DNA from: an uncultured Alphaproteobacteria bacterium
GTDB lineage: Bacteria > Pseudomonadota > Alphaproteobacteria > Rs-D84
Assembly (NCBI GenBank): GCA_934276735.1
Contig: CAKQTG010000002.1
Location: 270,638 to 334,637, forward strand
Direction: 5' to 3'
Length of the DNA stretch: 64,000 nt
Shown: piece by piece, positions 1-64,000 of the stretch
Position numbering within the stretch: the first letter of the stretch is position 1
How the letters are laid out: each line of letters begins with the position of its first letter
Position numbers and translations under genes: made by a program
The notes under the pieces: generated by a model
What the model was told of the DNA's origin: nothing
What the model saw: only the letters and a program-made list of their open reading frames with translations
Database searches by the model: none

Positions 1-11
1 ACAGTTTTTAC

Positions 12-794
12 TTGGCTGGCATGCGTGCAGGAATTCCGGCAGGCATTTTAGCCGACGTATATGATTTGCTGGCATTTGAAATGGACTTTGAACGTGATGT
101 TCGCGCGGGCCAAAAATTCTCGGTTTTATATGAAGAAAATTTTTCCAGCGGTCAGAAAATTGATAACGGTCGTGTCCTGGCAGTCCAATTCCAGGCACTG
201 CGCGGCGATGTCAAAATGTATCGCTTTCGCAAATCTGACGGCACCTCAGGCTATTATGACGAAGACGGTAATGGTGCAATAAAATCACTGAAACGCACGC
301 CAATAAACAATGCTAAAATCACCAGCAGTTTTTCTGGTCGACGCAAACACCCAGTGCTGGGCTTTACCCGTGCACACAAGGGTGTGGATTTCCGCGCATC
401 GACTGGGACGCCAATTCCTGCTGCGGGTGCCGGTCGCGTTGTTGCACGTGGATACAACCGAGGGCACGGAAACTTTATAAAACTGCGTCACAATGGTTCG
501 TATGAAACATTATATGCACACATGTCACGCTTTGCCAAGGGTGTTGTTGTTGGAACCGCTGTGCGCCAGGGGCAAACCGTTGGCTATGTTGGATCAACCG
601 GATTGTCTACGGGGCCACACTTGCATTATGAAATTATTAAAAATGGCAAACACGTCAACCCGATGACGGTTAAATTGCCCGCTATCAGCAATCTGGATTC
701 GGCAAACAAAAAGAAATTCTTGGAATATCGCAAAACATTGGATACGGCGATGGAACGCCTGGGGAATAATCCGAATTTATATATTCAATTATAA
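12..794 (+). CDS. M23 family metallopeptidase (LytM-like), probably truncated at the window start
   Basis: The C-terminal region reads HKGVDF...GSTGLSTGPHLHYEI, a typical M23 zinc-peptidase signature. The ORF runs from the window edge. Confidence 0.7.
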   Translation: MAGMRAGIPAGILADVYDLLAFEMDFERDVRAGQKFSVLYEENFSSGQKIDNGRVLAVQFQALRGDVKMYRFRKSDGTSGYYDEDGNGAIKSLKRTPINNAKITSSFSGRRKHPVLGFTRAHKGVDFRASTGTPIPAAGAGRVVARGYNRGHGNFIKLRHNGSYETLYAHMSRFAKGVVVGTAVRQGQTVGYVGSTGLSTGPHLHYEIIKNGKHVNPMTVKLPAISNLDSANKKKFLEYRKTLDTAMERLGNNPNLYIQL

Positions 795-796
795 AA

Positions 797-826
797 AACG
801 GGGCGTTTGCCCCGTTTTTTGTTTTG
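797..826 (+). terminator. rho-independent terminator
   Basis: The sequence aaaaaacggggcgtttgccccgttttttgtttt forms a GC hairpin followed by a T-run. Confidence 0.6.
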
Positions 827-830
827 TGCC

Positions 831-1580
831 CTATTTTGTTTTCTGGGGCATTGTGGCCAGGCGAGCAAATTCGCGTTCCAGACACGCCTTTAACCGCGGA
901 CTGTTGTTATGTGGCGCGACGTGAATTTCGGGTAATGCGCCCTGCTCTTGTATTCCGTATGCGATGATTTCAGATTTTTCATTGAAATAAACCAATGCGG
1001 TCGCGTGTTCCTGGTTTATCAATTTATAATCAAATGTCGCCTGGTATGCCGATGCAATTTCACGACAACGGTTGCGAACCTTGGGCAGCGCATAAAACAT
1101 CGGCACCACTGTACACGCAGGTTTTTTTGCCACCTGTTTTAACATATTGTTTGACAGCGTTGCCCCAACAGGAACCTGGGAATATCCCATTTTGCAATAG
1201 AACTGAACCGCGTGCGCCAAAGAAATCAATTCAATATTTTTTGCACCGATAATACGTTCCACCTGGGTCAACAATCTGCGCCCGACACCACGTCCCTGGT
1301 ATTCTGGGCGAACATACAAACTGTACACGCATACGTCGCCGTCAAAGCAACTGCCACGGGCAAACCCAATCATTTTGTTGATATCATACGCCGCAAATGC
1401 GAATTTCGCCCCAGACAACGACCAATACCGTTTCAGGTCACGTTTAACCCACAAATCTTCGTCTGGGGACAATGAAAACTTATAGTTATGTTCCAACGCC
1501 GCCGCACGAATACTGATAAAATCGTCCCAAATTTTGGGTGCAGCCTGGTCAAATATTGGAAATATTTTTATTTCGCTCAT
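831..1580 (-). CDS. GNAT family N-acetyltransferase with an N-terminal extra domain
   Basis: The motif RPEYQGRGVGRRLL is an acetyl-CoA binding Q/RxxGxG/A motif. The start was trimmed to MSEIKI (ATG at 1580). Confidence 0.55.
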   Translation of the reverse strand: MSEIKIFPIFDQAAPKIWDDFISIRAAALEHNYKFSLSPDEDLWVKRDLKRYWSLSGAKFAFAAYDINKMIGFARGSCFDGDVCVYSLYVRPEYQGRGVGRRLLTQVERIIGAKNIELISLAHAVQFYCKMGYSQVPVGATLSNNMLKQVAKKPACTVVPMFYALPKVRNRCREIASAYQATFDYKLINQEHATALVYFNEKSEIIAYGIQEQGALPEIHVAPHNNSPRLKACLEREFARLATMPQKTK

Positions 1581-1612
1581 ACTGGCGAATGTAATACACA
1601 ACTATTATTTTG

Positions 1613-2344
1613 TCAATATTTGATTTCAAGATTCTTGAAATCATCGTGCGTTGCGCCCGGAACAATCACAATATCCGAATCGCGCGCAAACCCAATCGTC
1701 AATTGCATTGGGACAACACGGTCACGCGTGCCGACATAGTGCAACTGGGGCACATCGGGCAACGCATCCATATCCAGCGACCGCGTCAACGGCGTATCAC
1801 CAAAATGCGCCGTCCATGCACCATGATTCAGGACACCCCCAATTGTAATCCACCGCATGACGTTTATTTCCGGGTGCCGCGTTATAACCAGGCCTGACAC
1901 CATCGCGCCGCCCGAATATCCAACCAACACAACAGGACGCGCACCGGCCACAGATTTTATTGCCGCTGCCACAGAATCAATAACATCGGCCGAAAAACGT
2001 CCGTCGGTCCAATCATGGCGCGAACAGGCGGGCGACATAATAAACTGGCACGGGCGCGCGATATACACGACGTTTGCCGCCGTATCACGCGTGGCCAAAT
2101 CGCGCACAAATGTGCCACGCGGCGTCGGGTCGGACGTTGGACGGCCACTGGAATTAAATGCGTGACCGTCACCTTCTATATAAATATGCGTTGGGGCGCG
2201 TGTGTCGGTGATTTTTTGCCACGTGGCAATTTGGTATTTACCTGCATCAACTGTTATCGGCGCGAATCCCAACAATTCGCCACGGGGCGCATGCGCGCAA
2301 GCGCATAAAACCAATACAAACAAAATCCACAGACGACGTATCAT
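1613..2344 (-). CDS. secreted alpha/beta-hydrolase fold protein
   Basis: There is a signal peptide, MIRRLWILFVLVLCACAHA. GYSGG is a nucleophile-elbow motif of the GxSxG type. Confidence 0.45.
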   Translation of the reverse strand: MIRRLWILFVLVLCACAHAPRGELLGFAPITVDAGKYQIATWQKITDTRAPTHIYIEGDGHAFNSSGRPTSDPTPRGTFVRDLATRDTAANVVYIARPCQFIMSPACSRHDWTDGRFSADVIDSVAAAIKSVAGARPVVLVGYSGGAMVSGLVITRHPEINVMRWITIGGVLNHGAWTAHFGDTPLTRSLDMDALPDVPQLHYVGTRDRVVPMQLTIGFARDSDIVIVPGATHDDFKNLEIKY

Positions 2345-2493
2345 TACTGGTATATATCATAGCCCGAATAACGCCCCGACGTCAAACCATATGCGCGGCG
2401 AACATTTGACAAAAACAATTGACAAAATACTTGACAAATAATATTTTTAGACTATTATTTCGATAAACAAAACGAACTAATAAAGGTGAATCC

Positions 2494-3252
2494 ATGTTCA
2501 ACAAATTAAAAATGAAAATCGCCGCCCGTCGCGTAGAACGCAAAAAGGCCCGCACGTCTGCAAAGCGTGGCACCGCCCGCAAGGCGCAAAAGAAAACGTT
2601 CTGGGGCCGCGTCCGCGAAATTGTATGCGCACCATTTAAATTCATCGCGCGCGTTGTTCACCGCATATGGGCATGGATTTGCCGCATTGATTTAATTGGA
2701 TTGGTAAATCTGACATTGTTGATTGCAATTATCGTCCTGTTCACAATGCTGATTGTGGACATTGTGCGCGCCCGTCGCACACCAAACGTCGTTGTGATTG
2801 AACAGCCGGTTGCCGCCACCGTTGTAAAGCCAACACCGCGTCGCCCGGTCCAAGTCGTCCCAACCCCAACATTACCGATTAAACGCACCGCGAACCGCGA
2901 ATACGTCGCCACCCCGGTCAGCGTTACAAACGTAAAACCGTGCCAGGCCACAATCCGCCAGACCGCACGTATGGGTCGCGACCTGTATGGGGACATCATT
3001 ATTGACCACCGCGACAGCGCGACAATCCTGCGCAGTGGTGATACCGTCCGCGGCAACCTGTATCTGCAAAACATGCGCAAATACACACTGCCCTGCGGTG
3101 TCCGTATCGAAGGCAACCTGTTCTTGCGCGATGTGAATATGGTGCAATTCTGTGGTGCGTTCACTGTTACCGGTAATATTTATGTCAGTCCGAAATCATC
3201 GTTTGGCCCACTGCCACGCACGGCGCGTCTGGGCGGCCAGGTGATTTTGTAA
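2494..3252 (+). CDS. membrane-anchored hypothetical protein with a repeat-containing C-terminal domain
   Basis: The N-terminus is basic (KKARTSAKRGTARKAQKK) and is followed by one TM helix. The C-terminus has GNLYLQN, GNLFLRD and GNIYV repeats suggestive of a beta-solenoid. A terminator hairpin lies at 3270-3305. Confidence 0.4.
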   Translation: MFNKLKMKIAARRVERKKARTSAKRGTARKAQKKTFWGRVREIVCAPFKFIARVVHRIWAWICRIDLIGLVNLTLLIAIIVLFTMLIVDIVRARRTPNVVVIEQPVAATVVKPTPRRPVQVVPTPTLPIKRTANREYVATPVSVTNVKPCQATIRQTARMGRDLYGDIIIDHRDSATILRSGDTVRGNLYLQNMRKYTLPCGVRIEGNLFLRDVNMVQFCGAFTVTGNIYVSPKSSFGPLPRTARLGGQVIL

Positions 3253-3378
3253 CCAGAAATTGTTCATATCTCCCTTGAACATAACCGCGGGATGTCCCGC
3301 GGTTTTTTATCATATATATTTTTGAAATCGCATTTTTTTGTGATATAATAAACATATCCAAACGAAAGGAATTATATC

Positions 3379-3627
3379 ATGAAAACAGCAGAGAAAATTT
3401 TAAATGTATTGGCCAAGAATTTGGGCTATACGGTTGTATTGGTTGCGGCGATTATATTGTTTGCAATCTTTTCCGATGGCCTGATTGATGGCGTCATAAC
3501 GGCACTGTCCGCGGTTATCGGATACACATGCGTCGTTATGTTATACAAAGAGTTCGCAAAAGAATCGGCAAAAAAGCCTGTGAAAGCCACAGCGCAAAAG
3601 AAACCGGTTTCGAAAAAGCGAAAGTAA
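3379..3627 (+). CDS. small membrane protein with a lysine-rich tail
   Basis: The 82 aa product has two hydrophobic helices. A terminator follows at 3645-3680. Confidence 0.35.
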   Translation: MKTAEKILNVLAKNLGYTVVLVAAIILFAIFSDGLIDGVITALSAVIGYTCVVMLYKEFAKESAKKPVKATAQKKPVSKKRK

Positions 3628-3694
3628 GGAACCCAAAACCTGAACGAAAAAATCGCCCATCCCCGGGCGATTTTTTTCATTATGATTTTTTTTA

Positions 3695-4027
3695 TTATTT
3701 TTCTGGGGCCACGTCTGGCAATTCCGCCGGGGCCACTGGCGCGCCGTCTTGCTGTAAAATTTCCTGGCGCAATTCGGATTGACGGGACGCAACATCTGAT
3801 TTTGATGCAACCAACGCCAATGCCGCGCACAGAATAAAGAAAATCGTCGCCAACCACGCTGTCAACTTGGTCAAGAAATTACCAGCCGCCGCACCCGTCA
3901 ACGCGCCACCAAACATTGATGCCGCCGCCGACCCGGACATACCGCTGCCCTCGGATTTCTGTAACAAGATGACGCCAATCATAAATACTGCGACAATTAT
4001 CAACAATACCAACAAAATAGAAAACAT
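3695..4027 (-). CDS. secG: preprotein translocase subunit SecG
   Basis: The 110 aa product reads LLQKSEGSGMSGSAAASMFGG...FLTKLTAWLA, which matches the characteristic SecG pattern. Confidence 0.7.
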   Translation of the reverse strand: MFSILLVLLIIVAVFMIGVILLQKSEGSGMSGSAAASMFGGALTGAAAGNFLTKLTAWLATIFFILCAALALVASKSDVASRQSELRQEILQQDGAPVAPAELPDVAPEK

Positions 4028-4079
4028 TATTTATCCCCTGGGTTATATTTAATTTTACTTGATTCTAGACACCCGGCAC

Positions 4080-4712
4080 CTAAATTGCAAGGATTTTCAG
4101 CAACGCGTCCGCGGCGTTTATACTGGCCACCTTTTTAGATGACCCGGTGGCGTCCGCGGTGTGACCCAATGCCGTCACACGCACATGGAAAACCGGACTG
4201 TGCGATGCGCCCGTCTGTTCCAAGAATTCATATACCGGCAATGCACCATCGCCACGTTTCTGGACCAGTTCCTGTAATGCGGTTTTGGCATCTTTGGGTG
4301 CGGTGGCATCGGCCGCCGCCAATTCGCGCCAGAACGATATTATCACCGCGCGCGCCGCATCAAACCCGCCATCGATAAAGATTGCACCGAAAATCGCCTC
4401 CATCGCGTTAGCCATGATATGACGGATACGACCGCCGGTCATATGTCCGTGCCGAATATGCGACGCCAGTTTCAATTTATCAGCAACCGACGCCAGTGTT
4501 TCTGTGGATACCAGCATTGCATGGCGACGCGCCAGTTCGCCTTCGGCCTCGGCCGGGTACATTTCATACAGCAATGCCGCCACCGTCAGTCCCAGCACAC
4601 GGTCCCCAATGAATTCCAGGCGTTCATTATTATGCGCCCCATCGGCCCCCGACTGGGTCAGTGCCAAATCCAATAATTCCGGATTCTTAAACGTGTAATT
4701 CAGTTTTTCCAA
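4080..4712 (-). CDS. rnc: ribonuclease III
   Basis: The ERLEFIGDRVLGL signature box is present, followed by a C-terminal dsRBD-like region. Confidence 0.85.
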   Translation of the reverse strand: MEKLNYTFKNPELLDLALTQSGADGAHNNERLEFIGDRVLGLTVAALLYEMYPAEAEGELARRHAMLVSTETLASVADKLKLASHIRHGHMTGGRIRHIMANAMEAIFGAIFIDGGFDAARAVIISFWRELAAADATAPKDAKTALQELVQKRGDGALPVYEFLEQTGASHSPVFHVRVTALGHTADATGSSKKVASINAADALLKILAI

Positions 4713-4713
4713 T

Positions 4714-5592
4714 TTACTTTACCCCCATGCCAAATCTGTCCCAGCGCATTTTGCTGTTCCAATTCCATACCGCAATCATTGGCGAATAATAGTTGTGTGA
4801 ATACCATATAAACCACGCCGGTCCCAACACATTATCACGTGGGACAAAGCCAACGTCGGCACGACTGTCCAAACTGTTATCGCGATTGTCACCCATAAAG
4901 AAATAGTGATTTTCAGGTACCGTGAACAACGGCGTGTTATCCAGGGGCGCGTCATCAGATGCCTCGATAATACTGTGCTGGACACCATTTGGTAATGTTT
5001 CAGTGTATTCGGTCATATGGAATACCCCGCACGCCCCGTCATACATACGGCACAGACGGTCATCTTTGTATTCAATTGTATAATTAAATGGCGCAGGCGC
5101 ATTATCAATCCAAATTTTGTTGCCCTTTATCGACATATTGTCCTGGTAATAGCCGACACTGCGTAACGATTTCGGCAGGTTCGCGACAATGTATTCACCC
5201 TTTTTTTCGCGCGGGACAATTGTGCCATTTATATACAGCCGCCCATCAATCATTTGCACCGTATCACCCGGCACGGCAATCAGACGTTTAATATAATCCT
5301 GGGATTCGTTGACGGGATTGCGAAATACCACCACATCGCCAACCGACGGATTATGCCCCCAAAATCGACCGTTCCACATTTTCCATGAACCAAACGGGAA
5401 CGAATAACGGGAATATCCATATGACCACTTTTGCACAAAGATATGATCCCCCACATGCAATGTCGGTATCATAGAGCCCGACGGGATATTAAACGGTTCC
5501 AGCAAAAAACTGCGAAAGATAATCGCAATCAACGCACCATAGAATATCGTGTTAAACCATTCACGCGCAGCATTAGTATTTTTCAGTGGCAT
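4714..5592 (-). CDS. lepB: signal peptidase I
   Basis: PSGSMIPTL supplies the catalytic Ser box. There is an N-terminal TM helix, and the gene lies immediately upstream of rnc in the conserved lepB-rnc arrangement. Confidence 0.85.
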   Translation of the reverse strand: MPLKNTNAAREWFNTIFYGALIAIIFRSFLLEPFNIPSGSMIPTLHVGDHIFVQKWSYGYSRYSFPFGSWKMWNGRFWGHNPSVGDVVVFRNPVNESQDYIKRLIAVPGDTVQMIDGRLYINGTIVPREKKGEYIVANLPKSLRSVGYYQDNMSIKGNKIWIDNAPAPFNYTIEYKDDRLCRMYDGACGVFHMTEYTETLPNGVQHSIIEASDDAPLDNTPLFTVPENHYFFMGDNRDNSLDSRADVGFVPRDNVLGPAWFIWYSHNYYSPMIAVWNWNSKMRWDRFGMGVK

Positions 5593-5665
5593 TTCTGTAT
5601 TCCCCTTTGTAACACGGGGTATTTTATAACTTGAATTGATTCAGCGCAAGTTTTAATATGCGAAT

Positions 5666-7192
5666 ATGATTTCACTGAATTCAATTATATTTAATGGGAT
5701 GGACGCCACGCGCATTGACGTCCAGGTTCAACTGGCGTCGGGCCTGTCCAGTCCGGAATTTAATATCATTGGCCTGGCTGACCGCGCGGTCAAGGAATCA
5801 GCAGAACGTATAAAAAGCGTATTGGGGGCACTGAACATAACAATGCCACCGAAAAGATTGACTGTAAACCTGTCGCCAGCAGACGTGGAAAAGACTGGCG
5901 CACATTTTGACCTGCCGATACTGTGCGGGATATTGTGCGCACTAGGTATTTTGCCCGAAGATAAACTGTCTCATTACCTGATATTGGGCGAAGTTGGCCT
6001 GAACGGCACAATCGTTCGCACCGATGGCGTTTTACCCGCCAGTGTGTGGGCGCGCCGCAATGGCCTGGGCGTGATTTGCCCCGCGCCCCAGGGGACCGAG
6101 GCCCGCCTGTCCGGGCATGCCGATATTTTGGCACCGGGGCACGTGTTGGAATTGATAAATCACTTTAATGGGACAAATGTCCTGTCTGCGCCCGACGCCG
6201 CACCCAATTATGCGCCCACCACCACATATGGCGACATGTCCGAGGTACACGGCCAAGCCGCCGCAAAACGCGCACTGGAAATCGCCGCGGCTGGTGGTCA
6301 CGCAATGCTGATGGTTGGGCCACCGGGGTCGGGAAAAACAATGCTGGCGTCACGATTGCCAGGAATTATGCCGGAAATGACCGCCGATGAAATTCTGGAA
6401 ACATCAATAATATATTCTATTGCTGGACTGTTGGGGACGCGCGGGCTGATTACTACGCGCCCATTTCGTAGCGTCCACCACACTGCGTCCCAGGTTGCAC
6501 TGGCAGGTGGTGGCGCAAACGCACGTCCTGGCGAAATATCACTGGCGCATAATGGCGTGCTGTTTTTGGACGAATTGCCAGAATTTAATCGCGCGACGCT
6601 AGAAATCCTGCGACAGCCGATGGAGTCTGGAAAAATTATGATTTCGCGTGCGAAAAATACCGCAACATATCCAGCACGATTCCAGCTGATTGCAGCGATG
6701 AATCCGTGTCCATGCGGACATCTGGGCAATGCCGCCCTGTCCTGTTCGCGTGCGCCCCGTTGCGCCGAAGCATACCAGAACAAAATATCAGGGCCACTGT
6801 TAGATCGAATAGACTTGCATGTTGATGTTGACCCGGTAAATCCCTGGGAAATGAATAATACTGACAACACACCACGCGAAAACAGTGCGCAAATCCGCAC
6901 CCGTGTTGTCGCCGCATATAAACGCCAGATTGTGCGCCAGGGTTGCCAGAATGCGCATCTGGACGGCACGGCATTGGACGCGGCGGCGACACTGGCACCA
7001 GAACTGCAAAACTTTTTAAACACTGCCGCAGAAAAGATGGGAATGTCGGCACGCGGATATAACCGCGTTCGTCGCATTGCACGTACAATTGCCGATTTGG
7101 CCGGACGCAACGAAATTGAAATGGGTGACATTGCCGAGGCGTTATCATACCGCCCCATCAATCGCGGAAAATATGGTGCAAACATTAAGTGA
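5666..7192 (+). CDS. YifB/ComM family Mg-chelatase-like AAA+ ATPase
   Basis: Walker A is GPPGSGKT and Walker B is LFLDELPEF. A zinc-finger-like CPCG motif is present. Confidence 0.8.
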   Translation: MISLNSIIFNGMDATRIDVQVQLASGLSSPEFNIIGLADRAVKESAERIKSVLGALNITMPPKRLTVNLSPADVEKTGAHFDLPILCGILCALGILPEDKLSHYLILGEVGLNGTIVRTDGVLPASVWARRNGLGVICPAPQGTEARLSGHADILAPGHVLELINHFNGTNVLSAPDAAPNYAPTTTYGDMSEVHGQAAAKRALEIAAAGGHAMLMVGPPGSGKTMLASRLPGIMPEMTADEILETSIIYSIAGLLGTRGLITTRPFRSVHHTASQVALAGGGANARPGEISLAHNGVLFLDELPEFNRATLEILRQPMESGKIMISRAKNTATYPARFQLIAAMNPCPCGHLGNAALSCSRAPRCAEAYQNKISGPLLDRIDLHVDVDPVNPWEMNNTDNTPRENSAQIRTRVVAAYKRQIVRQGCQNAHLDGTALDAAATLAPELQNFLNTAAEKMGMSARGYNRVRRIARTIADLAGRNEIEMGDIAEALSYRPINRGKYGANIK

Positions 7193-7232
7193 GTAGTGAT
7201 AGAGTGACAAAGTGATAGAGTGATAAAGTGAA
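7188..7232. repeat. left inverted-repeat arm built of iterated GTGATA(R)A units
   Basis: agtgagtagtgatagagtgacaaagtgatagagtgataaagtg pairs with the reverse complement of 7592-7628. Confidence 0.6.
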
Positions 7233-7593
7233 AGAAAGCGTTCTGAAAATTAAATCCGAATTGTTTGCAGACAGAATTGTCAGGTTATTCAAATATCTGC
7301 AAACAACGCATTCCGAATTTGTGTTATCAAAACAAATTTTACGTTCTGGGACCAGCATGGGCGCCAATGTATCAGAGGCTGCTTTTGCCGCATCAAAAAA
7401 AGATTTTTTAGCAAAAATGATTATTGCAACCAAAGAATACAATGAAACTATTTTCTGGTTGCAAAGGTTAAAAAATGCACATTATTTGTCAGACGAACAA
7501 TTTACATCAATACATAATGATTGTCTAGAACTGGGACGTTTGCTGATGGCCACAACGCGCACGACCAAGGCATCAATATTATCAGACAAATAA
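7228..7593 (+). CDS. four-helix-bundle protein of the 23S rRNA intervening-sequence protein family
   Basis: The sequence LQTTHSEFVLSKQILRSGTSMGANVSEA...ETIFWLQ is typical of the four-helix-bundle/IVS protein family. The GTG start lies inside the repeat arm. Confidence 0.65.
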   Translation: MKESVLKIKSELFADRIVRLFKYLQTTHSEFVLSKQILRSGTSMGANVSEAAFAASKKDFLAKMIIATKEYNETIFWLQRLKNAHYLSDEQFTSIHNDCLELGRLLMATTRTTKASILSDK

Positions 7594-7628
7594 CTTTATC
7601 ACTAAATCACTTTATCACTTACTCACTA
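7592..7628. repeat. right inverted-repeat arm
   Basis: cactttatcactaaatcactttatcacttactcact is the reverse complement of the iterated left-arm motif. A bidirectional terminator hairpin follows at 7629-7660. Confidence 0.6.
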
Positions 7629-7652
7629 AAAAATGGGGCATCGCCCCATTTT

Positions 7653-8618
7653 TTAAAATTCGAATCGCAGGCCCAACATTATGTTGGTATATATTAAATT
7701 CTTGGCACTGAACCAATCGCGATGCTTGGTATCATCAGAATTTGTCAGTTGCCATTCAACCTTGGGGATATACATGGCGCGAATGCCAAAGTCCAAAAAT
7801 GTGTTTTCTGCCAATCCATATGACACACCGACCGCCGCCAATGCCGCAACCATAGAATTGCTTTTTTCGGCGCGATAGAATTGGAACACGCCATTATCAT
7901 CAGGTGTGCTGAAATCCTGTAACGTATACACCCCCGACAGGTCGCCATACGGATCCGACAGGTTCAGGACCGTCTGGACATCTGCATATCCAATACCAAA
8001 ACCAACGTATGGGATTACCGTCTGTAACGGTTTCTGCAACCCGTCAAAGAAATCATAGAACGCCATCGCACTGATGACATCGGTCGTTATGTCCGATTGG
8101 ACCGCGCCACTGCTGACAACAACAGGGTCGGTATACGCGCCATCAAACAGGGTTGTTTCACCCTCTAAGAAAGGCGAGTGGTTATATTCACTCTTGCTGA
8201 CGTGATCCCAGCCCACTTCTAATCGCCACTGGGGTCGATTTGGCAATGTCCAACCAACCGATGCACCGGCCGCAAATGCAAATGCGTCCAATTTATCGTC
8301 ACGGACCGGCAATTCACCCAGGTTTGCATACCCCGCAAATGTATAACCACTGCACCCGCCGGCGCGAACGCATATAATTTCAGGGAACGGCGCACCGCCA
8401 GATTCCATATAATACGCCGGGGTCAAATCACCCACGTCATTTTGAATTTTTGCCGTGCCGAACGACATGCCACCACGCACTGAAATAACAAAGCGCGAGC
8501 CATCATCACTGAACCAGCCATCGCCGATATATTCGCCATCATATTGCCAATTTGCATGGGCCGCACTTCCAAATAATGCGACGAAAATAGGTAACAAAAA
8601 TAAAAATCTTTTTCTCAT
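7653..8618 (-). CDS. outer-membrane beta-barrel protein
   Basis: The signal peptide is MRKRFLFLLPIFVALFGSAAHA. The protein has amphipathic beta-strand character and a C-terminal ...LGLRFEF ending in aromatic Phe. Confidence 0.55.
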   Translation of the reverse strand: MRKRFLFLLPIFVALFGSAAHANWQYDGEYIGDGWFSDDGSRFVISVRGGMSFGTAKIQNDVGDLTPAYYMESGGAPFPEIICVRAGGCSGYTFAGYANLGELPVRDDKLDAFAFAAGASVGWTLPNRPQWRLEVGWDHVSKSEYNHSPFLEGETTLFDGAYTDPVVVSSGAVQSDITTDVISAMAFYDFFDGLQKPLQTVIPYVGFGIGYADVQTVLNLSDPYGDLSGVYTLQDFSTPDDNGVFQFYRAEKSNSMVAALAAVGVSYGLAENTFLDFGIRAMYIPKVEWQLTNSDDTKHRDWFSAKNLIYTNIMLGLRFEF

Positions 8619-8663
8619 GTCAAATATTATATCACAAAACGCATATGATAAAAACAGATTTTA

Positions 8664-10463
8664 TTATTTAGAAATAAATCCACCAGACTGCATCTTCCAC
8701 AGGCGGGCATACACGCCACCGCGACGCAACAATTGGTTGTGGGTTCCCTGCTCTATAATCTGGCCATGGTTGATTACGATAATCCTGTTCATATTGCGCA
8801 ATGTTGACAGACGGTGCGCAATTGCGATTGTCGTGCGCCCCGCCGACAGGCGTTCAAATGACGACTGGATTGAAACCTCGGTTTCACTGTCCAGGGCGGA
8901 CGTTGCCTCGTCCAGGACCAAAATCGGGGCATCTTTCAGAAACGCGCGAGCGATTGCGATACGCTGACGCTGGCCGCCGGACATACGCATACCGCGGTCG
9001 CCAACCATTGTGTCGTATTTGCTTTCGGTCGACATGATGAAATTGTCGGCCTGGGCCGCGCGGGCGGCAGTGCGTATTTCGGCATCGGTCGCATTGGTGC
9101 GGCCATACGCGATATTTTCACCAATCGTGCGGTTAAACATCGTCGGTTCCTGGGGGATAAATGCGATTGCCCGACGTAAAGAATCCTGGGTCACGTCACG
9201 AATATTCTGGCCATCAATCAAGATTTCGCCCTGGGTCGGTTCATAAAATCGCAATAACAAATTCACCAGTGTTGTTTTGCCCGCGCCCGAGCCCCCAACC
9301 AGCCCAACGCGTTCGCCGCTGTTTATCGTCAGGTTTAAATTATGCAGCACCCATTTACGTTTATACTTAAACGACACATTGCGGAATTCAATACGCCCAC
9401 AACGCACATGCAATTCGTGCGCATTTGGCGCGTCGGTGATTTCCAGTGGCGCACTGAGTTCTTCGTATGCCTTTTGCGCACTGCCCACTTTTTCAACAAT
9501 CTGGGGGATTTGGTCAACGATACGCGCGATTGTGCCCATCACGCTGAAAAACACCGATGTTGTGAACACGATTTCAGAAACCAATAATTTCCCATGCATA
9601 AACAGCCATACGCACAACAACATCGTTGCGCCAAACGCGACGTCCCACACGAAATTAGGCACCGCCCAGAAAAACCGCTGGACAAAGTAAGAGTGCATAT
9701 GATCCCTGACCCGTTGACGACGTGGGGCAGCCAAATACTGACGTTCGGCGTTTGCGCCGGCAAACAATTTCACCACTGAATAATTGGCCAAACTGTCCAC
9801 CAATTTACCGGCCAGGTGACTGCGCGATTCACTGGCGGTCTTGGACGCACGGTTCATTGGACGTATCAGCAAAATTCCATACACAATACGAAACACGAAC
9901 ACAAACGCAAATATTATCGCAACATATGCGTTCATGCCCATAATCAATCCAACATTTACCAAAATAACCGCGACGGCACCGAATATTTCCATAAAATTCA
10001 GAATCACCGTAAACCCATCGGCAACAAAATTTATCTGGGTATTTAATTTACCCGCCATGCGCCCGGACCAGAACGACATAGACTGGTGCTGGATATAATC
10101 CGACAGAACATCGGATACCTGGTTATCAATCTTGGGCTGCCAATGACCGCGCGCCCACGCACGCAAAACCGTGCACACGTCCAGTAAAATCAACGTTGAT
10201 GCGATTATGGCAATCGTCGGTAAAGCAAAACGGACAAACGATACGCCATCGGGCGGTGTCTGTTCAAACAGCGCGATAAACATACGCTGGAAATTCGGGA
10301 ACAGAACCCCTTCGGACATAACGGCCAGGAACAGCAATCCCCACACCAACAACGCAGCCCAGTGACCACGTGCGGCATATTTTATATAAAACTTCCATAA
10401 CGATTTTGGTAAATTTTGTGACATAGCTTGCCCAATGTTATAAGACAAATGGCGCAAAATCAA
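8664..10463 (-). CDS. ABC transporter permease/ATP-binding protein, MsbA-like exporter
   Basis: A six-TM domain is fused to an NBD with Walker A GGSGAGKT, the signature LSGGQRQR and Walker B ILVLDEATSALD. An alternative start is at 10424 (MSQNLPK). Confidence 0.8.
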   Translation of the reverse strand: MILRHLSYNIGQAMSQNLPKSLWKFYIKYAARGHWAALLVWGLLFLAVMSEGVLFPNFQRMFIALFEQTPPDGVSFVRFALPTIAIIASTLILLDVCTVLRAWARGHWQPKIDNQVSDVLSDYIQHQSMSFWSGRMAGKLNTQINFVADGFTVILNFMEIFGAVAVILVNVGLIMGMNAYVAIIFAFVFVFRIVYGILLIRPMNRASKTASESRSHLAGKLVDSLANYSVVKLFAGANAERQYLAAPRRQRVRDHMHSYFVQRFFWAVPNFVWDVAFGATMLLCVWLFMHGKLLVSEIVFTTSVFFSVMGTIARIVDQIPQIVEKVGSAQKAYEELSAPLEITDAPNAHELHVRCGRIEFRNVSFKYKRKWVLHNLNLTINSGERVGLVGGSGAGKTTLVNLLLRFYEPTQGEILIDGQNIRDVTQDSLRRAIAFIPQEPTMFNRTIGENIAYGRTNATDAEIRTAARAAQADNFIMSTESKYDTMVGDRGMRMSGGQRQRIAIARAFLKDAPILVLDEATSALDSETEVSIQSSFERLSAGRTTIAIAHRLSTLRNMNRIIVINHGQIIEQGTHNQLLRRGGVYARLWKMQSGGFISK

Positions 10464-10464
10464 C

Positions 10465-12228
10465 TTATTTTACAATATCGTGAAATATTTCTGCCGGGAT
10501 TGTGCCACCTGTAACCTTGGACGACATAGGGGTAAAATCGTCATTTCCGACCCAAACACCAATCACCCAATCAGGCGTTGCCCCAACGAACCACGCGTCG
10601 CGATTATTATTGCTGGTCCCGGTTTTCCCGCCCAGGACGTTATCTGAATTTGCGCGACGGCCCGTGCCACGAACAACAACATCGGCCAACAATTCGGTCA
10701 TGTATTCAACCGTCTGGGGTTGCAAAACCTGTAACGCGTCGGACGGATTACGTTCATACAGCACGTTGCCACGCGGATCAGTTATCTTGGTAATTGAATA
10801 TGGCCGCACCGACGCGCCATCGTTCCAAATCACCGCATATATCGTCGTTAAATCCACCAGTGACATTTCCGACGCGCCCAATACCGTTGAATATTCACGG
10901 CGTAATTTTGTTCCCACCCCCAGGCGCGACGCCATATCCAACACGGCGTCAATTCCATATGTTTCGGTCAATTTCAGTGGGACAGAATTCACACTTTTTG
11001 CAAACGCGGTTGCCAACGTTATGTCGCCATAATAACGCGCATTGTAATTTTTCGGATTGTAATCACCAATCGCAAATGGTGAATCATTGACATACGTTTC
11101 CGGCGTCATACCGTGTTCCAGCGCAACCAGATATACGACGGGTTTAAACGAACTGCCGGGTTGGCGCATTGTTGTCGCACGGTTGAACTGGCTGGTCTGG
11201 TAATCAGTGCCACCAACCATCGCACGCAACGCCCCCGACGACGTCATTGCGACCACCGCACCCTGGTATTGGTCAACATGTGACGGCAAAATTGCGGCAA
11301 TACGTTCCTGCAAATTCCGGTCCAGCGTAGTGTGCACAATCAAATCAGAATCTGTCACCCCCAGGCGCGAGTGCACCTCGTCCAAGACATAGTCCGTCCA
11401 ATAGCGATATATATTTGTATCCGGCACAGGGGTCGCAGGTGCCAATTCACGTGCGGCGGCGCGCGCATCGTCCAGGCTGACGTATCCCTGGCGCACCATT
11501 TCCTGTAACACAACGCGGGCGCGTTTAATATTACGCTCTGGGTTTTTCAGCGGACTGTATGACGTTGGGGCCTTTAACATTGCGGCGATTTGCGCCGATT
11601 GTGCCAATGTCATTTTATCGGCCGATGTTTGGAACATAACGCGCGCGGCGGCATCAATACCACGCATACCGCCAACCAATGATACGCGGTTCATATATAA
11701 ATCCAAAACCTGGTTTTTATCAAAGCGATTTTCCAGCCAGTATGACAGTATCAATTCCTGGACCTTGCGCGAGAGTTTCTTTTCCCGGGACAAGAATATG
11801 TTTTTTGCGGTCTGTTGCGTAATAGACGACCCGCCCGCCGCCAATCGGCCATGGATTGCATTTGAAAACATTGCGCGCGTAATCCCGCGGATATCAATCG
11901 GTCCATGTTCAAAGAAACGTTTATCTTCGATTGCGACGATTGCCTGCCATACGTGTGGGGGCAATGTGTCAACCGATACCGGCGTGCCCATAATGCGACC
12001 CGCGCTGCGTATTTCATTACCATTTTTATCCAGGAATATCACCGCCGCCGGACGCGTTTCGTGCAATATCGCATCCAAGGACGGCATCTGCAAGAATATA
12101 ACCGCGACATACGTCGCCACCGCCACCGCGCACAACAGCCCCAGATTTATCATCCACACAAACAGACGCCACCGCCAACTGGGGCGCGGCTTTTCCGGCG
12201 TTAAATCGGTGTTTTTTGCACGTGGCAA
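10465..12228 (-). CDS. class A penicillin-binding protein (transglycosylase-transpeptidase)
   Basis: A GT51 motif (EDKRFFEHGPID) sits after the TM anchor. The transpeptidase motifs SSFKP, SVN and KTGTS are present. At 587 aa it is unusually short for PBP1A. Confidence 0.75.
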   Translation of the reverse strand: MPRAKNTDLTPEKPRPSWRWRLFVWMINLGLLCAVAVATYVAVIFLQMPSLDAILHETRPAAVIFLDKNGNEIRSAGRIMGTPVSVDTLPPHVWQAIVAIEDKRFFEHGPIDIRGITRAMFSNAIHGRLAAGGSSITQQTAKNIFLSREKKLSRKVQELILSYWLENRFDKNQVLDLYMNRVSLVGGMRGIDAAARVMFQTSADKMTLAQSAQIAAMLKAPTSYSPLKNPERNIKRARVVLQEMVRQGYVSLDDARAAARELAPATPVPDTNIYRYWTDYVLDEVHSRLGVTDSDLIVHTTLDRNLQERIAAILPSHVDQYQGAVVAMTSSGALRAMVGGTDYQTSQFNRATTMRQPGSSFKPVVYLVALEHGMTPETYVNDSPFAIGDYNPKNYNARYYGDITLATAFAKSVNSVPLKLTETYGIDAVLDMASRLGVGTKLRREYSTVLGASEMSLVDLTTIYAVIWNDGASVRPYSITKITDPRGNVLYERNPSDALQVLQPQTVEYMTELLADVVVRGTGRRANSDNVLGGKTGTSNNNRDAWFVGATPDWVIGVWVGNDDFTPMSSKVTGGTIPAEIFHDIVK

Positions 12229-12337
12229 TTGTAATCCTTGTGTCCTTTCGGTGGAATTATATCACAAACAACTTGCGTTATGCCAGATTTTAAAACTATA
12301 ATTCAGCACGAATGTAACCCCAGGGGGAAAAGGAATA

Positions 12338-13062
12338 TGAAAAAATTATCTGTTTTGTTTTTAACCGCGATGTGCGCCGTGCCTGCGATGGCGGAACCAA
12401 TGTATGGCACATCTGACGAATACGATTATACGGACGAAGAAATCGCCCCATTGTCACAAGGTGCGCCATCGGTTGGATATTCCGCCCCGGCCCCCACATC
12501 AACATCGCGGCGCGGCGCGCGTGACAATTATGTTGGATTTCGCGTGCACCAGAACGCGCACCTGGCCATGAAATACGATGTAAATCACGGATACACCACA
12601 CATAAAACGAAAAAGAACACGGGGCTGAGTCTGAACGTCGGCAACCGTCTGACCGAATATGTGAAAATTGAATTTGAAACGGGATACACTGGCGCAAAAT
12701 TTACCAAGCGCGACACACATCACGATTACGATTTGTGGTCTAATATGCTGAACGTGTATATGTATAAAAACTTTGGCGGTGCGGTTGAACCGTATGCCGG
12801 ACTGGGCGTCGGAATGACCGGAATCTGGGGCGAAATATCCGGTGCGGCACCGCACATCACCGCATCAACGTTGGATTTGTCGGTCCAGGGTATGTTTGGT
12901 GTGAACTTTGCATTAAATGACCGGGTTGACCTGAACCTGGGGGCAAAGTATATTCGATATGGCCGCATTGAATTTGAACATAACAACGGCGAATACGCAA
13001 ACACCCGAATTGACGCCACCGAATTCTTTATCGGCGCGGCGTATAAGTTTGATGTAAAATAA
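12338..13062 (+). CDS. outer-membrane beta-barrel protein, OmpA/OmpW-like barrel domain
   Basis: An RBS (gggggaaaaggaa) lies upstream. The signal peptide is MKKLSVLFLTAMCAVPAMA. The protein has alternating-hydrophobic strands and ends FFIGAAYKFDVK. A terminator follows at 13063-13088. Confidence 0.5.
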
Positions 13063-13083
13063 AAATGCCCGTTTGGGCATTTT

Positions 13084-15413
<2,330 letters not shown>

Positions 15414-15523
15414 GTTCTCTCCATTACCAAAACTGTTATACCTGTTGCGTTTATTGTTTTATATTCTAATTATGATTGAATTCTTAGTAAAAATCAATTA
15501 CTTTTTTCATATAAATCACAAAA

Positions 15524-15558
15524 AAATAAAAACGCCCGCCAAAATCGACGGGCGCAGT
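15524..15558 (-). terminator. rho-independent terminator downstream of fabI
   Basis: On the minus strand, ctgcgcccgtcgattttggcgggcgtttttatttttttgtg forms a hairpin followed by a T-run. Confidence 0.55.
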
Positions 15559-15570
15559 GTGTGGATGAAA

Positions 15571-16383
15571 TTATTTTTCATCCAGCCCCTTTAACAAAAT
15601 ATCTTTCAATTCGTTCGGCATCATGCCCGTTGTGGAATAGCCACAGTCAACATGATGAATCTCGCCCGTGACGGCGGATGCCAGGTCACTGAACAGATAC
15701 ACCGCCGCCCCCGACACATCGTCCAGCGTCATGTTGCGACGCAATGGTGTCTGTTCCGCATTCAAGCGCAACATCGCCTTGAAACCGCCAACGCCCGACG
15801 ACGCCAGCGTCATAATCGGTCCTGCCGAAATCGCATTGACGCGAACATTGTCACGCCCCAGGTCGGATGCCAGATAACGCACACTGCTGTCCAAGGCAGA
15901 CTTTGCTACGCCCATAACATTATAATTCGGCACGGATTTTTCCCCACCAAAATACGTCAGGGCAACAATGCTGCCCCCATCGGTCATCAATTTTGACGCA
16001 CGACGAGTTAAGTCAACCAACGAATACACAGAAATATCCATTGTATTCTTGAAGTTCGCGCGAGTTGTATCGACATAGCGACCAGTCAATTCATTTTTAT
16101 CAGAAAACGCAATCGCGTGCAACATGCCGTCCAAATGCCCCCACTCGCGTTCAATGTTCGCAAACAACGAATCCATCTGTTCATCATTTTGGACATTACA
16201 TTCCTGGACAAATTTAGCCCCAATCGATTCGGCCAACGGACGCACGCGACGTTCCAGTGCCGGCATCGCGTAAGGCATCGCGATTTCCGCGCCCATTTCA
16301 TGCGCACGCCGTGCAATTGCCCACGCCATAGACCAATCGTTTGCAACGCCAGTAATCAGAATCTTTTTTCCTTTTAATAACAT
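15571..16383 (-). CDS. fabI: enoyl-ACP reductase (NADH)
   Basis: The product is an SDR with N-terminal GVANDWSMAWAIA. The catalytic Y...K is within the motif SVPNYNVMGVAKSALD. The start was trimmed to MLLKGKK (RBS aagggaag). Confidence 0.85.
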   Translation of the reverse strand: MLLKGKKILITGVANDWSMAWAIARRAHEMGAEIAMPYAMPALERRVRPLAESIGAKFVQECNVQNDEQMDSLFANIEREWGHLDGMLHAIAFSDKNELTGRYVDTTRANFKNTMDISVYSLVDLTRRASKLMTDGGSIVALTYFGGEKSVPNYNVMGVAKSALDSSVRYLASDLGRDNVRVNAISAGPIMTLASSGVGGFKAMLRLNAEQTPLRRNMTLDDVSGAAVYLFSDLASAVTGEIHHVDCGYSTTGMMPNELKDILLKGLDEK

Positions 16384-16474
16384 AATCTTCCCTTTTGTTA
16401 TTGATATTGGACACGACCAATATAGCACCCCTGTTTTAATAATTCTAGTATGAATTACTCCAACAAGATTCTTA

Positions 16475-17707
16475 TTACAAACAATCTCTTAACTCTTTAT
16501 TATATCGTAACATTGTTGGTTGATTGGCAGGATCGTACAATATGTTTTTTTGATCAAAAATTAATTCTACAGCATTACCATGATGATCAATCAACAAAAC
16601 ATCATTGCCTCTAGACCGCATTTCTATATTTCTGTTGCGATTTTGGGTTATTATTGCATGTCTATATGCATCTATGTAAACCATATTTTCCCATTTATCG
16701 AACAACTTATATTGTTCAGGGCTTTCCGCCCAAGACAAAGGAACAACATGATGTAGTTCAAACCCTACTGTTCTTTTAACTTTGTGTTTATTGAAATACG
16801 CTTCCTTCTCAGCAATCGAACGAGTCATAACATCAATTACCTCGCCTGCTTTCGTTTTAATCTTATGTGTTGACAAATTCAAGTCATCCCCCACCACATC
16901 AAAATGAGGACTTTGTGCAAACAAATGATATACTTGATCTATTTTATTTTTCCAATTATGCCAATCTCGCTGTGCAGTCTTATCCCCATCAAAATTTTCT
17001 GGTTTTAATTTATCAGACAAAATCTCTATAACTTTTATTTGCAGATATTTGCCTAACCTGCGATATGTGTGTATCAAATCAACACACTGTTCTAAAGTTA
17101 TAGAAAAACTCGTTCCCGAATCTACGGCTGAAACAAAAAACATGAATTCATATTTTGTAATCGTACCGATATGATATTCAGGCTCCTTCAATAATTGTAA
17201 AGCAATTTCTATATATCCACCCAACAAAGTATCTATCGCCTTTGTAAAAATAAATGATCTATTCAACAGATCTCTTTCTCTTATAAACTTTACGCCATCT
17301 GGTGATAACGACACATATTTTGGCGATATGCGCCCGTACGGCGAAATAAAATTTCTATTCTTGTCATATCTAGTTATCAGCCCCATACGGTGTAAGTCAA
17401 CGAAAATGTTTTTGCGTATTGAGTCTTGAGTTCCCTTTCCAACGGCTGCGTTAACTTCCTCACAAAATCTAGCATAATCATATTCATCTATTGTGTTTTC
17501 TGGCCGTTTCTTTGAATCGGTATCCCTTATTCTCAAAAGTTGATTATTTGGGGCATACCTATCCAAACACATAAGCATTTTATAAATTTCATCCATATCA
17601 TAACGATTATGTTCTGACGAAACACCACCGCGATAATTAACATCATTAACTCTTGCATCTATAAAAGATAACGCCTCGTTTGGACTCAATCCACTAACAT
17701 AAATCAT
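16475..17707 (-). CDS. putative restriction endonuclease (third gene of the RM operon)
   Basis: This 410 aa product has no recognisable motif. It overlaps the upstream methylase stop by 4 nt (ATGA) and shares the AT-rich composition of the methylases. Its size is comparable with Type IIS R proteins. Confidence 0.35.
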   Translation of the reverse strand: MIYVSGLSPNEALSFIDARVNDVNYRGGVSSEHNRYDMDEIYKMLMCLDRYAPNNQLLRIRDTDSKKRPENTIDEYDYARFCEEVNAAVGKGTQDSIRKNIFVDLHRMGLITRYDKNRNFISPYGRISPKYVSLSPDGVKFIRERDLLNRSFIFTKAIDTLLGGYIEIALQLLKEPEYHIGTITKYEFMFFVSAVDSGTSFSITLEQCVDLIHTYRRLGKYLQIKVIEILSDKLKPENFDGDKTAQRDWHNWKNKIDQVYHLFAQSPHFDVVGDDLNLSTHKIKTKAGEVIDVMTRSIAEKEAYFNKHKVKRTVGFELHHVVPLSWAESPEQYKLFDKWENMVYIDAYRHAIITQNRNRNIEMRSRGNDVLLIDHHGNAVELIFDQKNILYDPANQPTMLRYNKELRDCL

Positions 17708-18495
17708 TGCACTACCCCTAGATTATTTTTTGTTAACTCTACATATTTTTTTGATTTGTCAGCACAAATATAGTTTCTATGCAATTTTTTTGCAACAACA
17801 GCTGTTGTTCCACTACCAACAAAACAATCCAAAACAAGTTCTCCTTTATTTGAACTCGCCAAAATCATGCGTTCAATCATTTCCTCTGGTTTTGGTGTGA
17901 CGTGCTGTTGTTTTTGCACTTTGCCATTAACTTTATTTTTGTGACGCTGACTTGTTATGTGCCACACTTCACCACATAACCTGCCATTCGGATTTGGAAA
18001 CCAACGTTTCCCATTTTTTAATATTCCTTTCGTTTTTGCAGCTTCTATTCTGTCTGTAGATTCATAAGGAACACGTATGTCATTGTGATTAAAAGTATAT
18101 TTATTAGACTTTGTAAAAAATAATATACTCTCTTGTCCATTTGCATATTTTTTTGTGGATGTACCGAGTCCATCCCTTTTATCCCAAGTGATCCAATTTT
18201 GGAACACTAGTCCACGTTTTAACAAATGCTGCAAAATAAACGCACAATTAAAAGGTGTATTAAAAATATATATACTTCCTGTATCTTTCAGTTTTGGTAT
18301 AAGTGCGTCTATCCATTTTCTTGTAAATTTCATAAAATCATCATGCGATGCAAATGTGTCCCAATCAGCTTTCCCCATATTGTAAGGTGGATCTATGACA
18401 GCCAAATCAACAGATAAGTTCTTTACCTGTTTCAGGAAGTTTATACAATCCATATTATAAATTTCGTTAATCGCCAAACAACCCATCGCTAGCAC
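17704..18495 (-). CDS. beta-class DNA methyltransferase (N6-adenine type, DPPY)
   Basis: Motif IV is VIDPPYNMG near the N-terminus and motif I is LDCFVGSGTTAVVA near the C-terminus. Confidence 0.75.
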   Translation of the reverse strand: MLAMGCLAINEIYNMDCINFLKQVKNLSVDLAVIDPPYNMGKADWDTFASHDDFMKFTRKWIDALIPKLKDTGSIYIFNTPFNCAFILQHLLKRGLVFQNWITWDKRDGLGTSTKKYANGQESILFFTKSNKYTFNHNDIRVPYESTDRIEAAKTKGILKNGKRWFPNPNGRLCGEVWHITSQRHKNKVNGKVQKQQHVTPKPEEMIERMILASSNKGELVLDCFVGSGTTAVVAKKLHRNYICADKSKKYVELTKNNLGVVQ

Positions 18496-19387
18496 CTAAC
18501 TTTTTATTGATTATATCTTTGTAATGATCATACAATTCATATCCTACAAAATGTCTCTTGTTTTCTTTTGCAACTTTAAGTGTTGTTCCGCTACCCGCGA
18601 AAGGATCAAGTATCAATTCACCAACAAAAGAATACAATCTAATCAATCTGCGAGCTATTTCTTCAGGCATGATAGCTGAATGTATACCAAATGCAAGATC
18701 GCCTTTTCCAGGGATTGGTATGTTCCAAATCTGCTTTGTATATTCGACCCACTCTTGCTGTGTTAGCTGGCTGGCATCTTTTATATCCTGTGGCAACCCA
18801 TTTTCAGGACTTCCTTCTTTCACAAATACTACTATGAATTCACACGAATTCTGGGCATAAAAATTACGTGGATATGGATAACTGCCAAACATCAATTTCT
18901 TGGACGAATTTGTTCTGTTCCATATAAACAAATCCAATAAAAATAATTTTGTGTTTTTTAATATTGACTGTTGTATGTGACTCTGTAAATCAAATATGTC
19001 CCTGTTATAATGCGTGCACATTTGGGATTTCAACATCGGCATTAACGGAACATTTATGCACAACTTACCATTAGGCTTCAACACCCTTTCACATTCTTTC
19101 CAAATTTTTACTAAACCTGCGATATAATCATCAAAATCGGCATAAGCCCCCATATCATCACACTTCCTTTCAGAATGTTTACAATCTTGGTGACCATCTT
19201 TACTGTAATCTTTTATGTTAAAATATGGCGGTGATGTCACAATAACCTGAACCGAATTATCCGGCAATTCTGACATTTTTTCCGAACTTTTGTAGAAAAC
19301 TTTATCAATGTATTCTTTCATTTTCTTTCCTTGCTGAAAACTTAGCCCAAAACAATGGATAAAGTCAAGGGAACAATCAAAAAACAT
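18467..19387 (-). CDS. beta-class DNA methyltransferase (SPPY type, N4-cytosine or N6-adenine)
   Basis: Motif IV is VTSPPYFNIKDY and motif I is LDPFAGSGTT. It overlaps the next methylase gene by 29 nt. Confidence 0.75.
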   Translation of the reverse strand: MFFDCSLDFIHCFGLSFQQGKKMKEYIDKVFYKSSEKMSELPDNSVQVIVTSPPYFNIKDYSKDGHQDCKHSERKCDDMGAYADFDDYIAGLVKIWKECERVLKPNGKLCINVPLMPMLKSQMCTHYNRDIFDLQSHIQQSILKNTKLFLLDLFIWNRTNSSKKLMFGSYPYPRNFYAQNSCEFIVVFVKEGSPENGLPQDIKDASQLTQQEWVEYTKQIWNIPIPGKGDLAFGIHSAIMPEEIARRLIRLYSFVGELILDPFAGSGTTLKVAKENKRHFVGYELYDHYKDIINKKLGASDGLFGD

Positions 19388-20025
19388 ATAAGCCTTTGAT
19401 ATTATATAACACTTGAAAAAATTATTACTTTTGTGTACGATTTTATTGTTTGCCAGAGAGGTTCCTTTTTGGCTTGGTGCATTGCCGTAATACCTATTGA
19501 AAAGGGAGGCAATATAACATTGTGCCCGAGTCCGATGAGCTTGAACTCATCAAATAACAAAAAGGATGTCACCATGGTAAAATACCAAATTGGCAGAAGT
19601 GCTGTGACAGGACGTTTTGTACCAGTTAGGGCTGCGCAAAACAAACCTCGCACACACGTTGTTGAAACTATAAAGAAAAAGTAGTTTTAACGTTCTCTCC
19701 GGCAAACATTATACCACATTTTGACATTTATTTGTATAAAAAACTAAACACACATTAAAAAAATGAAAAAAAGACACATTTGATAACGAAATTGTGGACA
19801 TGATAAAAACCCTTGAATATTGTAAAGTCACCGCCCGCGCGAACATAATGACACACGGTTTGTTTTATAAAGAATTACAATATTACATACGCATTGGTTT
19901 TTATCCTTTTGATTTATGCCAATTCTAGCACACACCCAAAAAATGTCAATTTTTATATAATTTACAACAAATGAAAAAAAAAAACTTGAAATGCATAAAA
20001 AAAAATTATAAGATATGCGGGCTAT

Positions 20026-20101
20026 TCGGGCATAGTTCAGTCGGTAGAACAACGGACTGTTAATCCGTATGTCACTGGTTCGAGTCCAGTTGCCCGAGCC
20101 A
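20026..20101 (+). tRNA. tRNA-Asn (anticodon GTT)
   Basis: A cloverleaf can be drawn with acceptor TCGGGCA/TGCCCGA, D-arm GTTC-AGTCGGTA-GAAC, anticodon arm ACGGA-CTGTTAA-TCCGT and T-arm ACTGG-TTCGAGT-CCAGT. CCA is encoded. Confidence 0.85.
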
Positions 20102-20746
20102 CCTATTTCCGCAGATTTCTGCGGATTTTTTATTATCTATTCTCTACCACGTTTTTATGCAAAATTGGATGAAAGTTGCTCTAAATTGCCCTAGTTATAA
20201 AACAAAAACACATATTTGACACACAGTAATATATACTATTACTGCTGAAATCATCTCTGAAATCACACAGATTTCATACTTGAAACCATAGATGAAATCG
20301 TGATGGAATCATACCTGATTTCAGTATTGATTTCATACCTGAAAAGAGCCTTTTTTTGCCTGCGAAATATGGAACGCTATTCCGTCAGTCACAAAACCAA
20401 AACACACAAAAATCAAACAGTTATAAAAATACGATTTTTCCCCATGTGTCAAATATGTGTCTTTATTTTTGCACTTTTTTATTTTTGAATAAACAACTGG
20501 ACAAAGACAAAAAATAAGCACAAATGCAATGATTACTTAAAGTATTTATAAACGACAAATATCCAACCGGCCTAATAATAGCCCACCCCCAAAAAAAGCA
20601 AACGTGTTTTATATCGCTATGGGGTACAAAATTTACATAAAATATAACCTGCTTCCTCTTGAAAAATTTGAATTCGATCCTATATCTATCTGCACAAAGG
20701 AAGATTTTTATGCGTATATTTATAAACATAATCGGATATTGTACAG

Positions 20747-21262
20747 ATGGAGAATGGCATGCAACCAAAACACCAAGTGTTTTTTAGTTTTCATTTTGCC
20801 CGCGATGCCTGGCGAGCAGGTCAGGTAAGAAACATTAGAGATTTGGACGGCAATACGCCCGTGTCTGATAATGATTGGGAACAGGTTAAACGCGGCGGGG
20901 ATGCGGCGATTCGAACTTGGATAGAAAATCAATTGAAATACAAATCTTGTACAATTGTTTTGATAGGGACGGAAACTGCAAGTCGTCCATGGGTTAATTA
21001 TGAAATTAAGCGAAGTTGGGAGCTTGGCAAAGGCGTGTTGGGGATTTATGTGCATAATTTGCAAGACCGCATGTGCACTCAATCGCCCAAAGGGTCAAAC
21101 CCTTTTGCAAATTTTAATTTGAATGGTGTGCCTTTTGATAAAATTGTTCCAGTATATTGTGTCGAAGATTGGGAACCAAGCACAGAAGTTTATAAAAAAA
21201 TTGCCACAAATATTGGTTCGTGGGTGGAGAACGCAATTAGGATCCGGCAATTATACCCTTAA
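20747..21262 (+). CDS. TIR-like domain protein (DUF1863/MTH538-type, ThsB-like)
   Basis: The N-terminus VFFSFHFARDAWRAGQV and the segment CTIVLIG...SRPWVNYEIKRSWELGKG are hallmarks of the DUF1863 TIR-like family. Confidence 0.65.
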   Translation: MENGMQPKHQVFFSFHFARDAWRAGQVRNIRDLDGNTPVSDNDWEQVKRGGDAAIRTWIENQLKYKSCTIVLIGTETASRPWVNYEIKRSWELGKGVLGIYVHNLQDRMCTQSPKGSNPFANFNLNGVPFDKIVPVYCVEDWEPSTEVYKKIATNIGSWVENAIRIRQLYP

Positions 21263-21267
21263 CAGAT

Positions 21268-21921
21268 ATGGAGGAATATATGAGCAATTATTTTAATATA
21301 AAAGATTTCGATACACTTGAATTAAAATCACCCCCACGGCATTTTAATAATAGTTTTGCGTGTGACGAGTCGATTGGCAAACAGGGTGCGTATGATATAT
21401 TTATCTCCCATAGCTCTGCAAACAGGGAGCTTATCAGCAAATTACGGCAAGTTTTGGAAGAACGGTTTGGTTTGTCCGCATATATTGATTGGGATGAAGA
21501 TGGTGGTACAATAAGAGACGAAATTACAGAAAAAATAAAAAACGCTATGGATCGTTCTAAATCTCTATTATATGTAAAGACATCAGAATCTGACGACTCT
21601 CAATGGGTAGCATGGGAGGTAGGAAGGTTCGATGCAAAAAAACCAGATAATATTGCTGTCTTGCTTATTGAAGATGATAAATTTACCGAGGACACATGGC
21701 GACACAGAGAGTTTTTAAAGGATTATCAAATATTAGATAAAACAGATAATATTAAAGATTTTGTAAATATGGGACATAAAAAATTCTTCACTGCCAAACA
21801 AGCGCGCGACCTATCTTCTAAACTCAATTCTGGTGCAATCGCGGCAGTGGCTGCAATGGGGTCGTTATGCGATGTAACCCCCGGGTTAGGAACGCCAACG
21901 AAATACTTTGGTGACGAATAA
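21268..21921 (+). CDS. TIR domain protein (canonical bacterial TIR, ThsB-like)
   Basis: The sequence YDIFISHSSANRE...SAYIDWDE...SQWVAWEVGRF contains a candidate catalytic Glu in WEVG. The RBS is ggagg, and the gene is 5 nt downstream of the previous gene. Confidence 0.7.
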   Translation: MEEYMSNYFNIKDFDTLELKSPPRHFNNSFACDESIGKQGAYDIFISHSSANRELISKLRQVLEERFGLSAYIDWDEDGGTIRDEITEKIKNAMDRSKSLLYVKTSESDDSQWVAWEVGRFDAKKPDNIAVLLIEDDKFTEDTWRHREFLKDYQILDKTDNIKDFVNMGHKKFFTAKQARDLSSKLNSGAIAAVAAMGSLCDVTPGLGTPTKYFGDE

Positions 21922-21927
21922 TATAAA

Positions 21928-22458
21928 ATGAGAAAATTTACGAACACCAAACCCAGTTTATGGTATTTTAGACTTGCATTTGTAATTTTGAGCAGGTTCC
22001 CTAATTGTAAATGTCGCTGGGGTGCGAGAGACAAATTTATTATTTGGGAATATACGTATGTTTCACAAATAACACACAAGGCGTTCACGTTTTGTTTAAA
22101 TTACGAAATCTATCAAGAGCCTCGAATATGGGTTGTAGAGCCAGACCTTACACAACTTGCAGCTACAGAATTAAAACACGTTTATCCCCAACACTGCAAT
22201 CGTTTATGCTTGTTTCACCCCCACGATGCGCCATGGAATACACGCAAGGATATTATTAACACTATCATTACATGGGCGTTTTTATGGGTCGAATTTTATG
22301 AGTCCTGGAAAATTACAGGTTTTTGGTATGGAGCAGAGGCAGATCATACTCCAATACAAAAAACACACCAAAGCAATTTATCAAGGGAAACGCACCAGAA
22401 AAAACACTATAATAAAAATCTTCCTAAATATTTGAAAAACCATCCAATTAGATACTAG
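21928..22458 (+). CDS. hypothetical protein, third gene of the TIR operon (candidate effector)
   Basis: The 176 aa, Trp-rich product has no recognisable motif. It starts 6 nt after the TIR gene stop. Confidence 0.45.
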   Translation: MRKFTNTKPSLWYFRLAFVILSRFPNCKCRWGARDKFIIWEYTYVSQITHKAFTFCLNYEIYQEPRIWVVEPDLTQLAATELKHVYPQHCNRLCLFHPHDAPWNTRKDIINTIITWAFLWVEFYESWKITGFWYGAEADHTPIQKTHQSNLSRETHQKKHYNKNLPKYLKNHPIRY

Positions 22459-22569
22459 CCGTGTGTTTTATCGATATGACATTTGCTAACTTTTTACAAT
22501 CTTGTTTATAACCTCAATAAAACCATTCCCATTTTTCGCTGAATAAAGCCAGTGCTGTTTTTTTGCCTG

Positions 22570-23079
22570 TTATAGCTTTAGATGGCAGGTCCCTATTGTT
22601 GATAGGACATAATATACTACTAGTATCAATATGATAAAAAATGCAATCTTATAAACACTAAGCGATTTTGAGTTTAGAACATCTGACATACGAATGTACG
22701 TTTGTATATTTGCGATATTCATATCAAATAGAGCACATTTGTCCGCCAACGCATCGGTATATTTTTGGCGATAACACCGTTCCAGCCACAAATAATAAGC
22801 ATCAAACCAGAAAAAGCTAAGTGTCAATATAATTGCTAAAACAAGCAAGGCTACGTTTGGCAGTTTAAAATACAAAGCTATGAGTCCGCCGACAGAAACC
22901 ATAAACCAATTTTTTATCGAAAAGGAATTGCCATTCATTCTGGCAATAATATTCTGCAACATTTCTAAAAATTTAATTTTTTCGCTTTGCATACGATTAA
23001 CGATACTACACATCGATATAAATGCAAGTAAAACCAGAATTTTTGCACAAAAACCGGACTTCCGCAAAAAAACAAGCAC
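22570..23079 (-). CDS. small multi-pass membrane protein
   Basis: There are three to four hydrophobic helices across 169 aa. The start is ambiguous and could be 23079, 23010 or 22992. Confidence 0.4.
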   Translation of the reverse strand: MLVFLRKSGFCAKILVLLAFISMCSIVNRMQSEKIKFLEMLQNIIARMNGNSFSIKNWFMVSVGGLIALYFKLPNVALLVLAIILTLSFFWFDAYYLWLERCYRQKYTDALADKCALFDMNIANIQTYIRMSDVLNSKSLSVYKIAFFIILILVVYYVLSTIGTCHLKL

Positions 23080-23109
23080 AAATGCAACAACTTTTAAAGG
23101 GGTTGCATA

Positions 23110-23375
23110 TGAATTTCAAACATTTTGATGATATTAAACCAAATGATAAGGCACAATTTGAGATGCTATATTTTTCTGCCCAAAGGGCTTTAAGAAGGTT
23201 AGAACTTAAACTAAACAGGATTTATAACGGTAAAACGCCAAAACATTTGCGTATAGAATTAAAACAACTCAACCGCAAACTCACCCAAATGGCAGGCACA
23301 TGGAAAAATATATATTCCCCTTGCATTTACATAGAATTTTTTATATTCATTATGAATGAGAAAGAATACGTATGA
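23110..23375 (+). CDS. small hypothetical protein
   Basis: An RBS (aaagggg) lies 8 nt upstream. The 88 aa basic helical product starts MNFKHFDD.... Confidence 0.3.
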
Positions 23376-23431
23376 AACGGCTCTAAAATAGTTATTGATA
23401 TATTAAAAATATTTGTATATTAGGAGATATT

Positions 23432-23635
23432 ATGAAATTCGGAATCAGAACACCTTCGTTGAGTAAAAGAATTGCAGCAAGAACATCTTTAAAAAGAATT
23501 ATTAGACATAATTTGGGTGTTAAAGTTCCCAGAGGCTTCGGATGGATAACAAACCCTAAAAAAGCTGCCTATAACAGGGTATATAATAGAACCTCTATAA
23601 GCATCGATAAGCTATTCAAGAAAATCTTTAAATAA
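23432..23635 (+). CDS. small basic hypothetical protein
   Basis: A strong RBS (ttaggagatatt) precedes the ATG. The product is 67 aa and lysine/arginine rich. Confidence 0.35.
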   Translation: MKFGIRTPSLSKRIAARTSLKRIIRHNLGVKVPRGFGWITNPKKAAYNRVYNRTSISIDKLFKKIFK

Positions 23636-23650
23636 CATAGGAGTCAAGTT

Positions 23651-23884
23651 ATGAGTTCTACAATATGGCATTCAAATACAGAAGTTCCAGAAAATGGGGC
23701 TGATATTTTATGTATCGGCCATAACAGTAATGGCGACTTTATAATTTATGGCAAGGCAGAACATTATCAAAATAGTTTTTGTATTGTTGACAATGTAGAG
23801 GTTGAATATGCCACTGATATAGACAAGTGGTGTTATGCGAAAGATTTATTGGAATTATTAAAAAAAACTGACAGTTATAAATAA
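23651..23884 (+). CDS. small hypothetical protein
   Basis: The RBS is cataggagtcaagtt followed by ATG. The product is 77 aa. Confidence 0.35.
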   Translation: MSSTIWHSNTEVPENGADILCIGHNSNGDFIIYGKAEHYQNSFCIVDNVEVEYATDIDKWCYAKDLLELLKKTDSYK

Positions 23885-24141
23885 CCCATTAAAAATTCTA
23901 TAATATAACTATGATATGTTGGTACTAGGTACATCGTATATAACCGCATAAATTGCGGTTATATATTTAGTCGTTTTAAAGAACTTGAGAATTGAACGAG
24001 GCGCATAAACTCTCTTTCTTTATTTCAAAACAATTTGTTTTAGTATTTTACAGCTCCTCTAGTACACTTCTAATTTGCTCAGAAACGTTTAACCTGCCAA
24101 CGAGCCCCAGTAGTTTTTTTAAGAATTTGGGAAATTTAAGA

Positions 24142-25836
24142 TTATTTTGATAAGCGCACATCTATTAAATCTTTTATCTCGCTATTCTTGAATAAATTGT
24201 TATATGAAAATTTTGATCCAAGTTCTTCTTGCTTTTTGCTTGCTATATTTTTGACAACCTCTTCTGCTTTTTCTATATTTTTATTAAAAAGAGCCACAAC
24301 TTCTTTTTCTTGGATATTGGGAAGTTTTAAATTAGCTTCTATAGATGATAATGCATACATTATTGCATAAATAGCATGCGAAAAGAAAGTATCTGTTGCT
24401 GCTTTATTTTTTATTTCTTTCCAAACAATGTATGCGTTATACAATTTATTTTGTATATTATTTTCTAGTTCTTTTTCAGAAAAAACAGAATCAAAATACT
24501 GGTTAAAAACAGATATTTTTGACACCTTCGCTTTTCCCGGCTCATTCAAAAACATAGCCACATAAGCCTGTAATAAATTTTCATTAGTTATGCTATCATT
24601 ATAATCTGTTAGTTCCTGTCCAACTTTTACAATTAAAGCAACTCCCTTGGTTTTAAAATACAGAGCTACTTTTTCTTGAATAAGATCATTAGATTTTAAA
24701 TCAACAACATTGATTGGGTTTTGGGAATTTGTTGCTTGTGCTATTTGTTGCATAATATCAGGATCTTTAGTTTTATACACACGCAATAACACTTTCGCCT
24801 TACTTAATTGTTCATAATTTTGTGATTCCCGATAAAATTTTGATAAAGCAGCAACGGTTTGCCCACCGTTAACTATACTCGGGCGCGTCAAAGTCAAGTT
24901 TATTTTTTCCTTATTACCTGTATGACCAGTTTTATAATCATCTGCTATAATTGTAATACCATTATTAAAAAACCAAAACAGTTCTGGTTTTTCACTTGCT
25001 GTTTTAATAATTTCTTTATTAATTTTACTTTTAGGCAAAAGATATCTCACATTGGAATTCAACAAAGCACCTTCATTGTTTTGTTTATAAAAATCAACTA
25101 AGTCACTTAAATATACTTCGGTTATAAACCCCGTTATAACCTGTGGTAAATCTTGTTTTAGAGTTTTGTCATCACAAATAATTTTTATTGTCGCACTATC
25201 AGGAACCTTCTCTTTTAATCCAAAATTTGTACTATCTATAAAATTTACATTTATCTCGTTGTTTATAGCTGTTTCTACAGCATCAGATTGCTTTAACACT
25301 TCCCCAATTATACCATTCGTTGAAAAGAAAACATGTACTCTGAGAGTAGGCCAATCATTTTGCTCACAAACCTCTCTAAGTTTATCAAGTTTTGATTTTA
25401 GCAACAAATTTGTAGTAGATAAATTCTCGCCCTTTTTTATTTTTTCTACGTTTTTTAGACATAATTCTATTTCATCTTGTGTAAATGTATTTTTGGCCTT
25501 TTTAGAAACGTGTTTGGCTTGTACTACAATCACATCCATAAATTTTTCATTAGAATTTGGCAGGGACACTATACTTTCATCATCAAAATATAGCAAATCT
25601 ATTTTGTTATCGCCACTGCCGTCCGTTAAGAAACAAATCGAAGAATTTATATCTACTTTTTTATATTCCATTATAGTAACTACAGCAGTAGCCAAAGAGT
25701 TAATATATTCTTTGTTTTGCAAACCTTGCCCATAATGCTTTTTAGCATATTCAGACTTTTTTATTAGCTTAGTGTTATCTTCTATTAGTCTATTAAATTT
25801 ATTTAAAGCATATTCATTTATGGAGGCATTAGACAT
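24142..25836 (-). CDS. AIPR family abortive-infection protein
   Basis: The N-terminal region reads CFLTDGSGDNKIDLLYFDDESIV, resembling the AIPR DGSGDxGID core. The gene is 564 aa and starts 10 bp after the R gene stop. Confidence 0.6.
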   Translation of the reverse strand: MSNASINEYALNKFNRLIEDNTKLIKKSEYAKKHYGQGLQNKEYINSLATAVVTIMEYKKVDINSSICFLTDGSGDNKIDLLYFDDESIVSLPNSNEKFMDVIVVQAKHVSKKAKNTFTQDEIELCLKNVEKIKKGENLSTTNLLLKSKLDKLREVCEQNDWPTLRVHVFFSTNGIIGEVLKQSDAVETAINNEINVNFIDSTNFGLKEKVPDSATIKIICDDKTLKQDLPQVITGFITEVYLSDLVDFYKQNNEGALLNSNVRYLLPKSKINKEIIKTASEKPELFWFFNNGITIIADDYKTGHTGNKEKINLTLTRPSIVNGGQTVAALSKFYRESQNYEQLSKAKVLLRVYKTKDPDIMQQIAQATNSQNPINVVDLKSNDLIQEKVALYFKTKGVALIVKVGQELTDYNDSITNENLLQAYVAMFLNEPGKAKVSKISVFNQYFDSVFSEKELENNIQNKLYNAYIVWKEIKNKAATDTFFSHAIYAIMYALSSIEANLKLPNIQEKEVVALFNKNIEKAEEVVKNIASKKQEELGSKFSYNNLFKNSEIKDLIDVRLSK

Positions 25837-25846
25837 TTTATTTACC

Positions 25847-26743
25847 TTACCTTAATAGCCCTTCCAACACACCTTTTTGAACCATGTCGATGTTAAGGAT
25901 ATAATCTGTTGTATCAAAAGTATCGCGTAACGGTCGCTGAGTTTTCTGCCAGCCTAAACCATCCGTTATCCATATAAACTGGTGCCCGTCTTTTGTCCAC
26001 TGATGATAAATATCTGCATATTCGCCTGCGGTTGATTTTAATTTTGATCCGCCACCGCCATAGAAATTTGTTTCTATCAGATATAGTTTATTAGGGGTAT
26101 TTATAGCAAAATCAACACGCTTGGATGATTTATTCACAATAATATTTTTACTCCATTTTCTATAAATTTTATCTGCTGTCGCCTGCGCAATATATTCATA
26201 ACCATTACGGTCACAAATATCTTTTATAAAATATTCCATCAAGTTTTCCATTGATGTGCCACTGCGGTTCTTGCGCCCATTTGAATCAAGTCCAACTTCT
26301 ACACCAAGAAAATAATCTGGTATAGATTTAATTGTACGGTCAGATACTAAATCAAGGAAGCCACTTGCTTTCATAAATAGGACACCATCCTCTGCAGACA
26401 TAGGCTTTGAAAAGTCAAAGCATTTAAGTCCAAAAGTTTTTATATCTGAAACAAGTTTAATTTTCTTTTCTCTATCGGCTAACAGTGCCGGTATAACACC
26501 TATAATTTTTGGATATTCCTTTAATAAATCTTTTGCTGCTTTTTCAACATCCGCCTTACCAATCAGAGTATTCAATAAGTTTAGTGCAATCTCTGCTTCG
26601 TGATAATTATTGATAACTTTTGACCAGTTAACAAAATAATCCCAAGATGTTATACTTTCTTTTAGGGTTGAAATCAAATAACCAAAAACGTCATCTTCGT
26701 TCTTGCAGCCCAAAAGTTCATCAAAAATTTTAGAATACTTCAT
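25847..26743 (-). CDS. Type II restriction endonuclease, DpnII/MboI-like (GATC-type system inferred)
   Basis: This is the third gene of a Dam-like M / beta-class M / R cassette with the same order and similar sizes to dpnM-dpnA-dpnB. It overlaps the upstream methylase gene by 4 nt. The product is 298 aa. Confidence 0.5.
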   Translation of the reverse strand: MKYSKIFDELLGCKNEDDVFGYLISTLKESITSWDYFVNWSKVINNYHEAEIALNLLNTLIGKADVEKAAKDLLKEYPKIIGVIPALLADREKKIKLVSDIKTFGLKCFDFSKPMSAEDGVLFMKASGFLDLVSDRTIKSIPDYFLGVEVGLDSNGRKNRSGTSMENLMEYFIKDICDRNGYEYIAQATADKIYRKWSKNIIVNKSSKRVDFAINTPNKLYLIETNFYGGGGSKLKSTAGEYADIYHQWTKDGHQFIWITDGLGWQKTQRPLRDTFDTTDYILNIDMVQKGVLEGLLR

Positions 26744-27525
26744 TTTATTCCTTTCTTTTCAAGGATATCATACAGCCTTTTTTCTGCCAATTCAACAAAT
26801 TGCGTTTCCTGTTCTATACCGACAAACATTCTGTCATATTTTAATGCCGCAACCCCAGTTGTACCACTGCCCATAAAAGGATCTAATATTAAATCGCCCA
26901 GATTTGTACAACATAAAATTATTCTTTCCAATAAATCCAAAGGCTTTTGTGTTGGATGCTTGCCAAAAGTTTTTTCTGATTTTGATGGCGTTGGAATAGA
27001 CCAAACACTGCGCATCTGGCAATCTGGCTTTTTCAAAATATCTTTTGGGAATGAACCACATTTCATGGCATCGTAATTAAATATATGTTTCGCGTTCTTA
27101 CTTTTTCTCGCCCAGATAAGTGTTTCATGGCTCGCGGTAAAGTATCTACAAGACATATTTGGACTAGCATTTGGTTTATACCACGCAACATCATTTAATA
27201 TATGAAAGCCCAACAACTGCATTGCAAAGCCACATGAGTATATACTGTGGTATGTACCACTTATCCAAATTGTGCCATTTGGTTTTAACACTCGCCAGCA
27301 TGCAGAAAGCCACTTTTTATGAAACTCAAAATCATTCATCAGTCCGTGCGACTCGTCCCACTTGCCTTTATTAACCGATACAACTTGACCATTTTGGCAC
27401 GTTATCCCCCCATTTGACAACATATAAGGCGGATCCGCAAAAATCATATCAAAGGTATTTTCTGGAATCTTTTCCAGACACGTTAAGCAATCTTCACAAT
27501 AAAGGCGAAAAGGTTTCTTAGTCAT
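26740..27525 (-). CDS. beta-class N6-adenine DNA methyltransferase (DpnA-like)
   Basis: Motif IV is IFADPPYMLSNGG near the N-terminus and motif I is LDPFMGSGTTGVAA near the C-terminus. Confidence 0.8.
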   Translation of the reverse strand: MTKKPFRLYCEDCLTCLEKIPENTFDMIFADPPYMLSNGGITCQNGQVVSVNKGKWDESHGLMNDFEFHKKWLSACWRVLKPNGTIWISGTYHSIYSCGFAMQLLGFHILNDVAWYKPNASPNMSCRYFTASHETLIWARKSKNAKHIFNYDAMKCGSFPKDILKKPDCQMRSVWSIPTPSKSEKTFGKHPTQKPLDLLERIILCCTNLGDLILDPFMGSGTTGVAALKYDRMFVGIEQETQFVELAEKRLYDILEKKGIK

Positions 27526-28450
27526 AATTAGTTATCAATAACTCACGAATAGCACTGCGCCCGTCTGCATTTGCATTTATCAAACGCTTTGCAAGTATTC
27601 TATTTATATTATAGTCTTGGTATAAATCATCAAAGAATGTGTCTTTTATATAATTTGTTGGATCAGAATTACTTAACATTTGTAAAGCACCCGCTTTATC
27701 ACACGCTTCAAAAACATTCTTAAGGCGAATTTGCTCATCATCATTAAAATCCCCAACAGCATAAGAATTAAACGAAGATGTTTTTCTAATCGGGCGATAT
27801 GGTGGGTCGTAATAGATAAACGTATCTTTATTTACATACTCTTGAACAGAACTAAAATCTGTTTGGATAATAGTCGCAATCTGTAAAGCGTCTGATACAT
27901 TGCGCAAATTTTCTGCGTCTAATATTCTTGGGTTGGTATACTTACCCATCGGAACATTAAACATATTTTTCGAATTAACACGAAACAATCCATTAAAACA
28001 CGTTCTGTTTAAGAATATGGTCAACGCTACACGTCTGACAAACCGCTGATTATAAATATTTGCATCGACGGTTTTGTCCATGTTGTTATATTCATCACGC
28101 CTTGCGTAATAATATTCTTTTTTATCTTCTGTATGATTATACTCTGCACTTATTTTTGTCAGTTCAACTATCAATTTTTCAACATCATGTTTGATAACAT
28201 TATACAGAATAACCAACTCAGGATTGATATCAAACAAGAAAGCCTCTTTGATTGAGAACCGATTATAAATATCGAAGAACACAGCCCCACCACCAACAAA
28301 GGGTTCTATGTATCTTTTTATCCCACCCATTTTCAATTTTAAGGGCAGTTTTTCATCGATTTTATCTAATAGCTGTCCCTTGCCCCCTGCCCATTTTAAT
28401 ACAGGTTTGCACTCAATATAATCCGCTAATTTTGCTGGCAGTGGTGACAA
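27518..28450 (-). CDS. Dam-family (alpha-class) N6-adenine DNA methyltransferase (DpnM-like)
   Basis: Motif I is EPFVGGGAVFFDI near the N-terminus and motif IV is IYYDPPYRP. The Dam family recognises GATC. Confidence 0.8.
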   Translation of the reverse strand: MSPLPAKLADYIECKPVLKWAGGKGQLLDKIDEKLPLKLKMGGIKRYIEPFVGGGAVFFDIYNRFSIKEAFLFDINPELVILYNVIKHDVEKLIVELTKISAEYNHTEDKKEYYYARRDEYNNMDKTVDANIYNQRFVRRVALTIFLNRTCFNGLFRVNSKNMFNVPMGKYTNPRILDAENLRNVSDALQIATIIQTDFSSVQEYVNKDTFIYYDPPYRPIRKTSSFNSYAVGDFNDDEQIRLKNVFEACDKAGALQMLSNSDPTNYIKDTFFDDLYQDYNINRILAKRLINANADGRSAIRELLITNYD

Positions 28451-28671
28451 TTTTTCCTTTCCTTTACGATTTGATATTACAAAATCACGCCACCTAAATC
28501 CAGTAGTTATTTTTTACTTGTGGTTGTTTTTAATTGCTTTTGATTACTTTAAAAACTTTGAACAAAAACACACAGAAACACATAGAAATAGTACACAGCC
28601 GATGTCACCACAAACAAAAAAATCCAAGTTTTCTGCGGAATTCAGCCATTTTTGAAAAAATTGTACAATTC

Positions 28672-28728
28672 ACTGTTAATCTGTATGTCACTGGTTCGAG
28701 TCCAGTTGCCCGAGCCACAAATTCCAGG
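28672..28728 (+). repeat. direct repeat of the tRNA-Asn 3' half (att-type island boundary)
   Basis: The 47 nt sequence actgttaatctgtatgtcactggttcgagtccagttgcccgagccac matches tRNA positions 20056-20102 with one mismatch. Confidence 0.8.
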
Positions 28729-28748
28729 GTTCCCAATCGGGGCCCTGT

Positions 28749-29135
28749 TTATTTTTTCAATTCCACCAATTTTTGAGATATGATGTGGTCGGCGGGTAAT
28801 TGCGGATGCGCCAGCAATTCGGTCACATGCACCCAGTGCATTTGGTCATGAACGCGCAATTCTATTTCCCCAGAAAAACCCGTAATTTCATACGCATACA
28901 AATTGATTTCACGTCCCGTATCGGTCACAAAGTGCACAACCGTCACCAGGTCACCAATTTCGGCATTTATGCCCAATTCTTCGTTCAATTCACGGGCCAG
29001 ACACGACGGGCCATCTTCGCCCGGCTCAAATTTACCCCCGGGATATTCCCACGCGCCGGCACATGGCTGGTTTTGCGCACGCCGCATCAGTAAAACAGAG
29101 TTACCATCACGAAAAATTGCCGCCGTTACGTTCAT
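28749..29135 (-). CDS. Nudix hydrolase (MutT-like)
   Basis: The Nudix box is GGKFEPGEDGPSCLARELNEELGI. Confidence 0.75.
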   Translation of the reverse strand: MNVTAAIFRDGNSVLLMRRAQNQPCAGAWEYPGGKFEPGEDGPSCLARELNEELGINAEIGDLVTVVHFVTDTGREINLYAYEITGFSGEIELRVHDQMHWVHVTELLAHPQLPADHIISQKLVELKK

Positions 29136-29274
29136 GTGTTTTATGATATAAAACCACTCATATCAATGCAAGGAATTTGGACTATAAACCGATTGACAAA
29201 ATATGATTTTTTAGTCTATGCTGGCCCCATAGTCATAAGACAAATTTCTGCATCTAAATCCCGGGGGGCACGCA

Positions 29275-29612
29275 TGGAACGCACAGAAACACATAAAATC
29301 ACAATTACGTTGAAATTTGAACTGTTACTAGGCGACAAAGACATATGTTGCAGCATTTGCGGCCAACCGATAACCAAGAAACAAAAAATGTCCATTGATC
29401 ATCACATTCCGCGCATGCACGGCGGGACCGACTATCGCGGAAATCTGTTTCCGGCGCACCAAATTTGCAATTCGATAAAGGGCGACCTGATGCCCGAGGA
29501 ATTTGAGGCCCGCAAAGAAGACCTGTTTGGGCACGCATTAGTTTCGTGGAAATTAAAGAAGGTTGATGTTGCAATCGTCGCACGCGCGTTGGCCAGCATG
29601 CGCAGCAAATAA
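29275..29612 (+). CDS. HNH endonuclease domain protein
   Basis: The motif CSICGQP...SIDHHIPRMHGGTDYRGNLFPAHQICNSIKG is an HNH motif. The start was trimmed to MERTETH (RBS gggggg). The long ORF from 29136 would abut the Nudix gene start codon. Confidence 0.55.
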
Positions 29613-29979
29613 AAATCCATTAAACCGTGAACTTGATAGGTATAAAAAAGGACCACTCACAGCAGAGAGCGGTCGGGGAGTTAACAAATCATATTCACGG
29701 ATGATTCTGTCGCCTTTGGGTTGTCCCTGTTTTATAGCGATCAGCCCCCCGACCCGTTCAGGTCAGGGTATCGGTATTACTTGATTCATACCGACGGCGG
29801 ATATGATGCATCCATGCACCACGTGAATATGGACTTGTTAAAGTCCTGAACCAAAATCCCTTTTGTGTTCGCAGACCATTTTACAAAAACCCGGCCATCA
29901 TTTCAATATAAAATTATAAAAAACGCCCCGACGGGTATCCATGAGGGGGCGAGAATGACATGAAAACTGTTGCGCCGCA

Positions 29980-30192
29980 TCAGCGTTCGCTGGTCGCGGG
30001 CTGGTCAATAAAGATCCAAATCAACCAAATCAATGCCGCAATACCAATCAGGCTGTATACGATACTGCTGGCGATGGTGGCCGGTCCGAAAATCCATGCG
30101 ACCAAATCAAAACCGAATATACCAATCAGTCCCCAATTCAGGGCACCAATAAATGTCAACGGTTTCAACACATAGTTTGTCAGTCCTCTCAT
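29980..30192 (-). CDS. DUF378 family small membrane protein
   Basis: The sequence GALNWGLIGIFGFDLVAWIFG is diagnostic of DUF378. Confidence 0.55.
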   Translation of the reverse strand: MRGLTNYVLKPLTFIGALNWGLIGIFGFDLVAWIFGPATIASSIVYSLIGIAALIWLIWIFIDQPATSER

Positions 30193-30354
30193 CTGTTTTT
30201 TCTCCTTTGAACAGGTTTAATATTGTCTGTATCCAGACACGACAATTATAGCGGACTTTATCATGCATCGCAATCCGTTTATACGACTTAGGAAAACGTT
30301 CTTAGCCACGGAATTCGCGATGTTTGGCGCGTCACGCCGGGACACATTGCCGCA

Positions 30355-31041
30355 TTACACACCAGCATCAATTATATGTTTTATTGCATAATTTGCGCAT
30401 ACCAGGCCAAATGCGCCCGTAATTGTTACCATTGATCCGAACGTATGGTTTGGCGCGACGTTGGGGTTGGCACCCTCGGTCGAATAGACGACGGGATAAT
30501 CAGGTATGTGCGCCGCGCGTATCAGTCGGCGAATCTTGGCTGCCAATGGACACACTGTTGTTTTAGATAACCGCCCCACCCTGATTTGCGATGGGTCGGT
30601 TTTGCGCGCCGCGCCCATACTGGATATAAACGGGATATTGCGCGCCTGGCACCATGCGGCCAGTGCAATTTTGGACGGAACAGAATCAATTGCATCAATC
30701 ACAAAATCGGGGCGAACATCCGGCGCGTGCGCATCATCAAAGAACATATCAAATGTATCCACAACCGCGTCTGGGTTTATATCATGAATTCGCGCAGCGG
30801 CAACCGCAACCTTTGGCATGCCGATGGTTGACGTCAGTGCGAACAACTGGCGATTTATATTTGATTCTTCGACCCGGTCAAAATCAACAACGATTATATG
30901 GCCAATGCCACTGCGGGCCAGGGCCTCGGTCGCGAACGACCCGACCGCGCCACACCCAACGACCATAACGGTTGCGGCGCGCAGTTTTTCAATATTTTCA
31001 TCACCCAACAGTAATCTGATTCTGTGTAATCTGTCAGCCAT
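30355..31041 (-). CDS. tcdA: tRNA threonylcarbamoyladenosine dehydratase (ThiF/MoeB-like E1 fold)
   Basis: The sequence VVGCGAVGSFATEALARSGIGHIIVVDFDRVEESNINRQ is the E1-like Rossmann motif characteristic of TcdA/CsdL. Confidence 0.65.
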   Translation of the reverse strand: MADRLHRIRLLLGDENIEKLRAATVMVVGCGAVGSFATEALARSGIGHIIVVDFDRVEESNINRQLFALTSTIGMPKVAVAAARIHDINPDAVVDTFDMFFDDAHAPDVRPDFVIDAIDSVPSKIALAAWCQARNIPFISSMGAARKTDPSQIRVGRLSKTTVCPLAAKIRRLIRAAHIPDYPVVYSTEGANPNVAPNHTFGSMVTITGAFGLVCANYAIKHIIDAGV

Positions 31042-31747
31042 TTTTTATCATCCGTTGTGTATTATTATAAATTGTTTCCGCCATTGTTTGCGCAGTGCAG
31101 CCAACCAAATCCGCAATTTGCGCAACCGTGCGCGGCAAAATCCCGCGTGCGACTGAAATTGACGCCGCATCTGATTCAACCAGAATGCGGTCTGGGTCAA
31201 TCGCGCGGGCCGCCACCCCAGGATTTGCCCCGAACGAAAAGTATGCATTTGCGTGCCGCATTATGGCCGAAACAATTTCCGGCGTGCCCCGAAATCCATG
31301 CAGTACCACTGCCGGTGGCATTTTTTGCGTGGCAAATATGTGCAGAATTTTATCCCATGCGCGAACACAGTGAATATGCGCAATGCGCCCAAATTCGCGC
31401 GCTAAATCCAATTGGCGAATAAATACGGGCATTTGCGCATCTATATCGCCACGCGACGCGTCCAGCCCTATTTCACCGACCATCAGTTCGGGATTCGAGC
31501 GCAATAATTGCGCCATCTGGTCCGGTAAAGCGCACGACAATTCATCTACATACCACGGATGAACGCCAATCGCACCCGCCCCGCCACCCACACGCGTGGC
31601 ATCAACCGCGACCGACCAATCGCACGGGCGCGCAGAATTATATATAAATCCACAAACCGCGCCATCGGGCACTGGGGTTACATAATGACAATGCGCATCA
31701 ATATATTTTTGCATATGTTCAGTATATCTGTTTTTTGCGATTTGCAA
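31034..31747 (-). CDS. TatD family metal-dependent hydrolase
   Basis: The N-terminal IDAHCH and the motifs GEIGLD and HCVRAW follow the TatD pattern. Confidence 0.7.
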   Translation of the reverse strand: MQIAKNRYTEHMQKYIDAHCHYVTPVPDGAVCGFIYNSARPCDWSVAVDATRVGGGAGAIGVHPWYVDELSCALPDQMAQLLRSNPELMVGEIGLDASRGDIDAQMPVFIRQLDLAREFGRIAHIHCVRAWDKILHIFATQKMPPAVVLHGFRGTPEIVSAIMRHANAYFSFGANPGVAARAIDPDRILVESDAASISVARGILPRTVAQIADLVGCTAQTMAETIYNNTQRMIKNG

Positions 31748-34358
31748 ACAATATTTTTCCCAGTATCCCGATTGGAATCACCATCGCGGCCAGCAATAAA
31801 ATCGACCACCACTGGTGCCCAGCTAATGGCACGGTATTAAACACGACGCCATCGTATTGGACCAAAACAAACACGCCCACAAATACCATTGCCGCGATAT
31901 AAACAAAGCGCATGTTTTGCCCCAGTCCCGCAAACAGATTTAGACGCGCTGTTCTGATGTTAAATCCGTTCAGCATTGCAACCCAGACCAGCAACACGAA
32001 ACGCGCCGTCATATACTGGCCATCGGCAAAGATGCCAACATTGTGCATCAGCCACAGTCCCGCAAACAGCGCCATAAACACCGCCGTGTATCCGACGATT
32101 TCCCACTTTATCGCGCGTGTCAGCATTGGCGTCCCCTTGGGCACCGGCGGAACATCAAAGTATTCTGGCTTTTCCGGCTCGCCCCCAAACGCCAGGCTGT
32201 TTAGACTGTCCATCAGGATATTCACAATCAAAATCTGGCTGGCAACCAATGCCGGCACCGCCCAGACCAATGGGAATATCACACTCAGCAGCACCAACGT
32301 GAAATTTATCGGCAACTGGAACCGCAAGAACATCGTTATGTTATGCATAAACGTGCGCCCCAGTAATACAGATTTTACGATTGATACAAAATTACTGTCG
32401 GTGACGATGATGTCAGCAGCATCCTTGGCCACATCGGTGCCATTGCCCATGGCGTATCCGACATCCGCCTTTTTCAGTGCCGGCGCGTCATTTGTGCCAT
32501 CGCCACACATCCCACAGCACAGGTGTAATTTCTGGGATATTTTAACAATCCGCAGTTTTGTCGTTGGGGTCGCGCGCGCCACAACACGCAATTTTGGCAG
32601 CAAACGCATCAATGCACCATCTGATTTTTGTTCCAATTCCGCCGCGTTGATACATACATCGCTGTCCCCTGACACGATTCCAGCACTGCGCGCAACCGCA
32701 ATCGCGGTTTCCAGGTTGTCGCCCGTTATCATCATTACCTGGACCCCGGCGCGCTGTATCTGTGCGACGGCGTGTGGAACCTCGGGCCGGACACCATCGT
32801 GAATTGTTACCAATGCCACCAGGACCAAATCCGATGGCAATTCGCCCGCCGACGCGGCGCCACCGCGCCGATATGCAATCGCCAATACGCGCTTTGCCTC
32901 GCGTGCAGATGTGGTCAGGATTTTATTTATCACGCGCCGCGAAATTGGCTGGGCGTTTCCCGCATCATCAACATACGACATGACGCGTTCCAAAATGCAT
33001 TCGGGCGCGCCGGTGTAAAACGTCATATTTCCCGCCACACTGGCCGCGGTGAATTTATACTCACTGTCAAATGGCAATTTGTGTTTGATGCGCAATTTGG
33101 CCACGGTTTCAGAATATTGCGCGTCCGGCACCAGTGCCAGTAATGCGCGATCGGTACTGTTTCCGCCACGGATTTCACGGCCAACATATTCCGCGCCATT
33201 TGTCGCAACAATTGCATTTTGTAACAAATGACGCAATTTCGCGGGCCCATGCGCCATATCCAGCGCATCGCCATTGCCACGGAACACATCCGCCACAACC
33301 ATATTTCCATATGTCAGTGTTCCCGTTTTATCGGTGCACAGTAATTGGATATTGCCGGCCTCGGGTATCTTGGCGGGATTCTTTGCCAATATGTTTGCGC
33401 GCGCCATACGACCCGCATTTTGTGATGTCACCAATGAAATAATCAACGGCAATCCCTCGGGCACGGCGGCGATTATAATAACAAATGCCGTGGTCAATAC
33501 GGTGCACACATCGCGAAATATCGCCAGTCCCCCACCCGCCAAATATGCCGTCATACCGCCGGCCGTCCAAACATCCGCGCCCAGCAAGATTACCGCAATA
33601 ATCGCCGCCCCAATAAACCCGAATATGCTGATTTTCTGGGCCAGGTCATCCAGTTGCATCTGCAGTGATGTTTTTTCAGGGGTTATATCCTGCATCATGA
33701 TAATTCCAGCGGCATTTTCTGTGGCGGTGCCAACATTGCTGACCCGCATTATTCCAACGCCCGACGTCACCATTGTGGCGGCAAACAAACTGGATTCATC
33801 TGTGAAATCATCGCCAGATACCGTGCGCCGCACCCCAATTTCAAATGGCGGGCGCGCACCGCGCCACGCGACCTTTGGCGCACTGGCCGATTCACCGTTT
33901 AACGCCGAATTATCCACAGAAATTTGTCCGTCAACCAGGTATCCATCGGCATATATTCCGTCACCCGCGGCCAACGCAACCAAATCACCCACCACAATGT
34001 CGGACGACAATATTCTGGATTTTTGCCCATTGCGAATAACGTTCACATAGTGCACCGAATTCTGGCGACGCAAATCATTGGCGAAACGTTGACTTTTCAG
34101 ACCGGTACTGGTGTTTATTATACTGATTATGACCAGAATCAGACCGATACCAATAACCTCGGTCACATTATCAAAACCAAAGAATGACAGCACCACAAAC
34201 AGCAGCAATAACACCAGCAGTATCAGATTCAGTTTATCCTTGAACGTGTCGGCCCAAAATTGAAACCAGGTTTTCAACCTGGGTTCTGGCAGAACATTTT
34301 TACCATATCGTTGTCGGCTGTTTATTACGTCAGAATCTGACAGTCCTGAAAGTTTCAT
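31719..34358 (-). CDS. cation-transporting P-type ATPase (Mg/Ca-type)
   Basis: The phosphorylation site is CTDKTGTLT. MITGDN and GDGTNDAPALKKADVG are present, and there are 8-10 TM helices. Confidence 0.85.
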   Translation of the reverse strand: MKLSGLSDSDVINSRQRYGKNVLPEPRLKTWFQFWADTFKDKLNLILLVLLLLFVVLSFFGFDNVTEVIGIGLILVIISIINTSTGLKSQRFANDLRRQNSVHYVNVIRNGQKSRILSSDIVVGDLVALAAGDGIYADGYLVDGQISVDNSALNGESASAPKVAWRGARPPFEIGVRRTVSGDDFTDESSLFAATMVTSGVGIMRVSNVGTATENAAGIIMMQDITPEKTSLQMQLDDLAQKISIFGFIGAAIIAVILLGADVWTAGGMTAYLAGGGLAIFRDVCTVLTTAFVIIIAAVPEGLPLIISLVTSQNAGRMARANILAKNPAKIPEAGNIQLLCTDKTGTLTYGNMVVADVFRGNGDALDMAHGPAKLRHLLQNAIVATNGAEYVGREIRGGNSTDRALLALVPDAQYSETVAKLRIKHKLPFDSEYKFTAASVAGNMTFYTGAPECILERVMSYVDDAGNAQPISRRVINKILTTSAREAKRVLAIAYRRGGAASAGELPSDLVLVALVTIHDGVRPEVPHAVAQIQRAGVQVMMITGDNLETAIAVARSAGIVSGDSDVCINAAELEQKSDGALMRLLPKLRVVARATPTTKLRIVKISQKLHLCCGMCGDGTNDAPALKKADVGYAMGNGTDVAKDAADIIVTDSNFVSIVKSVLLGRTFMHNITMFLRFQLPINFTLVLLSVIFPLVWAVPALVASQILIVNILMDSLNSLAFGGEPEKPEYFDVPPVPKGTPMLTRAIKWEIVGYTAVFMALFAGLWLMHNVGIFADGQYMTARFVLLVWVAMLNGFNIRTARLNLFAGLGQNMRFVYIAAMVFVGVFVLVQYDGVVFNTVPLAGHQWWSILLLAAMVIPIGILGKILFANRKKQIY

Positions 34359-34457
34359 AATTTATCCCCTGTGCGCGTAATTATTATAAAACATAGGGCC
34401 GCTTTGCAATGGTTATTTTTTCACGCGCACGCGACGCAATTTATGGTATAATATGGG

Positions 34458-34990
34458 GTAACAAAGGGGAGCGGCAATGAAAGTATCATTTGTTATGTAT
34501 GATATGCCACATGGGTTTGACTGTATAGATTGCACACCACAGCAACTCAGGTTTTTCGAGAATATGTATCGCCCTGACCAATGGGGACGTTGTATACAGT
34601 TATCTGATGTATCCGGACAAAAACACGCCATTTCTGGACTGTGACGGGCGTGGCGGCACGTTTCTGGGGATGTCAATCGTGTTGCCCGGCATATATCTGC
34701 GCAACACGGACAAATTGGATAAATTCTTTCAAGAATTTTGTAAAAAATACATAGATAACCAGATTGTTTCCACGCGACCAAATGGTGTGCGTCGGTTTCT
34801 GGTGTCACGCCTGGGCACGCCCCAGATGGAAAAGTATATTACAAACGCGCTGAACGAATTTGCGCGCGAACGGCCCGATTTAAATTTCACAGAATCTGCC
34901 GCGCATATATTCAACGCCAATCCAATTCACGATAAACCCGCCCATTTCGGGCGGTTTTTGTGCCAGGATATAGAAAAAATATTTCAAACT
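34458..34990 (+). other. possible frameshifted gene (ORF 34458-34628 continuing in +1 frame from 34607)
   Basis: Two overlapping ORFs in adjacent frames are joined across an A5 run (ggacaaaaacacg). The downstream ORF has no stop before it overlaps the convergent CYTH gene. Confidence 0.25.
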
Positions 34991-35544
34991 CCCTGCTGTT
35001 TGCGCAACATCAGTTCGGGCTTTCCCGCATTTAACTCTGGCGACACAGAGAACCCCAGCGCATCTATGAATGATTGTATTTGTGATTTGATATGCGCAAC
35101 GTCCACATCATCTGCGGTGCAATATTCTACCTCTAAAAACAAGCCAAGATTCGTCACTGTTTCAAACTCAATCATATAATCGCCGGCCCGATATGTGCGT
35201 TTCAAATTGTCAATTTTTACCAATTCACGCAATCCCAATGCATTGATTATGCCGGTCAATATGGTCATATCGCCAACAGTTGTTTCCAATTCTTCCGAAT
35301 ACAACCAAGTATCACCATCAAAATGGTCTTTTTTATACGTAATGTAATTTATACCGTCTTTCTGGCGCGTACGAAAGCAAGCACACAAACGCCCGCCATG
35401 ATCTGGACACAAATCTGTGCGCAATGGGTCATAATAATATGTATCAACAGTATGTTTATTACCGACAAATTCAAAAGATGATAATTTTTGCAACACTGTC
35501 TGCTCGTCTGCAAAAACCTGAACCAAGATTTCAATTTCCTTCAT
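34984..35544 (-). CDS. CYTH domain protein (class IV adenylate cyclase/triphosphatase fold)
   Basis: The N-terminal MKEIEILVQV contains the ExExK signature. The length of 186 aa is typical for CYTH. Confidence 0.55.
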   Translation of the reverse strand: MKEIEILVQVFADEQTVLQKLSSFEFVGNKHTVDTYYYDPLRTDLCPDHGGRLCACFRTRQKDGINYITYKKDHFDGDTWLYSEELETTVGDMTILTGIINALGLRELVKIDNLKRTYRAGDYMIEFETVTNLGLFLEVEYCTADDVDVAHIKSQIQSFIDALGFSVSPELNAGKPELMLRKQQGV

Positions 35545-35607
35545 TTAAGCTCTCCATTTCTTATCGGCCTGGTCGATAAAAACTAAAACGCCCATTGCGG
35601 GTGGGGG

Positions 35608-35973
35608 TTACATGCATGAATACGAATAGGATTCTGGCATTCTGTATAAATTATTGGTCACCGCATCAATAAATACTGGTATTATTCCCAATAGGAATCC
35701 GGGAAATACGTCCAACACGACCGCGCCCGTATTCAGATTACGCGGCACGGTTGGTGACGGACAATCTGTATTCTTGCTGGTGATTGTCATTTCATTTGCC
35801 GAATATATTTTCATACTTTGTTCTGGTTTGATTTTATAGATTCCACTGTCCGCGGACACCGTTATCATTTCATCAGAATTGTTATAAATATTGGTTTCAT
35901 GATTACTGCCGATACCAATCGCACCACATGACGCCAACACGCCCACAGAACACAAAATTGCCAATTTTCTCAT
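35608..35973 (-). CDS. lipoprotein
   Basis: The signal peptide MRKLAILCSVGVLASCG carries the lipobox LASC. Confidence 0.5.
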   Translation of the reverse strand: MRKLAILCSVGVLASCGAIGIGSNHETNIYNNSDEMITVSADSGIYKIKPEQSMKIYSANEMTITSKNTDCPSPTVPRNLNTGAVVLDVFPGFLLGIIPVFIDAVTNNLYRMPESYSYSCM

Positions 35974-36185
35974 TTCTTACATCCCCCTTGGGTATTATTT
36001 CCCAGTATGCGGGCCAACGCATCCGCTGTCAACAAATTTACGGTCTGGAATTTACCGCCGTAAAATACCGCACAGGTGTTCGTCCGCGATATTTTCAGGC
36101 GTTAAATTTATAAACTCCGGCATATGCGTTTCCTTTTGCCAAATTATAGCACAAAAAACAGCAAGATAAAAACCTTTATCTATCT

Positions 36186-36213
36186 TGACAAAACGAAACT
36201 TTGTATTACAATA
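36186..36213 (+). promoter_or_regulatory. near-consensus sigma70 promoter
   Basis: TTGACA-N16-TACAAT lies 7 nt upstream of the ATG at 36220. Confidence 0.45.
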
Positions 36214-36219
36214 TTCGGT

Positions 36220-37419
36220 ATGGAACACAGACAATATTGTATTTACTGTAACAAAGAAATCACCACCCGCAGCAGCGAGCACGTTATACAAAACGCGCTG
36301 GGCGGCCTGTTGGAATCCGAGGATATTTGTTGTCCTGAATGCAACAATTATATCAGCAAGTATATTGATGCGCCGTTCACCAAGACATTCAACCCAATTA
36401 TCAGCCGCATAGACAATTTTTCCAAGACAAACAACACTAAATCCACACCGCCATGCACAGGCACTGTTTCATATAATGGCCGGGAATACAGCGCAAATAT
36501 CAAAAATGGCAAGGTTGTATCATGCCCTGATTTAAGTCGTGAATTGCGTTGCGATATATCAAAACTGGAAACGCCACCGCAAATTGTATCGTATAATTTT
36601 GATTTGGAAAATACTGCATTTCAGACCGGCATGGCCAAGATTGCATTCAACTATGCAATGTCACAAAACGTGGATTTCAAATACCTGGCGTCTGGTTTGA
36701 TGGTTGAACGCACGGGTAATTCCGTGAATAACATACAGTATAATTACCCTGTTGTGCCGTTTTGCCCGCTGAACCCGGTCGACGCGTTCATAGAAAGTGC
36801 GCCCAACACCACGCCTTTCCACAACATGATTTTGTTTTCCCAGTGTAATGAACTGTGGTGCTATGTCGATTTATTTAATACGTTTCAGTACTATGTATTG
36901 TTATCAGACAATGTACCAAATGGCAAACAGGTATACGCGAATTACACCCAGACGTTGCAAAAACTGAACCGTAATGCGCCAGTATTGGACGATTTGCATG
37001 ACCCGAAAACAGTTATGATTTATGCCCAACAATACGGGGTTGAACCAACCATGAACGCCGCAGAATTTACGCGGCGCGTGAATAATGCCGTGGCAATCAA
37101 ATCGCAAAAGGTGGCGATGTCCAAAATAATTGGTCCGAAAATTGCGAGTATGCCGTTTATGTCAATGATGATGCAAATGCAGGGCGACGCGGCCAGCATG
37201 CAACTGATGTATGATTGTATGCACCTGTATTTTGATGATGATATTTTCCAAGAAAAAAATTTCAGAACCGTGACCCCGGCCCTGGCCGGCGATGGGTCTG
37301 TCGCATACCCGCATGAAATAGTGCGCCTGGTGTCAGAAACCCCAGACATGCTGAGACAATATACAACAATGAAATTCAATAATTTGAATAACCAGTTGCG
37401 CACACAAAAGCAACGATAA
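36220..37419 (+). CDS. HNH-motif protein with a large uncharacterised C-terminal domain (candidate standalone defence nuclease)
   Basis: The N-terminus reads CIYCNKEITTRSSEHVIQNALGG...CCPECNNYIS, which gives two Cys pairs plus H..N. The remaining ~340 aa are unrecognisable. Composition is lower GC than the neighbours. Confidence 0.5.
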   Translation: MEHRQYCIYCNKEITTRSSEHVIQNALGGLLESEDICCPECNNYISKYIDAPFTKTFNPIISRIDNFSKTNNTKSTPPCTGTVSYNGREYSANIKNGKVVSCPDLSRELRCDISKLETPPQIVSYNFDLENTAFQTGMAKIAFNYAMSQNVDFKYLASGLMVERTGNSVNNIQYNYPVVPFCPLNPVDAFIESAPNTTPFHNMILFSQCNELWCYVDLFNTFQYYVLLSDNVPNGKQVYANYTQTLQKLNRNAPVLDDLHDPKTVMIYAQQYGVEPTMNAAEFTRRVNNAVAIKSQKVAMSKIIGPKIASMPFMSMMMQMQGDAASMQLMYDCMHLYFDDDIFQEKNFRTVTPALAGDGSVAYPHEIVRLVSETPDMLRQYTTMKFNNLNNQLRTQKQR

Positions 37420-37519
37420 TATAAAATATGATCGCGGCTCCCTCGCCCACGCGCTGCATGGGACTGCGGGGCATTCGTGACAACGCGCCCGTCAAATTGA
37501 CGTGCGCGTTTACTCATTG

Positions 37520-37771
37520 TCGAACCCCTTCTTCGGGTTCTTCGTCCCTGCGCCCCGGAAAAATTAAACGGCCGCATTAGCGACCGTTGAATTTTTCTGG
37601 TGGGGACACAGGGATTGGCTGCGCCGACCTTGGGCAATCGCCTGGCGGCGACCGGCGTTATTCCGCCTTTGCCCGGCGGTTCGAACCCCTTCTTCGGGTT
37701 CTTCGTCCCGTGTCCGGCAAAAATTAAAACGCCGACAAGCGGCGTTTGAATTTTTGGTGGGGACACAGGGA
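37520..37771. repeat. two ~95 bp direct-repeat units, each a terminator hairpin plus a tRNA-Lys 3'-end copy
   Basis: Units lie at 37520-37614 and 37676-37771. They share ttcgaaccccttcttcgggttcttcgtccc, a terminator-like hairpin, gaattttt and tggtggggacacaggga. The second unit runs into the tRNA gene itself. Confidence 0.6.
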
Positions 37772-37830
37772 CTCGAACCCTGGACCCAATGATTAAGAGT
37801 CATTTGCTCTACCAACTGAGCTATGTCCCC
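37755..37830 (-). tRNA. tRNA-Lys (anticodon CTT)
   Basis: The reverse complement reads GGGGACATAGCTCAGTTGGTAGAGCAAATGACTCTTAATCATTGGGTCCAGGGTTCGAGTCCCTGTGTCCCCACCA, and a full cloverleaf can be drawn. Confidence 0.85.
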
Positions 37831-37928
37831 AAAAACGGAACCTGAATCCGGGGCGTGGTGCCCTCTGTTCAAGGTTCGGGGCAAATTTTGACATAATCTA
37901 AAATAAAAATCAAGTAAAAATCACATTT

Positions 37929-38603
37929 TTATTTATTTTTTGTTGCGCGGATTTGTGCCGACGCCAACAGGCGTTCAAAATCAATCGCACCACCTGCATC
38001 TGTATCCAGCCAATCGGTCACATGCGTCACAATGTTTTCTATATGGTGCGCAATCACCATTTTATTATTACGATATCTGGTTTCGTTAACCATATGTAGC
38101 AATTCGCGCCCCAGGCTCGCCAGCGTCTGAATTTGCGGGGCGGACAACAAATTTGACTGGGCGGCGGCATAGACCACCCCCTCCAATTCTATATGATATG
38201 AGCGCAAGACTTCTATGGTCGACGGTGTTAGATGTATCTTGCGTGCGATTGCCGTCGCAGATAATCCGTCCATCCGGTTCAGTGATTCCAATGTCGCACG
38301 CCCACGCAACCCAACGGATTTACGTAACTGCATTATAATATTCAACACCAGGACATTTATCTTGTCAGTCATATTAGCGGCCAATGTAGTGCTGAGGCGA
38401 CTGGAAATCCGCGAATTTGAATAGTCATACAGCAAAAACACCAATGGTATCGACAACAATGACGCCGCAATATTCGTCACTAAATCAGCCAGTTCTTTGT
38501 CGGCAAGATTATCCTTGGTCACGATAAACAGCACCACCCCACCTGCAATTGATAACAGGTATGGGATACTTTTTAGCATAAAATCACGGAATCGCATGCC
38601 CAT
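37929..38603 (-). CDS. hypothetical membrane protein
   Basis: The 224 aa product has two N-terminal TM helices and a cytoplasmic helical domain with no recognised motif. Confidence 0.4.
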   Translation of the reverse strand: MGMRFRDFMLKSIPYLLSIAGGVVLFIVTKDNLADKELADLVTNIAASLLSIPLVFLLYDYSNSRISSRLSTTLAANMTDKINVLVLNIIMQLRKSVGLRGRATLESLNRMDGLSATAIARKIHLTPSTIEVLRSYHIELEGVVYAAAQSNLLSAPQIQTLASLGRELLHMVNETRYRNNKMVIAHHIENIVTHVTDWLDTDAGGAIDFERLLASAQIRATKNK

Positions 38604-38651
38604 ATATCCAGCATATCAGAAATCATCAAACAAATTCACAGGAACAAAATT

Positions 38652-39890
38652 CTAGGCTATTTCACCACCATACGGACGCACAGTGGTGTTTGGCGTGGGA
38701 TTTGGCATCGTCGCACGACGCGCCGCACGACGACGAGCAAATATCATCGCCCATCCGCCCAGCGACACCAACAGCACCGCTAAAATCGCAATGCTGTTGC
38801 GCCAACTGCCCAGCATAGAACCCAGACCAATTACCAAACAGATAATCATATATGACGTCTGGTCCGCAATGCTGTAAAACGATAAAACCTCCATCCGGTT
38901 TTGCGATGGGATTAAGTTCTGGAATCGTGCATATAACAAAATTTTTATCACCGCACAAATCACATACCCTGCCCCCAACGCCACCAGGCCCCAAATCGTG
39001 TAATCCAGCGCAAACAGTCCAAACAAAGCACCTGCGACAATTATCATCGTATACATTATCATTGGTGACATACCAACGAATTTATGAGCAAATGCCTGAC
39101 CAATAACTTGGCACCCCATAATAAAAAAAGGCACTGCCCCAATGTATGACGCGGGCACCCCAATATCGTATCCTATCAGTGCCAGATAATCGTTCAAATA
39201 TGCAAAATTCGTCACCAACACACACAGCACCAACATAGTCACAATCATGGGCGTCGCACGCATTACTGACACAGCCCCACATATAGATTTTATAACCGAG
39301 CATCCGTTATCGGCGATTCCGCGGTATTTCTGAATCAGATTCATCCGCGATATAAACAGCATCGACAACGCCAGCGACACAATTGACAGTGCAGTTATCC
39401 ATTCATACCCCCACGTCCACAACAGCGACCCCGACGACGACACCGCCGTACCGATGGCGGCAACATTCTTGCGCTGTCCCAAGATTCGTTCATATGCCAG
39501 TGCGTTTGTCCGCGCACGCAATTCGTCATACAGGACGTCTTCGGATACAACGTTATAAATCGCCCCATGCATTCCCCACAGCAGCATTCCAACCGCAAAC
39601 CCGGCAAATGTCGGCCACAAAATCCACAAGATGAACGCCGCCGCCTTTAATACCTGGCCGCTAAACAGCACATTTTTTGCCCCGAAACGTCGCGCCAGGT
39701 GCGCCACCGGGAATTGCGTCACCAGAACTCCGCCTGACCATAACATCAGCAGGACAGATATGCCAAAGTCACTGACCCCGCGGGACTGCATAAACACGGC
39801 ATAGACCGGTGCCAACAGCATTGTTGCGTTAAAGAATGTGTATCCATATATGCACGTCAAAAAATTTCGAACCGAATATTTGTTCGCCAT
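38652..39890 (-). CDS. MFS transporter
   Basis: There are about 12 TM helices across roughly 410 aa, with a G-rich loop motif between TM2 and TM3. Confidence 0.65.
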   Translation of the reverse strand: MANKYSVRNFLTCIYGYTFFNATMLLAPVYAVFMQSRGVSDFGISVLLMLWSGGVLVTQFPVAHLARRFGAKNVLFSGQVLKAAAFILWILWPTFAGFAVGMLLWGMHGAIYNVVSEDVLYDELRARTNALAYERILGQRKNVAAIGTAVSSSGSLLWTWGYEWITALSIVSLALSMLFISRMNLIQKYRGIADNGCSVIKSICGAVSVMRATPMIVTMLVLCVLVTNFAYLNDYLALIGYDIGVPASYIGAVPFFIMGCQVIGQAFAHKFVGMSPMIMYTMIIVAGALFGLFALDYTIWGLVALGAGYVICAVIKILLYARFQNLIPSQNRMEVLSFYSIADQTSYMIICLVIGLGSMLGSWRNSIAILAVLLVSLGGWAMIFARRRAARRATMPNPTPNTTVRPYGGEIA

Positions 39891-40013
39891 GTGGTGGGTG
39901 TATCCTTCCTCTTGCTGCGGGGGCATTATACACTATGTTTTACGGGCCTGTATATTGATTTTTTTTCAAAAAACACTATAATTATATGTGTATTGGATGC
40001 AAAGGATGTGCCC

Positions 40014-42401
40014 ATGGCCGTAAAGATGAACGAATTTTTATTACAGTATTATATGCAGTTGCGGTTTAACCACATGCCGGCCGAGGTTCGTGCCAAATAC
40101 GACGAATATGCCAAGAACGACGATTTTCGCGGCAATATGAAGGATTGGAAAAAGAATCTGATGGGCAAACCCATGCCTGACCCGACCGAGGTGGGTGGCG
40201 CATGGGAACTGAGTGATGACGAGTGGAAAAAACTGTTCAAGGCATTTCAGAACGCATTTCGTGCCATGGCCGCCGACCAGGGGTCGTTTAAAGAAAACAA
40301 GGATGCGAACGATTTCTTGAATGAATATTTTGGCGATGCGCTGACCCACCTGTTTTCAAACAGCACCGCCAGCAATGCCGCCGAAACCCAGATTCAGGGT
40401 GCGTTCAAATCATTTTTGACAACAAAACGCAACAGCCTGGAAATTTATTTCAAGCAATGGGGGCTGACGAACGACGATTTTTCGTATTCTGATTTAATTG
40501 ACGGTATTGGTAAAAAAGAATACAACGCATCGCCAAAATTCCAGAATAAAATCAAGCAAATTGCCCAGTATCTGACGTTCTATTCCAACCAGCCGGATTT
40601 TCAAACCGCGATTGGTATAAATGCGCCACTGGATTTCAACGATATTGAAAAAGGATTTGACGACGCGGCAATTGACCCGCAAAAGTTGGATTATTTCAAG
40701 CGGAATCATCGCGACCTGTTGGATACGCTGAACAACAAGTCCAAGGTCTTGGACGTCTTCAAAAATTACGATGGCGGCAAAATTTCCAAGCATATCGCCA
40801 CCGCCAAGACCAAGGTCAATTATGACGACAAGGAATCTGATGACTATGTTCCGCCAAAACGCCAGGACGAATTGACCCCGTGGCAGCAATTGTCCAAAAA
40901 CGTCGGCGACACATGGACCGATTATATGGACAAGTATGTCAAGTTTCATGGCGATCGTCTGTATATGTCCAATTCGGCAAAACTGATTGTCAAGGCATTG
41001 GATGGCGCAAAAATAAAACCGACCGATGGCCTGGGCAAGGTATTGGAAAACGCAGGAAAAATCAAAGAAAACCTGCGATACAAATCGCCAACCGCGACCA
41101 AGCATTTTGATTGGTTCACCAAGGCAATGGGCCAATTAAAGGAAACAATGCCCAAGGCATTTGCCGGCGCGCTGAAAAACGGTCGCCAGATGCGCGCGAT
41201 TATATCTGAATTGATTATGATGGCGGTGCGCGATGGCAAGGTGGACGAGGCCAAGACCGCGATGGAGGTTTTGTCTGTCATCAAATACGGTTACACCACC
41301 AGCAAGATTATGGACGCATTGGGCAAGGAAAAATTGTCTATATTTTCAGACAAGGGCCTGTCGTGGAATAAAAACGAAGGCGTTCAATTCGTCACCACGG
41401 CCATGGATAAAAGTATCAAGGCCGCATTTATGGGCATTGGATACGGAATCACAATCGCGGGCAACGCAATCAAATTAAACGGCAGTAAATTCGGTGGTCA
41501 CGATACCAAGCGGATGCAGACCGCGCACAAGGATGCATTGACCAAAAATACGAACGACCTGACCGACAAAATCAATGAAACCAATCTGCGCAACGCCCAG
41601 GATCGCCAGATAATCCAAAACGCCCAGAATACAATCAATCAAACGGGCATAACCGCGGCGACGGTGGCCCAAAAACGCCAGGATCTGCAAAACGCCCAGA
41701 ATATCGAAGAGCAAAAGAAAAACGCCCTGGATGCGGCACGCACGCAATTGAGTGATACGGACAAAAAACTGACCGAATATGCCGAAATCACAAACGATTT
41801 GGCCGCGGCCCAGCAGCAGTTGCAACAGGTTCAGGCCGACCTGCAACAGGCGCAAAACGCGCTGAACGATCCAAATACGTTCAATGGCATGACCCCGCAA
41901 GAAGCGGACGCCCTGCGCACCAGTCTGCAACAGCAAATTGCCGGCATGCAGATGACGTCTGCGACGTTGCAACAAACAATTACAAATCTGACCACGCGCC
42001 AGCAACAGGCAGCCCCAGATGTCCAGGCGGCACTGGCCAATCGCCCCGCATACGAGGCCGCATTTAACGCGGCCGAGGCTGACTATAACGCCGCCACTGC
42101 AAATACCGCCCAACTGAGCACGCCAATCCAGCAATTTGACGAGGCGACCCAAATCATTGACGAAATGAACACACGAATTCAAAAGCGCGACGATGAAATT
42201 GCCAACTGGGACGATAATCACCAGGATAAATATCGCGAATTGATGGCGTATTGGGATTTCTTGGAATCTGGGCGCGATTCACACACTGGGCGTCTGTATT
42301 CATGGCGTCCAGGCAGCGCGTCCAAAAAGCAAAAGAAATTTGACCAAAATTCCGGCGCGATGTTCCAGCAATACCTGAACGGGTATCAGTATGTGCCATA
42401 A
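40014..42401 (+). CDS. large coiled-coil protein with a Q/A/N-rich heptad region (candidate secreted effector or structural protein)
   Basis: The 795 aa product has no signal peptide. The region 41560-42100 encodes a long coiled coil (QQLQQVQADLQQAQNALN...). The RBS is aaagga. Confidence 0.55.
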   Translation: MAVKMNEFLLQYYMQLRFNHMPAEVRAKYDEYAKNDDFRGNMKDWKKNLMGKPMPDPTEVGGAWELSDDEWKKLFKAFQNAFRAMAADQGSFKENKDANDFLNEYFGDALTHLFSNSTASNAAETQIQGAFKSFLTTKRNSLEIYFKQWGLTNDDFSYSDLIDGIGKKEYNASPKFQNKIKQIAQYLTFYSNQPDFQTAIGINAPLDFNDIEKGFDDAAIDPQKLDYFKRNHRDLLDTLNNKSKVLDVFKNYDGGKISKHIATAKTKVNYDDKESDDYVPPKRQDELTPWQQLSKNVGDTWTDYMDKYVKFHGDRLYMSNSAKLIVKALDGAKIKPTDGLGKVLENAGKIKENLRYKSPTATKHFDWFTKAMGQLKETMPKAFAGALKNGRQMRAIISELIMMAVRDGKVDEAKTAMEVLSVIKYGYTTSKIMDALGKEKLSIFSDKGLSWNKNEGVQFVTTAMDKSIKAAFMGIGYGITIAGNAIKLNGSKFGGHDTKRMQTAHKDALTKNTNDLTDKINETNLRNAQDRQIIQNAQNTINQTGITAATVAQKRQDLQNAQNIEEQKKNALDAARTQLSDTDKKLTEYAEITNDLAAAQQQLQQVQADLQQAQNALNDPNTFNGMTPQEADALRTSLQQQIAGMQMTSATLQQTITNLTTRQQQAAPDVQAALANRPAYEAAFNAAEADYNAATANTAQLSTPIQQFDEATQIIDEMNTRIQKRDDEIANWDDNHQDKYRELMAYWDFLESGRDSHTGRLYSWRPGSASKKQKKFDQNSGAMFQQYLNGYQYVP

Positions 42402-42514
42402 CATACTTGCATTTTTGGGCATTTTATGGTATAATGCACCACATAATGACACCGCCGATGGCGGTGTTTTTTATTGCAAAAAATAATCTCTCATTTTAAC
42501 CAAAGGATTTAACA

Positions 42515-43078
42515 ATGGCACGAATTTTGCAAATTCGCCGGGGCACCACCGCGCAAAATGATAATTTTACAGGACTGGCCGGGGAAATAACCATGGACAC
42601 AGAAACCAAGACACTGCGTGTGCACGATGGCGAAACGCTGGGCGGCGTTACACTGGCGCGCGCCGACGCAATTGCGGACGCATCATTTGATATAACAACG
42701 GTTTCCGATGATTTTTGGAACGCACTGTTTGCGCGTATGGGCGCGACCACCCCAACACTGATGTCATCGCGCGAGTTGCCCATCCAATCGGACGTCGTTT
42801 CAACATATACATTTAATACAACGCGCACACCGATTTTTGCGCGCGCTGTGCTGGTATGCAACACGGATGACGCCGGATACACCGCGGGCGACACGGTTGC
42901 CGCGTTTGGCATTGGCGCGCGCACCAATCCCGCCCCAAACGTCCGCCAGTCTGACGATGGCGTCACGGTGCAACTGGTTATCGGATCTGACGCGTTTTGG
43001 GTATCCAATCCCCAGGACGGCACGTCCACCCCAATCACCACCACCGCATGGCGTATGAAATACCTAGTTTACTGTTGA
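42515..43078 (+). CDS. phage tail-fibre N-terminal-like protein (orphan)
   Basis: The N-terminus reads ILQIRRGTTAQNDNFTGLAGEITMDTETKTLRVHDGETLGG, matching the conserved tail-fibre N-terminal pattern (RRGT..W....L..GE.G.ETDT..L.IGDG.T.W..L). Confidence 0.4.
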   Translation: MARILQIRRGTTAQNDNFTGLAGEITMDTETKTLRVHDGETLGGVTLARADAIADASFDITTVSDDFWNALFARMGATTPTLMSSRELPIQSDVVSTYTFNTTRTPIFARAVLVCNTDDAGYTAGDTVAAFGIGARTNPAPNVRQSDDGVTVQLVIGSDAFWVSNPQDGTSTPITTTAWRMKYLVYC

Positions 43079-43128
43079 AAAAATAAAAATACTTTGCTAT
43101 GCTGGCGCACATAGAAAAGAGGAAACAA

Positions 43129-44385
43129 ATGTACATACTTGCATTGAACTGTGGGTCTTCGTCGTTGAAATACCAGGTTTTTGACGCGAATTCCAAAAAG
43201 GCCGTCGTTGGCGGTAATGTTGAAAAAATCGGTCTGCCGGATTCTTTTGTTACGCAAAAATATCCGGACGGCACCAAACAACGCAAAGACGCCGTTATGA
43301 AAAATCATGACGAGGCATTAAACGTTGTTCTGTTCATGCTGCGCGAGGCGTCAATTGACCTGAACGAAATAAAGGGTGTTGGTCACCGCGTTGTTATGGG
43401 TGGTGATAAATTCGCATCGTCGGTTGAAATCACCGATGACGTTATGAAGACAATTGATAAATTGTCCCCGTTGGCACCACTGCATAACCCACCGGCATTG
43501 ATGGGTATTGTGACCGCAAAGCAGTTATTGCCGAACGCGAAACAGGTTGCCGTATTTGACACCGCATTTCACCAGACTATGCCGGATTACTCGTATCGCT
43601 ATGCCGTGCCGACCGCATGGTATAAAGAGTTAGGTGTTCGCCGCTATGGTTTCCACGGAACATCGCATTTGTATGTATCAAAACGCGCGGCGGCAATGCT
43701 GGGCAAACCGGCGGACCAGTGCAATCTGATAACCCTGCACATCGGTTCGGGTGCATCGGCGACCGCAATCAAAAACGGTATCTCGGTTGATACATCGTTG
43801 GGTATGACACCACTGTCGGGTCTGACCATGGGCACACGTCCGGGCGATTTGGATCCAGGTGTTGTTCTGTATGTTATGAACACATTGAAATTGACACCGG
43901 ACCAAATGCAGAAACATTTGAACAAGGATTCCGGTCTGATGGGCCTGACCGAATGCTATGCCGACCGTCGTGACGTCGAAGAAAACAAGGAAGGCAACGA
44001 TAAATGCCGTCTGGCCATTGATACCGAAGTGCACAATGTAAAAAAATACATCGGCGCATATATGGCCGAATTGGGTCACACCGATGCATTGGTATTCACC
44101 GCGGGCGTTGGCGAAAACGACGATTACCTGCGTGAACGCTTCTGCACAGGATTGGAAGAATTGGGTATCAAACTGGACAAAGAAAAGAACGCCGCGGCCT
44201 TGGCACGCAAAGGCGTTGACGAAGCGGTCATCAGCACACCTGACAGCCGCGTCAAGGTATTCATGGTTGCAACCAACGAAGAATTGGTTATTGTCGAAGA
44301 TACATTGGCAATCATGAATGGCACATATAATCCAAATCATCTGAAAATGGATTATTCATTTGCTGGCGGTCAAAAGACCAGATAA
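43129..44385 (+). CDS. ackA: acetate kinase
   Basis: The N-terminus is ILALNCGSSSLKY. The motifs VGHRVVMGG and VFDTAFHQTMP are present. The RBS is aagagg. Confidence 0.85.
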   Translation: MYILALNCGSSSLKYQVFDANSKKAVVGGNVEKIGLPDSFVTQKYPDGTKQRKDAVMKNHDEALNVVLFMLREASIDLNEIKGVGHRVVMGGDKFASSVEITDDVMKTIDKLSPLAPLHNPPALMGIVTAKQLLPNAKQVAVFDTAFHQTMPDYSYRYAVPTAWYKELGVRRYGFHGTSHLYVSKRAAAMLGKPADQCNLITLHIGSGASATAIKNGISVDTSLGMTPLSGLTMGTRPGDLDPGVVLYVMNTLKLTPDQMQKHLNKDSGLMGLTECYADRRDVEENKEGNDKCRLAIDTEVHNVKKYIGAYMAELGHTDALVFTAGVGENDDYLRERFCTGLEELGIKLDKEKNAAALARKGVDEAVISTPDSRVKVFMVATNEELVIVEDTLAIMNGTYNPNHLKMDYSFAGGQKTR

Positions 44386-44392
44386 CAAAAAA

Positions 44393-44425
44393 TAAAAAAC
44401 GCGCCAATGGCGCGTTTTTTTATTC
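44393..44425. terminator. bidirectional rho-independent terminator
   Basis: aaaaaacgcgccaatggcgcgtttttttatt lies between the convergent ackA and rph genes. Confidence 0.6.
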
Positions 44426-45136
44426 CAATACTTGTTTTTGTAATTCTATCAATTTCTGGCAACCGGCCGCGGCCATATTCATCAGTTCGGTAATTTGTGC
44501 CGCGTCGAATGGGTGCTGTTCCCCGGTTGCCTGGATTTCTACAAACCGGCCGGATTCGGCAACAACAAAATTAGAATCCAATTCAGCCACACAATCTTCG
44601 TCATAATCCAGGTCCAAGACCAATTCATCGTGAAACAGCCCCGCCGATATTGCGGCAACATGTTCACGGATTGGATTCTGGGATATACGACCTGCCTGCA
44701 TCAGGTGCCGCACAGCCAAACATAACGCGACAAAACCACCCGTAATTGACGCACAACGCGTCCCGCCGTCGGCCTGAATCACATCACAGTCAATTGTAAT
44801 CGTGTGCCGCCCCAGCGCATCCATATCAACAACACTACGAAAAGCCCGCCCAATCAGACGCGAAATTTCCGCACTACGATGATCCTTGATAATGGCATCA
44901 CGATTTTTACGTGTGCCACATGCACGTGGTAACATTGAATATTCCGCAGTTACCCAACCACCGGTTTTGTTTTGGACACGTTTCCATAACGGCTGATTCA
45001 AATCCACCGATGCTGTGCATAACACCTGGGTTCCGCCAATTTTTATCAGGCACGACCCCTCGGCCCATTTGTTGACGCCTGTTTCCATGGATACAGGACG
45101 CATCTGATTTGGCTTGCGCAACGATGGACGTATCAT
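44420..45136 (-). CDS. rph: ribonuclease PH
   Basis: The sequences GSCLIKIGGTQVLCTA and DCDVIQADGGTRCASITG match the RNase PH signature. Confidence 0.85.
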   Translation of the reverse strand: MIRPSLRKPNQMRPVSMETGVNKWAEGSCLIKIGGTQVLCTASVDLNQPLWKRVQNKTGGWVTAEYSMLPRACGTRKNRDAIIKDHRSAEISRLIGRAFRSVVDMDALGRHTITIDCDVIQADGGTRCASITGGFVALCLAVRHLMQAGRISQNPIREHVAAISAGLFHDELVLDLDYDEDCVAELDSNFVVAESGRFVEIQATGEQHPFDAAQITELMNMAAAGCQKLIELQKQVLE

Positions 45137-45262
45137 TTTTTGCCTTTTGTTATATAGTTATTGTGTAATCAGTATATATTACCCCGCCCAGATTGCAATA
45201 TTTTTTACATTTGCATTTTCGCGCCTATGTTGTTATGCTGGGTGTTTGTTAAAGGAAGTTTT

Positions 45263-46291
45263 ATGTCGGCACAAGCAAAACGCGTGATTAAAAAGGTTAT
45301 CAGTTACTCGGGAATTTTCTTTTTTATCCTGGCCGCTGGGATGTTATGGTGGCAACTGCGCAATTACACATTTTATGATATTATTCGCGCTATTACGGCG
45401 ATTCCGTTGATGAATCTGGTTGGGGCATGCTGCGCATGTCTGGCGGGATATTTCGCATTGTCATTATATGATTTCCTGGCCTTGAATTATGTCGGCGAAA
45501 GTAAAAAGGTCACATGGTGGAAATGGATGCTGGCCGGAATGCTGGGGTTCGCAATCAGCAACAACGCCGGTCACGCCGTAGTCAGCGGGGGTGCAATACG
45601 ATATCGCCTGTATACCCGGTGGCGTATTCGAGGTGGTGACATTGTAAAAATGCTGACCATTTCTGGTTTTACATATTTCTTGGGGTGTGCAGCAATTGTG
45701 TTGATTGGGTATTTCCTGGTTCCACGCGATATATTCACTGCTTCGACCGGGGCGGCCGTTGGATTGAATGCGCTGTTTATATTCTGTGCAGCGGCGTTAC
45801 TGGCGTATTTTGCAATGACATTACTGTTCCATGGTAAAAGCATTAAAATCGGCCAAATAAAGTTCCAGATTCCATCAATCAAGATGGCCTGGTTGCAAAT
45901 GATGCTGGGTATTACAGACAGTGTTCTGGCTGGACTGGTGCTGTATTTTTGTTTAATTCCGTTCGTTGACATACCGTTTGGGACGTATATCGGCCTGTTC
46001 GTAATTGCCCAAACCACTGGCGTATTCAGCCAGGTTCCAGGTGGCATCGGCGTGTTTGAAACGGTCTTTATGCTGGCGTTGCCTGACACCGTAGATAAAG
46101 CCAATATTTTCGGTGCCCTGTTGGCATACCGCATTATTTATTATGTGTTACCACTGATTGGCGTTGGGGGACTGTTTTTCATATATGAACGCTGGTTGCG
46201 GGCGCGTATGAAACGCTGGGCCGACGAAGCGCGCGAAAAAATTTCCCAGATTCCTGCGAAAATCAAACATATTAAAACACGCAAAAAATAA
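45263..46291 (+). CDS. lysylphosphatidylglycerol-synthase-TM-like (flippase-like) membrane protein
   Basis: About eight TM helices and a UPF0104-like topology. The start was trimmed to MSAQAKR (RBS aaagga). Confidence 0.45.
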   Translation: MSAQAKRVIKKVISYSGIFFFILAAGMLWWQLRNYTFYDIIRAITAIPLMNLVGACCACLAGYFALSLYDFLALNYVGESKKVTWWKWMLAGMLGFAISNNAGHAVVSGGAIRYRLYTRWRIRGGDIVKMLTISGFTYFLGCAAIVLIGYFLVPRDIFTASTGAAVGLNALFIFCAAALLAYFAMTLLFHGKSIKIGQIKFQIPSIKMAWLQMMLGITDSVLAGLVLYFCLIPFVDIPFGTYIGLFVIAQTTGVFSQVPGGIGVFETVFMLALPDTVDKANIFGALLAYRIIYYVLPLIGVGGLFFIYERWLRARMKRWADEAREKISQIPAKIKHIKTRKK

Positions 46292-46497
46292 ATACCTTGC
46301 CATAACGGGGTTGGGCATGCTAGACTGGGACTTGTCGTATGACAATGGGGTATAGCAAGTGTTTGTATTATCACTATTTTATACATTTTGGATTTTGCCA
46401 CTGGTTTATGTGGCTGTTTCCCTTGGCATGGGCTGGACCGCCCCACGGGGACGAAATGTATCCGTTGCATACGAACCCGCAACAAAAGGATTACTAA

Positions 46498-48291
46498 ATG
46501 TCAAAGAAAATCTATGTGGACGCTGTCCACCCGGAAGAAACCCGTGTGGTGGTGGTGGATACAGCAACCAATCGTGTTTCTGATTTTGATGTTGAAACAA
46601 CAACAAAACCTCAGATAAAAGGGAACATTTATCTGGCCAAGGTTATTCGTGTAGAACCGTCATTACAAGCGGCATTCGTAGACTATGGCACAGGTAAAAA
46701 TGGCTTCTTGCCGTTTTCAGAAATTCATCCGGACTATTACCAGGTGTCACCCGAACAGAAAAAGAAACTGTTGGAATTAGCACATGCCAATATCGTTGAC
46801 GACGATGACGACCCAGATGATGAAAACGATGAAATTGCAGAATACGACGACCACAGTGCCGGTGAAGATAACAAGGAATTTGCCAAACGTGCACGCGAAT
46901 TCAAGATTCAAGATGTTATAAAGCCAAAACAAATTTTGTTGATTCAGGGCGTCAAGGAAGAACGTGGCCAAAAAGGTGCGTCAATGACGACGTATCTGTC
47001 ATTGGCGGGACGTTTTGCAGTTCTGATGCCGAATTCGCGCAAACGCAACAGTTATGGCATTTCAAAAAAGATTTCCGATAAATCTGAACGCGCCCGTCTG
47101 CGCGACATCTTGCATGGCTTAAAGATTCCCAAGGGAATGACGGTCGTTCTGCGCACGGCGGCGATGGGGGCCGATGCCACATCAATCGCGGCTGATTACG
47201 ATTATCTGGTAAATCTGTGGAATGAAATCCGCAAAACAACGCTGGAATCTGTTGCGCCGGTCACAATTCATACCGAAGATTCATTATTGCGTCGGGTCGT
47301 TCGCGATTTCTTGGCGGACAAAGATGACGTCTTGGTCGTCCAGGGCGAAGAAGCATACGATGCTGCGAAAATGTATTTCCAGCAAATGTACGGTCGCGCA
47401 CCACGCAAACAGTTGGTTCAATACAAAGACGTTGCCGTCCCATTGATGGTCAAGGCTGGTGTTGAAAAACAACTGGAAGGATTGCATGGCCCATACGTTC
47501 AATTGCCATCGGGTGGGTCGCTGGTTATAAACCAGACCGAAGCGATGGTCACGATTGACGTCAATTCGTCACGTGCGATAAAAGAAAAAGATATCGAACA
47601 AACCGCCCTGAATACTAATTTAGAGGCAGCCGAAGAAATCGCATTGCAACTGCGCCTGCGCGATTTGGCTGGTATTGTCGCGATTGACTTTATTGATATG
47701 GAAGAAGAACGCAACAACCGCAAACTGGAAATGAAAATGCGCGAGGTTATGAAGCGTGACCGCGCCCGCACCCAGGTTGCAAAAATCAACGCATTTGGTG
47801 TATTGATGTTGTCGCGTCAACGCCTGCGCAGCAGTTTTATTGAAACATCGTATGTCCAGTGTCCGCACTGTTTGGGTGCCGGCGTTGTGCCATCTATCCA
47901 GACGGCGGCGTTGATTATGTTCCGCCATCTGCAAGAAAAACTGCTGGCAAAAAGCGCACAGAAAATCATTATGACGGTTCCGACCGATGTGGCAATTTAC
48001 CTGTTGAATAACAAACGCTCTGAATTGGCTGCGATGGAATCAGAATTCGAAACCGAAATAGTGATTGTTGGCGACGACAGCATGATGAGCATCGAACAAT
48101 ATTCAATTCAACGCGTCGCGCCCGAGGCTGCCAAGACCGAAGACCTGTTAGATGCGCACACGCCATCAACAGATGCAAAAAAGAAAAACGCCCAGCACAC
48201 CGAGGCACGAAAAACAACAATGAATGCCCCACGTCGCAAGCGTAAAAAGCAACCAAAAAAACAATCTTTTTGGGAAAAATTGATTGGATAA
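46498..48291 (+). CDS. RNase E/G family endoribonuclease with an acidic insertion and basic tail
   Basis: The S1 domain is KGNIYLAKVIRVEPSLQAAFVDYG and the DNase I-like catalytic core is present. A DDDDDPDDENDE insert and a KKKNAQHTEARK...RRKRKKQPKK tail are present. Confidence 0.8.
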   Translation: MSKKIYVDAVHPEETRVVVVDTATNRVSDFDVETTTKPQIKGNIYLAKVIRVEPSLQAAFVDYGTGKNGFLPFSEIHPDYYQVSPEQKKKLLELAHANIVDDDDDPDDENDEIAEYDDHSAGEDNKEFAKRAREFKIQDVIKPKQILLIQGVKEERGQKGASMTTYLSLAGRFAVLMPNSRKRNSYGISKKISDKSERARLRDILHGLKIPKGMTVVLRTAAMGADATSIAADYDYLVNLWNEIRKTTLESVAPVTIHTEDSLLRRVVRDFLADKDDVLVVQGEEAYDAAKMYFQQMYGRAPRKQLVQYKDVAVPLMVKAGVEKQLEGLHGPYVQLPSGGSLVINQTEAMVTIDVNSSRAIKEKDIEQTALNTNLEAAEEIALQLRLRDLAGIVAIDFIDMEEERNNRKLEMKMREVMKRDRARTQVAKINAFGVLMLSRQRLRSSFIETSYVQCPHCLGAGVVPSIQTAALIMFRHLQEKLLAKSAQKIIMTVPTDVAIYLLNNKRSELAAMESEFETEIVIVGDDSMMSIEQYSIQRVAPEAAKTEDLLDAHTPSTDAKKKNAQHTEARKTTMNAPRRKRKKQPKKQSFWEKLIG

Positions 48292-48299
48292 CCCCACCG

Positions 48300-48880
48300 C
48301 CCCGTCCGGGGCGGTCGTCTTTTTTCCAGAGAGCAGAGAGCAATGAAAGAGTCCGCATTCGCGGACAACTCTAATGACCTGGATTCTGGGGTCAAGCCCC
48401 AGAATGACAAAGGCTGGACATAGATTTTATTTTATGAACATTGTTCACTTTTATATCGCAAGCCTTTTCTTAGGTGTCATTCTGGGGCTTGACCCCAGAA
48501 TCCAGGTGATAATGTCGCACACAGTGCGTGCTTATTGTCATTCCTGCGCAGGCAGGAATAGGGTCCAGGCAGTGCGAGCGATGCGAGCCGTGTCCGAGCA
48601 ATTGCGGATTTTATTATTGGTGACTAATTGCCGAATTACGACCAACCAAGGGAACACAATGGACCCCGGCCTGCACCGGGGTGACGCTGGTGTGTGGTTG
48701 GGCGCCATATTTTACGAACATTGTGCAACAATGAGCAAAAGTAATTTCTTAGGCCCTATTCCTGCCTGCGCAGGAATGACAAGTTTTTAAGTTCTCTATT
48801 CTAAAACTAAATCACTTTATCACTCTGTCACTTACTCACTTTATCATTGCTCTCTGCGCATTGCTCTCTGTAATTTGTAA
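48300..48880. repeat. composite nested inverted-repeat (MITE-like) element
   Basis: The outer pair is cagagagcagagagcaatg (48318) against cattgctctctg (48845-48870). Palindromes ttctggggtcaagccccagaa occur at 48383 and 48479. The pair gtcattcctgcgcaggcaggaatagggtc (48538) and ggccctattcctgcctgcgcaggaatgac (48749) is also inverted. The right end carries the cactttatcac motif of the 7.2 kb cassette. Confidence 0.6.
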
Positions 48881-48916
48881 TTGCCAAATGGGGCAAATTC
48901 GGCTACCGTTTGATAT

Positions 48917-50968
48917 ATGAATGCGGAACTGTTGGATTTTTTGAAAACCGACCTGCAATTCGTCAAGGGCGTGGGCCCCGTTCTGGCCGCGCGTTTTGAC
49001 GATGTATTGGGCGGACGGCGCGTGCTGGATTTTATGCTGCATATCCCGGCATACATTCGCGCACGCGGCGTTACCGAATGCGTGGCGGACGCAACGCCGG
49101 GCGAAACACTGATAATCCCGTTACAGGTAAAATCCCACCGTCGTGGTCGCACATTTCGCGGTCGCCGTATTCCGACCCAGATTATTTGCAATGACCGCAC
49201 GGGTGGCACGGTCACGTTACAGTTTTTTAATACGCATTTCTTGGATTACTGGTTGGAAAAATTGCCGATTGGCGCGTGGCGTATGGTCAGCGGGAAACTG
49301 GAAAAATCCGCACGCCCCACAATCAATCATCCGGACTTTATCGAACCCATGGAAAATGCCGCACGCATTCCGTCGATCCAGGCGATTTACCCATCTGGCG
49401 AGGGGTTGACCCAGAAAACATTTGCCGCCGTTCGGGACCAGATTTTTACCGCCCTGCCCGATAAATTGGCGGGCGAGACAGATGAAAACGTGCGCGAATT
49501 CTTTGATGCGATTGCGCATGTGCACTACCCAGAATCCAACGATGATTTAATGCCAAATGCCAAATATATTGTGAAATTGGCGTATTGGGAATTACTGGCG
49601 CACCAGACCGCCATCGCAATCAGCCGGCGCAACCGCCGCGACCCGCGCAATCGACGCACTGTGCGCCCATTAAAATACAATCTAATGGATAAATTCCGTG
49701 CGATATTACCATTTGCATTGACTGGCGCACAACAGCGCACAATTGATGAAATTTTTGCCGATATGGCGGCTCCAGTGCCAATGATGCGACTGGTTCAGGG
49801 TGATGTCGGCAGTGGAAAAACCATCGTTGCCATGGCGGCGGCGGTACGCATGGCAGAAATGGGCGGTCAGACGGCAATGCTGGCCCCGACAGATGCCTTG
49901 GCGTTGCAACACTATAATAAATTGAAACCTATGTGCGATAAAATCGGCATTGTGTGCGACATATTGACCGGTCGGGACAAAGGCGCGGCGCGACGTGAAA
50001 AACTGATATCATTGCGTTCTGGGCGCACGCGACTGGTTATCGGAACGCATGCACTGTTTTCAGACGATGTTGAATATCGCGATTTGGGATTGGTCATTGT
50101 GGACGAACAACACCGTTTTGGTGTCACCCAGCGCGAGGCCCTGCGTGCCAAAGGCACGAACCCAGATTTGGTGGCGTTGTCGGCGACACCGATTCCACGA
50201 ACGTTGTCTATGACAATATATGGTGACATGGACGTATCTGTCATAAATGAAAAGCCTGCAGGCCGTCTGGCCATCAAGACAACAAAACTGCCGATTTCAC
50301 GTATTGGCGACCTGGTTGCACGCATATCGGCACAAATTGCCACCGGGGCCAAGGTGTTTTGGGTTTGTCCCTTGGTCGAAGATAGCGAAGACGCACCCGC
50401 GGCCGCCGCTACCGCACGATATGAAGACTTAAAGAGATTTTTTCCAACTGCCGGCCTGGTTCATGGTCAAATGGATAAAAAGCAGCGTGACGCCACAATG
50501 GCAAAATTTGCCGATGATAATTCTGATATGTCATTGCTGGTTGCCACCACTGTCATAGAGGTTGGCATTGACGTCCCACGCGCAACAATTATGGTGATTG
50601 AAAACGCCGAACGTTTCGGATTGGCCGCCCTGCACCAGTTGCGCGGTCGTGTCGGACGCGGCAATACCCAATCGTATTGCGTGCTGTTATTTGGGAAAAC
50701 AACGGAACACGGAATGCAACGCTTGGACGTATTGTGCGCAACCGACGACGGATTTGCAATCGCAGAACAAGATTTAATGATGCGTGGCACAGGTGAATTG
50801 ATTGGCACACGTCAAAGCGGTTGGATAAACTATCACTTTGCTGATTGGCGCGAACATCGCGACCTGTTCCGCATGGCGGCAAATGCCGCCCGTGACCAGG
50901 CCACCACTGACACCTGGGCACGTGATCTAATGTTTATATTTGACCGGGGGGCACAAATCAGTGCATAG
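48917..50968 (+). CDS. recG: ATP-dependent DNA helicase RecG
   Basis: The wedge/OB domain is followed by helicase motifs GDVGSGKT, DEQH and ATPIPRT. Confidence 0.85.
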   Translation: MNAELLDFLKTDLQFVKGVGPVLAARFDDVLGGRRVLDFMLHIPAYIRARGVTECVADATPGETLIIPLQVKSHRRGRTFRGRRIPTQIICNDRTGGTVTLQFFNTHFLDYWLEKLPIGAWRMVSGKLEKSARPTINHPDFIEPMENAARIPSIQAIYPSGEGLTQKTFAAVRDQIFTALPDKLAGETDENVREFFDAIAHVHYPESNDDLMPNAKYIVKLAYWELLAHQTAIAISRRNRRDPRNRRTVRPLKYNLMDKFRAILPFALTGAQQRTIDEIFADMAAPVPMMRLVQGDVGSGKTIVAMAAAVRMAEMGGQTAMLAPTDALALQHYNKLKPMCDKIGIVCDILTGRDKGAARREKLISLRSGRTRLVIGTHALFSDDVEYRDLGLVIVDEQHRFGVTQREALRAKGTNPDLVALSATPIPRTLSMTIYGDMDVSVINEKPAGRLAIKTTKLPISRIGDLVARISAQIATGAKVFWVCPLVEDSEDAPAAAATARYEDLKRFFPTAGLVHGQMDKKQRDATMAKFADDNSDMSLLVATTVIEVGIDVPRATIMVIENAERFGLAALHQLRGRVGRGNTQSYCVLLFGKTTEHGMQRLDVLCATDDGFAIAEQDLMMRGTGELIGTRQSGWINYHFADWREHRDLFRMAANAARDQATTDTWARDLMFIFDRGAQISA

Positions 50969-52259
50969 ACTATTTGCATTTTTATTATGCGCCTTATTGA
51001 CAACGCCTGGGCACACAGCGTCACTAATAAACGACACAGAAATTGAACGATATCTGACTGAATTGGTCACACCGATTGCCACTGCCGCTGATATTCCGGC
51101 AAAACGCCTGCGTGTGCATATTGTGCGCGATGATGATTTTAATGCGTTTGTTATGGGCGGTGACGATGTTTATATTTATACCGGTCTGTTGATGCAAATC
51201 AAAACCCCCGACGCATTGCAGGCTGTTGTGGCGCACGAATTGGGGCATACCATCGGCGGTCACATGGCCCAAATGTCATCACGTATGACCGCAGAAATGC
51301 GTCGCGCAATGCTGATTCAGGCGTTGGGTATCGGCCTGATGGTGGCGGGCGGAAACCCCAGTCTGGGTGCAGGCGTCGTGGCGGGTTCCAGTGGTATCGC
51401 CACGCAATCCATGCTGGCATTTTCCCGTGACGAAGAACGCATTGCCGATAACCTGGGACTGGATTTGATGGTGCGTGCCGAACAAAATCCAAACGGATTT
51501 ATTACTGTATTTGAACAAATGCAGGAACAGACCGGTGTAATGGAATCACGTATAAACCCAACACGAGTCAATCACCCTTTGACAGCGGAACGATTAAAAA
51601 ACGTCCGTGACCGCATTGCAAAAATGAACTATACGCCAAAAAAACAGAACACCACACGCGACGCAAAATTTGAACTGGTGCGAGCCAAGTTGATTGGATA
51701 TCTGGACACGCCGACGCGCGTAAATGAACTGTATCCATCGCGCGACAAACGTGACGCCGCAATATACGCACGCGCCATCGCCGCAATGCAAGCGGGCGAC
51801 CTGGCCACGGCCCAGCGTGGAACCCAAACCCTGATTTCACGCGACGGACAAAATCCATATTTCTATGAATTGTTGGGCGACATCCAATATCAATTTGGTC
51901 ATTATGACGATAGCGTCGTCGCATACGAACACTCGCTAAAACTGGCGGGCAACGCCCCCCAGATTCAAACTGCATTGGCACTGGTATTAACCGAACGACG
52001 CAAACCTAATGATACCACGCGTGCTATTGAATTGTGCAAACGCGCTATACTGACCGATGCTGCGCCGCTAACATACTGGGTGTTAGCGCGTGCATATGGC
52101 GACGATGACCCTGGGCGTGCGGCATGGGCAACCGCCGAATACCATAATATGATTGGCAACACCAAGAACGCAAAAAAATACGCAAAACTAGCCCAGAAAA
52201 AATTAAAATCAACCGACGCCGAATATATAAAGTCTGGCGATATTTTGGCTGGAAAATAA
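50940..52259 (+). CDS. M48 family metalloprotease with TPR repeats (BepA-like)
   Basis: A signal peptide is present and the zinc-binding motif is HELGHTIGGH. The C-terminal region is TPR-like. Confidence 0.7.
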   Translation: MTGGHKSVHRLFAFLLCALLTTPGHTASLINDTEIERYLTELVTPIATAADIPAKRLRVHIVRDDDFNAFVMGGDDVYIYTGLLMQIKTPDALQAVVAHELGHTIGGHMAQMSSRMTAEMRRAMLIQALGIGLMVAGGNPSLGAGVVAGSSGIATQSMLAFSRDEERIADNLGLDLMVRAEQNPNGFITVFEQMQEQTGVMESRINPTRVNHPLTAERLKNVRDRIAKMNYTPKKQNTTRDAKFELVRAKLIGYLDTPTRVNELYPSRDKRDAAIYARAIAAMQAGDLATAQRGTQTLISRDGQNPYFYELLGDIQYQFGHYDDSVVAYEHSLKLAGNAPQIQTALALVLTERRKPNDTTRAIELCKRAILTDAAPLTYWVLARAYGDDDPGRAAWATAEYHNMIGNTKNAKKYAKLAQKKLKSTDAEYIKSGDILAGK

Positions 52260-52342
52260 GTCCCATGTTTGTGGTTGACACCGGCACGCAAAAATTACTA
52301 TTATCCGATTGAAAATTGACACGAACCGTGGGGGACGGTTTC

Positions 52343-53935
52343 ATGTTACGTTACATGCGCCGTGTTTTATCGGCAATTTGTTGTGTTGCATTGATTATGG
52401 CGATGACAATCATTACATCGCCCGTGCCAGCAACCGCCGCGTCACCATCTGAACCAGTGACATCTGTCACGACCAGCCCCGCTGTCAATGTGAACTATGT
52501 TCACGGTGCAATAAATTCATATTGGGGGATTGATATACCGCCCAACGCCGCCATCTCTGACACCAAGAACGCCGTAAACATGAAATACTTGCTGGGCATG
52601 GTGGACATCGCGAATGCGCGCCTGGGGACAACAACATCATATGGCACGGGCGAATATGCAACGTCTGGTGCGGCATCACAGAACACGGCCAATACCGCAA
52701 TAAAAACACTGATACGGCACAGTTATCCATTTACAATAACGACCACATCAACAAACAGTTTTTCGTTTAATATCAGTGCCAGCGGCCTGTTCTATATTGA
52801 CTGGGGCGACGGCACCAAAATACAGCAAATCGTCAAAACCGATACCAATCCCCAAACAATCAGCCACACATACACGTCAACCGGTGCGCATACGATAAAA
52901 ATGGGCGGCCGTGCGACCGGGTATTCTGCGTCGGCGGCAATCAGTTTTGCCCAAAACACCATGCTGGCCAAAATCAGTGGCAGTCTGGGGCGCATATTCA
53001 TAACCCTGGGTGACGGCACACAGCCCAGTTTTTCGTCGGCATTTATGGGTTGCACCAATTTATCTGGCAGCATACCGGCCGAATTATTCGCAGGTATATC
53101 GGGCGCGCCCCGCACATCTATGTTCGAAGATACGTTTAACGGGTGCGTGGGCCTGACTGGGGCGATTCCATCGGGGCTGTTTTCTGGCATAACCGGCGCA
53201 CCAGCGACATTGATGTTCAAGCATACTTTCTATGGCTGCACGGGATTGACCAGTATTCCGTCCGGACTGTTTGCGGGGATTTCTGGCACCCCACAGAGCA
53301 GTATGTTCAACGGCACATTTTACGGTTGCACCGGACTGCGCGGGGCGGTGCCATCTGGGCTGTTTTCGGGCATTACCGGCGCGCCAGCATACGCAATGTT
53401 TCACGAAACGTTTTATGGATGTTCGGGTCTGACATCAATTCCAGCCAACCTGTTTGCAAGGGTATCGGGCGCACCCGCAGGATTGATGTTTAAAAATACT
53501 TTTTATGGATGTAGTGGCCTGACCAGTATCCCGTCGGGACTCTTTGCCGGCATCAAAGGTGCACCCGCCAGCAGTATGTTTAACAGCACATTTGCAAATT
53601 GCACGGGGCTGACCAGTATTCCATCGGGATTATTTGCCAGCGTCAACGGTGCGGCCGCCAGTGCGATGTATTACAGCACGTTTTCAGGGTGCACGAAACT
53701 CTCGGGTCAAATACCCGTGGGCGTGTTCGGCACCCTGTCGGGGTCCCCGGCCAGTTTGATGTTCAAACAGACATTTTCTGGGTGCAGTGGTCTGACCGGG
53801 CCATCGGCGCGCAATCCAAATGGCACATATTTGTATAATGTATTTTCCAGCGCAACCGCATCGCACGTTGGCTCGATGTATTACGGGGTCAAGAGCCTGT
53901 CTGACTATTCATCCATCCCCACCGCATGGAAATAG
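52343..53935 (+). CDS. BspA-type leucine-rich-repeat surface protein
   Basis: There are about twelve tandem ~23 aa repeats of the form F(Y/N)GCTGLTSIPSGLF(A/S)GI(S/T)GAP.S.MF..TF, fitting the LRR_5/BspA pattern. The N-terminus is hydrophobic. Confidence 0.6.
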   Translation: MLRYMRRVLSAICCVALIMAMTIITSPVPATAASPSEPVTSVTTSPAVNVNYVHGAINSYWGIDIPPNAAISDTKNAVNMKYLLGMVDIANARLGTTTSYGTGEYATSGAASQNTANTAIKTLIRHSYPFTITTTSTNSFSFNISASGLFYIDWGDGTKIQQIVKTDTNPQTISHTYTSTGAHTIKMGGRATGYSASAAISFAQNTMLAKISGSLGRIFITLGDGTQPSFSSAFMGCTNLSGSIPAELFAGISGAPRTSMFEDTFNGCVGLTGAIPSGLFSGITGAPATLMFKHTFYGCTGLTSIPSGLFAGISGTPQSSMFNGTFYGCTGLRGAVPSGLFSGITGAPAYAMFHETFYGCSGLTSIPANLFARVSGAPAGLMFKNTFYGCSGLTSIPSGLFAGIKGAPASSMFNSTFANCTGLTSIPSGLFASVNGAAASAMYYSTFSGCTKLSGQIPVGVFGTLSGSPASLMFKQTFSGCSGLTGPSARNPNGTYLYNVFSSATASHVGSMYYGVKSLSDYSSIPTAWK

Positions 53936-54266
53936 TGATGTTTTCGTGTCATCCGGGCGGCTTTACTCGCCGGGGCGACACGTTATACACTTGCCACGCT
54001 TACCTGCACGCGAACCGCGGTTCGAATCCGGACCCGCCCAAGATTATTATAAATGCCCGCCTGAACGGCGGGCACAAATCGGCTGGCGGATAACCTCAAT
54101 TGCTTCGCCACCTTGCAAAATCCACCTTCGTTAAAACTACGGTGGACCGGCGTGTTTCCGCCTTTTTGCTACGGCGCGCCACGGCTTTATTCGCCGGTTC
54201 GAATCCGGTGAGATACGACCGGTTTAATAAAAAACGCCAACCGTTTGGTTGACGTTTTTTATTAAA

Positions 54267-54344
54267 TGGGGCGGATAACCGGATTCGAACCGGCGACACC
54301 TGGTACCACAAACCAGTGCTCTAACCAACTGAGCTACATCCGCC
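54267..54344 (-). tRNA. tRNA-His (anticodon GTG) with G-1
   Basis: The reverse complement reads G-GCGGATGTAGCTCAGTTGGTTAGAGCACTGGTTTGTGGTACCAGGTGTCGCCGGTTCGAATCCGGTTATCCGCC-CCCA. Confidence 0.8.
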
Positions 54345-54348
54345 ATAC

Positions 54349-54424
54349 TGGTGGAGCTGATCGGACTCGAACCGACGACCCCTTGCATGCCATGCAAGTG
54401 CTCTACCAACTGAGCTACAACCCC
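54349..54424 (-). tRNA. tRNA-Ala (anticodon GGC)
   Basis: The reverse complement reads GGGGTTGTAGCTCAGTTGGTAGAGCACTTGCATGGCATGCAAGGGGTCGTCGGTTCGAGTCCGATCAGCTCCACCA. It has a G3-U70 pair typical of tRNA-Ala. Confidence 0.8.
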
Positions 54425-54505
54425 ATGCGAAGCCTTATTTTATATTTCTTCTTGCCAAATGTCAAATCAATTTGCTAACCTTTTTACACAAGAAGGAGAT
54501 TTAAT

Positions 54506-55066
54506 ATGGATTATCAAGCATTGAAATCAGAAGTGGAACAGAAAACTCAGCAAACACTGGACGTTTTGTCGGGCGAATATGCTGGTTTGCGCACGGGGCG
54601 TGCGTCGGTGCACCTGTTGGACGGTGTGCGTGTACCAGTATATGGTTCTGATATGCCGTTGAACCAGGTCGCGACCGTCGCAACCCCAGACAACCAGACA
54701 CTAAGCGTTACCGTGTGGGACATCAATAACGCGGGCGCGGTTGAAAAAGCAATTCGCGATTCGGGTTTGGGTCTGAATCCAAACACGGCGGGCGGCGTTA
54801 TCCGTCTGAATTTGCCACCATTGACCGAAGAACGTCGTCGCGAACTGACCAAGGTTGCCGGTAAATACGCCGAAGAAGCCAAGATTTCTATGCGTAATAT
54901 TCGCCAGGACGCGATGGGCAAAATCAAACGCGCCGTCACCGATAAAGAAATTTCCGAAGATGACCAGCACAAATTCGAAGATGATTTGCAAAAGGTGTTT
55001 GATATGCGTGCCGGCCAGGTTGACGCATTGGCAAAACAAAAGGAAGCGGACATTATGTCTGTCTAG
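54506..55066 (+). CDS. frr: ribosome recycling factor
   Basis: The product is 186 aa. VTVWD and EERRRELTKVAGKYAEEAKISMRNIRQDAM are typical of Frr. Confidence 0.85.
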   Translation: MDYQALKSEVEQKTQQTLDVLSGEYAGLRTGRASVHLLDGVRVPVYGSDMPLNQVATVATPDNQTLSVTVWDINNAGAVEKAIRDSGLGLNPNTAGGVIRLNLPPLTEERRRELTKVAGKYAEEAKISMRNIRQDAMGKIKRAVTDKEISEDDQHKFEDDLQKVFDMRAGQVDALAKQKEADIMSV

Positions 55067-55143
55067 GTCGCACGTGACGGGGGATTGTTATCACAACGCA
55101 AAAGCAAAAAATTCATTACAACAATAAAATATCGGATAGAAAA

Positions 55144-55902
55144 ATGTTTAAATTCCTGAAAAAGAAAACCGCACCAGTCACAGAAACCGCCAAAATTCCC
55201 CAGCATATCGCATTTATTTGCGATGGTAATCGCCGCTGGGCCGAGGCACGCGGATTGCCACCATTGATGGGTCACAAGGCTGGTATTTCTAACTTTGAAA
55301 ACCTGGTTGACTGGTATATCGCGCGTGGCGTGTCGACTGTTACGTTCTTTCTGTTTTCAACCGAAAACTGGAACAGAACCAAGGAAGAAGTCGATTTCTT
55401 GATGGATTTGTTCTATACCGAATTGCACAAAAATATGAAACATGCGTTGGAAAAAAATCTGCGCTATCGTGTGATTGGGTCGCGGGATCGCCTGCCAAAA
55501 CGGTTGGCAAATATGTGCGATAAACTGGAACAGGCGTCGGCCGAAAACACCGGCGGAACGGTTGTGTTTGCACTGAACTATGGTGGCCAAGACGAAATCG
55601 TTGCCGCGGTCAATGCCGCAATTGAAAACGGTGAACCGGTTACGCGCGAAACATTTGAAACGTTCCTGGACACGGGCGAATTGTTGCCGATTGATTTGAT
55701 GGTCCGCACCAGCAATGAATTCAGAATTTCTAATTTCTTGTTATGGAAATTGGCATATGCCGAATTGATGTTCGTCCCAGAACACTGGCCTGATTTGGTC
55801 AAAGACGAAAAAATGTGGCAACGCACATTGGACGAATACGCACACCGCAATCGCAGATTTGGTGGCGGGAAAAAGGCAAACTATTCCGGCAAGAAAAAAT
55901 AA
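55144..55902 (+). CDS. uppS: di-trans,poly-cis-undecaprenyl-diphosphate synthase
   Basis: HIAFICDGNRRWA is present, and the C-terminal RISNFLLWKLAYAEL is RFGG-like. Confidence 0.85.
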   Translation: MFKFLKKKTAPVTETAKIPQHIAFICDGNRRWAEARGLPPLMGHKAGISNFENLVDWYIARGVSTVTFFLFSTENWNRTKEEVDFLMDLFYTELHKNMKHALEKNLRYRVIGSRDRLPKRLANMCDKLEQASAENTGGTVVFALNYGGQDEIVAAVNAAIENGEPVTRETFETFLDTGELLPIDLMVRTSNEFRISNFLLWKLAYAELMFVPEHWPDLVKDEKMWQRTLDEYAHRNRRFGGGKKANYSGKKK

Positions 55903-55933
55903 GTAACACAAAAAAACCTTAGGGATGCATGTC

Positions 55934-56584
55934 ATGTCAAACACAAAACAGAGAATCATTGTTGGTGGCGTAATGGCATTGGTTGCCGTTGCCGCTGCGG
56001 TTGGTGAATATTTCGGATTCCATACCGTTCGGTATTTGGCGATCTTGGTCGCATTGGGTATGATTGTTGAAATGATTTTGGCAACCATCCGCACCCCGCA
56101 CGACCAGTTGATGCAAAATAAAAACTGGCTGGTGTGTGGTGGATTCTTGGTATGGCTGTTTGTTGTGTTGGCGGCGGCCAGTTCGGTTGGCACACGCCCG
56201 TGGATTATGCTGTTGCTGCTGTTGATTATCAGTGGGGCCGATATTGGCGCATGGTTCTTTGGCCGGTTATTCGGTGGTGACAAGATGTGGGAACGCTTGT
56301 CAGAACACAAAACCTGGGCCGGCCAGATTGCAGGCATTTTATGCGGGACATTTATGTCGATTATGTATGGTTTACTGGGAACAGATATGTTTATGCCACA
56401 ACTGATGTGGATTGGTATCAGTGTTGCCCTGCTTAGCCAATATGGTGATCTGACCGCCAGTTGGGTAAAACGTCGCCTGGGGATAAAAGATTTTGGCCAC
56501 GTCTTGCCGGGACATGGCGGAATTTTGGACCGCTTTGATGGATGGATTTATGCACTGGTTTTGGTTTGGCTGGTTACAATGTAA
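55934..56584 (+). CDS. cdsA: phosphatidate cytidylyltransferase
   Basis: This multi-TM protein has a C-terminal signature KRRLGIKDFGHVLPGHGGILDRFD. Confidence 0.7.
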   Translation: MSNTKQRIIVGGVMALVAVAAAVGEYFGFHTVRYLAILVALGMIVEMILATIRTPHDQLMQNKNWLVCGGFLVWLFVVLAAASSVGTRPWIMLLLLLIISGADIGAWFFGRLFGGDKMWERLSEHKTWAGQIAGILCGTFMSIMYGLLGTDMFMPQLMWIGISVALLSQYGDLTASWVKRRLGIKDFGHVLPGHGGILDRFDGWIYALVLVWLVTM

Positions 56585-56605
56585 GGGTTACTGGGGGTTG
56601 TTGGC

Positions 56606-57664
56606 ATGCATATTATTTTAGCCGTTATCGCATTGTTAGTTGTTCTGGGGGTTGTGGTTTTTATCCACGAATTGGGACACTTTTTCGCGGCGCGTTGGGC
56701 CGGTGTTCGTGTCGATAAATTTTCCATCGGATTTGGCCCGGCAATTATCAAGTGGCATGACCGACACGGAACACAATGGCAAATAGCGTGTCTGCCCCTG
56801 GGCGGATACGTTTCCATATATGGCCAGGATATGATGTTCAATCGTGGCGAATATGCCAAACTGGATACCAAGAAAAAGCATGGACATTACCTGTCGGCAC
56901 CTGCTTGGAAACAGTTTTTGATTGTTGCTGCTGGTGTAACAATGAATTTTTTCCTGGCGTGGGTAATTTATTCTGGGCTGTTTATGGCACGTCCGAAAAC
57001 TGTTCAATTGCCCGTCGTTGGCCAGGTTATTCAAGAATCTGTCGCATTTAATGCTGGGGTTAAACCTGGCGATATAATTATGCGTATTGATAGTGAAAAA
57101 ATCACAAACTGGGGCGAATTGATTATTGCCAAAGAATTGGCTTCAAATCGCACGGCCAAAGTTGTAATTCTGCGGGATACAAAATTAGTAAATGTTGAAT
57201 TGACGCCCGCCGAACGTTGGGGACTAGTTGCCGATGGCAGCAAAACCGAATTGCGCAAAAAAGGCTTCTTTGGTGCAATGTTGGCTGGGGCACGCGAAAC
57301 GTATTACCAATCAAAAACACTGCTGGTTGTGTTGAAACAGATTGTGACGGGCGAACGTTCATCAAAACAACTAGGCTCGTTTATCACAATAGCCCAAGTT
57401 TCTGGCCAAGCGCTAGAGGCAGGAATCTTTGCCCTGTTGTCTATTATTGCCTTGCTGTCGGTGAATTTGGCTGTTATAAACCTGTTACCGTTGCCGGTGT
57501 TGGATGGTGGTTACCTGATGATATTGATTATCGAGGGGGTAATCCGTCGCAAATTGGGCGGACGCGGGATGGAAATTGCAATCATTATCGGTTGGATTTT
57601 AATATTCGGATTATTTGCGTTGACCATGTGGAATGATGTGGCACGCGTATTTGGGTTGAACTAA
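56606..57664 (+). CDS. rseP: RIP zinc metalloprotease RseP
   Basis: HELGHF lies in TM1. A PDZ domain is present, and the C-terminal LDGG is an NPDG-like motif. Confidence 0.8.
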   Translation: MHIILAVIALLVVLGVVVFIHELGHFFAARWAGVRVDKFSIGFGPAIIKWHDRHGTQWQIACLPLGGYVSIYGQDMMFNRGEYAKLDTKKKHGHYLSAPAWKQFLIVAAGVTMNFFLAWVIYSGLFMARPKTVQLPVVGQVIQESVAFNAGVKPGDIIMRIDSEKITNWGELIIAKELASNRTAKVVILRDTKLVNVELTPAERWGLVADGSKTELRKKGFFGAMLAGARETYYQSKTLLVVLKQIVTGERSSKQLGSFITIAQVSGQALEAGIFALLSIIALLSVNLAVINLLPLPVLDGGYLMILIIEGVIRRKLGGRGMEIAIIIGWILIFGLFALTMWNDVARVFGLN

Positions 57665-57666
57665 GG

Positions 57667-59937
57667 ATGAGCAAGAAAAAACTTTTTATCGCAACAGTCT
57701 GTGCAATCGCCACCACTGGCGCGACCGCGGCAACGGTTTCGCGCATTGATGTTACCGGCGCACGCCGCATGGACAGTGAATCTATCCGTATTCTGTCGGA
57801 CGTGAAAATCGGCGACAACGTGGGCGAGGCACGCGCCAACGAAATCGCCAAGAAATTACAGGAAAGCGGATATTTTTCGCGTATCAACGTCCGCATGTCT
57901 GGGAACGTGTTAAAAATTGACGTGACCGAGGCACCGACCGTCAACATGGTCACGGTCGAAGGCAACGATGAAATTTCCACCGACGATTTAAAGAAAGAAA
58001 TTCGCCTGAAGGAACGTGCGTCATACGATGAATCCGTCATCGGTGCTGATACCCAGCGGATGCTGACCATATACCAGCGCAAGGGTTTCTTTGGCACCAA
58101 GATAGAGCCCAAGAAAATCGAACTGGACGACAACCGCGTAAATGTCGTCTATGAAATTACCGAAGGTCACCCGACGTATATTACAAAAATTGAATTTGCC
58201 GGCAACAAACATTTCCGTTCCAGCGTATTGCGCGGTGCAATTCTGTCGCGCGAACACGCGTGGTGGCGTTTTATGACGCAATTTGATGTCTTTGACGAAG
58301 ACCGTATCCAGTATGACCAGCAGTTGTTGCGTCAGTATTATCTGCGCAATGGTTATGCTGATGTCCAGATAACCGACACAACGGGGGTATTCACACCTGA
58401 CCGACAATACTATTCTGTGAAATTCACGATTGACGAAGGGGAAAAATATAAATTCGGCAAACTGGGTGTGGACAATCCGTTCGATGATGTCCCAGACAGC
58501 GAACTGATGGACGCGATGAAAATGTCGCGTGGCGATACATATAACGTGGACAAGGTAGAAGAAACGATTTCTGCCCTGCGTGGGGTTGTTGCCGATCATG
58601 GATATGCGTTTATCAATGTTGAACCAATTCCGACCAAGGATGACGAAAATCGCACAATTGGTATGACGTTCAAGATACACAAGACCAATCGTGTTTATTT
58701 GAATTCTATCAATATCCTGGGCAATGTTCGCACGTTTGACACGGTGATTCAGCAACTGATTCCGATGCGACCGGGCGATCCTTTTTCCCTGCAAACGATT
58801 GAACAGGGTCGCCAGAATTTGATGCGCACCCGCTATTTCAAAGATGTCCAGATGGTCCCGACACGCGTCGCGGATGCGAACATGATGAATTTGGATATCA
58901 AGGTCGAAGAACAGCCGACCGGCGAATTATCCGGTGGTTTTGGTTGGTCAAACATCAACGGTTTTATGGTTGATGCCGGCATTACCGAGAGTAATTTTAT
59001 GGGTCGTGGCCAAACGGTGCAATTGCGCGGATCCATTGCGCAATACCAGAAACAGGCATTGTTCAGTTTTACCGAACCATATCTGTTTGGTCGCGCGCTG
59101 TCTGGTGGATTCGATGTGTCATACACAATGTATAACTATTCATCACTGGGCGGGTTTGGATATGACCGTGATTCATTGACACTGGCGACACGTATGGGGT
59201 GGCGTTTGACCGATAACTGGACCCAGAGTGTGCGCCTGTCCGCATCATTTGACCAGAACTATGACCTGCAACTGGGCAGCCAGTGGCGTAATTCCAACCT
59301 GTATACATTGGGAACATATTTAAAATATTATAACCTGGACACCAATTTCCAACAGAACACGCACACCGGCGTTGTGGCGAATTTGGGCCTGGCGTATACC
59401 GGGTTTGGTGGCACCGAAACATTTATGCGTTACAGTGCGGACATAACCGGTATGGTAAAATTCCTGAATGACCGGTGGCAGTTGCGTTCGTCGCTGGATT
59501 TCGGTTATATCCAGCCACTGGATGGCGATTATGTATCCCGTGTGTATCGTTATTTCTTGGGCGGGGAATCACTGCGCGGGTTTGATATTGCCGGCGTCGG
59601 CAGCCGTAACTGGTATTACCAATCATACTCATTGGGTGGCATGTGGAAATTGAACGGATCAACCCAGTTGAATTTCCCGGTATTTATCCCCGACGAATAC
59701 CAGATAAAAGGATTTGTGTTCGCAGATTACGGTCTGTTGGGCAAACCGCCACGTGATGAATACACATATCTGGGGCGTGACAACTTTATTGACAGCGACC
59801 TGCGCACATCGGTTGGTTTTGGTGTTTATTGGAATACCCCAATGGGTCCGATGAATTTCAGCTGGGGCTGGCCATTGAAACTGAACAAATATGACCAGGA
59901 ACAGCGTTTCTTACTGTCATTTGAAACACAATTTTAA
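57667..59937 (+). CDS. bamA: outer membrane protein assembly factor BamA
   Basis: There is a signal peptide, POTRA repeats and a C-terminal 16-strand barrel ending ...LLSFETQF. A terminator follows at 59938-59965. Confidence 0.85.
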   Translation: MSKKKLFIATVCAIATTGATAATVSRIDVTGARRMDSESIRILSDVKIGDNVGEARANEIAKKLQESGYFSRINVRMSGNVLKIDVTEAPTVNMVTVEGNDEISTDDLKKEIRLKERASYDESVIGADTQRMLTIYQRKGFFGTKIEPKKIELDDNRVNVVYEITEGHPTYITKIEFAGNKHFRSSVLRGAILSREHAWWRFMTQFDVFDEDRIQYDQQLLRQYYLRNGYADVQITDTTGVFTPDRQYYSVKFTIDEGEKYKFGKLGVDNPFDDVPDSELMDAMKMSRGDTYNVDKVEETISALRGVVADHGYAFINVEPIPTKDDENRTIGMTFKIHKTNRVYLNSINILGNVRTFDTVIQQLIPMRPGDPFSLQTIEQGRQNLMRTRYFKDVQMVPTRVADANMMNLDIKVEEQPTGELSGGFGWSNINGFMVDAGITESNFMGRGQTVQLRGSIAQYQKQALFSFTEPYLFGRALSGGFDVSYTMYNYSSLGGFGYDRDSLTLATRMGWRLTDNWTQSVRLSASFDQNYDLQLGSQWRNSNLYTLGTYLKYYNLDTNFQQNTHTGVVANLGLAYTGFGGTETFMRYSADITGMVKFLNDRWQLRSSLDFGYIQPLDGDYVSRVYRYFLGGESLRGFDIAGVGSRNWYYQSYSLGGMWKLNGSTQLNFPVFIPDEYQIKGFVFADYGLLGKPPRDEYTYLGRDNFIDSDLRTSVGFGVYWNTPMGPMNFSWGWPLKLNKYDQEQRFLLSFETQF

Positions 59938-59981
59938 AAACGGGGCATTCGCCCCGTTTTTTATTGTCATAAATAAATCTG

Positions 59982-60770
59982 TTAAAACGCGTATGGTTTT
60001 GCCATAAAATGTTCGCGCGCCTGTTGGACATTTTTGGCCGCGTCGGACGCATTGCGACCATTATCCACCAAATCCAGCGATCCATAATACGCCGTCATCA
60101 TCGGATCATATGCGTTTGTTGTGGAAATCCATTTATCGGTCCCAGAATTAGGCGCGCCGTATTTATCCAAAACATTTTGCCAAAAAGCCAGAATTTTCTT
60201 TTGACGCTGGTTTTCAAATTTGTCCGCCGCCCCTTCCAGTTCGTTCACATCGTTATTATACACAACGCGCCACACGACGTTATCGGTTGCGTTACTGGTA
60301 AAATATACCGTGATTGTTTCGCCTGTATTTTCCCGCACCAGGTGCAATTCCGACGCATACATCAATCCACGATTGCGGGCCAGACTGTTTATACACTTGG
60401 TCAATTCGGCAGGAATAACCGTGCCATTTTGACGACATTCATAATCCAGGTTGTATTTCCAATCCTGGGCAATGGAATAAATTATACTGTGTTCCTTGCG
60501 CGGGGCATACAGACCGCGTGTTTTGAAAAACAGCGTCTGGACATCATCGAATTGCATGCCCAACATAATGCCCGCAATATCAAAATTTGACACCGCCGCC
60601 GGCGTTGCGCCGGTATTCAGCGCGACCGATGACACATTGATATCATCGCCCCCAGAATCGGTAACAACAAAATTTTCAAAATCCATTGGATCGGCATCGC
60701 CCGACGCATCCACGGCAAATGCCGGGGACGTCATGCACAAAATCATAAAAAATCCAAAAATTCGTTTCAT
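59982..60770 (-). CDS. secreted hypothetical protein
   Basis: The start was trimmed to MKRIFGFFMILCMTSPAFA, a signal peptide. Confidence 0.4.
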   Translation of the reverse strand: MKRIFGFFMILCMTSPAFAVDASGDADPMDFENFVVTDSGGDDINVSSVALNTGATPAAVSNFDIAGIMLGMQFDDVQTLFFKTRGLYAPRKEHSIIYSIAQDWKYNLDYECRQNGTVIPAELTKCINSLARNRGLMYASELHLVRENTGETITVYFTSNATDNVVWRVVYNNDVNELEGAADKFENQRQKKILAFWQNVLDKYGAPNSGTDKWISTTNAYDPMMTAYYGSLDLVDNGRNASDAAKNVQQAREHFMAKPYAF

Positions 60771-60789
60771 CTGTCGCCCCAATGTATGG

Positions 60790-61425
60790 TTATTTAAGAA
60801 CAACCTCTTGCACCATGAATTTAAAAAATCCCGCGGGGTCGCCGCCCTCTTCCAAATAACGATGCAGACCGTATTCCAATCTGGTGTCACGGATTCCTGG
60901 TTCATATCTAACCTTTAAGAAAACAGTTCCCGTGGTAACGACCGGCCCGGTTGCCAAATTGTTTGGTGTCTGCCACGTCCGCAATTCATAGTCGGCGCGC
61001 CAATAATCCCCATCGCCCGGACGCGTAATGTCGCCCACAACGGTTGCAGTGCGCATCATGCCCTTGGTCGCCATATTTTGACTTTCGGGCGCAACGTTTG
61101 CCTGCCAATCACGAAATACCGACTGTGATGATGTTCCGGATAACATCTTGTTTGATGTTCCAGTATAATCACCACCAGGCAAAACGCCAAAATATTCGGC
61201 GACATATCGCGTAATCAGCATATCAATCAAACGCGTATCGCCAATTTCAGACAACGTTTCCAATTCGCCGGGCCGTTCGGTTGACAGATTGTTCGGGCGA
61301 AAGAAATACGTATCCACCGTGCGCTTTTCACCGGCATCATATATCGCACCCGTCAAGAATATTGCGCCAAACACCAGCACAAGTAACAGTAACCCAGCAA
61401 AAAACATCAATATCTTTTTCATCAA
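60790..61425 (-). CDS. membrane-anchored hypothetical protein
   Basis: An N-terminal TM helix (MMKKILMFFAGLLLLVLVFGAIFL) is followed by a periplasmic domain. Confidence 0.4.
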   Translation of the reverse strand: MMKKILMFFAGLLLLVLVFGAIFLTGAIYDAGEKRTVDTYFFRPNNLSTERPGELETLSEIGDTRLIDMLITRYVAEYFGVLPGGDYTGTSNKMLSGTSSQSVFRDWQANVAPESQNMATKGMMRTATVVGDITRPGDGDYWRADYELRTWQTPNNLATGPVVTTGTVFLKVRYEPGIRDTRLEYGLHRYLEEGGDPAGFFKFMVQEVVLK

Positions 61426-62117
61426 TTCAATCTGTATGCGTTAAAGTCTGTAATGTAATACCCCAATGTGCGCGGATACGATTTTGTATCGCGTCCCACA
61501 CGCATAAATGCGATAATTTGCATAGATGGTGTCACGTTACCAGAAATCGTTGCCCGCACGCGCCACATACCACCATTGTTTCCAACCGCGCCGACCGGCT
61601 CAATCTGTAATGACGATGTATCCAAATTCAACCGTCCCGACGCGGCGGCAATTTCCTGCCATGTGGGAACGACATCATTTGTAAATCTGTTAAATACGGT
61701 GTCATTTGTCGCACAATATATCGCGCAAACGCCATCGGCGCGCGCGGGCGCGTTTTCAGACATGCATACCTGGCCCCGATCACACGTTTGCCACAGTGCC
61801 TGGTTTTCAGAATCATCGCCAACGGTGAACCAATCACGTGTGAAATTTGCGACAACCGATTCCTGCATTGTGCGTGATGCACTGTATTGCATTGTGCCGT
61901 GCGAATGTCCAACCACCGACCACGTGCCGGTCACACTGTCCACCGATATGATAAACGGGTCAACGGTCGCACTGCGCGATGTCCAAATCAACAGGCCGCA
62001 CACGCATATGATTACAAAGAACAACGCCGACACTAAAATAGACACAGCGCGGGAAACGGCAATGCGCTTTCCCGCTGGAAATGCCGGTGTGTCAAAATTA
62101 CTTGGATAGTCCAACAA
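61422..62117 (-). CDS. membrane-anchored hypothetical protein
   Basis: An N-terminal TM helix is followed by a ~190 aa periplasmic domain. A 4 nt overlap with the downstream gene indicates an operon. Confidence 0.4.
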   Translation of the reverse strand: MLDYPSNFDTPAFPAGKRIAVSRAVSILVSALFFVIICVCGLLIWTSRSATVDPFIISVDSVTGTWSVVGHSHGTMQYSASRTMQESVVANFTRDWFTVGDDSENQALWQTCDRGQVCMSENAPARADGVCAIYCATNDTVFNRFTNDVVPTWQEIAAASGRLNLDTSSLQIEPVGAVGNNGGMWRVRATISGNVTPSMQIIAFMRVGRDTKSYPRTLGYYITDFNAYRLN

Positions 62118-62147
62118 AATCCCCCCACATAAACTTACCGGTGGATT

Positions 62148-62294
62148 TTATGCCTGGAATACCATGATGCAGGCGCACGGACTCAGTTTCAATTCATTGT
62201 TGTCATAACCGACACCAACAGGTTCACGGTCATATACCTGACCACAGCCGGCCAATGCCAACGCAACAAAGAACGCCAGAAATACTTTCTTCAT
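62148..62294 (-). CDS. small lipoprotein (48 aa), below the ORF-track cutoff
   Basis: Translated manually as MKKVFLAFFVALALAGCGQVYDREPVGVGYDNNELKLSPCACIMVFQA, with lipobox LAGC. Confidence 0.35.
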   Translation of the reverse strand: MKKVFLAFFVALALAGCGQVYDREPVGVGYDNNELKLSPCACIMVFQA

Positions 62295-62437
62295 GATTTT
62301 TCCCCACTTTGCTTTCAATTCTTGATTAAAGTATAAGAAAATTCACGCGCCCCGGTCAAGGATAAAAACACAACGTGCGCCCGCACCCGCGCATGATTTT
62401 TATTTCTTGGCGTTTATTGGATTTGATTGTTATAATA

Positions 62438-62785
62438 ATGGGTATGAATTCATATGAATCTGGGTTATTTGCAGAATTTTGGGCGCGCATGTATTTGCGC
62501 ACACATGGATACCGTATTCTGCGGTCGCGATATGTTACCGGACGCAACACGGGACGCGCGGAAATTGATATTATTGCCCGCCATGGTAAAACCATCGTAT
62601 TTATAGAGGTAAAACGTCGCCCAACCATCACTGCTGGCTGGGGTGCAATTACGCATAAACAAAGCATGCGTCTGCGTCGCAGTGCAGAAACATTTTTGAC
62701 GCAAAAATTCCCCGGGGTTGACGCACGTTTTGACGTTATAATCGTGTGTGGCCTGCGCGTGCACCACGCACGCGGCGCAATATAA
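62438..62785 (+). CDS. YraN family (UPF0102) endonuclease-fold protein
   Basis: The sequence GYRILRSRY...GRAEIDIIARHGKTIVFIEVKRR is the UPF0102 signature. Confidence 0.6.
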   Translation: MGMNSYESGLFAEFWARMYLRTHGYRILRSRYVTGRNTGRAEIDIIARHGKTIVFIEVKRRPTITAGWGAITHKQSMRLRRSAETFLTQKFPGVDARFDVIIVCGLRVHHARGAI

Positions 62786-62849
62786 ATACTTGCATTTAGG
62801 AATCACTTCTTGTATAATTTGCCCAGACTTTTGGACAAAAGGAGAAAAC

Positions 62850-62993
62850 ATGAAAAAAGTTATGTTGGCATTGTTTGCCGTTATGACATTGGCCGCCTGC
62901 ACAGGTTCTTACAAATCTGGCAACTGCGAATACGATTTCTTGCTGCACAAAGATATTTCTATCTCTAAAATGATCGGTAGCTGTGGCAAATAA
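62850..62993 (+). CDS. small lipoprotein (47 aa)
   Basis: The RBS is aaaggag. The product starts MKKVMLALFAVMTLAACTG, with lipobox LAAC. A terminator follows at 63003-63028. Confidence 0.4.
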   Translation: MKKVMLALFAVMTLAACTGSYKSGNCEYDFLLHKDISISKMIGSCGK

Positions 62994-63026
62994 TCAAGTA
63001 TAAAAACGGGGCGTCTGCCCCGTTTT

Positions 63027-63287
63027 TTATTTTATCACGGCGGTTTTTATTAACGACACATCATCGCGAATTGTATCCAGTTTTATCTGTAATTGACCGA
63101 TGCCAGTTTCCAATATCGTCGTCCGATTTTCCAGCGTGGTAATACGCGTGTCGGCGCGTTGAATGTCCGCCAATGACGAATCCTGGCGTGCAACCCAATA
63201 AATCAAGCCGCCGATAAACGCGATTAAAAACCAACTGTCGCGCAGGGTCGCGATAATACCGCCCAGGGCATTTGATTCCTGTTTCAT
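63027..63287 (-). CDS. small TM and coiled-coil protein (phage-like)
   Basis: An N-terminal TM helix is followed by a coiled coil (ITTLENRTTILETGIGQLQIKLDT). Confidence 0.3.
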   Translation of the reverse strand: MKQESNALGGIIATLRDSWFLIAFIGGLIYWVARQDSSLADIQRADTRITTLENRTTILETGIGQLQIKLDTIRDDVSLIKTAVIK

Positions 63288-63478
63288 TTTCGCCCCCGTG
63301 ATATCATATTTTCAATCAAATGCACCAACGCACGCTGGGATTCCAGGCTGCGCAATTCGGCGTCCGACGCATTTGGCCCCAAGACACGTTCAATCGTCAT
63401 TTTTCGCAGATGTTGTAATACTGCCGCACCGGCGGCGGTTGAAAATGCGCGTGCGTAATTTTGTTCTGTTTCGTTCAT
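63284..63478 (-). CDS. small hypothetical protein
   Basis: The 64 aa ORF is coupled to neighbours by 4 nt overlaps. Confidence 0.3.
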   Translation of the reverse strand: MNETEQNYARAFSTAAGAAVLQHLRKMTIERVLGPNASDAELRSLESQRALVHLIENMISRGRK

Positions 63479-63492
63479 AGTTTCCCCCGTTG

Positions 63493-63999
63493 TTAAATCA
63501 AGTTTTCAGACACAGCCATTTGTGCGATTGGCGCAATGTATTTCAATTCTGCGTCACTGTTCAGCGCGATTGGCGCAATAACCCCACGGCGCGATAAAAT
63601 CTGTAATCCCCGGTCGGTCAATGGCCGAATAAATTCATGCAGCAATCGCCCGTATGTCGCCCCCAGAATTCTAACCATATCAGAATTACGTGCCATGATT
63701 TCGGTCGCGGTCATTTCTTTTTCAGACAGCAACCCCAATCGGTCGGCCAACAACGCGTGGCGAATCCGTTCGCGCAGGTCTTTTAATATTATTTGCGATA
63801 CATCAAAATCTGCGCCCGACGACAGCGGCGTCAGCCCTGATGACCCAACGGCCTTGGGGATAATTGCCCCCGGCGTCAGGTTTATATTGTTCAGATTTAT
63901 GACGCCATCATCGTCGGCCTGCCATATCCCAGACACGGCAATCGTTGCGTTTTTCAGCACCAGTTCAACAACCTTGTTCGCAGTTTTAATATCTGGCAA
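63493..63999 (-). CDS. hypothetical protein, possibly phage structural, 5' end beyond or near the window edge
   Basis: The ORF reaches the window end and has no recognisable motif. Confidence 0.3.
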   Translation of the reverse strand: MPDIKTANKVVELVLKNATIAVSGIWQADDDGVINLNNINLTPGAIIPKAVGSSGLTPLSSGADFDVSQIILKDLRERIRHALLADRLGLLSEKEMTATEIMARNSDMVRILGATYGRLLHEFIRPLTDRGLQILSRRGVIAPIALNSDAELKYIAPIAQMAVSENLI

Positions 64000-64000
64000 T

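Follow-up and report, generated by a model that had tools for sequence, protein, structure and literature searches.

The DpnII cassette of Streptococcus pneumoniae (dpnM-dpnA-dpnB), MboI, and LlaDCHI of the lactococcal plasmid pSRQ700 share their gene order and overlapping frames with the restriction-modification (RM) genes considered here. In both the DpnII cassette and the present locus, a Dam-like alpha-class methylase is followed by a beta-class methylase and a PF04556 endonuclease. AIPR genes have been known within RM operons since 2008 (PMC2292703, PMC3506569, PMC3632139), and AbiU1/AIPR/COG1479 has been described as a nuclease domain of the ParB superfamily that is associated with RM systems (PMC3632139). 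AbiUi by itself gives resistance, and its model is nuclease-like (PMC13064643); lactococcal AbiU delays phage transcription and gives merely 10- to 100-fold protection. The pairing of AIPR with RM genes is already described, and the locus adds another instance. What goes beyond this known pairing is that the fourth position of DpnII cassettes is swappable and houses many different defence genes.

The window (the whole stretch of 64,000 nucleotides that was analysed, from an uncultured Alphaproteobacteria bacterium) carries on its minus strand the open reading frames M1, M2, R, and AIPR, in that order (Table 1). The M1 and M2 frames share 8 nt (27518-27525), and the M2 and R frames share 4 nt (26740-26743). 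This is the four-gene layout of the original prediction, and the list of open reading frames bears it out, with matching coordinates and junction lengths throughout. The motifs quoted there are likewise all present on translation: M1 contains FVGGGAVFFD and DPPY, M2 contains an early DPPY as well as FMGSGTT late in its sequence, and the 564-aa protein contains DGSGDNKIDLLYFD. These methylase and AIPR motifs are well above chance expectation. All four proteins score well over the Pfam gathering scores. The four-gene arrangement is real and forms a predicted anti-phage operon, in which a GATC-type RM cassette is followed by an AIPR/AbiU-family gene.

Table 1. Coordinates of the operon, its sequence elements, and the island that carries it.
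Feature	Coordinates	Strand	Basis or remark
M1, Dam/DpnM-like alpha-class N6-adenine DNA methylase, 310 aa, TTG start	27518..28450	-	PF02086, 1.3e-59
M2, beta-class N6/N4 DNA methylase, CcrM/HinfI/DpnA group, 261 aa	26740..27525	-	PF01555, 1.1e-57
R, DpnII/MboI-family type II restriction endonuclease, 298 aa	25847..26743	-	PF04556, 8e-93
AIPR/AbiU1-family protein, 564 aa, cargo gene	24142..25836	-	PF10592, 6.1e-38
AIPR domain proper, aa 259-534, ParB/DUF262-like	24235..25062	-	Pfam envelope
N-terminal motif block, aa 69-109, TDGSGDNKID ... VVQAKH	25510..25632	-	candidate PD-(D/E)xK-type (Mrr-like) active site
Leader 5' of M1, with Shine-Dalgarno and TGTAATAT element	28451..28545	-	conserved in L086
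R/AIPR junction, 10 nt, GGTAAATAAA	25837..25846	-	cassette recombination breakpoint; identity drop versus L086
tRNA-Asn (GTT), intact, island left end	20026..20101	+	ARAGORN
47-nt direct repeat of tRNA-Asn 3' part, island right end	28672..28718	+	46/47 identical to 20056-20102
8.6-kb low-GC (0.34) strain-variable defence island, carries operon	20103..28671	.	composition and empty site

M1 matches the TIGR00571 dam model (1.5e-81), has DpnM as its closest PDB match (2dpm, 4e-52), and shares 38% identity with the first pSRQ700 methylase. M2 matches the NCBIfam CcrM model at 2.2e-73, yet falls under the equivalog cut-off; its PDB match is CcrM (6pbd, 1e-61), and it shares 51% identity with the second methylases of both pSRQ700 and a Staphylococcus cohnii plasmid. 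R covers positions 2-277 of the 278 in the PF04556 profile, matches the PADLOC REase_II model (1e-90), and is 37% identical to the pSRQ700 endonuclease; no solved structure related to R by sequence was found. The pSRQ700 identities were taken across nearly the full protein length. Together with the PF02086, PF01555, and PF04556 matches, they uphold the proposed dpnM-dpnA-dpnB-like organisation, and the similarity of the 298-aa protein to PF04556, whose absence would have refuted the original prediction, is present. Identity to characterised DpnII-type enzymes is only 37-51%. The RM module would be expected to recognise GATC, and M2 may methylate single strands. The top matches of M2 are GANTC enzymes (CcrM), and its specificity is an assumption. 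Indirect support for GATC specificity comes from the host flanks, where no other 4-nt palindrome is as depleted as GATC (37 observed versus 182 expected; O/E 0.20).

Ahead of the M1 start, the Shine-Dalgarno sequence AAAGGAAAGGA is conserved between the window and L086, a second sequence context with the same gene order, and the start codon is TTG in the former and GTG at the same position in the latter. In L086 the leader is conserved along with the RM module, the homology beginning at ~28545. A promoter scan upstream of M1 called no consensus sigma-70 site; the leader with its TGTAATAT element probably holds the operon promoter. AAGG-type ribosome-binding bases straddle the R stop codon at the R/AIPR junction. 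Since AIPR starts 10 nt past that stop codon, its expression signals must sit inside the RM module, and the gene spacing and the lack of a predicted terminator-like site at the junction suggest that the four genes form one transcript.

The promoter scan also found weak promoter-like hexamers within the 3' end of R (25917-25890), given which AIPR could have a promoter of its own. These hexamers would fit a reading in which the RM and AIPR genes are adjacent through island pile-up only, are transcribed and act separately, and have a functionally meaningless spacing. Defence genes do cluster in general (PMC12707154), AIPR is missing from most DpnII cassettes, and the R-AIPR gap in the S. cohnii plasmid is 102 nt. 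However, all sampled AIPRs that are at least 47% identical tightly follow a same-strand DpnII R, with a gap of ~10-20 nt or an 8-nt overlap. Gaps of this length are too short to accommodate an intergenic promoter, and the homology between cassettes does not extend past the R stop; therefore the cargo must rely on signals of the RM module. Mere adjacency is very unlikely.

The M-M-R-AIPR order is found again in six or more further sequence contexts, including L001, L081-84, L085, L086, and the S. cohnii plasmid. In L086, the M1, M2, and R proteins are 95-96% identical to those of the window and AIPR is 47% identical; homology stops sharply within the final ~10 R codons, with DNA identity dropping from ~95% to ~57% between window positions ~25880 and 25850. 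Similarly, in DpnII cassettes that are 86-98% identical, homology ends -12 to +5 nt from the R stop. No AIPR was found at 37 other DpnII loci (0/37), and at 13 of these a different co-directional gene starts no more than ~30 nt after the R stop. The slot genes include PifA-like, Stk2-like, Mrr_cat, GmrSD_N, DndB-like, AAA_15, PDC-S18, and unknown genes, and additionally SNF2 plus HATPase_c_3 (MORC-like). DpnII cassettes have a cargo slot at their 3' end, and AIPR is one of its interchangeable occupants. Of the more distant AIPRs, those of L004, L006, and L133 are found in type I operons, that of L132 adjoins a BglII-type system, and that of L131 stands alone, with no RM gene in ~3 kb.

PrrC in the EcoprrI type IC locus is likewise an abortive-type effector within an RM operon that combines restriction and fallback layers (PMC12707154), although PrrC, which its RM partner silences physically, is an anticodon nuclease with no relationship to AIPR. 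By analogy, contact with the DpnII enzymes could keep AIPR inactive until a phage anti-restriction factor blocks them and frees the toxin, and the two layers would be mechanistically coupled. Guardians embedded in RM systems, PrrC among them, are established (PMC12707154), AIPR is embedded in several RM operon types (also PMC2292703), and the 8 nt shared by the R and AIPR frames in L081-84 would make coupling at the level of translation possible. However, the R and AIPR identity matrices and trees disagree: an R that is 95% identical occurs with an AIPR of 47%, and an R of 80% with an AIPR of 61%. Such shuffling is unexpected of a specific protein-protein sensor, and the uncoupled phylogenies argue against coupling of the PrrC kind. 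Additionally, the same slot houses systems that are sufficient by themselves, for example PifA-like, Stk2-like, and Mrr genes, AIPR relatives adjoin unrelated RM types or stand by themselves as in L131, and AbiUi functions alone. Silencing by the RM enzymes is thus unlikely.

The assignment of the fourth protein to AIPR agrees with its Pfam match and with the PADLOC AbiU model (1e-40, covering aa 56-561); a match to the MzaE model is weak. With the AlphaFold2 model (pLDDT 90.8), a BFVD Foldseek search hit an AIPR protein (1e-15) as well as GmrSD_N, ParB-like, and DndB-like proteins (prob 1.00; E from 3e-5 to 3e-3). In this model the AIPR domain resembles ParB/DUF262 proteins and is probably nucleotide-binding. 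Its motifs, with invariant columns read from a 33-sequence alignment (A2), are NVR (invariant N262 and R264), NNG (N292 and G293), NGGQT (323-327), and TNSQNP (369-374). Pfam gave no match to the N-terminal half, and Foldseek against the PDB returned nothing with E < 0.17 for either the isolated N-terminal domain or the whole protein. Within the N-terminal block, D76 and D80 are invariant and the conservation of Q106 and K108 is 90% or higher; in the model, D80 lies just before strand 81-84 and Q-x-K at the end of strand 98-108. By hhalign the block is in register with GGTGDGGIDG..VYVQAKR of EcoKMrr, a non-significant, motif-level match (prob 1%). A PD-(D/E)xK nuclease fold (D-x3-D...Q-x-K) is suggested by these motifs only, and AIPR may have nuclease activity.

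Such a protein could also be a modification-dependent or DNA-sensing restriction nuclease that cuts phage DNA without cell killing, with a DUF262-like NTP switch and a nuclease as in GmrSD, BrxU, and SspE, the domains being reversed. In that case, one enzyme of the operon would be blocked by modification and the other would depend on it. The Foldseek likeness to GmrSD_N, ParB, and DndB proteins and the Mrr-like register of the N-terminal motif are consistent with this, as are the GmrSD_N, DndB-like, and Mrr_cat genes in the slot of sister cassettes. However, the Foldseek comparison with the PDB leaves the nuclease fold unproven, AbiU is described as transcription-delaying and weakly protective, and AIPR is without the DUF1524/HNH half that defines GmrSD. 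A type IV-like role is therefore quite unlikely.

The operon is mobile and is carried on an island that is inserted in tRNA-Asn, has 47-nt direct repeats, and is exactly missing from the conspecific contigs L127 and L128, whose flanks are ~97.8% identical; in L127, the two homology blocks overlap by exactly the 47 repeat nt. No integrase gene is present on the 8.6-kb island, and its other genes are TIR/ThsB-like, E2-like, and PDC-M50A/B. Overall, the locus is probably a mobile two-layer anti-phage operon that combines classical GATC restriction with an autonomous, co-transcribed AIPR effector in a swappable slot. The first layer would be a DpnII/MboI/LlaDCHI-type type II system, in which the Dam-like and the second, beta-class methylase would mark host GATC sites and the DpnII-family endonuclease would cut incoming DNA at unmethylated GATC. 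In the second layer, the AIPR/AbiU1-family protein would be expressed from RM-module signals and, rather than being a subunit of the RM enzyme, would act alone as a nuclease-type fallback for phages that evade GATC restriction through few GATC sites, prior methylation, modified DNA, or anti-restriction proteins. An abortive-infection or phage-resistance phenotype would be expected.

In comparison to known systems, the RM module resembles the pneumococcal DpnI/DpnII cassettes in being exchangeable with sharp borders. It differs from the DpnII cassette in its extra co-directional AIPR gene, which pSRQ700 also lacks, and in its location on a tRNA-Asn island instead of the dpn locus. The AIPR protein is similar in size to AbiU (AbiUi) of Lactococcus lactis (about 560-590 aa), and the likeness extends to the PADLOC AbiU and Pfam AIPR model matches. 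Its model and context also agree with the description of the AIPR/AbiU1/COG1479 family as a domain of the ParB superfamily that is joined to nuclease domains and associated with RM systems (PMC3632139). Plasmid AIPRs, including four Lactococcus records, are all <60% identical to it (20-33% among the matches listed). In contrast to AbiU, the AIPR of the window has no companion AbiUii/HEPN gene and is paired with a type II system of the DpnII type.

GmrSD, BrxU, and SspE, which join a DUF262 NTP-binding domain to a nuclease domain, have a two-module regulator-nuclease layout like that of AIPR, and NGGQT aligns with the position of the DUF262 DGQQR-type motif (non-significant hhalign). In AIPR, however, DUF1524/HNH is absent, and the candidate nuclease differs in type and lies at the N terminus; neither Pfam nor HMM searches gave a sequence link to these proteins. 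Lastly, the defence hotspots of P2-like phages and P4-like satellites (PMC9122126) hold many alternative anti-phage genes at a fixed position flanked by conserved sequences, as does the DpnII slot, and in both the unknown genes are candidate new systems. The carrier in the window is neither phage nor satellite, and, in contrast to these hotspots, the frame of the DpnII slot is a three-gene RM cassette with which the cargo is in operonic continuity.

The four genes, read on the minus strand in the order M1, M2, R and AIPR, are intact in the ORF list, with an 8-nt overlap between M1 and M2, a 4-nt overlap between M2 and R, and a 10-nt same-strand gap between R and AIPR, all as described in the original prediction; every peptide motif named there is present in the translations. 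Profile matches agree with the proposed DpnII-type cassette of a Dam-like methylase, a beta-class methylase and an endonuclease. M1 matches PF02086 (1.3e-59, Pfam) and TIGR00571 (dam; 1.5e-81, 274 bits versus a cut-off of 114.85), and its closest solved structure in a PDB sequence search is DpnM (2dpm, 4e-52). M2 matches PF01555 (1.1e-57), with DPPY preceding FxGxG, and is closest in the same search to CcrM (6pbd, 1e-61). The prediction had been staked on similarity of the 298-aa protein to PF04556/MboI-DpnII endonucleases, and R matches this family at 8e-93 (311 bits versus a cut-off of 23, with the profile covered almost end to end) and the PADLOC REase_II model at 1e-90; no solved relative of R was found in the PDB by sequence search. 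The 564-aa protein belongs, as predicted, to the AIPR family (PF10592, 6.1e-38 at aa 259-534, 131.6 bits versus a cut-off of 25). M1, M2 and R are 38, 51 and 37% identical, over essentially their full lengths, to the methylase-methylase-endonuclease trio of the lactococcal plasmid pSRQ700, which we take to be LlaDCHI, a characterised GATC system, and the overlapping frames with M2 between M1 and R follow the pSRQ700 order. By homology, M2 may also share the DpnA property of acting on single-stranded DNA. The M1 start codon is TTG in the window and GTG in a 95%-identical cassette, and the start call is supported by the conserved AAAGGAAAGGA that precedes it in both. The original prediction is therefore real and correctly interpreted, but ordinary as an instance.

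The operon sits in a low-GC stretch (GC 0.30-0.38 versus about 0.48) between an intact tRNA-Asn and a partial copy of it. In two conspecific metagenome contigs with flanks about 97.8% identical (L127 and L128), there is a single tRNA-Asn and window 20103-28671 is exactly absent, the two homology blocks overlapping by the 47-nt repeat. From the repeat and the empty site it follows that an 8.6-kb island, variable between strains, carries the operon. No integrase or recombinase family was found among the island ORFs, and tRNA-Asn fragments lie near the cassette in L081, where they adjoin an integrase, and in L001. The closest cassettes come from gut and rumen metagenomes and from Candidatus Enterousia MAGs. 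No ThsA was seen in the island beside the TIR genes. Just left of the tRNA-Asn is a second RM-like operon (window 16475-19387, minus strand) that encodes a pair of beta-class N6_N4 methylases (306 and 263 aa) together with a 410-aa protein, which has a PADLOC type II REase match (1.5e-117) and no Pfam assignment. Despite its low GC, this operon is shared by L127 and L128, which lack the island. At the island border, an HNH endonuclease gene (window 29136-29612) adjoins a NUDIX gene; its ORF is 158 aa in the window versus 112 and 148 aa in conspecific contigs (L127-L130), and the gene may be decaying or mis-started.

Features of the operon and its island, and genes found downstream of R in related cassettes from metagenome contigs
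Feature	Sequence	Position	Strand	Remarks
M1, Dam-family alpha-class methylase	Window	27518-28450	minus	310 aa
M2, beta-class methylase	Window	26740-27525	minus	261 aa
R, DpnII-family endonuclease	Window	25847-26743	minus	298 aa
AIPR/AbiU gene	Window	24142-25836	minus	564 aa
Intact tRNA-Asn	Window	20026-20101
47-nt copy of tRNA-Asn 3' part	Window	28672-28718		46/47 identical
ThsB-like TIR protein, also PDC-M50B	Window	20747-21262		Island
Second TIR protein	Window	21268-21921		Island
E2-like protein	Window	21928-22458		Island; PADLOC E2 4e-29, no Pfam
PDC-M50A-like protein	Window	22570-23079	opposite to TIR/E2-like genes	Island
PifA-like KAP NTPase	L091			After R; PADLOC 4e-83
GmrSD_N protein and 159-aa partner	L092, L097	L092 7945-8424 (partner)		After R
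DUF5677 protein	L096	1032-1769		After R
Stk2-like Ser/Thr kinase	L098			After R
AAA_15/AAA_21 ATPase	L099			After R
Mrr_cat endonuclease	L105			After R
DUF5655/PDC-S18 protein	L107			After R
182-aa ORF and DndB-like protein	L109	6894-7442 (ORF)		After R
SNF2 helicase and HATPase_c_3 protein	L119, L121			After R
304-aa ORF	L090	2101-3015		After R; no family
205-aa ORF	L093	939-1556		After R; no family
243-aa ORF	L089	6962-7693		52-68 nt from R (range joint with L095)
161-aa ORF	L095	5904-6389		52-68 nt from R (range joint with L089)
OLD-type ATPase and UvrD pair (Gabija-like)	L088			+160 nt

AIPR proteins at least 47% identical to that of the window were sampled in L001 (GTDB, Ca. Enterousia sp.), L081-84, L085 and L086, and every one of them comes after a DpnII R gene in the same orientation, with a gap of about 10-20 nt or an 8-nt overlap. 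This recurrence and tight spacing make it unlikely that R and AIPR are neighbours by mere coincidence. The same four-gene order is found on the Staphylococcus cohnii plasmid CP027420.1 (L125, record 7381-11642), where R is 38% and AIPR 27% identical to the window proteins and the R-AIPR gap is 102 nt. The AIPR-like protein of this plasmid has 566 aa and is annotated only as hypothetical; the four-gene layout is thus also present in Firmicutes, with proteins 27-51% identical. More distant AIPRs (37-39% identical) have partners other than a DpnII R: in L004, L006 and L133 the gene lies between hsdS and hsdR of type I operons, in L132 beside a BglII-type system, and in L131 without any RM gene within about 3 kb. 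The L132 locus (6001-11938) has two different AIPR genes, which flank the BglII-type methylase/endonuclease pair and a RelA_SpoT-domain gene behind a Schlafen-like helicase. Additionally, a convergent 511-aa protein, in which only a C-terminal SEC-C motif is recognised, directly follows AIPR in three otherwise different contexts (L081 9723-11258, L084 8765-10300, and L085 2747-4282) and has no counterpart in the window. It is perhaps an additional partner for the AIPR alleles concerned.

The pairing of AIPR with RM systems is already known, because the literature describes it. The pairwise identity matrices of R and AIPR disagree. For instance, M1, M2 and R of L086 are 95, 96 and 95% identical to those of the window and yet its AIPR is only 47% identical; at the DNA level, identity is about 95% from ~28545 to ~25880; over the final ~10 codons of R it falls to about 57%, and it remains low beyond. 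Similarly, an R identity of 80% accompanies an AIPR identity of 61% in L081, and further pairs are 78% with 71% and, between L081 and L085, 89% with 51%. Given these disagreements and the L086 breakpoint, AIPR alleles have been recombined onto RM modules. The divergence of AIPR is thus more than faster evolution, and AIPR is uncoupled from its RM partner. This uncoupling is new here. It bears on the main alternative, that AIPR is a guardian of the RM system in the manner of the RM-embedded PrrC (PMC12707154). The contiguity of AIPR with the RM operon, 10 nt away on the same strand, is as a guardian would have it, but the shuffled pairings weaken this explanation, as co-inheritance or co-evolution with R is not seen, and so does the association of AIPR with unrelated RM types.

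With R as the query, 37 loci were retrieved from metagenome contigs, 34 of them with a substantial match (39-81% identical), and none of the 37 DpnII loci carries AIPR by tblastn or family HMM. Among the tabulated loci with enough downstream sequence, 13 of 27 have a different co-directional gene starting no more than about 30 nt after the R stop; these 13 are the loci whose genes are marked 'After R' in the table. An N6_N4 methylase after R in L111, L116 and L117 was not accepted as cargo, as it reflects a gene-order variant, M-R-M. The unannotated ORFs of L089, L090, L092, L093, L095, L096 and L109 have no PADLOC match and no Pfam match beyond one DUF; located at the cargo position or close to it, they are candidates for new anti-phage genes. 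Between cassette pairs that are 86-98% identical, homology ends between -12 and +5 nt relative to the R stop. L105 and L107 differ in the cargo gene only (Mrr_cat versus PDC-S18): their upstream flanks match at 98% identity, and beyond the cargo homology picks up again (about 75%). No shared att- or attC-like junction motif was seen after the R stop across 27 cassettes. That the position after R is a slot is new here, and the varied self-sufficient genes that it holds further weaken a guardian role for AIPR. A tentative reading, which we lean somewhat against, is that cassettes of the DpnII family have at their 3' end a dedicated platform for exchange, into and out of which recombination exactly at the R stop codon would move anti-phage genes that lack promoters and depend on the RM module for expression. 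In that case the unannotated occupants within about 30 nt of R (the ORFs of L090, L093 and L109, the 159-aa partner of L092/L097 and the DUF5677 protein of L096) would be new defence genes, and AIPR alleles would be diversifying there. Elsewhere in the cassette, in one cassette lineage, a 179-aa ORF without a Pfam family is inserted between the Dam-like and beta-class methylase genes of L081-L084 and L091 (L081 5773-6312), and is thus common to AIPR-carrying (L081) and PifA-like-carrying (L091) cassettes.

Promoter scans found no consensus promoter upstream of M1 but did pick up, within the 3' end of R, hexamers weakly resembling promoter elements. No terminator was found at the R/AIPR junction, and terminator-like sites inside the operon are not more frequent than in shuffles. 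Since homology stops at the R stop and no promoter would fit in such short gaps, the cargo is probably expressed from signals inside the RM module; these two features are the best argument available here for a transcriptional coupling of cargo and RM. Downstream, a perfect 12-bp hairpin (TATATAACCGCA/TGCGGTTATATA, window ~23935-23966) is located about 175-205 nt beyond AIPR, between it and a convergent 77-aa ORF (23651-23884). The operon strand carries no U-tract there, and the surrounding 252-nt region folds better than its own shuffles (z -2.9).

Genomic GATC content was counted in the 51 kb around the low-GC region (window 1-15999 and 29001-64000) against a maximal-order Markov expectation. 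In these host flanks 37 GATC sites were observed versus 182 expected (O/E 0.20), a stronger depletion than for any other 4-nt palindrome counted; the O/E inside the island is 0.47. The depletion is consistent with a lineage long subject to GATC restriction, and lends indirect support to the predicted recognition of GATC by R, but does not prove the target of this enzyme. Other 4-nt palindromes are also strongly depleted in the flanks (O/E of 0.22 for GTAC, 0.43 for AGCT, and 0.47 for TCGA), which suggests past exposure to several other 4-cutter restriction systems.

All 33 aligned relatives of AIPR match PF10592, and a Pfam scan that accepted E values up to 1 detected no further domain in any of them. 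The window protein also matches the PADLOC AbiU model (1e-40) across aa 56-561. An MzaE identity was rejected (52.9 bits versus a cut-off of 1050, local to aa 256-386), and the partner genes MzaA-D were not found in the island. No solved relative was found in the PDB by single-sequence or profile search. An AlphaFold2 model built on the 33 relatives (pLDDT 90.8, pTM 0.83) was compared using Foldseek with predicted viral structures (BFVD), where the matches, all with prob 1.00, were a phage AIPR protein (1e-15), GmrSD_N/DUF262 proteins (2.8e-5, 1.9e-4, and 2.7e-4), a ParB-like nuclease domain protein (2e-3) and a DndB-like protein (3.3e-3). Against the PDB nothing was significant for the full-length model (best E 0.28) or the isolated aa 1-258 (best E 0.17), and the only nuclease-flavoured matches there (Avs3, the N.BspD6I nickase, and Zip2-Spo16) were discarded as being at chance level. 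Invariant core residues are N262, R264, N292-G293, N323-G324, Q326-T327 (NGGQT), R352, and T369, N370, Q372 and P374 of a TNSQNP motif. In the N-terminal half, D76 and D80 are invariant and Q106 and K108 near-invariant; the model places D80 before one strand and Q-x-K at the end of the next, which is the PD-(D/E)xK layout. Using hhalign, this block is in register with GGTGDGGIDG...VYVQAKR of EcoKMrr, but with a probability of 1%. Signature motifs were aligned in three of four comparisons (EcoKMrr and the Mrr_cat, GmrSD_N and DndB-like cargos) at a probability of at most 1%; none was significant, and the DndB-like match was not at its signature motif. These alignments are leads only. Taken together, a ParB/DUF262-like module in the core of the model is regarded as shown, and a nuclease module in the N-terminal half as likely, though unproven. 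A review attributes an N-terminal HEPN domain to AIPR proteins (PMC3506569); this reading was not adopted, there being no conserved Arg/His in the N-terminal helices of the subfamily alignment. An AlphaFold model of AbiUi has been superimposed on the FokI structure 1FOK, with 146/568 aa aligned (2026 review, PMC13064643).

The modelled fold is compatible with a type IV-like activity, in which AIPR would directly cleave modified or otherwise marked phage DNA, and the alternation of Mrr, GmrSD_N and DndB-like genes in the slot fits this explanation as well. Our preferred explanation, which we consider probable, is that two autonomous layers are expressed together. In the first, both methylases would protect host GATC sites while R would cut unmethylated incoming DNA; in the second, AIPR, a probable nucleotide-regulated nuclease, would deal with phages that get past the first. 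The window thus provides one well-documented RM operon with an AIPR/AbiU-type gene, a DpnII-type cassette in a small tRNA-Asn island, and the parts worth pursuing are the cargo slot at the cassette 3' end and the uncoupled AIPR alleles. With rotating single-gene defences and breakpoints at the stop codon, the slot is a simple bait for new anti-phage genes. It is also a natural experiment on whether accessory genes linked to an RM system cooperate with it or are only carried and expressed along with it, and the uncoupled AIPR and R phylogenies favour the latter. Within the AIPR/AbiU1 family, phage resistance with an abortive-infection phenotype is known only for AbiU of Lactococcus, where AbiUi alone gives modest resistance and delays phage transcription (PMC13064643).

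Follow-up and report, generated by a model that had tools for sequence, protein, structure and literature searches.

The plus-strand gene at 36220..37419 of the window (the whole stretch of 64,000 nucleotides that was analyzed) proves to be genuine, single and strongly conserved. Its product carries an N-terminal HNH domain and is under strong purifying selection as a whole protein (dN/dS ~0.1). We tentatively favor, with confidence somewhat short of even, the reading that it encodes a single-gene nuclease directed against foreign DNA, which would belong to an uncharacterized family that was captured once and then domesticated. The features of the gene are as follows.

36185..36190, plus strand: -35 hexamer TTGACA, followed by AAA; 36 of 37 orthologous loci of Alphaproteobacteria have exactly TTGACA in the corresponding position
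36207..36212, plus strand: -10 hexamer TACAAT, with a 16-nt spacer from the -35 hexamer; 36 of the 37 orthologous loci have a -10 box, set off by a spacer of 16-18 nt
36220..36222, plus strand: ATG start codon as read in the sequence, 7 nt (attcggt) past the -10 box; predicted transcription start
36220..37419, plus strand: coding sequence of the HNH protein, stop codon included; 399 aa, AF2 model with pLDDT 88 and pTM 0.86
36238..36390, plus strand: HNH_5 zinc-finger (beta-beta-alpha-metal) nuclease domain, residues 7-57; Pfam PF14279, E=2.2e-12
36403..36969, plus strand: beta-rich middle domain, residues ~62-250, family-specific; from predicted secondary structure, with conserved K140, E192, H201, D/E217, Q223 and Q244
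36997..37416, plus strand: helical C-terminal domain, residues ~260-399; from predicted structure, dN/dS 0.18-0.27

The HNH domain and the body joined to it

The N-terminal zinc-finger motif of HNH type, which a previous sequence-only reading had pointed out, is confirmed by the match to Pfam HNH_5, which scores 47.2 bits against a gathering score of 27.5. The motif reads C7-x2-C10...E20-H21...N25...C37-C38-x2-C41-N42, and its residues C7, C10, E20, H21, N25, C38, C41 and N42 are invariant across 40 homologues. The catalytic His, the structural Asn, the metal-binding Asn and the two CxxC zinc pairs are all intact and align to the HNH motif of IscB and Cas9, the closest solved HNH domains being of this type (E 0.026-0.04 in the profile search of PDB sequences). 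HNH_5 is matched by all 40 homologues and by 58 of 61 distant relatives, and codons 1-60 have a dN of 0. To judge from this conserved motif, the 399-aa protein would be expected to cut DNA.

The remaining ~340 aa, which had been called unrecognizable, also leave sequence and structure searches empty: 85% of the protein is unexplained though confidently modelled, and the database annotation is 'HNH endonuclease' only. Residues ~60-399 have no matches in Pfam, NCBIfam, PADLOC, PHROGs or PDB sequences, phmmer and profile hmmsearch against PDB sequences returning HNH domains only (E of at least 0.026). The models are confident (pLDDT 87-88), yet Foldseek gave nothing below E=0.03 for the full-length model against PDB and BFVD or for the model of residues 61-399 against PDB, the lowest E values being 0.15 and 0.23; matches to sliding clamp, PCNA and MHC-II were discarded as noise (TM <= 0.14, probability <= 0.1). 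A PD-(D/E)xK or RNase-H-like middle domain, which the order of the secondary-structure elements had brought to mind, was also rejected, its conserved acidic and His residues being misplaced and a fold match absent. No housekeeping enzyme was matched by the C-terminal part and its structure model too is without a fold match, in keeping with the earlier proposal of a role other than housekeeping. Within the C-terminal domain the loop at ~300-345 is variable and FR348-349, YP363-364 and Y381..K385F386 are conserved. In 40 relatives Pfam yielded nothing beyond HNH_5 that could be a modified-DNA reader domain, and a search of the 61 distant relatives for other N-terminal effectors on the same body produced only one weak match, to RE_TdeIII. 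Since the body is seldom found with other effector domains, it is unlike typical swappable sensor modules.

Among known systems, the Type IV HNH restriction endonucleases (McrA, ScoMcrA and the EVE-HNH enzyme VcaM4I) are similar in combining HNH and a large second domain in one polypeptide, in the absence of a methyltransferase partner and in their carriage on mobile elements and in defense islands; the modular nuclease-plus-sensor logic of partner-less restriction enzymes is established (PMC12191111). However, the HNH domain here is N-terminal and of the HNH_5 subtype. The body corresponds to none of the PUA/SRA/EVE/YTH, winged-helix or EndoIII-like readers and comes without other nuclease types, bar the RE_TdeIII match. 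The same HNH subtype is found in the HNH protein PtuB of Septu, which pairs with the AAA_15/21 ATPase PtuA, PF14279 being the model used for AAA15/21-associated HNH proteins (PMC11464382), whereas a PtuA-type ATPase is missing from the window and from 56 of 57 loci containing the gene. Moreover, the protein is about twice as long as PtuB, with an unrelated body of ~340 aa and no PADLOC hit of its own, the weak PADLOC matches to PtuB (E=2e-4) being seen in 2 of 40 relatives and in the HNH domain only. Shedu, a single-protein sensor-nuclease system, shares the concept of one gene in a defense island with a nuclease and a regulatory or sensor part (10.1101/2023.08.10.552793), but has PD-(D/E)xK in place of HNH and no relation in sequence or structure. 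The 'HNH_5-only' group 8 of His-Me finger proteins is bacterial, defined solely by PF14279 and unassigned in function (Jablonska et al. 2017, PMC5714182); the likeness to it consists in PF14279, the article giving no description of the group. (The literature on PF14279 and HNH_5 yielded no functional study of this architecture.)

The promoter and the predicted leaderless transcript

The promoter TTGACA-N16-TACAAT at 7 nt from the ATG, as first proposed, is borne out, except that it starts at 36185, one base off the 36186 then given. The almost leaderless arrangement stands as well, with the -10 box 7 nt before the ATG and no Shine-Dalgarno (SD) sequence upstream of ATG 36220. An alternative open reading frame of 431 aa, starting at ATG 36124, would span the promoter; this start was discarded, the extension being missing from a 91%-identical relative (P0010, L006).

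The promoter scores 11/12, the top match in a 2.7-kb scan. The window as a whole has only 8 sites of at least 11/12, whereas shuffled sequence gives an expectation of 1.8. The layout goes beyond chance because the same arrangement from promoter to ATG recurs in 36 of 37 orthologous loci from other species. The distance from the -10 box to the ATG is 5-10 nt in these 36 alphaproteobacterial orthologues, an SD-like motif occurring in 2 of the 37, and the promoter-abutting, SD-less layout is found in 36 of 37 species-level loci (Ca. Enterousia / Rs-D84) irrespective of the upstream neighbor. None of 18 Firmicutes loci has it, and 14 of them show an SD-like motif.

Leaderless mRNAs are known for lambda cI transcribed from P_RM and for many genes of Caulobacter and Actinobacteria, and the present gene resembles them in having a -10 box ~7 nt from the AUG and no SD. 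It differs in that the arrangement is a lineage-specific trait, conserved in 36 of 37 species, of one horizontally acquired gene, in which a promoter placing the start of transcription at or next to the ATG and the absence of an SD are found at the level of sequence; the SD-less Rs-D84 copies contrast with the SD-led homologues in the donor phylum. The mRNA of the HNH gene would thus be leaderless and SD-independent, from its predicted transcription start. Expression from a near-consensus, constitutive promoter speaks for a protein that leaves the DNA of its own host unharmed.

Contexts of the family and of the present locus

A profile search recovered 1108 clusters at 50% identity with E<1e-3, 108 of them with E<1e-30. 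The family is large, crosses phyla and is frequently met in the gut bacteria of humans and animals. Firmicutes copies are found in integrative mobilizable elements with MobL and integrases. A Blautia ICE copy lies directly behind MobC and a relaxase, beside two ArdA genes (the Blautia obeum ICE carrying a family member is indexed in 248 blocks of the collection), and a C. perfringens copy at the edge of an integrative element; a prophage copy is placed between SSB/RusA and terminase. The Tissierella copy is flanked by Gabija and Kiwa/Hachiman with an integrase adjoining, and that of Selenomonadaceae follows AAA_15/21 (two genes upstream) and reverse transcriptase genes. Plasmid copies of Klebsiella/Pluralibacter lie among IS elements, and E. 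coli genomes searched with the Klebsiella plasmid homologue gave no match. The Firmicutes contexts, namely ICE, prophage, mobilizable elements and the Gabija/Kiwa/Hachiman island, argue for an accessory or defense role. The association of homologues with defense islands thus holds for Firmicutes (Tissierella and Selenomonadaceae, together with the cargo of ICE, mobilizable elements and prophage) and fails for most alphaproteobacterial copies; guilt by association applies to the Firmicutes and plasmid homologues, not to most of the alphaproteobacterial ones.

All-against-all clustering of the neighbors in 57 loci returned no conserved partner, the best neighbor cluster covering only 9 of the 57; downstream ORFs compared directly are unrelated, and no methyltransferase is linked to the HNH gene in any of these loci. 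An HTH_3 gene (353-358 aa) directly upstream was considered as a partner and judged element-specific, being confined to one group of mobilizable elements. The stand-alone, single-gene layout that had been proposed is upheld by these locus comparisons.

In a neighbor-joining tree without support values, the copies from Alphaproteobacteria group together as a single clade inside a Firmicutes/Fibrobacter grade. The gene is carried by 37 species-level Rs-D84 / Ca. Enterousia genomes, a number that counts carriers and not their share of the lineage. It is single-copy, syntenic within subclades and retained in the same place by all close relatives, and its retention in genomes below 1 Mb argues for a strong selective benefit. 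Values of dN/dS are 0.08-0.13 for the whole coding sequence against four relatives and 0.06-0.27 for the middle and C-terminal parts. The protein is 64% identical to that of L022, in which the syntenic neighbors are 41% and 38% identical, and 87% identical to that of L008, in which the neighbors are mostly at 57-82%. Neighbors in alphaproteobacterial loci are mostly housekeeping genes, and PADLOC found no matches among those of the alphaproteobacterial homologues.

In the window's own lineage the immediate neighbors are ordinary genes, and a variable defense island ends ~7 kb upstream of the HNH gene. Two R-M systems, AbiU and a TIR/E2 cluster lie ~7-20 kb upstream, a heavy investment in defense by this genome that the analysis counted in favor of an anti-foreign-DNA role. 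Counted against such a role were the lack of PADLOC or NCBIfam support and of a match between the body and any known modified-DNA reader, together with the near-absence of other effector domains on the body; the defense models of PADLOC-DB 2.0 do not match the 399-aa protein. The window also holds four DNA methyltransferase genes, each paired with its own REase (DpnII; PADLOC REase_II match with E=1.5e-117). The sequence-only reading had assigned the gene a lower GC content than its lipoprotein and CYTH neighbors, which is incorrect, the values being 43.6% for the HNH gene against 40.4% and 40.6%, respectively (window, 45.8%). The region downstream contains the following features.

37482..37510, plus strand: GC-rich hairpin shortly 3' of the stop codon, without a T-run, possibly the end of the transcript; from sequence, within a predicted fold (region z = -2.6)
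37520..37614, no strand assigned: repeat unit A, composed of a conserved block of 29 nt, a hairpin resembling a terminator and, at 37598-37614, a 17-nt duplicate of the tRNA-Lys 3' end
37681..37771, no strand assigned: repeat unit B, laid out as unit A and ending in the genuine tRNA-Lys 3' end
37755..37830, minus strand: tRNA-Lys (anticodon CTT), convergent with the HNH gene; ARAGORN, Rfam tRNA 76 bits

The hairpin is kept in L005 and L007, and in L008 with altered loop bases. As described earlier, the gene is adjacent to tRNA-Lys, which begins 336 nt downstream, and to duplicated tRNA-end units: the 17-nt tRNA 3' end TGGTGGGGACACAGGGA is present in two copies, at 37598 and 37755, 157 nt apart and within two ~95-nt repeat units. 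The copy number of these units is 0, 1 or 2 among relatives, their order being reversed in L005. Upstream of the HNH gene there is no copy of the 17-mer, and no integrase was found nearby. An att-type bracketing of the gene at tRNA-Lys was consequently rejected, both 17-mers being downstream. The idea of an element at a tRNA hotspot falls too for this locus, the repeat being duplicated only locally downstream in the absence of an integrase while close relatives all retain the gene in place.

Possible functions of the protein

The anti-foreign-DNA reading that we favor starts from a family in which an N-terminal HNH_5 zinc-finger head, presumably catalytic, is permanently joined to a body of ~340 aa, and which in Firmicutes is carried as an accessory gene by conjugative and integrative elements, by prophages and in defense islands. 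An ancestor of the gut Rs-D84 / Ca. Enterousia, bacteria with reduced genomes, would have captured one lineage of the family. Passed on vertically since then and constrained by strong purifying selection, the gene would have gained a new consensus sigma-70 promoter, from which transcription would begin at the AUG or no more than ~3 nt away from it, giving a leaderless mRNA. The protein, presumably made constitutively, may recognize through its body some feature of incoming foreign DNA, for instance a modification or structure that host DNA lacks; the HNH head would then cut: H21 would serve as the general base, N42 would bind the metal, and the two CxxC pairs would hold Zn. The outcome would be a partner-less, type-IV-like restriction or anti-MGE nuclease. 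Of the stand-alone anti-phage or homing-type element originally suggested, the stand-alone nuclease gene and the defense contexts in Firmicutes are retained, while homing, the tRNA island and low GC are not. A bolder form of this reading, which we consider possible though doubtful, is that the body is a new fold sensing foreign DNA or an infection cue, the protein then being a new single-protein immune nuclease, one lineage of which turned from mobile cargo into a fixed, leaderless and constitutive 'innate' defense gene across a clade of genome-reduced gut symbionts.

Defense genes are usually patchy and fast-evolving. The spread in Rs-D84, the synteny, the slow evolution and the housekeeping neighbors of the gene would fit a housekeeping role equally well, in which a domesticated nuclease would serve routine DNA processing (repair, resolution of recombination intermediates or chromosome maintenance) in these gene-poor bacteria. 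Having taken over a routine job, the gene would be kept in most species and constitutively expressed, as the consensus promoter suggests; it is carried by 37 species-level genomes of a lineage with genomes of 0.75-1.0 Mb (PMC12306168), it is conserved above its neighbors with a dN/dS of ~0.1, and the HNH part has weak matches to Endonuclease_7 (junction resolvase) in 9 of 40 relatives. However, the family is plainly accessory cargo of MGE and defense islands in Firmicutes and on plasmids, similarity to repair enzymes is absent in sequence and fold searches, and the figure of 37 is a count of carriers without a denominator. We consider a housekeeping function unlikely.

Also improbable, in our estimate, is a trigger-activated nuclease of abortive-infection type, in which the body would silence the HNH head until a phage protein or nucleic-acid cue released indiscriminate degradation of DNA, as in single-protein sensor-nuclease systems. 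The single-gene architecture, in which a nuclease is permanently joined to a large body that is still unexplained, would suit such a system, the relatives lie in defense-island and MGE contexts, and the invariant polar residues K140, E192, H201 and Q223 of the body could form a ligand site. Yet the near-consensus constitutive promoter and the fixation in tiny genomes suggest a low risk of self-toxicity, and neither oligomerization nor a known sensor fold was detectable; the computational evidence does not separate this mechanism from direct restriction.

A type II-like REase protected by a methyltransferase encoded elsewhere in the genome appears very unlikely. HNH enzymes do include type II REases (PMC5714182), four methyltransferase genes are present in the window and one distant relative has the weak RE_TdeIII match, but linkage to a methyltransferase is seen in 0 of 57 loci, the window's methyltransferases each accompany their own REase, and a lone gene crossing phyla is hardly feasible for an unprotected type II enzyme. 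Least probable, and largely refuted, is the view that the gene is a free-standing, selfish homing endonuclease or came as cargo with a small element integrated at tRNA-Lys. In its favor are the HNH domain, the duplicated tRNA 3' end downstream and a tRNA no farther than 1 kb away in the window and in 13 of the 37 alphaproteobacterial loci (six different tRNAs). However, the 17-mer occurs twice only and without an integrase, the single-copy, syntenic gene under purifying selection stays fixed in all close relatives while the repeat units vary from 0 to 2 copies, and intron or intein context is absent. Searching 50,697 phage genomes with the HNH protein gave no match, and 2.9 million viral contigs contained only 12 relatives, which speaks against the homing-type element proposed from the sequence.

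Returning to the anti-foreign-DNA nuclease, its body, if it is a new module for the recognition of DNA or of a signal, would define a new single-gene type of defense or restriction and possibly a new nuclease tool. The Rs-D84 copies would also illustrate cleanly, in nature, how new expression signals are gained by a gene captured across phyla: the SD-led translation of the donors appears to have given way to a consensus promoter right next to the AUG, a layout kept throughout the radiation of a lineage with genomes below 1 Mb.

Promoter and start of the HNH gene

The most robust new result of our analysis is a conserved promoter lying against the start codon of the HNH gene. By direct reading of the sequence, its elements are arranged as follows.

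Promoter and start of the HNH gene
36185-36190, forward: -35 hexamer TTGACA
36207-36212, forward: -10 hexamer TACAAT, after a 16-nt spacer
36220, forward: ATG of the HNH gene, 7 nt (attcggt) past the -10 box
36220-37419, forward: ORF of the HNH gene, 399 aa

The promoter layout described in the sequence-only reading was correct, the start coordinate being off by one base; its claim that the gene is of lower GC than the surrounding lipoprotein and CYTH genes was mistaken, since the value of 43.6% exceeds theirs of 40.4% and 40.6%, respectively (window, 45.8%). The promoter scores 11/12, and sites scoring at least 11/12 number eight on both strands of the whole 64-kb window, against 1.8 expected from shuffles. 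A discriminator of 7 nt would place transcription initiation at the A of the ATG, and no Shine-Dalgarno (SD) motif precedes the codon. Most database entries use an alternative in-frame ATG at 36124, giving 431 aa; because this extension (36124-36219) contains the promoter and is absent from a 91%-identical relative (P0010 of locus L006), we take 36220 as the true start and consider the longer call probably a start-codon mis-annotation.

We then surveyed 37 alphaproteobacterial loci, one per species, and 18 Firmicutes loci. In 36 of the 37 alphaproteobacterial loci, TTGACA occurs without mismatch (usually as TTGACAAA) and is followed, after 16-18 nt, by a -10 box that lies 5-10 nt from the ATG; only two of the 37 have an SD-like motif. 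The layout is kept even with a different upstream gene, and the synteny groups have unrelated sequences 5' of the -35. None of the 18 Firmicutes loci shows this arrangement, and 14 carry an ordinary SD-like motif. This distribution suggests that the captured gene gained a leaderless (or at most 3-nt leader) expression signal, as judged from the predicted transcription start, and has kept it ever since. The layout is rare in the window, recurring only under relaxed criteria and at only two other genes, which may also be leaderless.

Other genes with a strong promoter near the ATG, ending 7-11 nt before it
1580..831, reverse: 249-aa GNAT acetyltransferase gene (TTGACA-N17-TACATT)
2344..1613, reverse: 243-aa ORF

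The protein and its family

The head of the protein matches Pfam HNH_5 (PF14279; residues 7-57, E=2.2e-12), with both CxxC pairs, E20-H21, N25 and N42 invariant in 40 homologues; these residues align with the HNH motif of IscB/Cas9 type, the nearest solved relatives (E 0.026-0.04). As the sequence-only reading had anticipated, the other ~340 residues are unrecognisable, without a match in Pfam, NCBIfam, PHROGs, PADLOC or PDB sequences, whether searched as a single sequence or as a 40-member profile. In the confident AlphaFold2 model built on the 40-sequence alignment (pLDDT 88, pTM 0.86), the HNH head is small and is followed by a middle domain rich in beta structure (~62-250) and a C-terminal domain made of helices (~260-399); modelling the body alone (residues 61-399) recovers the same secondary structure (pLDDT 87). 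Foldseek found nothing below E=0.03 for either model against PDB, nor against BFVD, and recurrent clamp-, PCNA- and MHC-like matches were dismissed as noise (TM at most 0.14). Outside the HNH domain, K140, A146, E192, H201, F206, Q223 and Q244 are invariant or nearly so in very distant relatives (22-44% identity), and are candidates for a binding site or a second active site.

A word-indexed search gave 331 clusters with full-length similarity, and a profile run exhaustively against 1.84 billion representatives gave 1108 with E<1e-3 and 108 with E<1e-30. A longer variant of 450-540 aa has the same head and body with a longer linker. HNH_5 is present in 58 of 61 distant members, the sole other Pfam match being one RE_TdeIII, so that the body is essentially an obligate companion of this HNH and not a module shuffled among effectors. 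In a Bacillota MAG (L085, 8001-9653) the homologue, as called, has a GNAT (Acetyltransf_3) fused to its N-terminus and measures 550 aa. Databases hold the family only as 'HNH endonuclease'; a survey of His-Me fingers names an HNH_5-only group without function (PMC5714182), and our literature search found no study of an HNH_5 head joined to this body. We describe the family as single-gene predicted nucleases with a second module of no recognised kind.

Scanning one genome per GTDB species yielded 70 loci. Ca. Enterousia and its uncultured relatives among gut Alphaproteobacteria account for about 45 (49-97% identity), of which 'uncultured Rickettsiales UMGS1304' (97%) is the closest to the window; about 20 come from Clostridia, Lachnospiraceae, Tissierella, Selenomonadaceae, Acidaminococcaceae and Fibrobacter (36-51%). 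Klebsiella/Pluralibacter plasmids carry a 482-aa relative amid copies of IS26 and IS110. There were no relatives among 50,697 phage genomes and only 12 among 2.9 million viral contigs.

Genomic context and descent

No neighbour is conserved, the commonest neighbour cluster occurring in only 9 of 57 loci. In Firmicutes the gene is accessory cargo, with unrelated downstream ORFs among four contexts.

Contexts of homologues
Blautia obeum ICE: directly after MobC and relaxase genes, beside two ArdA genes
C. perfringens: first gene at the edge of an integrative element, adjoining rlmH
Prophage: between ERF/RusA/SSB and terminase genes
Tissierella: defence island with integrase, Gabija, Kiwa and Hachiman
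MobL-type mobilisable elements: beside integrases or a serine recombinase
Selenomonadaceae: after AAA_15/21 and reverse transcriptase genes
Anaerotignum sp. MB30-C6 (L064, 10001-11207): copy frameshifted at the N-terminus, adjoining a relaxase gene

In the sequence collection, 248 indexed blocks contain the Blautia obeum ICE copy. The association with defence islands or mobile elements that the proposal of a stand-alone anti-phage nuclease called for is therefore present in the family, by way of these Firmicutes contexts. The alphaproteobacterial neighbours are housekeeping genes (GrpE/TIM; NrdD/LGT/ProRS; MetK/MreB/RpoZ), and PADLOC found nothing among the unannotated ones. In the window, a dense defence region lies upstream of the HNH gene.

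Defence region of the window
16478-19387, reverse: type II R-M system with two N6_N4 methyltransferases
20026-20101: tRNA-Asn
20747-23079: two ThsB-like TIR genes, E2-like gene and PDC-M50A gene
24145-25836, reverse: AbiU/AIPR gene
25850-28450, reverse: complete DpnII R-M system (DpnII REase, N6_N4 methyltransferase, D12 Dam-like methyltransferase)

The 410-aa REase of the first system (PADLOC REase_II, E=1.5e-117) is adjoined by its two N6_N4 DNA methyltransferases (DPPY and SPPY motifs). Directly after tRNA-Asn come the ThsB-like TIRs (3e-66 and 3e-29) and E2-like gene (4e-29), with the PDC-M50A gene on the opposite strand; since no ThsA was seen, it looks like a candidate TIR/E2 defence system rather than canonical Thoeris. 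A block of ~9 kb (20.1-29.1 kb) is missing from the close relatives L006 and L008, where the HNH gene follows tRNA-Asn at a distance of ~8.6 kb as against 16.2 kb in the window. The block is therefore a variable island of defence genes at tRNA-Asn, and the genome that carries it is under ~1 Mb. The HNH gene sits ~7 kb past the island edge, in the conserved flank, beyond a 158-aa ORF, E1-like and TatD-like genes, a P-type ATPase, a CYTH protein and a lipoprotein; its association with this island is loose, not tight. Among the relatives L005-L008, the P-type ATPase gene (31722-34358) is shared with L006 only and the CYTH gene (34987-35544) with L005 only; the immediate upstream flank of the HNH gene is itself variable between close relatives. 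Farther downstream, a 186-aa protein (42518-43078, forward) with an Mtd_N (major tropism determinant N-terminal) domain (E=4e-14) follows an 835-aa coiled-coil-like protein without Pfam match, and could be a receptor-binding protein of diversity-generating-retroelement type or phage derivation.

Downstream of the HNH gene

Repeat units and tRNA-Lys
37520-37614: unit A, conserved block, terminator-like hairpin and tRNA-Lys 3' end
37681-37771: unit B, of the same composition
37755-37830, reverse: tRNA-Lys (CTT)

The 17-nt tRNA-Lys 3' end is present twice (37598 and 37755), in tandem units of ~95 nt; from the HNH stop codon to tRNA-Lys these number none in L006, one in L007 and two in the window and L005, with their order swapped between the latter two; unequal recombination and remnants of integration events are candidate origins. 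The anticodon is CTT in the window and TTT in L005-L008, a one-base difference at the wobble position; the rest of the gene is nearly identical. The repeat has no copy upstream of the HNH gene, there is no integrase, and the gene stays in place in all relatives compared; we therefore reject it as island cargo at tRNA-Lys, contrary to the tRNA-hotspot element of the sequence-only reading, and regard the repeat as probably a local tandem duplication. Thirteen of the 37 alphaproteobacterial loci, plus the window, have a tRNA within 1 kb (six different tRNAs), a suggestive bias confounded by the shared ancestry of the loci.

Within subclades of Rs-D84 the locus is syntenic and the HNH protein outconserves its neighbours (87% identity against mostly 57-82% versus L008; 64% against 41% and 38% versus L022). 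Whole-gene dN/dS is 0.08-0.13 versus four relatives. Over the first 60 codons dN is 0, and dN/dS is 0.06-0.11 for the middle domain and 0.18-0.27 for the C-terminal one. When the window is compared with L005, flanks are 98-99% identical and the middle-domain part (36350-36950) 90-95%, with dS of 0.25 versus ~0.02 in neighbours, a mosaic patch that suggests allelic recombination within the gene. When a neighbour-joining tree, without support values, is rooted with the plasmid homologue, all alphaproteobacterial copies form one clade nested in a Firmicutes/Fibrobacter grade; the simplest reading is that the gene was captured once, from a mobile element of Firmicutes type, and then inherited vertically. 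Because Ca. Enterousia/Rs-D84 genomes are reduced to 0.75-1.0 Mb (PMC12306168), it is notable that at least 37 species have retained an accessory-type gene of 1.2 kb.

Possible function

The best supported reading, which we hold tentatively, is a partner-less nuclease against foreign DNA, akin to type IV enzymes. The body would supply target discrimination and the HNH head cleavage; expression could be constitutive because the protein would be harmless to host DNA; and the family would be mobile in Firmicutes and domesticated in Rs-D84. The vertical, slow-evolving pattern in Rs-D84 is atypical for defence genes. A housekeeping DNA-processing enzyme, arisen after domestication, is a distinctly less probable alternative, and we give an abortive-infection nuclease activated by a trigger the same low standing. 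That it is a type II enzyme with an unlinked methyltransferase seems improbable, and a homing or tRNA-island element, lacking both an upstream tRNA-end repeat and an integrase at the gene, is the least credible of all.

The family is moderately surprising on three counts: its model is confident, yet has no detectable fold neighbour; a mobile-element gene of another phylum appears to have been captured into a genome-reduced lineage; and there its putatively leaderless promoter is strictly conserved.

Follow-up and report, generated by a model that had tools for sequence, protein, structure and literature searches.

Background

The closest described relatives of the locus analysed here are short repeats of Neisseria and a cassette found in rRNA genes. 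In the NIME arrays of Neisseria, dRS3 inverted repeats separate RS segments of 19-214 bp (PMC1797815). NTS-like hairpins, described as Ssn-related motifs (SRM), occur across bacteria and flank genes for 94-aa single-domain GIY-YIG proteins, SsnA (Chenal et al. 2025, PMC11893778); in single-stranded DNA, SsnA binds the hairpin of one strand but not of the other, the C after the stem being the position most critical for binding, and cuts a few nucleotides upstream, and in N. meningitidis this cutting lowers transformation by NTS-bearing DNA. An Ssn gene is recognised there as a single-domain GIY-YIG gene of type cd10448 that is usually flanked by the motif (PMC11893778). The third system is the intervening sequence (IVS) with an S23p ORF: that of the Coxiella burnetii 23S rRNA is 428 nt long, with a 28-bp terminal stem and tandem heptamers whose number varies between strains, and S23p cassettes of this kind are excised by RNase III (PMC4990558).

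We compared these systems with the DNA between rng and recG in the window, the whole stretch of 64,000 nucleotides that was analysed, which belongs to an uncultured human-gut bacterium. The comparison suggests that this intergenic block is probably a non-coding, non-autonomous, NIME-like mosaic of SRM hairpins, set in an IVS-type shell and spread by recombination, in which we infer a part for cutting by an Ssn-type enzyme.

Anatomy of the rng-recG element

The element occupies the intergenic gap between the gene for a Rne/Rng-family ribonuclease (rng, TIGR00757, 46498-48291) and recG (48917-50968). An earlier note had described some 580 bp before recG as non-coding, organised as concentric inverted repeats and resembling a decayed or hitch-hiking MITE-like repeat. 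No gene was found there; the DNA is instead a repeat mosaic, in which a shell of inverted arms built of 7-, 8- and 14-bp units surrounds AT-rich modules joined by five strand-oriented hairpins. Its parts are as follows, with the strand given where the part is oriented.

48296-48325, plus strand: terminator-like hairpin and T-run after the RNase E/G stop codon, partly similar to the left flank of the L139 copy
48327-48345: left outer arm, CAGAGAG-CAGAGAG-CAATG, of tandem heptamer-type units; the L007 copy has one additional 14-bp unit
48348-48372: small GC hairpin h1 (GTCCGC-ATTC-GCGGAC, hairpin 48351-48366), -7.3 kcal/mol, which follows the left arm in most copies
48374-48409, minus strand: SRM hairpin A (minus strand TGTCAT-TCTGGGG-CTTGA-CCCCAGA-ATCCAGG), recognised by an SRM pattern match at 48379-48409, by its fold and by covariation
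48410-48474: AT-rich core module of 65 nt (TTTTATGAACATTGTTCA...TTTCTTAGG), the equivalent of a NIME RS segment
48475-48510, plus strand: SRM hairpin A', with an SRM pattern match at 48475-48505, present at 11 metagenome loci
48516-48528: small GC hairpin h2
48535-48563, plus strand: hairpin B, a dRS3/NTS-like variant (GTCATTCCTGC-GCAG-GCAGGAAT) followed by A, not C
48564-48658: spacer module of the B unit, including a 17-bp patch at 48629-48645
48659-48686, minus strand: SRM hairpin C (CGTCACCCCGGTGCAGGCCGGGGTCCAT), nested in the B unit and recognised by pattern match and fold
48687-48753: spacer module with a second copy of TATTTTACGAACATTGTGCA...TTTCTTAGG
48754-48782, minus strand: hairpin B', the inverted partner of B
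48783-48848: conserved right module (TTCTCTATTCTAAAACT) and an array of five octamers (TCACTNNA, 48806-48848), 95% identical to the L177 copy
48845-48870: right outer arm, two copies of CATTGCTCTCTG, a 14-bp tandem unit

The nest of inverted repeats spans 48327-48870. Its outer pair sets CAGAGAGCAGAGAGCAATG at 48327-48345 against CATTGCTCTCTG at 48845-48856 and again at 48859-48870, forming terminal inverted repeats (CAGAGAGCAATG / CATTGCTCTCTG) of 12-19 nt; within it, the 36-nt arms A/A' (48374-48409 and 48475-48510) are 97% complementary, the 29-nt arms B/B' (48535-48563 and 48754-48782) are 100% complementary, and the spacers between hairpins measure 65, 24, 95 and 67 bp. By comparison with dinucleotide shuffles the outer, A/A', B/B' and octamer motifs all lie far above chance, the outer-arm motif having 3 matches where 0.13 are expected. 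The nesting described by the earlier note holds for the outer pair, which encloses the rest, but not for A/A' and B/B', which lie side by side and are not concentric with each other; similarly, both of its 'ttctgggg...' copies are present, but the second is the reverse complement of the first and the loop is not self-complementary. The SRM hairpin at 48659-48686 and the small GC hairpins at 48351-48366 and 48516-48528 had been overlooked.

Folded as single-stranded DNA, the whole 552 nt reaches -141 kcal/mol with the outer stem formed, against -67 +/- 4.8 kcal/mol for shuffles (z = -15.4), and the region holds nine terminator-like hairpins where 1.3 are expected. A nested fold of this stability, together with the excess of terminator-like hairpins, could also be read as serving RNA: transcripts reading through from rng would fold, RNase III would cut the outer stem as it does in the rRNA IVS, and the stability of the rng 3' end and the expression of recG would be insulated or tuned in consequence. 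The arms do resemble those of S23p cassettes that RNase III excises (PMC4990558), and an RNase III gene lies in the genome neighbourhood. We nevertheless consider an RNA-level role improbable: an intrinsic terminator stands ahead of the element, most related contigs lack the element and it is therefore dispensable, and SsnA is inactive on RNA (PMC11893778). Rfam gave only sub-threshold matches to microRNA precursors, attributable to the long A/A' hairpin, and assignment to an Rfam RNA family was rejected on that account.

Most of the element is spanned by an ORF (48374-48790, plus strand) of 138 aa, uninterrupted and with an ATG start, and a 97%-identical ORF is called in L007. These features would suit a real gene, yet the ORF matches no Pfam or NCBIfam family, and its only relatives among database proteins, six in number, are all read-throughs of sister repeats that cover it partially. 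In other copies the similarity to the ORF is scattered over frames and both strands, the longest ORFs having 60-115 aa and lying in other frames; the ORF also matches its own reverse strand, and each of the five codon differences from L007 is non-synonymous in the window. The existence of a gene here is refuted for practical purposes, and the view of the earlier note that the ORF reads through the palindromes is upheld: the ORF and its database relatives are annotation artefacts. Exact-protein records were found for none of the 138-aa ORF, ComM, the outer-membrane protein and the four-helix-bundle protein, and a literature search on peptides encoded by such hairpins (RFRGND, IPAFAGMT and others) returned nothing.

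Identity of the hairpins

The published SRM pattern, HGTCWYN(0-2)YYVSBRHN(0-5)WNVSBRGN(0-2)RNCYNB (PMC11893778), has three matches in the 64 kb of the window, where shuffled sequence gives a mean of 0.11; the three are hairpins A, A' and C, all in the region. Each is oriented, with a 5' GTCAT head, a stem of 8-9 bp, a loop of 4-5 nt and a C after the stem. The SRM-type hairpins fold as single-stranded DNA at -7.9 to -9.1 kcal/mol, and A, B and C take the same shape as the Neisseria NTS. Hairpins B and B' fall outside the pattern at one position of the stem and in the 3' flank, where A follows the stem. In sequence, B is the dRS3/NTS hairpin of Neisseria (CGTCATTCCCGCGMAVGCGGGAATCYRG), altered by a compensated C:G to T:A change, so that its stem has CCT/AGG, not CCC/GGG. 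Exact dRS3 (ATTCCC-N8-GGGAAT) has no match in the window, nor have NTS and NTSvar even at three mismatches. For an interpretation in terms of Ssn enzymes, the A that B and B' carry where C matters most for SsnA binding is a caveat for these two hairpins.

A scan of metagenomes for hairpin A returned 11 loci. Across the 11 variants, 99% of the cells of the 9-bp stem are paired and four of the nine base pairs show double compensatory changes, a degree of covariation reached by none of 500 shuffles. The description of the element as decayed is not borne out. Compensatory changes maintain the hairpin stems; covariation of this kind can also stem from copying of one arm onto the other without functional selection.

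The B-type hairpin is widespread: in a scan of one genome per species it was present in at least 120 genome stretches from many phyla, where about four are expected by chance. Its polarity is strong, with C after the palindrome in 138 of 145 copies and a G at the start of most loops, among the matches listed. A 99-aa GIY-YIG ORF in a Pirellulales MAG (L095) lies between two B-type hairpins in '> <' orientation, spaced 9 nt from the one before it and 7 nt from the one after it; B and B' of the window have the same orientation around a non-coding interior, in which tblastn detected no remnant of GIY-YIG coding sequence even at E = 50. The window, and about 430 kb of partly redundant related loci, yielded neither an Ssn/GIY-YIG gene nor a transposase or RAYT gene.

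Several observations were made in passing. Among viral contigs from IMG/VR, 33 stretches (L144-L176) contain the B-type SRM hairpin, several of them more than once. In Flavobacteriaceae bacterium GF1 (L049, 6500-8000), five tandem 300-bp units with two SRM-type hairpins each end beside a GIY-YIG gene, and the units resemble repeated copies of the 3' end of that gene together with its hairpins. Short periodic repeats (6-9 bp) near SRM hairpins were seen at just 5 of the 120 loci listed, a 2.7-fold enrichment that was too weak to retain such repeats as a general companion of SRM across phyla. A four-helix-bundle gene lay near a B-type hairpin at one of the 120 diverse loci listed, at a distance of 5.5 kb.

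Clustered, oriented hairpins that form mosaic arrays beside terminators and leave no target duplication also recall a REP/BIME-type cluster, kept by a RAYT or by an IS200/IS605-type Y1 enzyme acting on hairpins in single-stranded DNA, and Chenal et al. themselves draw the parallel with REP/BIME (PMC11893778). In L095, however, the gene immediately bordered by this hairpin type encodes a GIY-YIG protein and not a Y1 enzyme, and no Y1 transposase domain was detected among the scanned ORFs or in the precomputed Pfam lists. The head is GTCAT and C follows the stem, which is the signature of SRM, whereas the head of REP is reportedly of GTAG type (Nunvar et al. 2010). Maintenance by a RAYT or Y1 enzyme is therefore very unlikely.

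Filled and empty alleles at rng-recG

Related loci were looked up through the identical RNase E/G protein in 23 contigs, from human-gut metagenomes and the MAG GCA_900771395.1. In seven of the eight places listed that encode the identical protein, rng and recG are separated by a gap of 75 bp, and the site is empty in most related contigs; the element is carried by the window, by L007 and by L140, whose contig is 100% identical to the window and ends inside the right arm. The empty allele has a terminator only (AAAACCGCCCCACCTGGGGCGATTTT). In the filled allele this is exchanged for another terminator-like hairpin, after which come about 550 bp before the sequence rejoins that of the empty allele at TCTGTAATTTG, so that the difference between the two is a replacement in which the native terminator has been swapped, not a clean insertion. 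Since the terminator sequence at 48296-48325 is unlike that of the empty allele, it may be part of the imported block.

Between the window and L007, the differences are the additional 14-bp arm unit of L007 and nine substitutions in the 17-bp patch at 48629-48645. The L007 version of the patch resembles the L178 copy, so the version in the window is the odd one; the difference may reflect gene conversion. Mutagenesis in the style of a DGR was rejected as its source because the substitutions are not adenine-specific.

A family of mosaic copies

Related copies, 77-95% identical, recur at about a dozen further sites among related gut metagenome assemblies, some of them (L177-L181) reached through the contigs of the protein relatives of the 138-aa ORF. 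Two copies (L135 and L139) lie on one contig, OJAW01000001.1 (349,228 bp), which, from its identical length, we infer to be also the contig of L008, empty at rng-recG, in a stretch that does not overlap L135 or L139. Copies are 300-560 bp long and share a common order (alignments A2 and A5): a terminator in most copies, the left arm, h1, A, the 65-nt core, A', h2, an optional B unit, the octamer arm and the right arm. Identity to the L177 copy, which lies upstream of rplU, is 93% over the A unit and 95% at the right end, and the B unit is 85% identical to that of L178; other copies match the window at 77-81% identity across the element only, their flanks being unmatched. Further family copies are present in L178, L179, L180 and L181, and in L177 (7130-12105) a 760-aa gene and rplU-rpmA are surrounded by three family arrays within 5 kb. 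One of these sister arrays contains a canonical dRS3 core (GTCATTCCCGCGTAGGCGGGAAT, 7175-7197). The block at rng-recG is an accessory allele beside the rng terminator, with sister copies at many sites.

Two observations on the surroundings of these copies may be added. The L177 arrays also contain a further SRM type, CGTCATACCGGCGCAGGCCGGTATCCAT. Stereotyped intrinsic terminators of the form AAAAACGGGGC-N4-GCCCCGTTTTTT occur in the window at 787-823, 44388-44424, 59929-59965 and 62995-63031, and in most copies inspected members of the repeat family directly adjoin terminators of this type.

The alignments of the copies show that modules have been swapped between them exactly at the hairpins, as in the NIME arrays of Neisseria. 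In L178, B' stands in place of the window's A beside the same core module, and a stem-compensated variant (CGTCATACCGG...CCGGTATCCAT) occupies the position of hairpin C; the window, L177 and L178 have B units whose hairpin ends agree and whose interiors differ.

The resemblance to MITEs noted earlier is real in that the family is multi-copy and strain-variable, and the earlier interpretation is supported as essentially right. A classical MITE would be the deletion derivative of an IS with a DDE transposase, moved in trans by cut-and-paste through the ends CAGAGAGCAATG / CATTGCTCTCTG; the 12-19-nt terminal inverted repeats, the length of 300-560 bp, the many loci and the presence/absence polymorphism would all suit such an origin. 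A target-site duplication at the element ends, for which the earlier note had suggested looking, was absent, and in the alignments none of the five inspected copies (those of the window, L131, L136b, L139 and L177) has a direct repeat where it joins its flanks. Because of this, and because the terminal repeats consist of tandem short units in variable number (one more in L007), the element is very probably not a classical MITE. The native terminator is moreover replaced, not interrupted; no transposase was detected in the window or the related loci, the left arm has no match in IMG/VR viral contigs, and a parent IS with the same ends was found neither in the related loci fetched nor in IMG/VR. 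Overall, movement as a classical MITE is unlikely. Arrival by recombination would account both for the replaced terminator and for the lack of a target duplication, although a mobile unit that carries a terminator of its own may also produce such a replacement.

The S23p cassette and the inverted-arm shell

The right end of the element belongs with the arms of a second cassette in the window, as the earlier note had recognised from the octamers at 7.2 kb.

7188-7627, plus strand: S23p/four-helix-bundle cassette, with octamer arms at 7188-7231 and 7592-7627 around a 121-aa ORF (7228-7593)

The 121-aa ORF matches both TIGR02436 and PF05635, and the cassette is situated between comM and an outer-membrane protein gene, with its octamers (AGTGATAR) in inverted arrays. 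The octamer array at the right end of the rng-recG element is 84% similar to these arms, being complementary to 7188-7231 at that level over 44 nt. The tie is reinforced by the comM locus of relatives, reached through the signal-peptidase gene: in L141-L143 the cassette is absent, and the spacer between comM and the outer-membrane protein gene holds in its place a terminator, the left arm of the rng-recG family, h1 and one octamer, so that the site alternates between the cassette and a mini-element with the left arm. In L136a the left arm is followed by an octamer arm in reverse orientation, a layout that suggests a symmetrical two-tier shell. The element at 48.3-48.9 kb itself contains no S23p ORF (PF05635, TIGR02436).

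The last codons of comM differ between the cassette-bearing and cassette-less alleles. In a Candidatus Berkelbacteria sequence (L054, 6373-6884), a homologue of the four-helix-bundle/S23p gene is flanked by a perfect 24-nt inverted repeat built of short units of AATGATGA type; the design is that of the window cassette, and the arm sequence is unrelated.

A more ambitious reading would unite the inverted-arm shell, the S23p cassette and the SRM modules in one cassette-exchange system, in which terminator-proximal 'landing pads' accept alternative cargos (the S23p gene at comM in the window, the mini-element at the same site elsewhere, the SRM modules at rng-recG) and an Ssn-type nuclease drives the exchange by cutting the hairpins. 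We regard this reading as doubtful. If it were true, it would account for how NIME-like arrays get built, and Ssn would be the enzyme behind a new class of elements whose movement or recombination is directed by hairpins.

Other features of the window

The window also contains a defence island (16400-28500), with two N6_N4 DNA methylases (17704-19387), two ThsB/TIR proteins (20747-21921), an AIPR protein (24142-25836) and a complete DpnII-type cassette made up of an endonuclease (25847-26743), an N6_N4 methylase (26740-27525) and a Dam-like methylase (27518-28450). Most of the island is bracketed by a direct repeat of 111 nt (19997-20107 and 28613-28723, 74% identity). At 53237-53637, a 38-nt unit occurs four times, the second to fourth copies at 90-nt spacing, probably within a gene for a repeat-containing protein.

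Comparison with described systems and a proposed mechanism

The hairpins of the rng-recG element resemble the SRM/NTS described by Chenal et al. (PMC11893778) in that they are oriented and GTCAT-headed, with C after the stem in A, A' and C, and in being intergenic and clustered; three copies match the published pattern, and in another phylum (L095) hairpins of this type stand on either side of a GIY-YIG gene. They differ from them in the stem and 3' flank of B and B', in giving no match to NTS or NTSvar, in having no ssn gene found nearby, in lying within an inverted-repeat shell and in their host, an uncultured human-gut bacterium. Because the hairpins are SRM of NTS/dRS3-like type, the closest analogue of the whole is a NIME-type mosaic. 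As in NIMEs, hairpin repeats of 20-30 bp separate AT-richer modules (24-95 bp here), modules are exchanged at hairpin joints, the content of the arrays varies between strains, and the arrays adjoin genes, several of which arrays can surround one gene (L177). Unlike NIMEs, the window has no exact dRS3, several types of hairpin in place of one, outer inverted arms and a far lower density, at one array per 64 kb.

The shell, in turn, is like the S23p IVS: terminal inverted repeats close a long stem, tandem hepta- or octamers vary between strains, and the arms belong to the same sequence family as those around the genuine S23p ORF at 7.2 kb. The 48.3-kb element differs in lacking an S23p ORF, and neither of the two window elements lies in rRNA. 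With MITEs, Correia elements and REP/BIME the element shares its short, non-coding, multi-copy, palindromic and insertion-polymorphic character; it differs from MITEs and Correia elements in having no target-site duplication and no matching IS found, and from REP/BIME in its GTCAT head and in the lack of a detected RAYT.

For the recombination-spread SRM mosaic that we favour, the following course of events may be proposed. As double-stranded DNA the block would be essentially inert. When the DNA becomes single-stranded, during uptake, replication or repair, the hairpins would extrude, and an Ssn-type GIY-YIG single-strand endonuclease encoded elsewhere could then recognise them as signals to bind and cut; the cognate enzyme of the host organism is hypothetical. 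The hairpins would thereby become hot spots of cutting and rejoining, at which modules may be shuffled and the recombination of incoming DNA around rng and recG modulated. The allele itself would have arrived, and would move between strains, by homologous recombination of the flanking DNA, not by cut-and-paste transposition. To our knowledge, cutting of single-stranded DNA by Ssn and the lowering of transformation have been shown in Neisseria only, and we know of no demonstration that Ssn mobilises or shuffles repeats.

SRM/NTS hairpins and Ssn nucleases were described only in 2025, and the rng-recG locus provides a natural low-copy example of SRM from a human-gut bacterium in which filled and empty alleles coexist. 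Its value lies in hairpins that are visible as the joints between modules, in stems that covary and in a shell held in common with an S23p gene cassette, by which the locus links two classes of 'selfish' small element that were previously handled separately. Hairpins A, B and C are testable substrates for the question of whether Ssn enzymes build mosaics.
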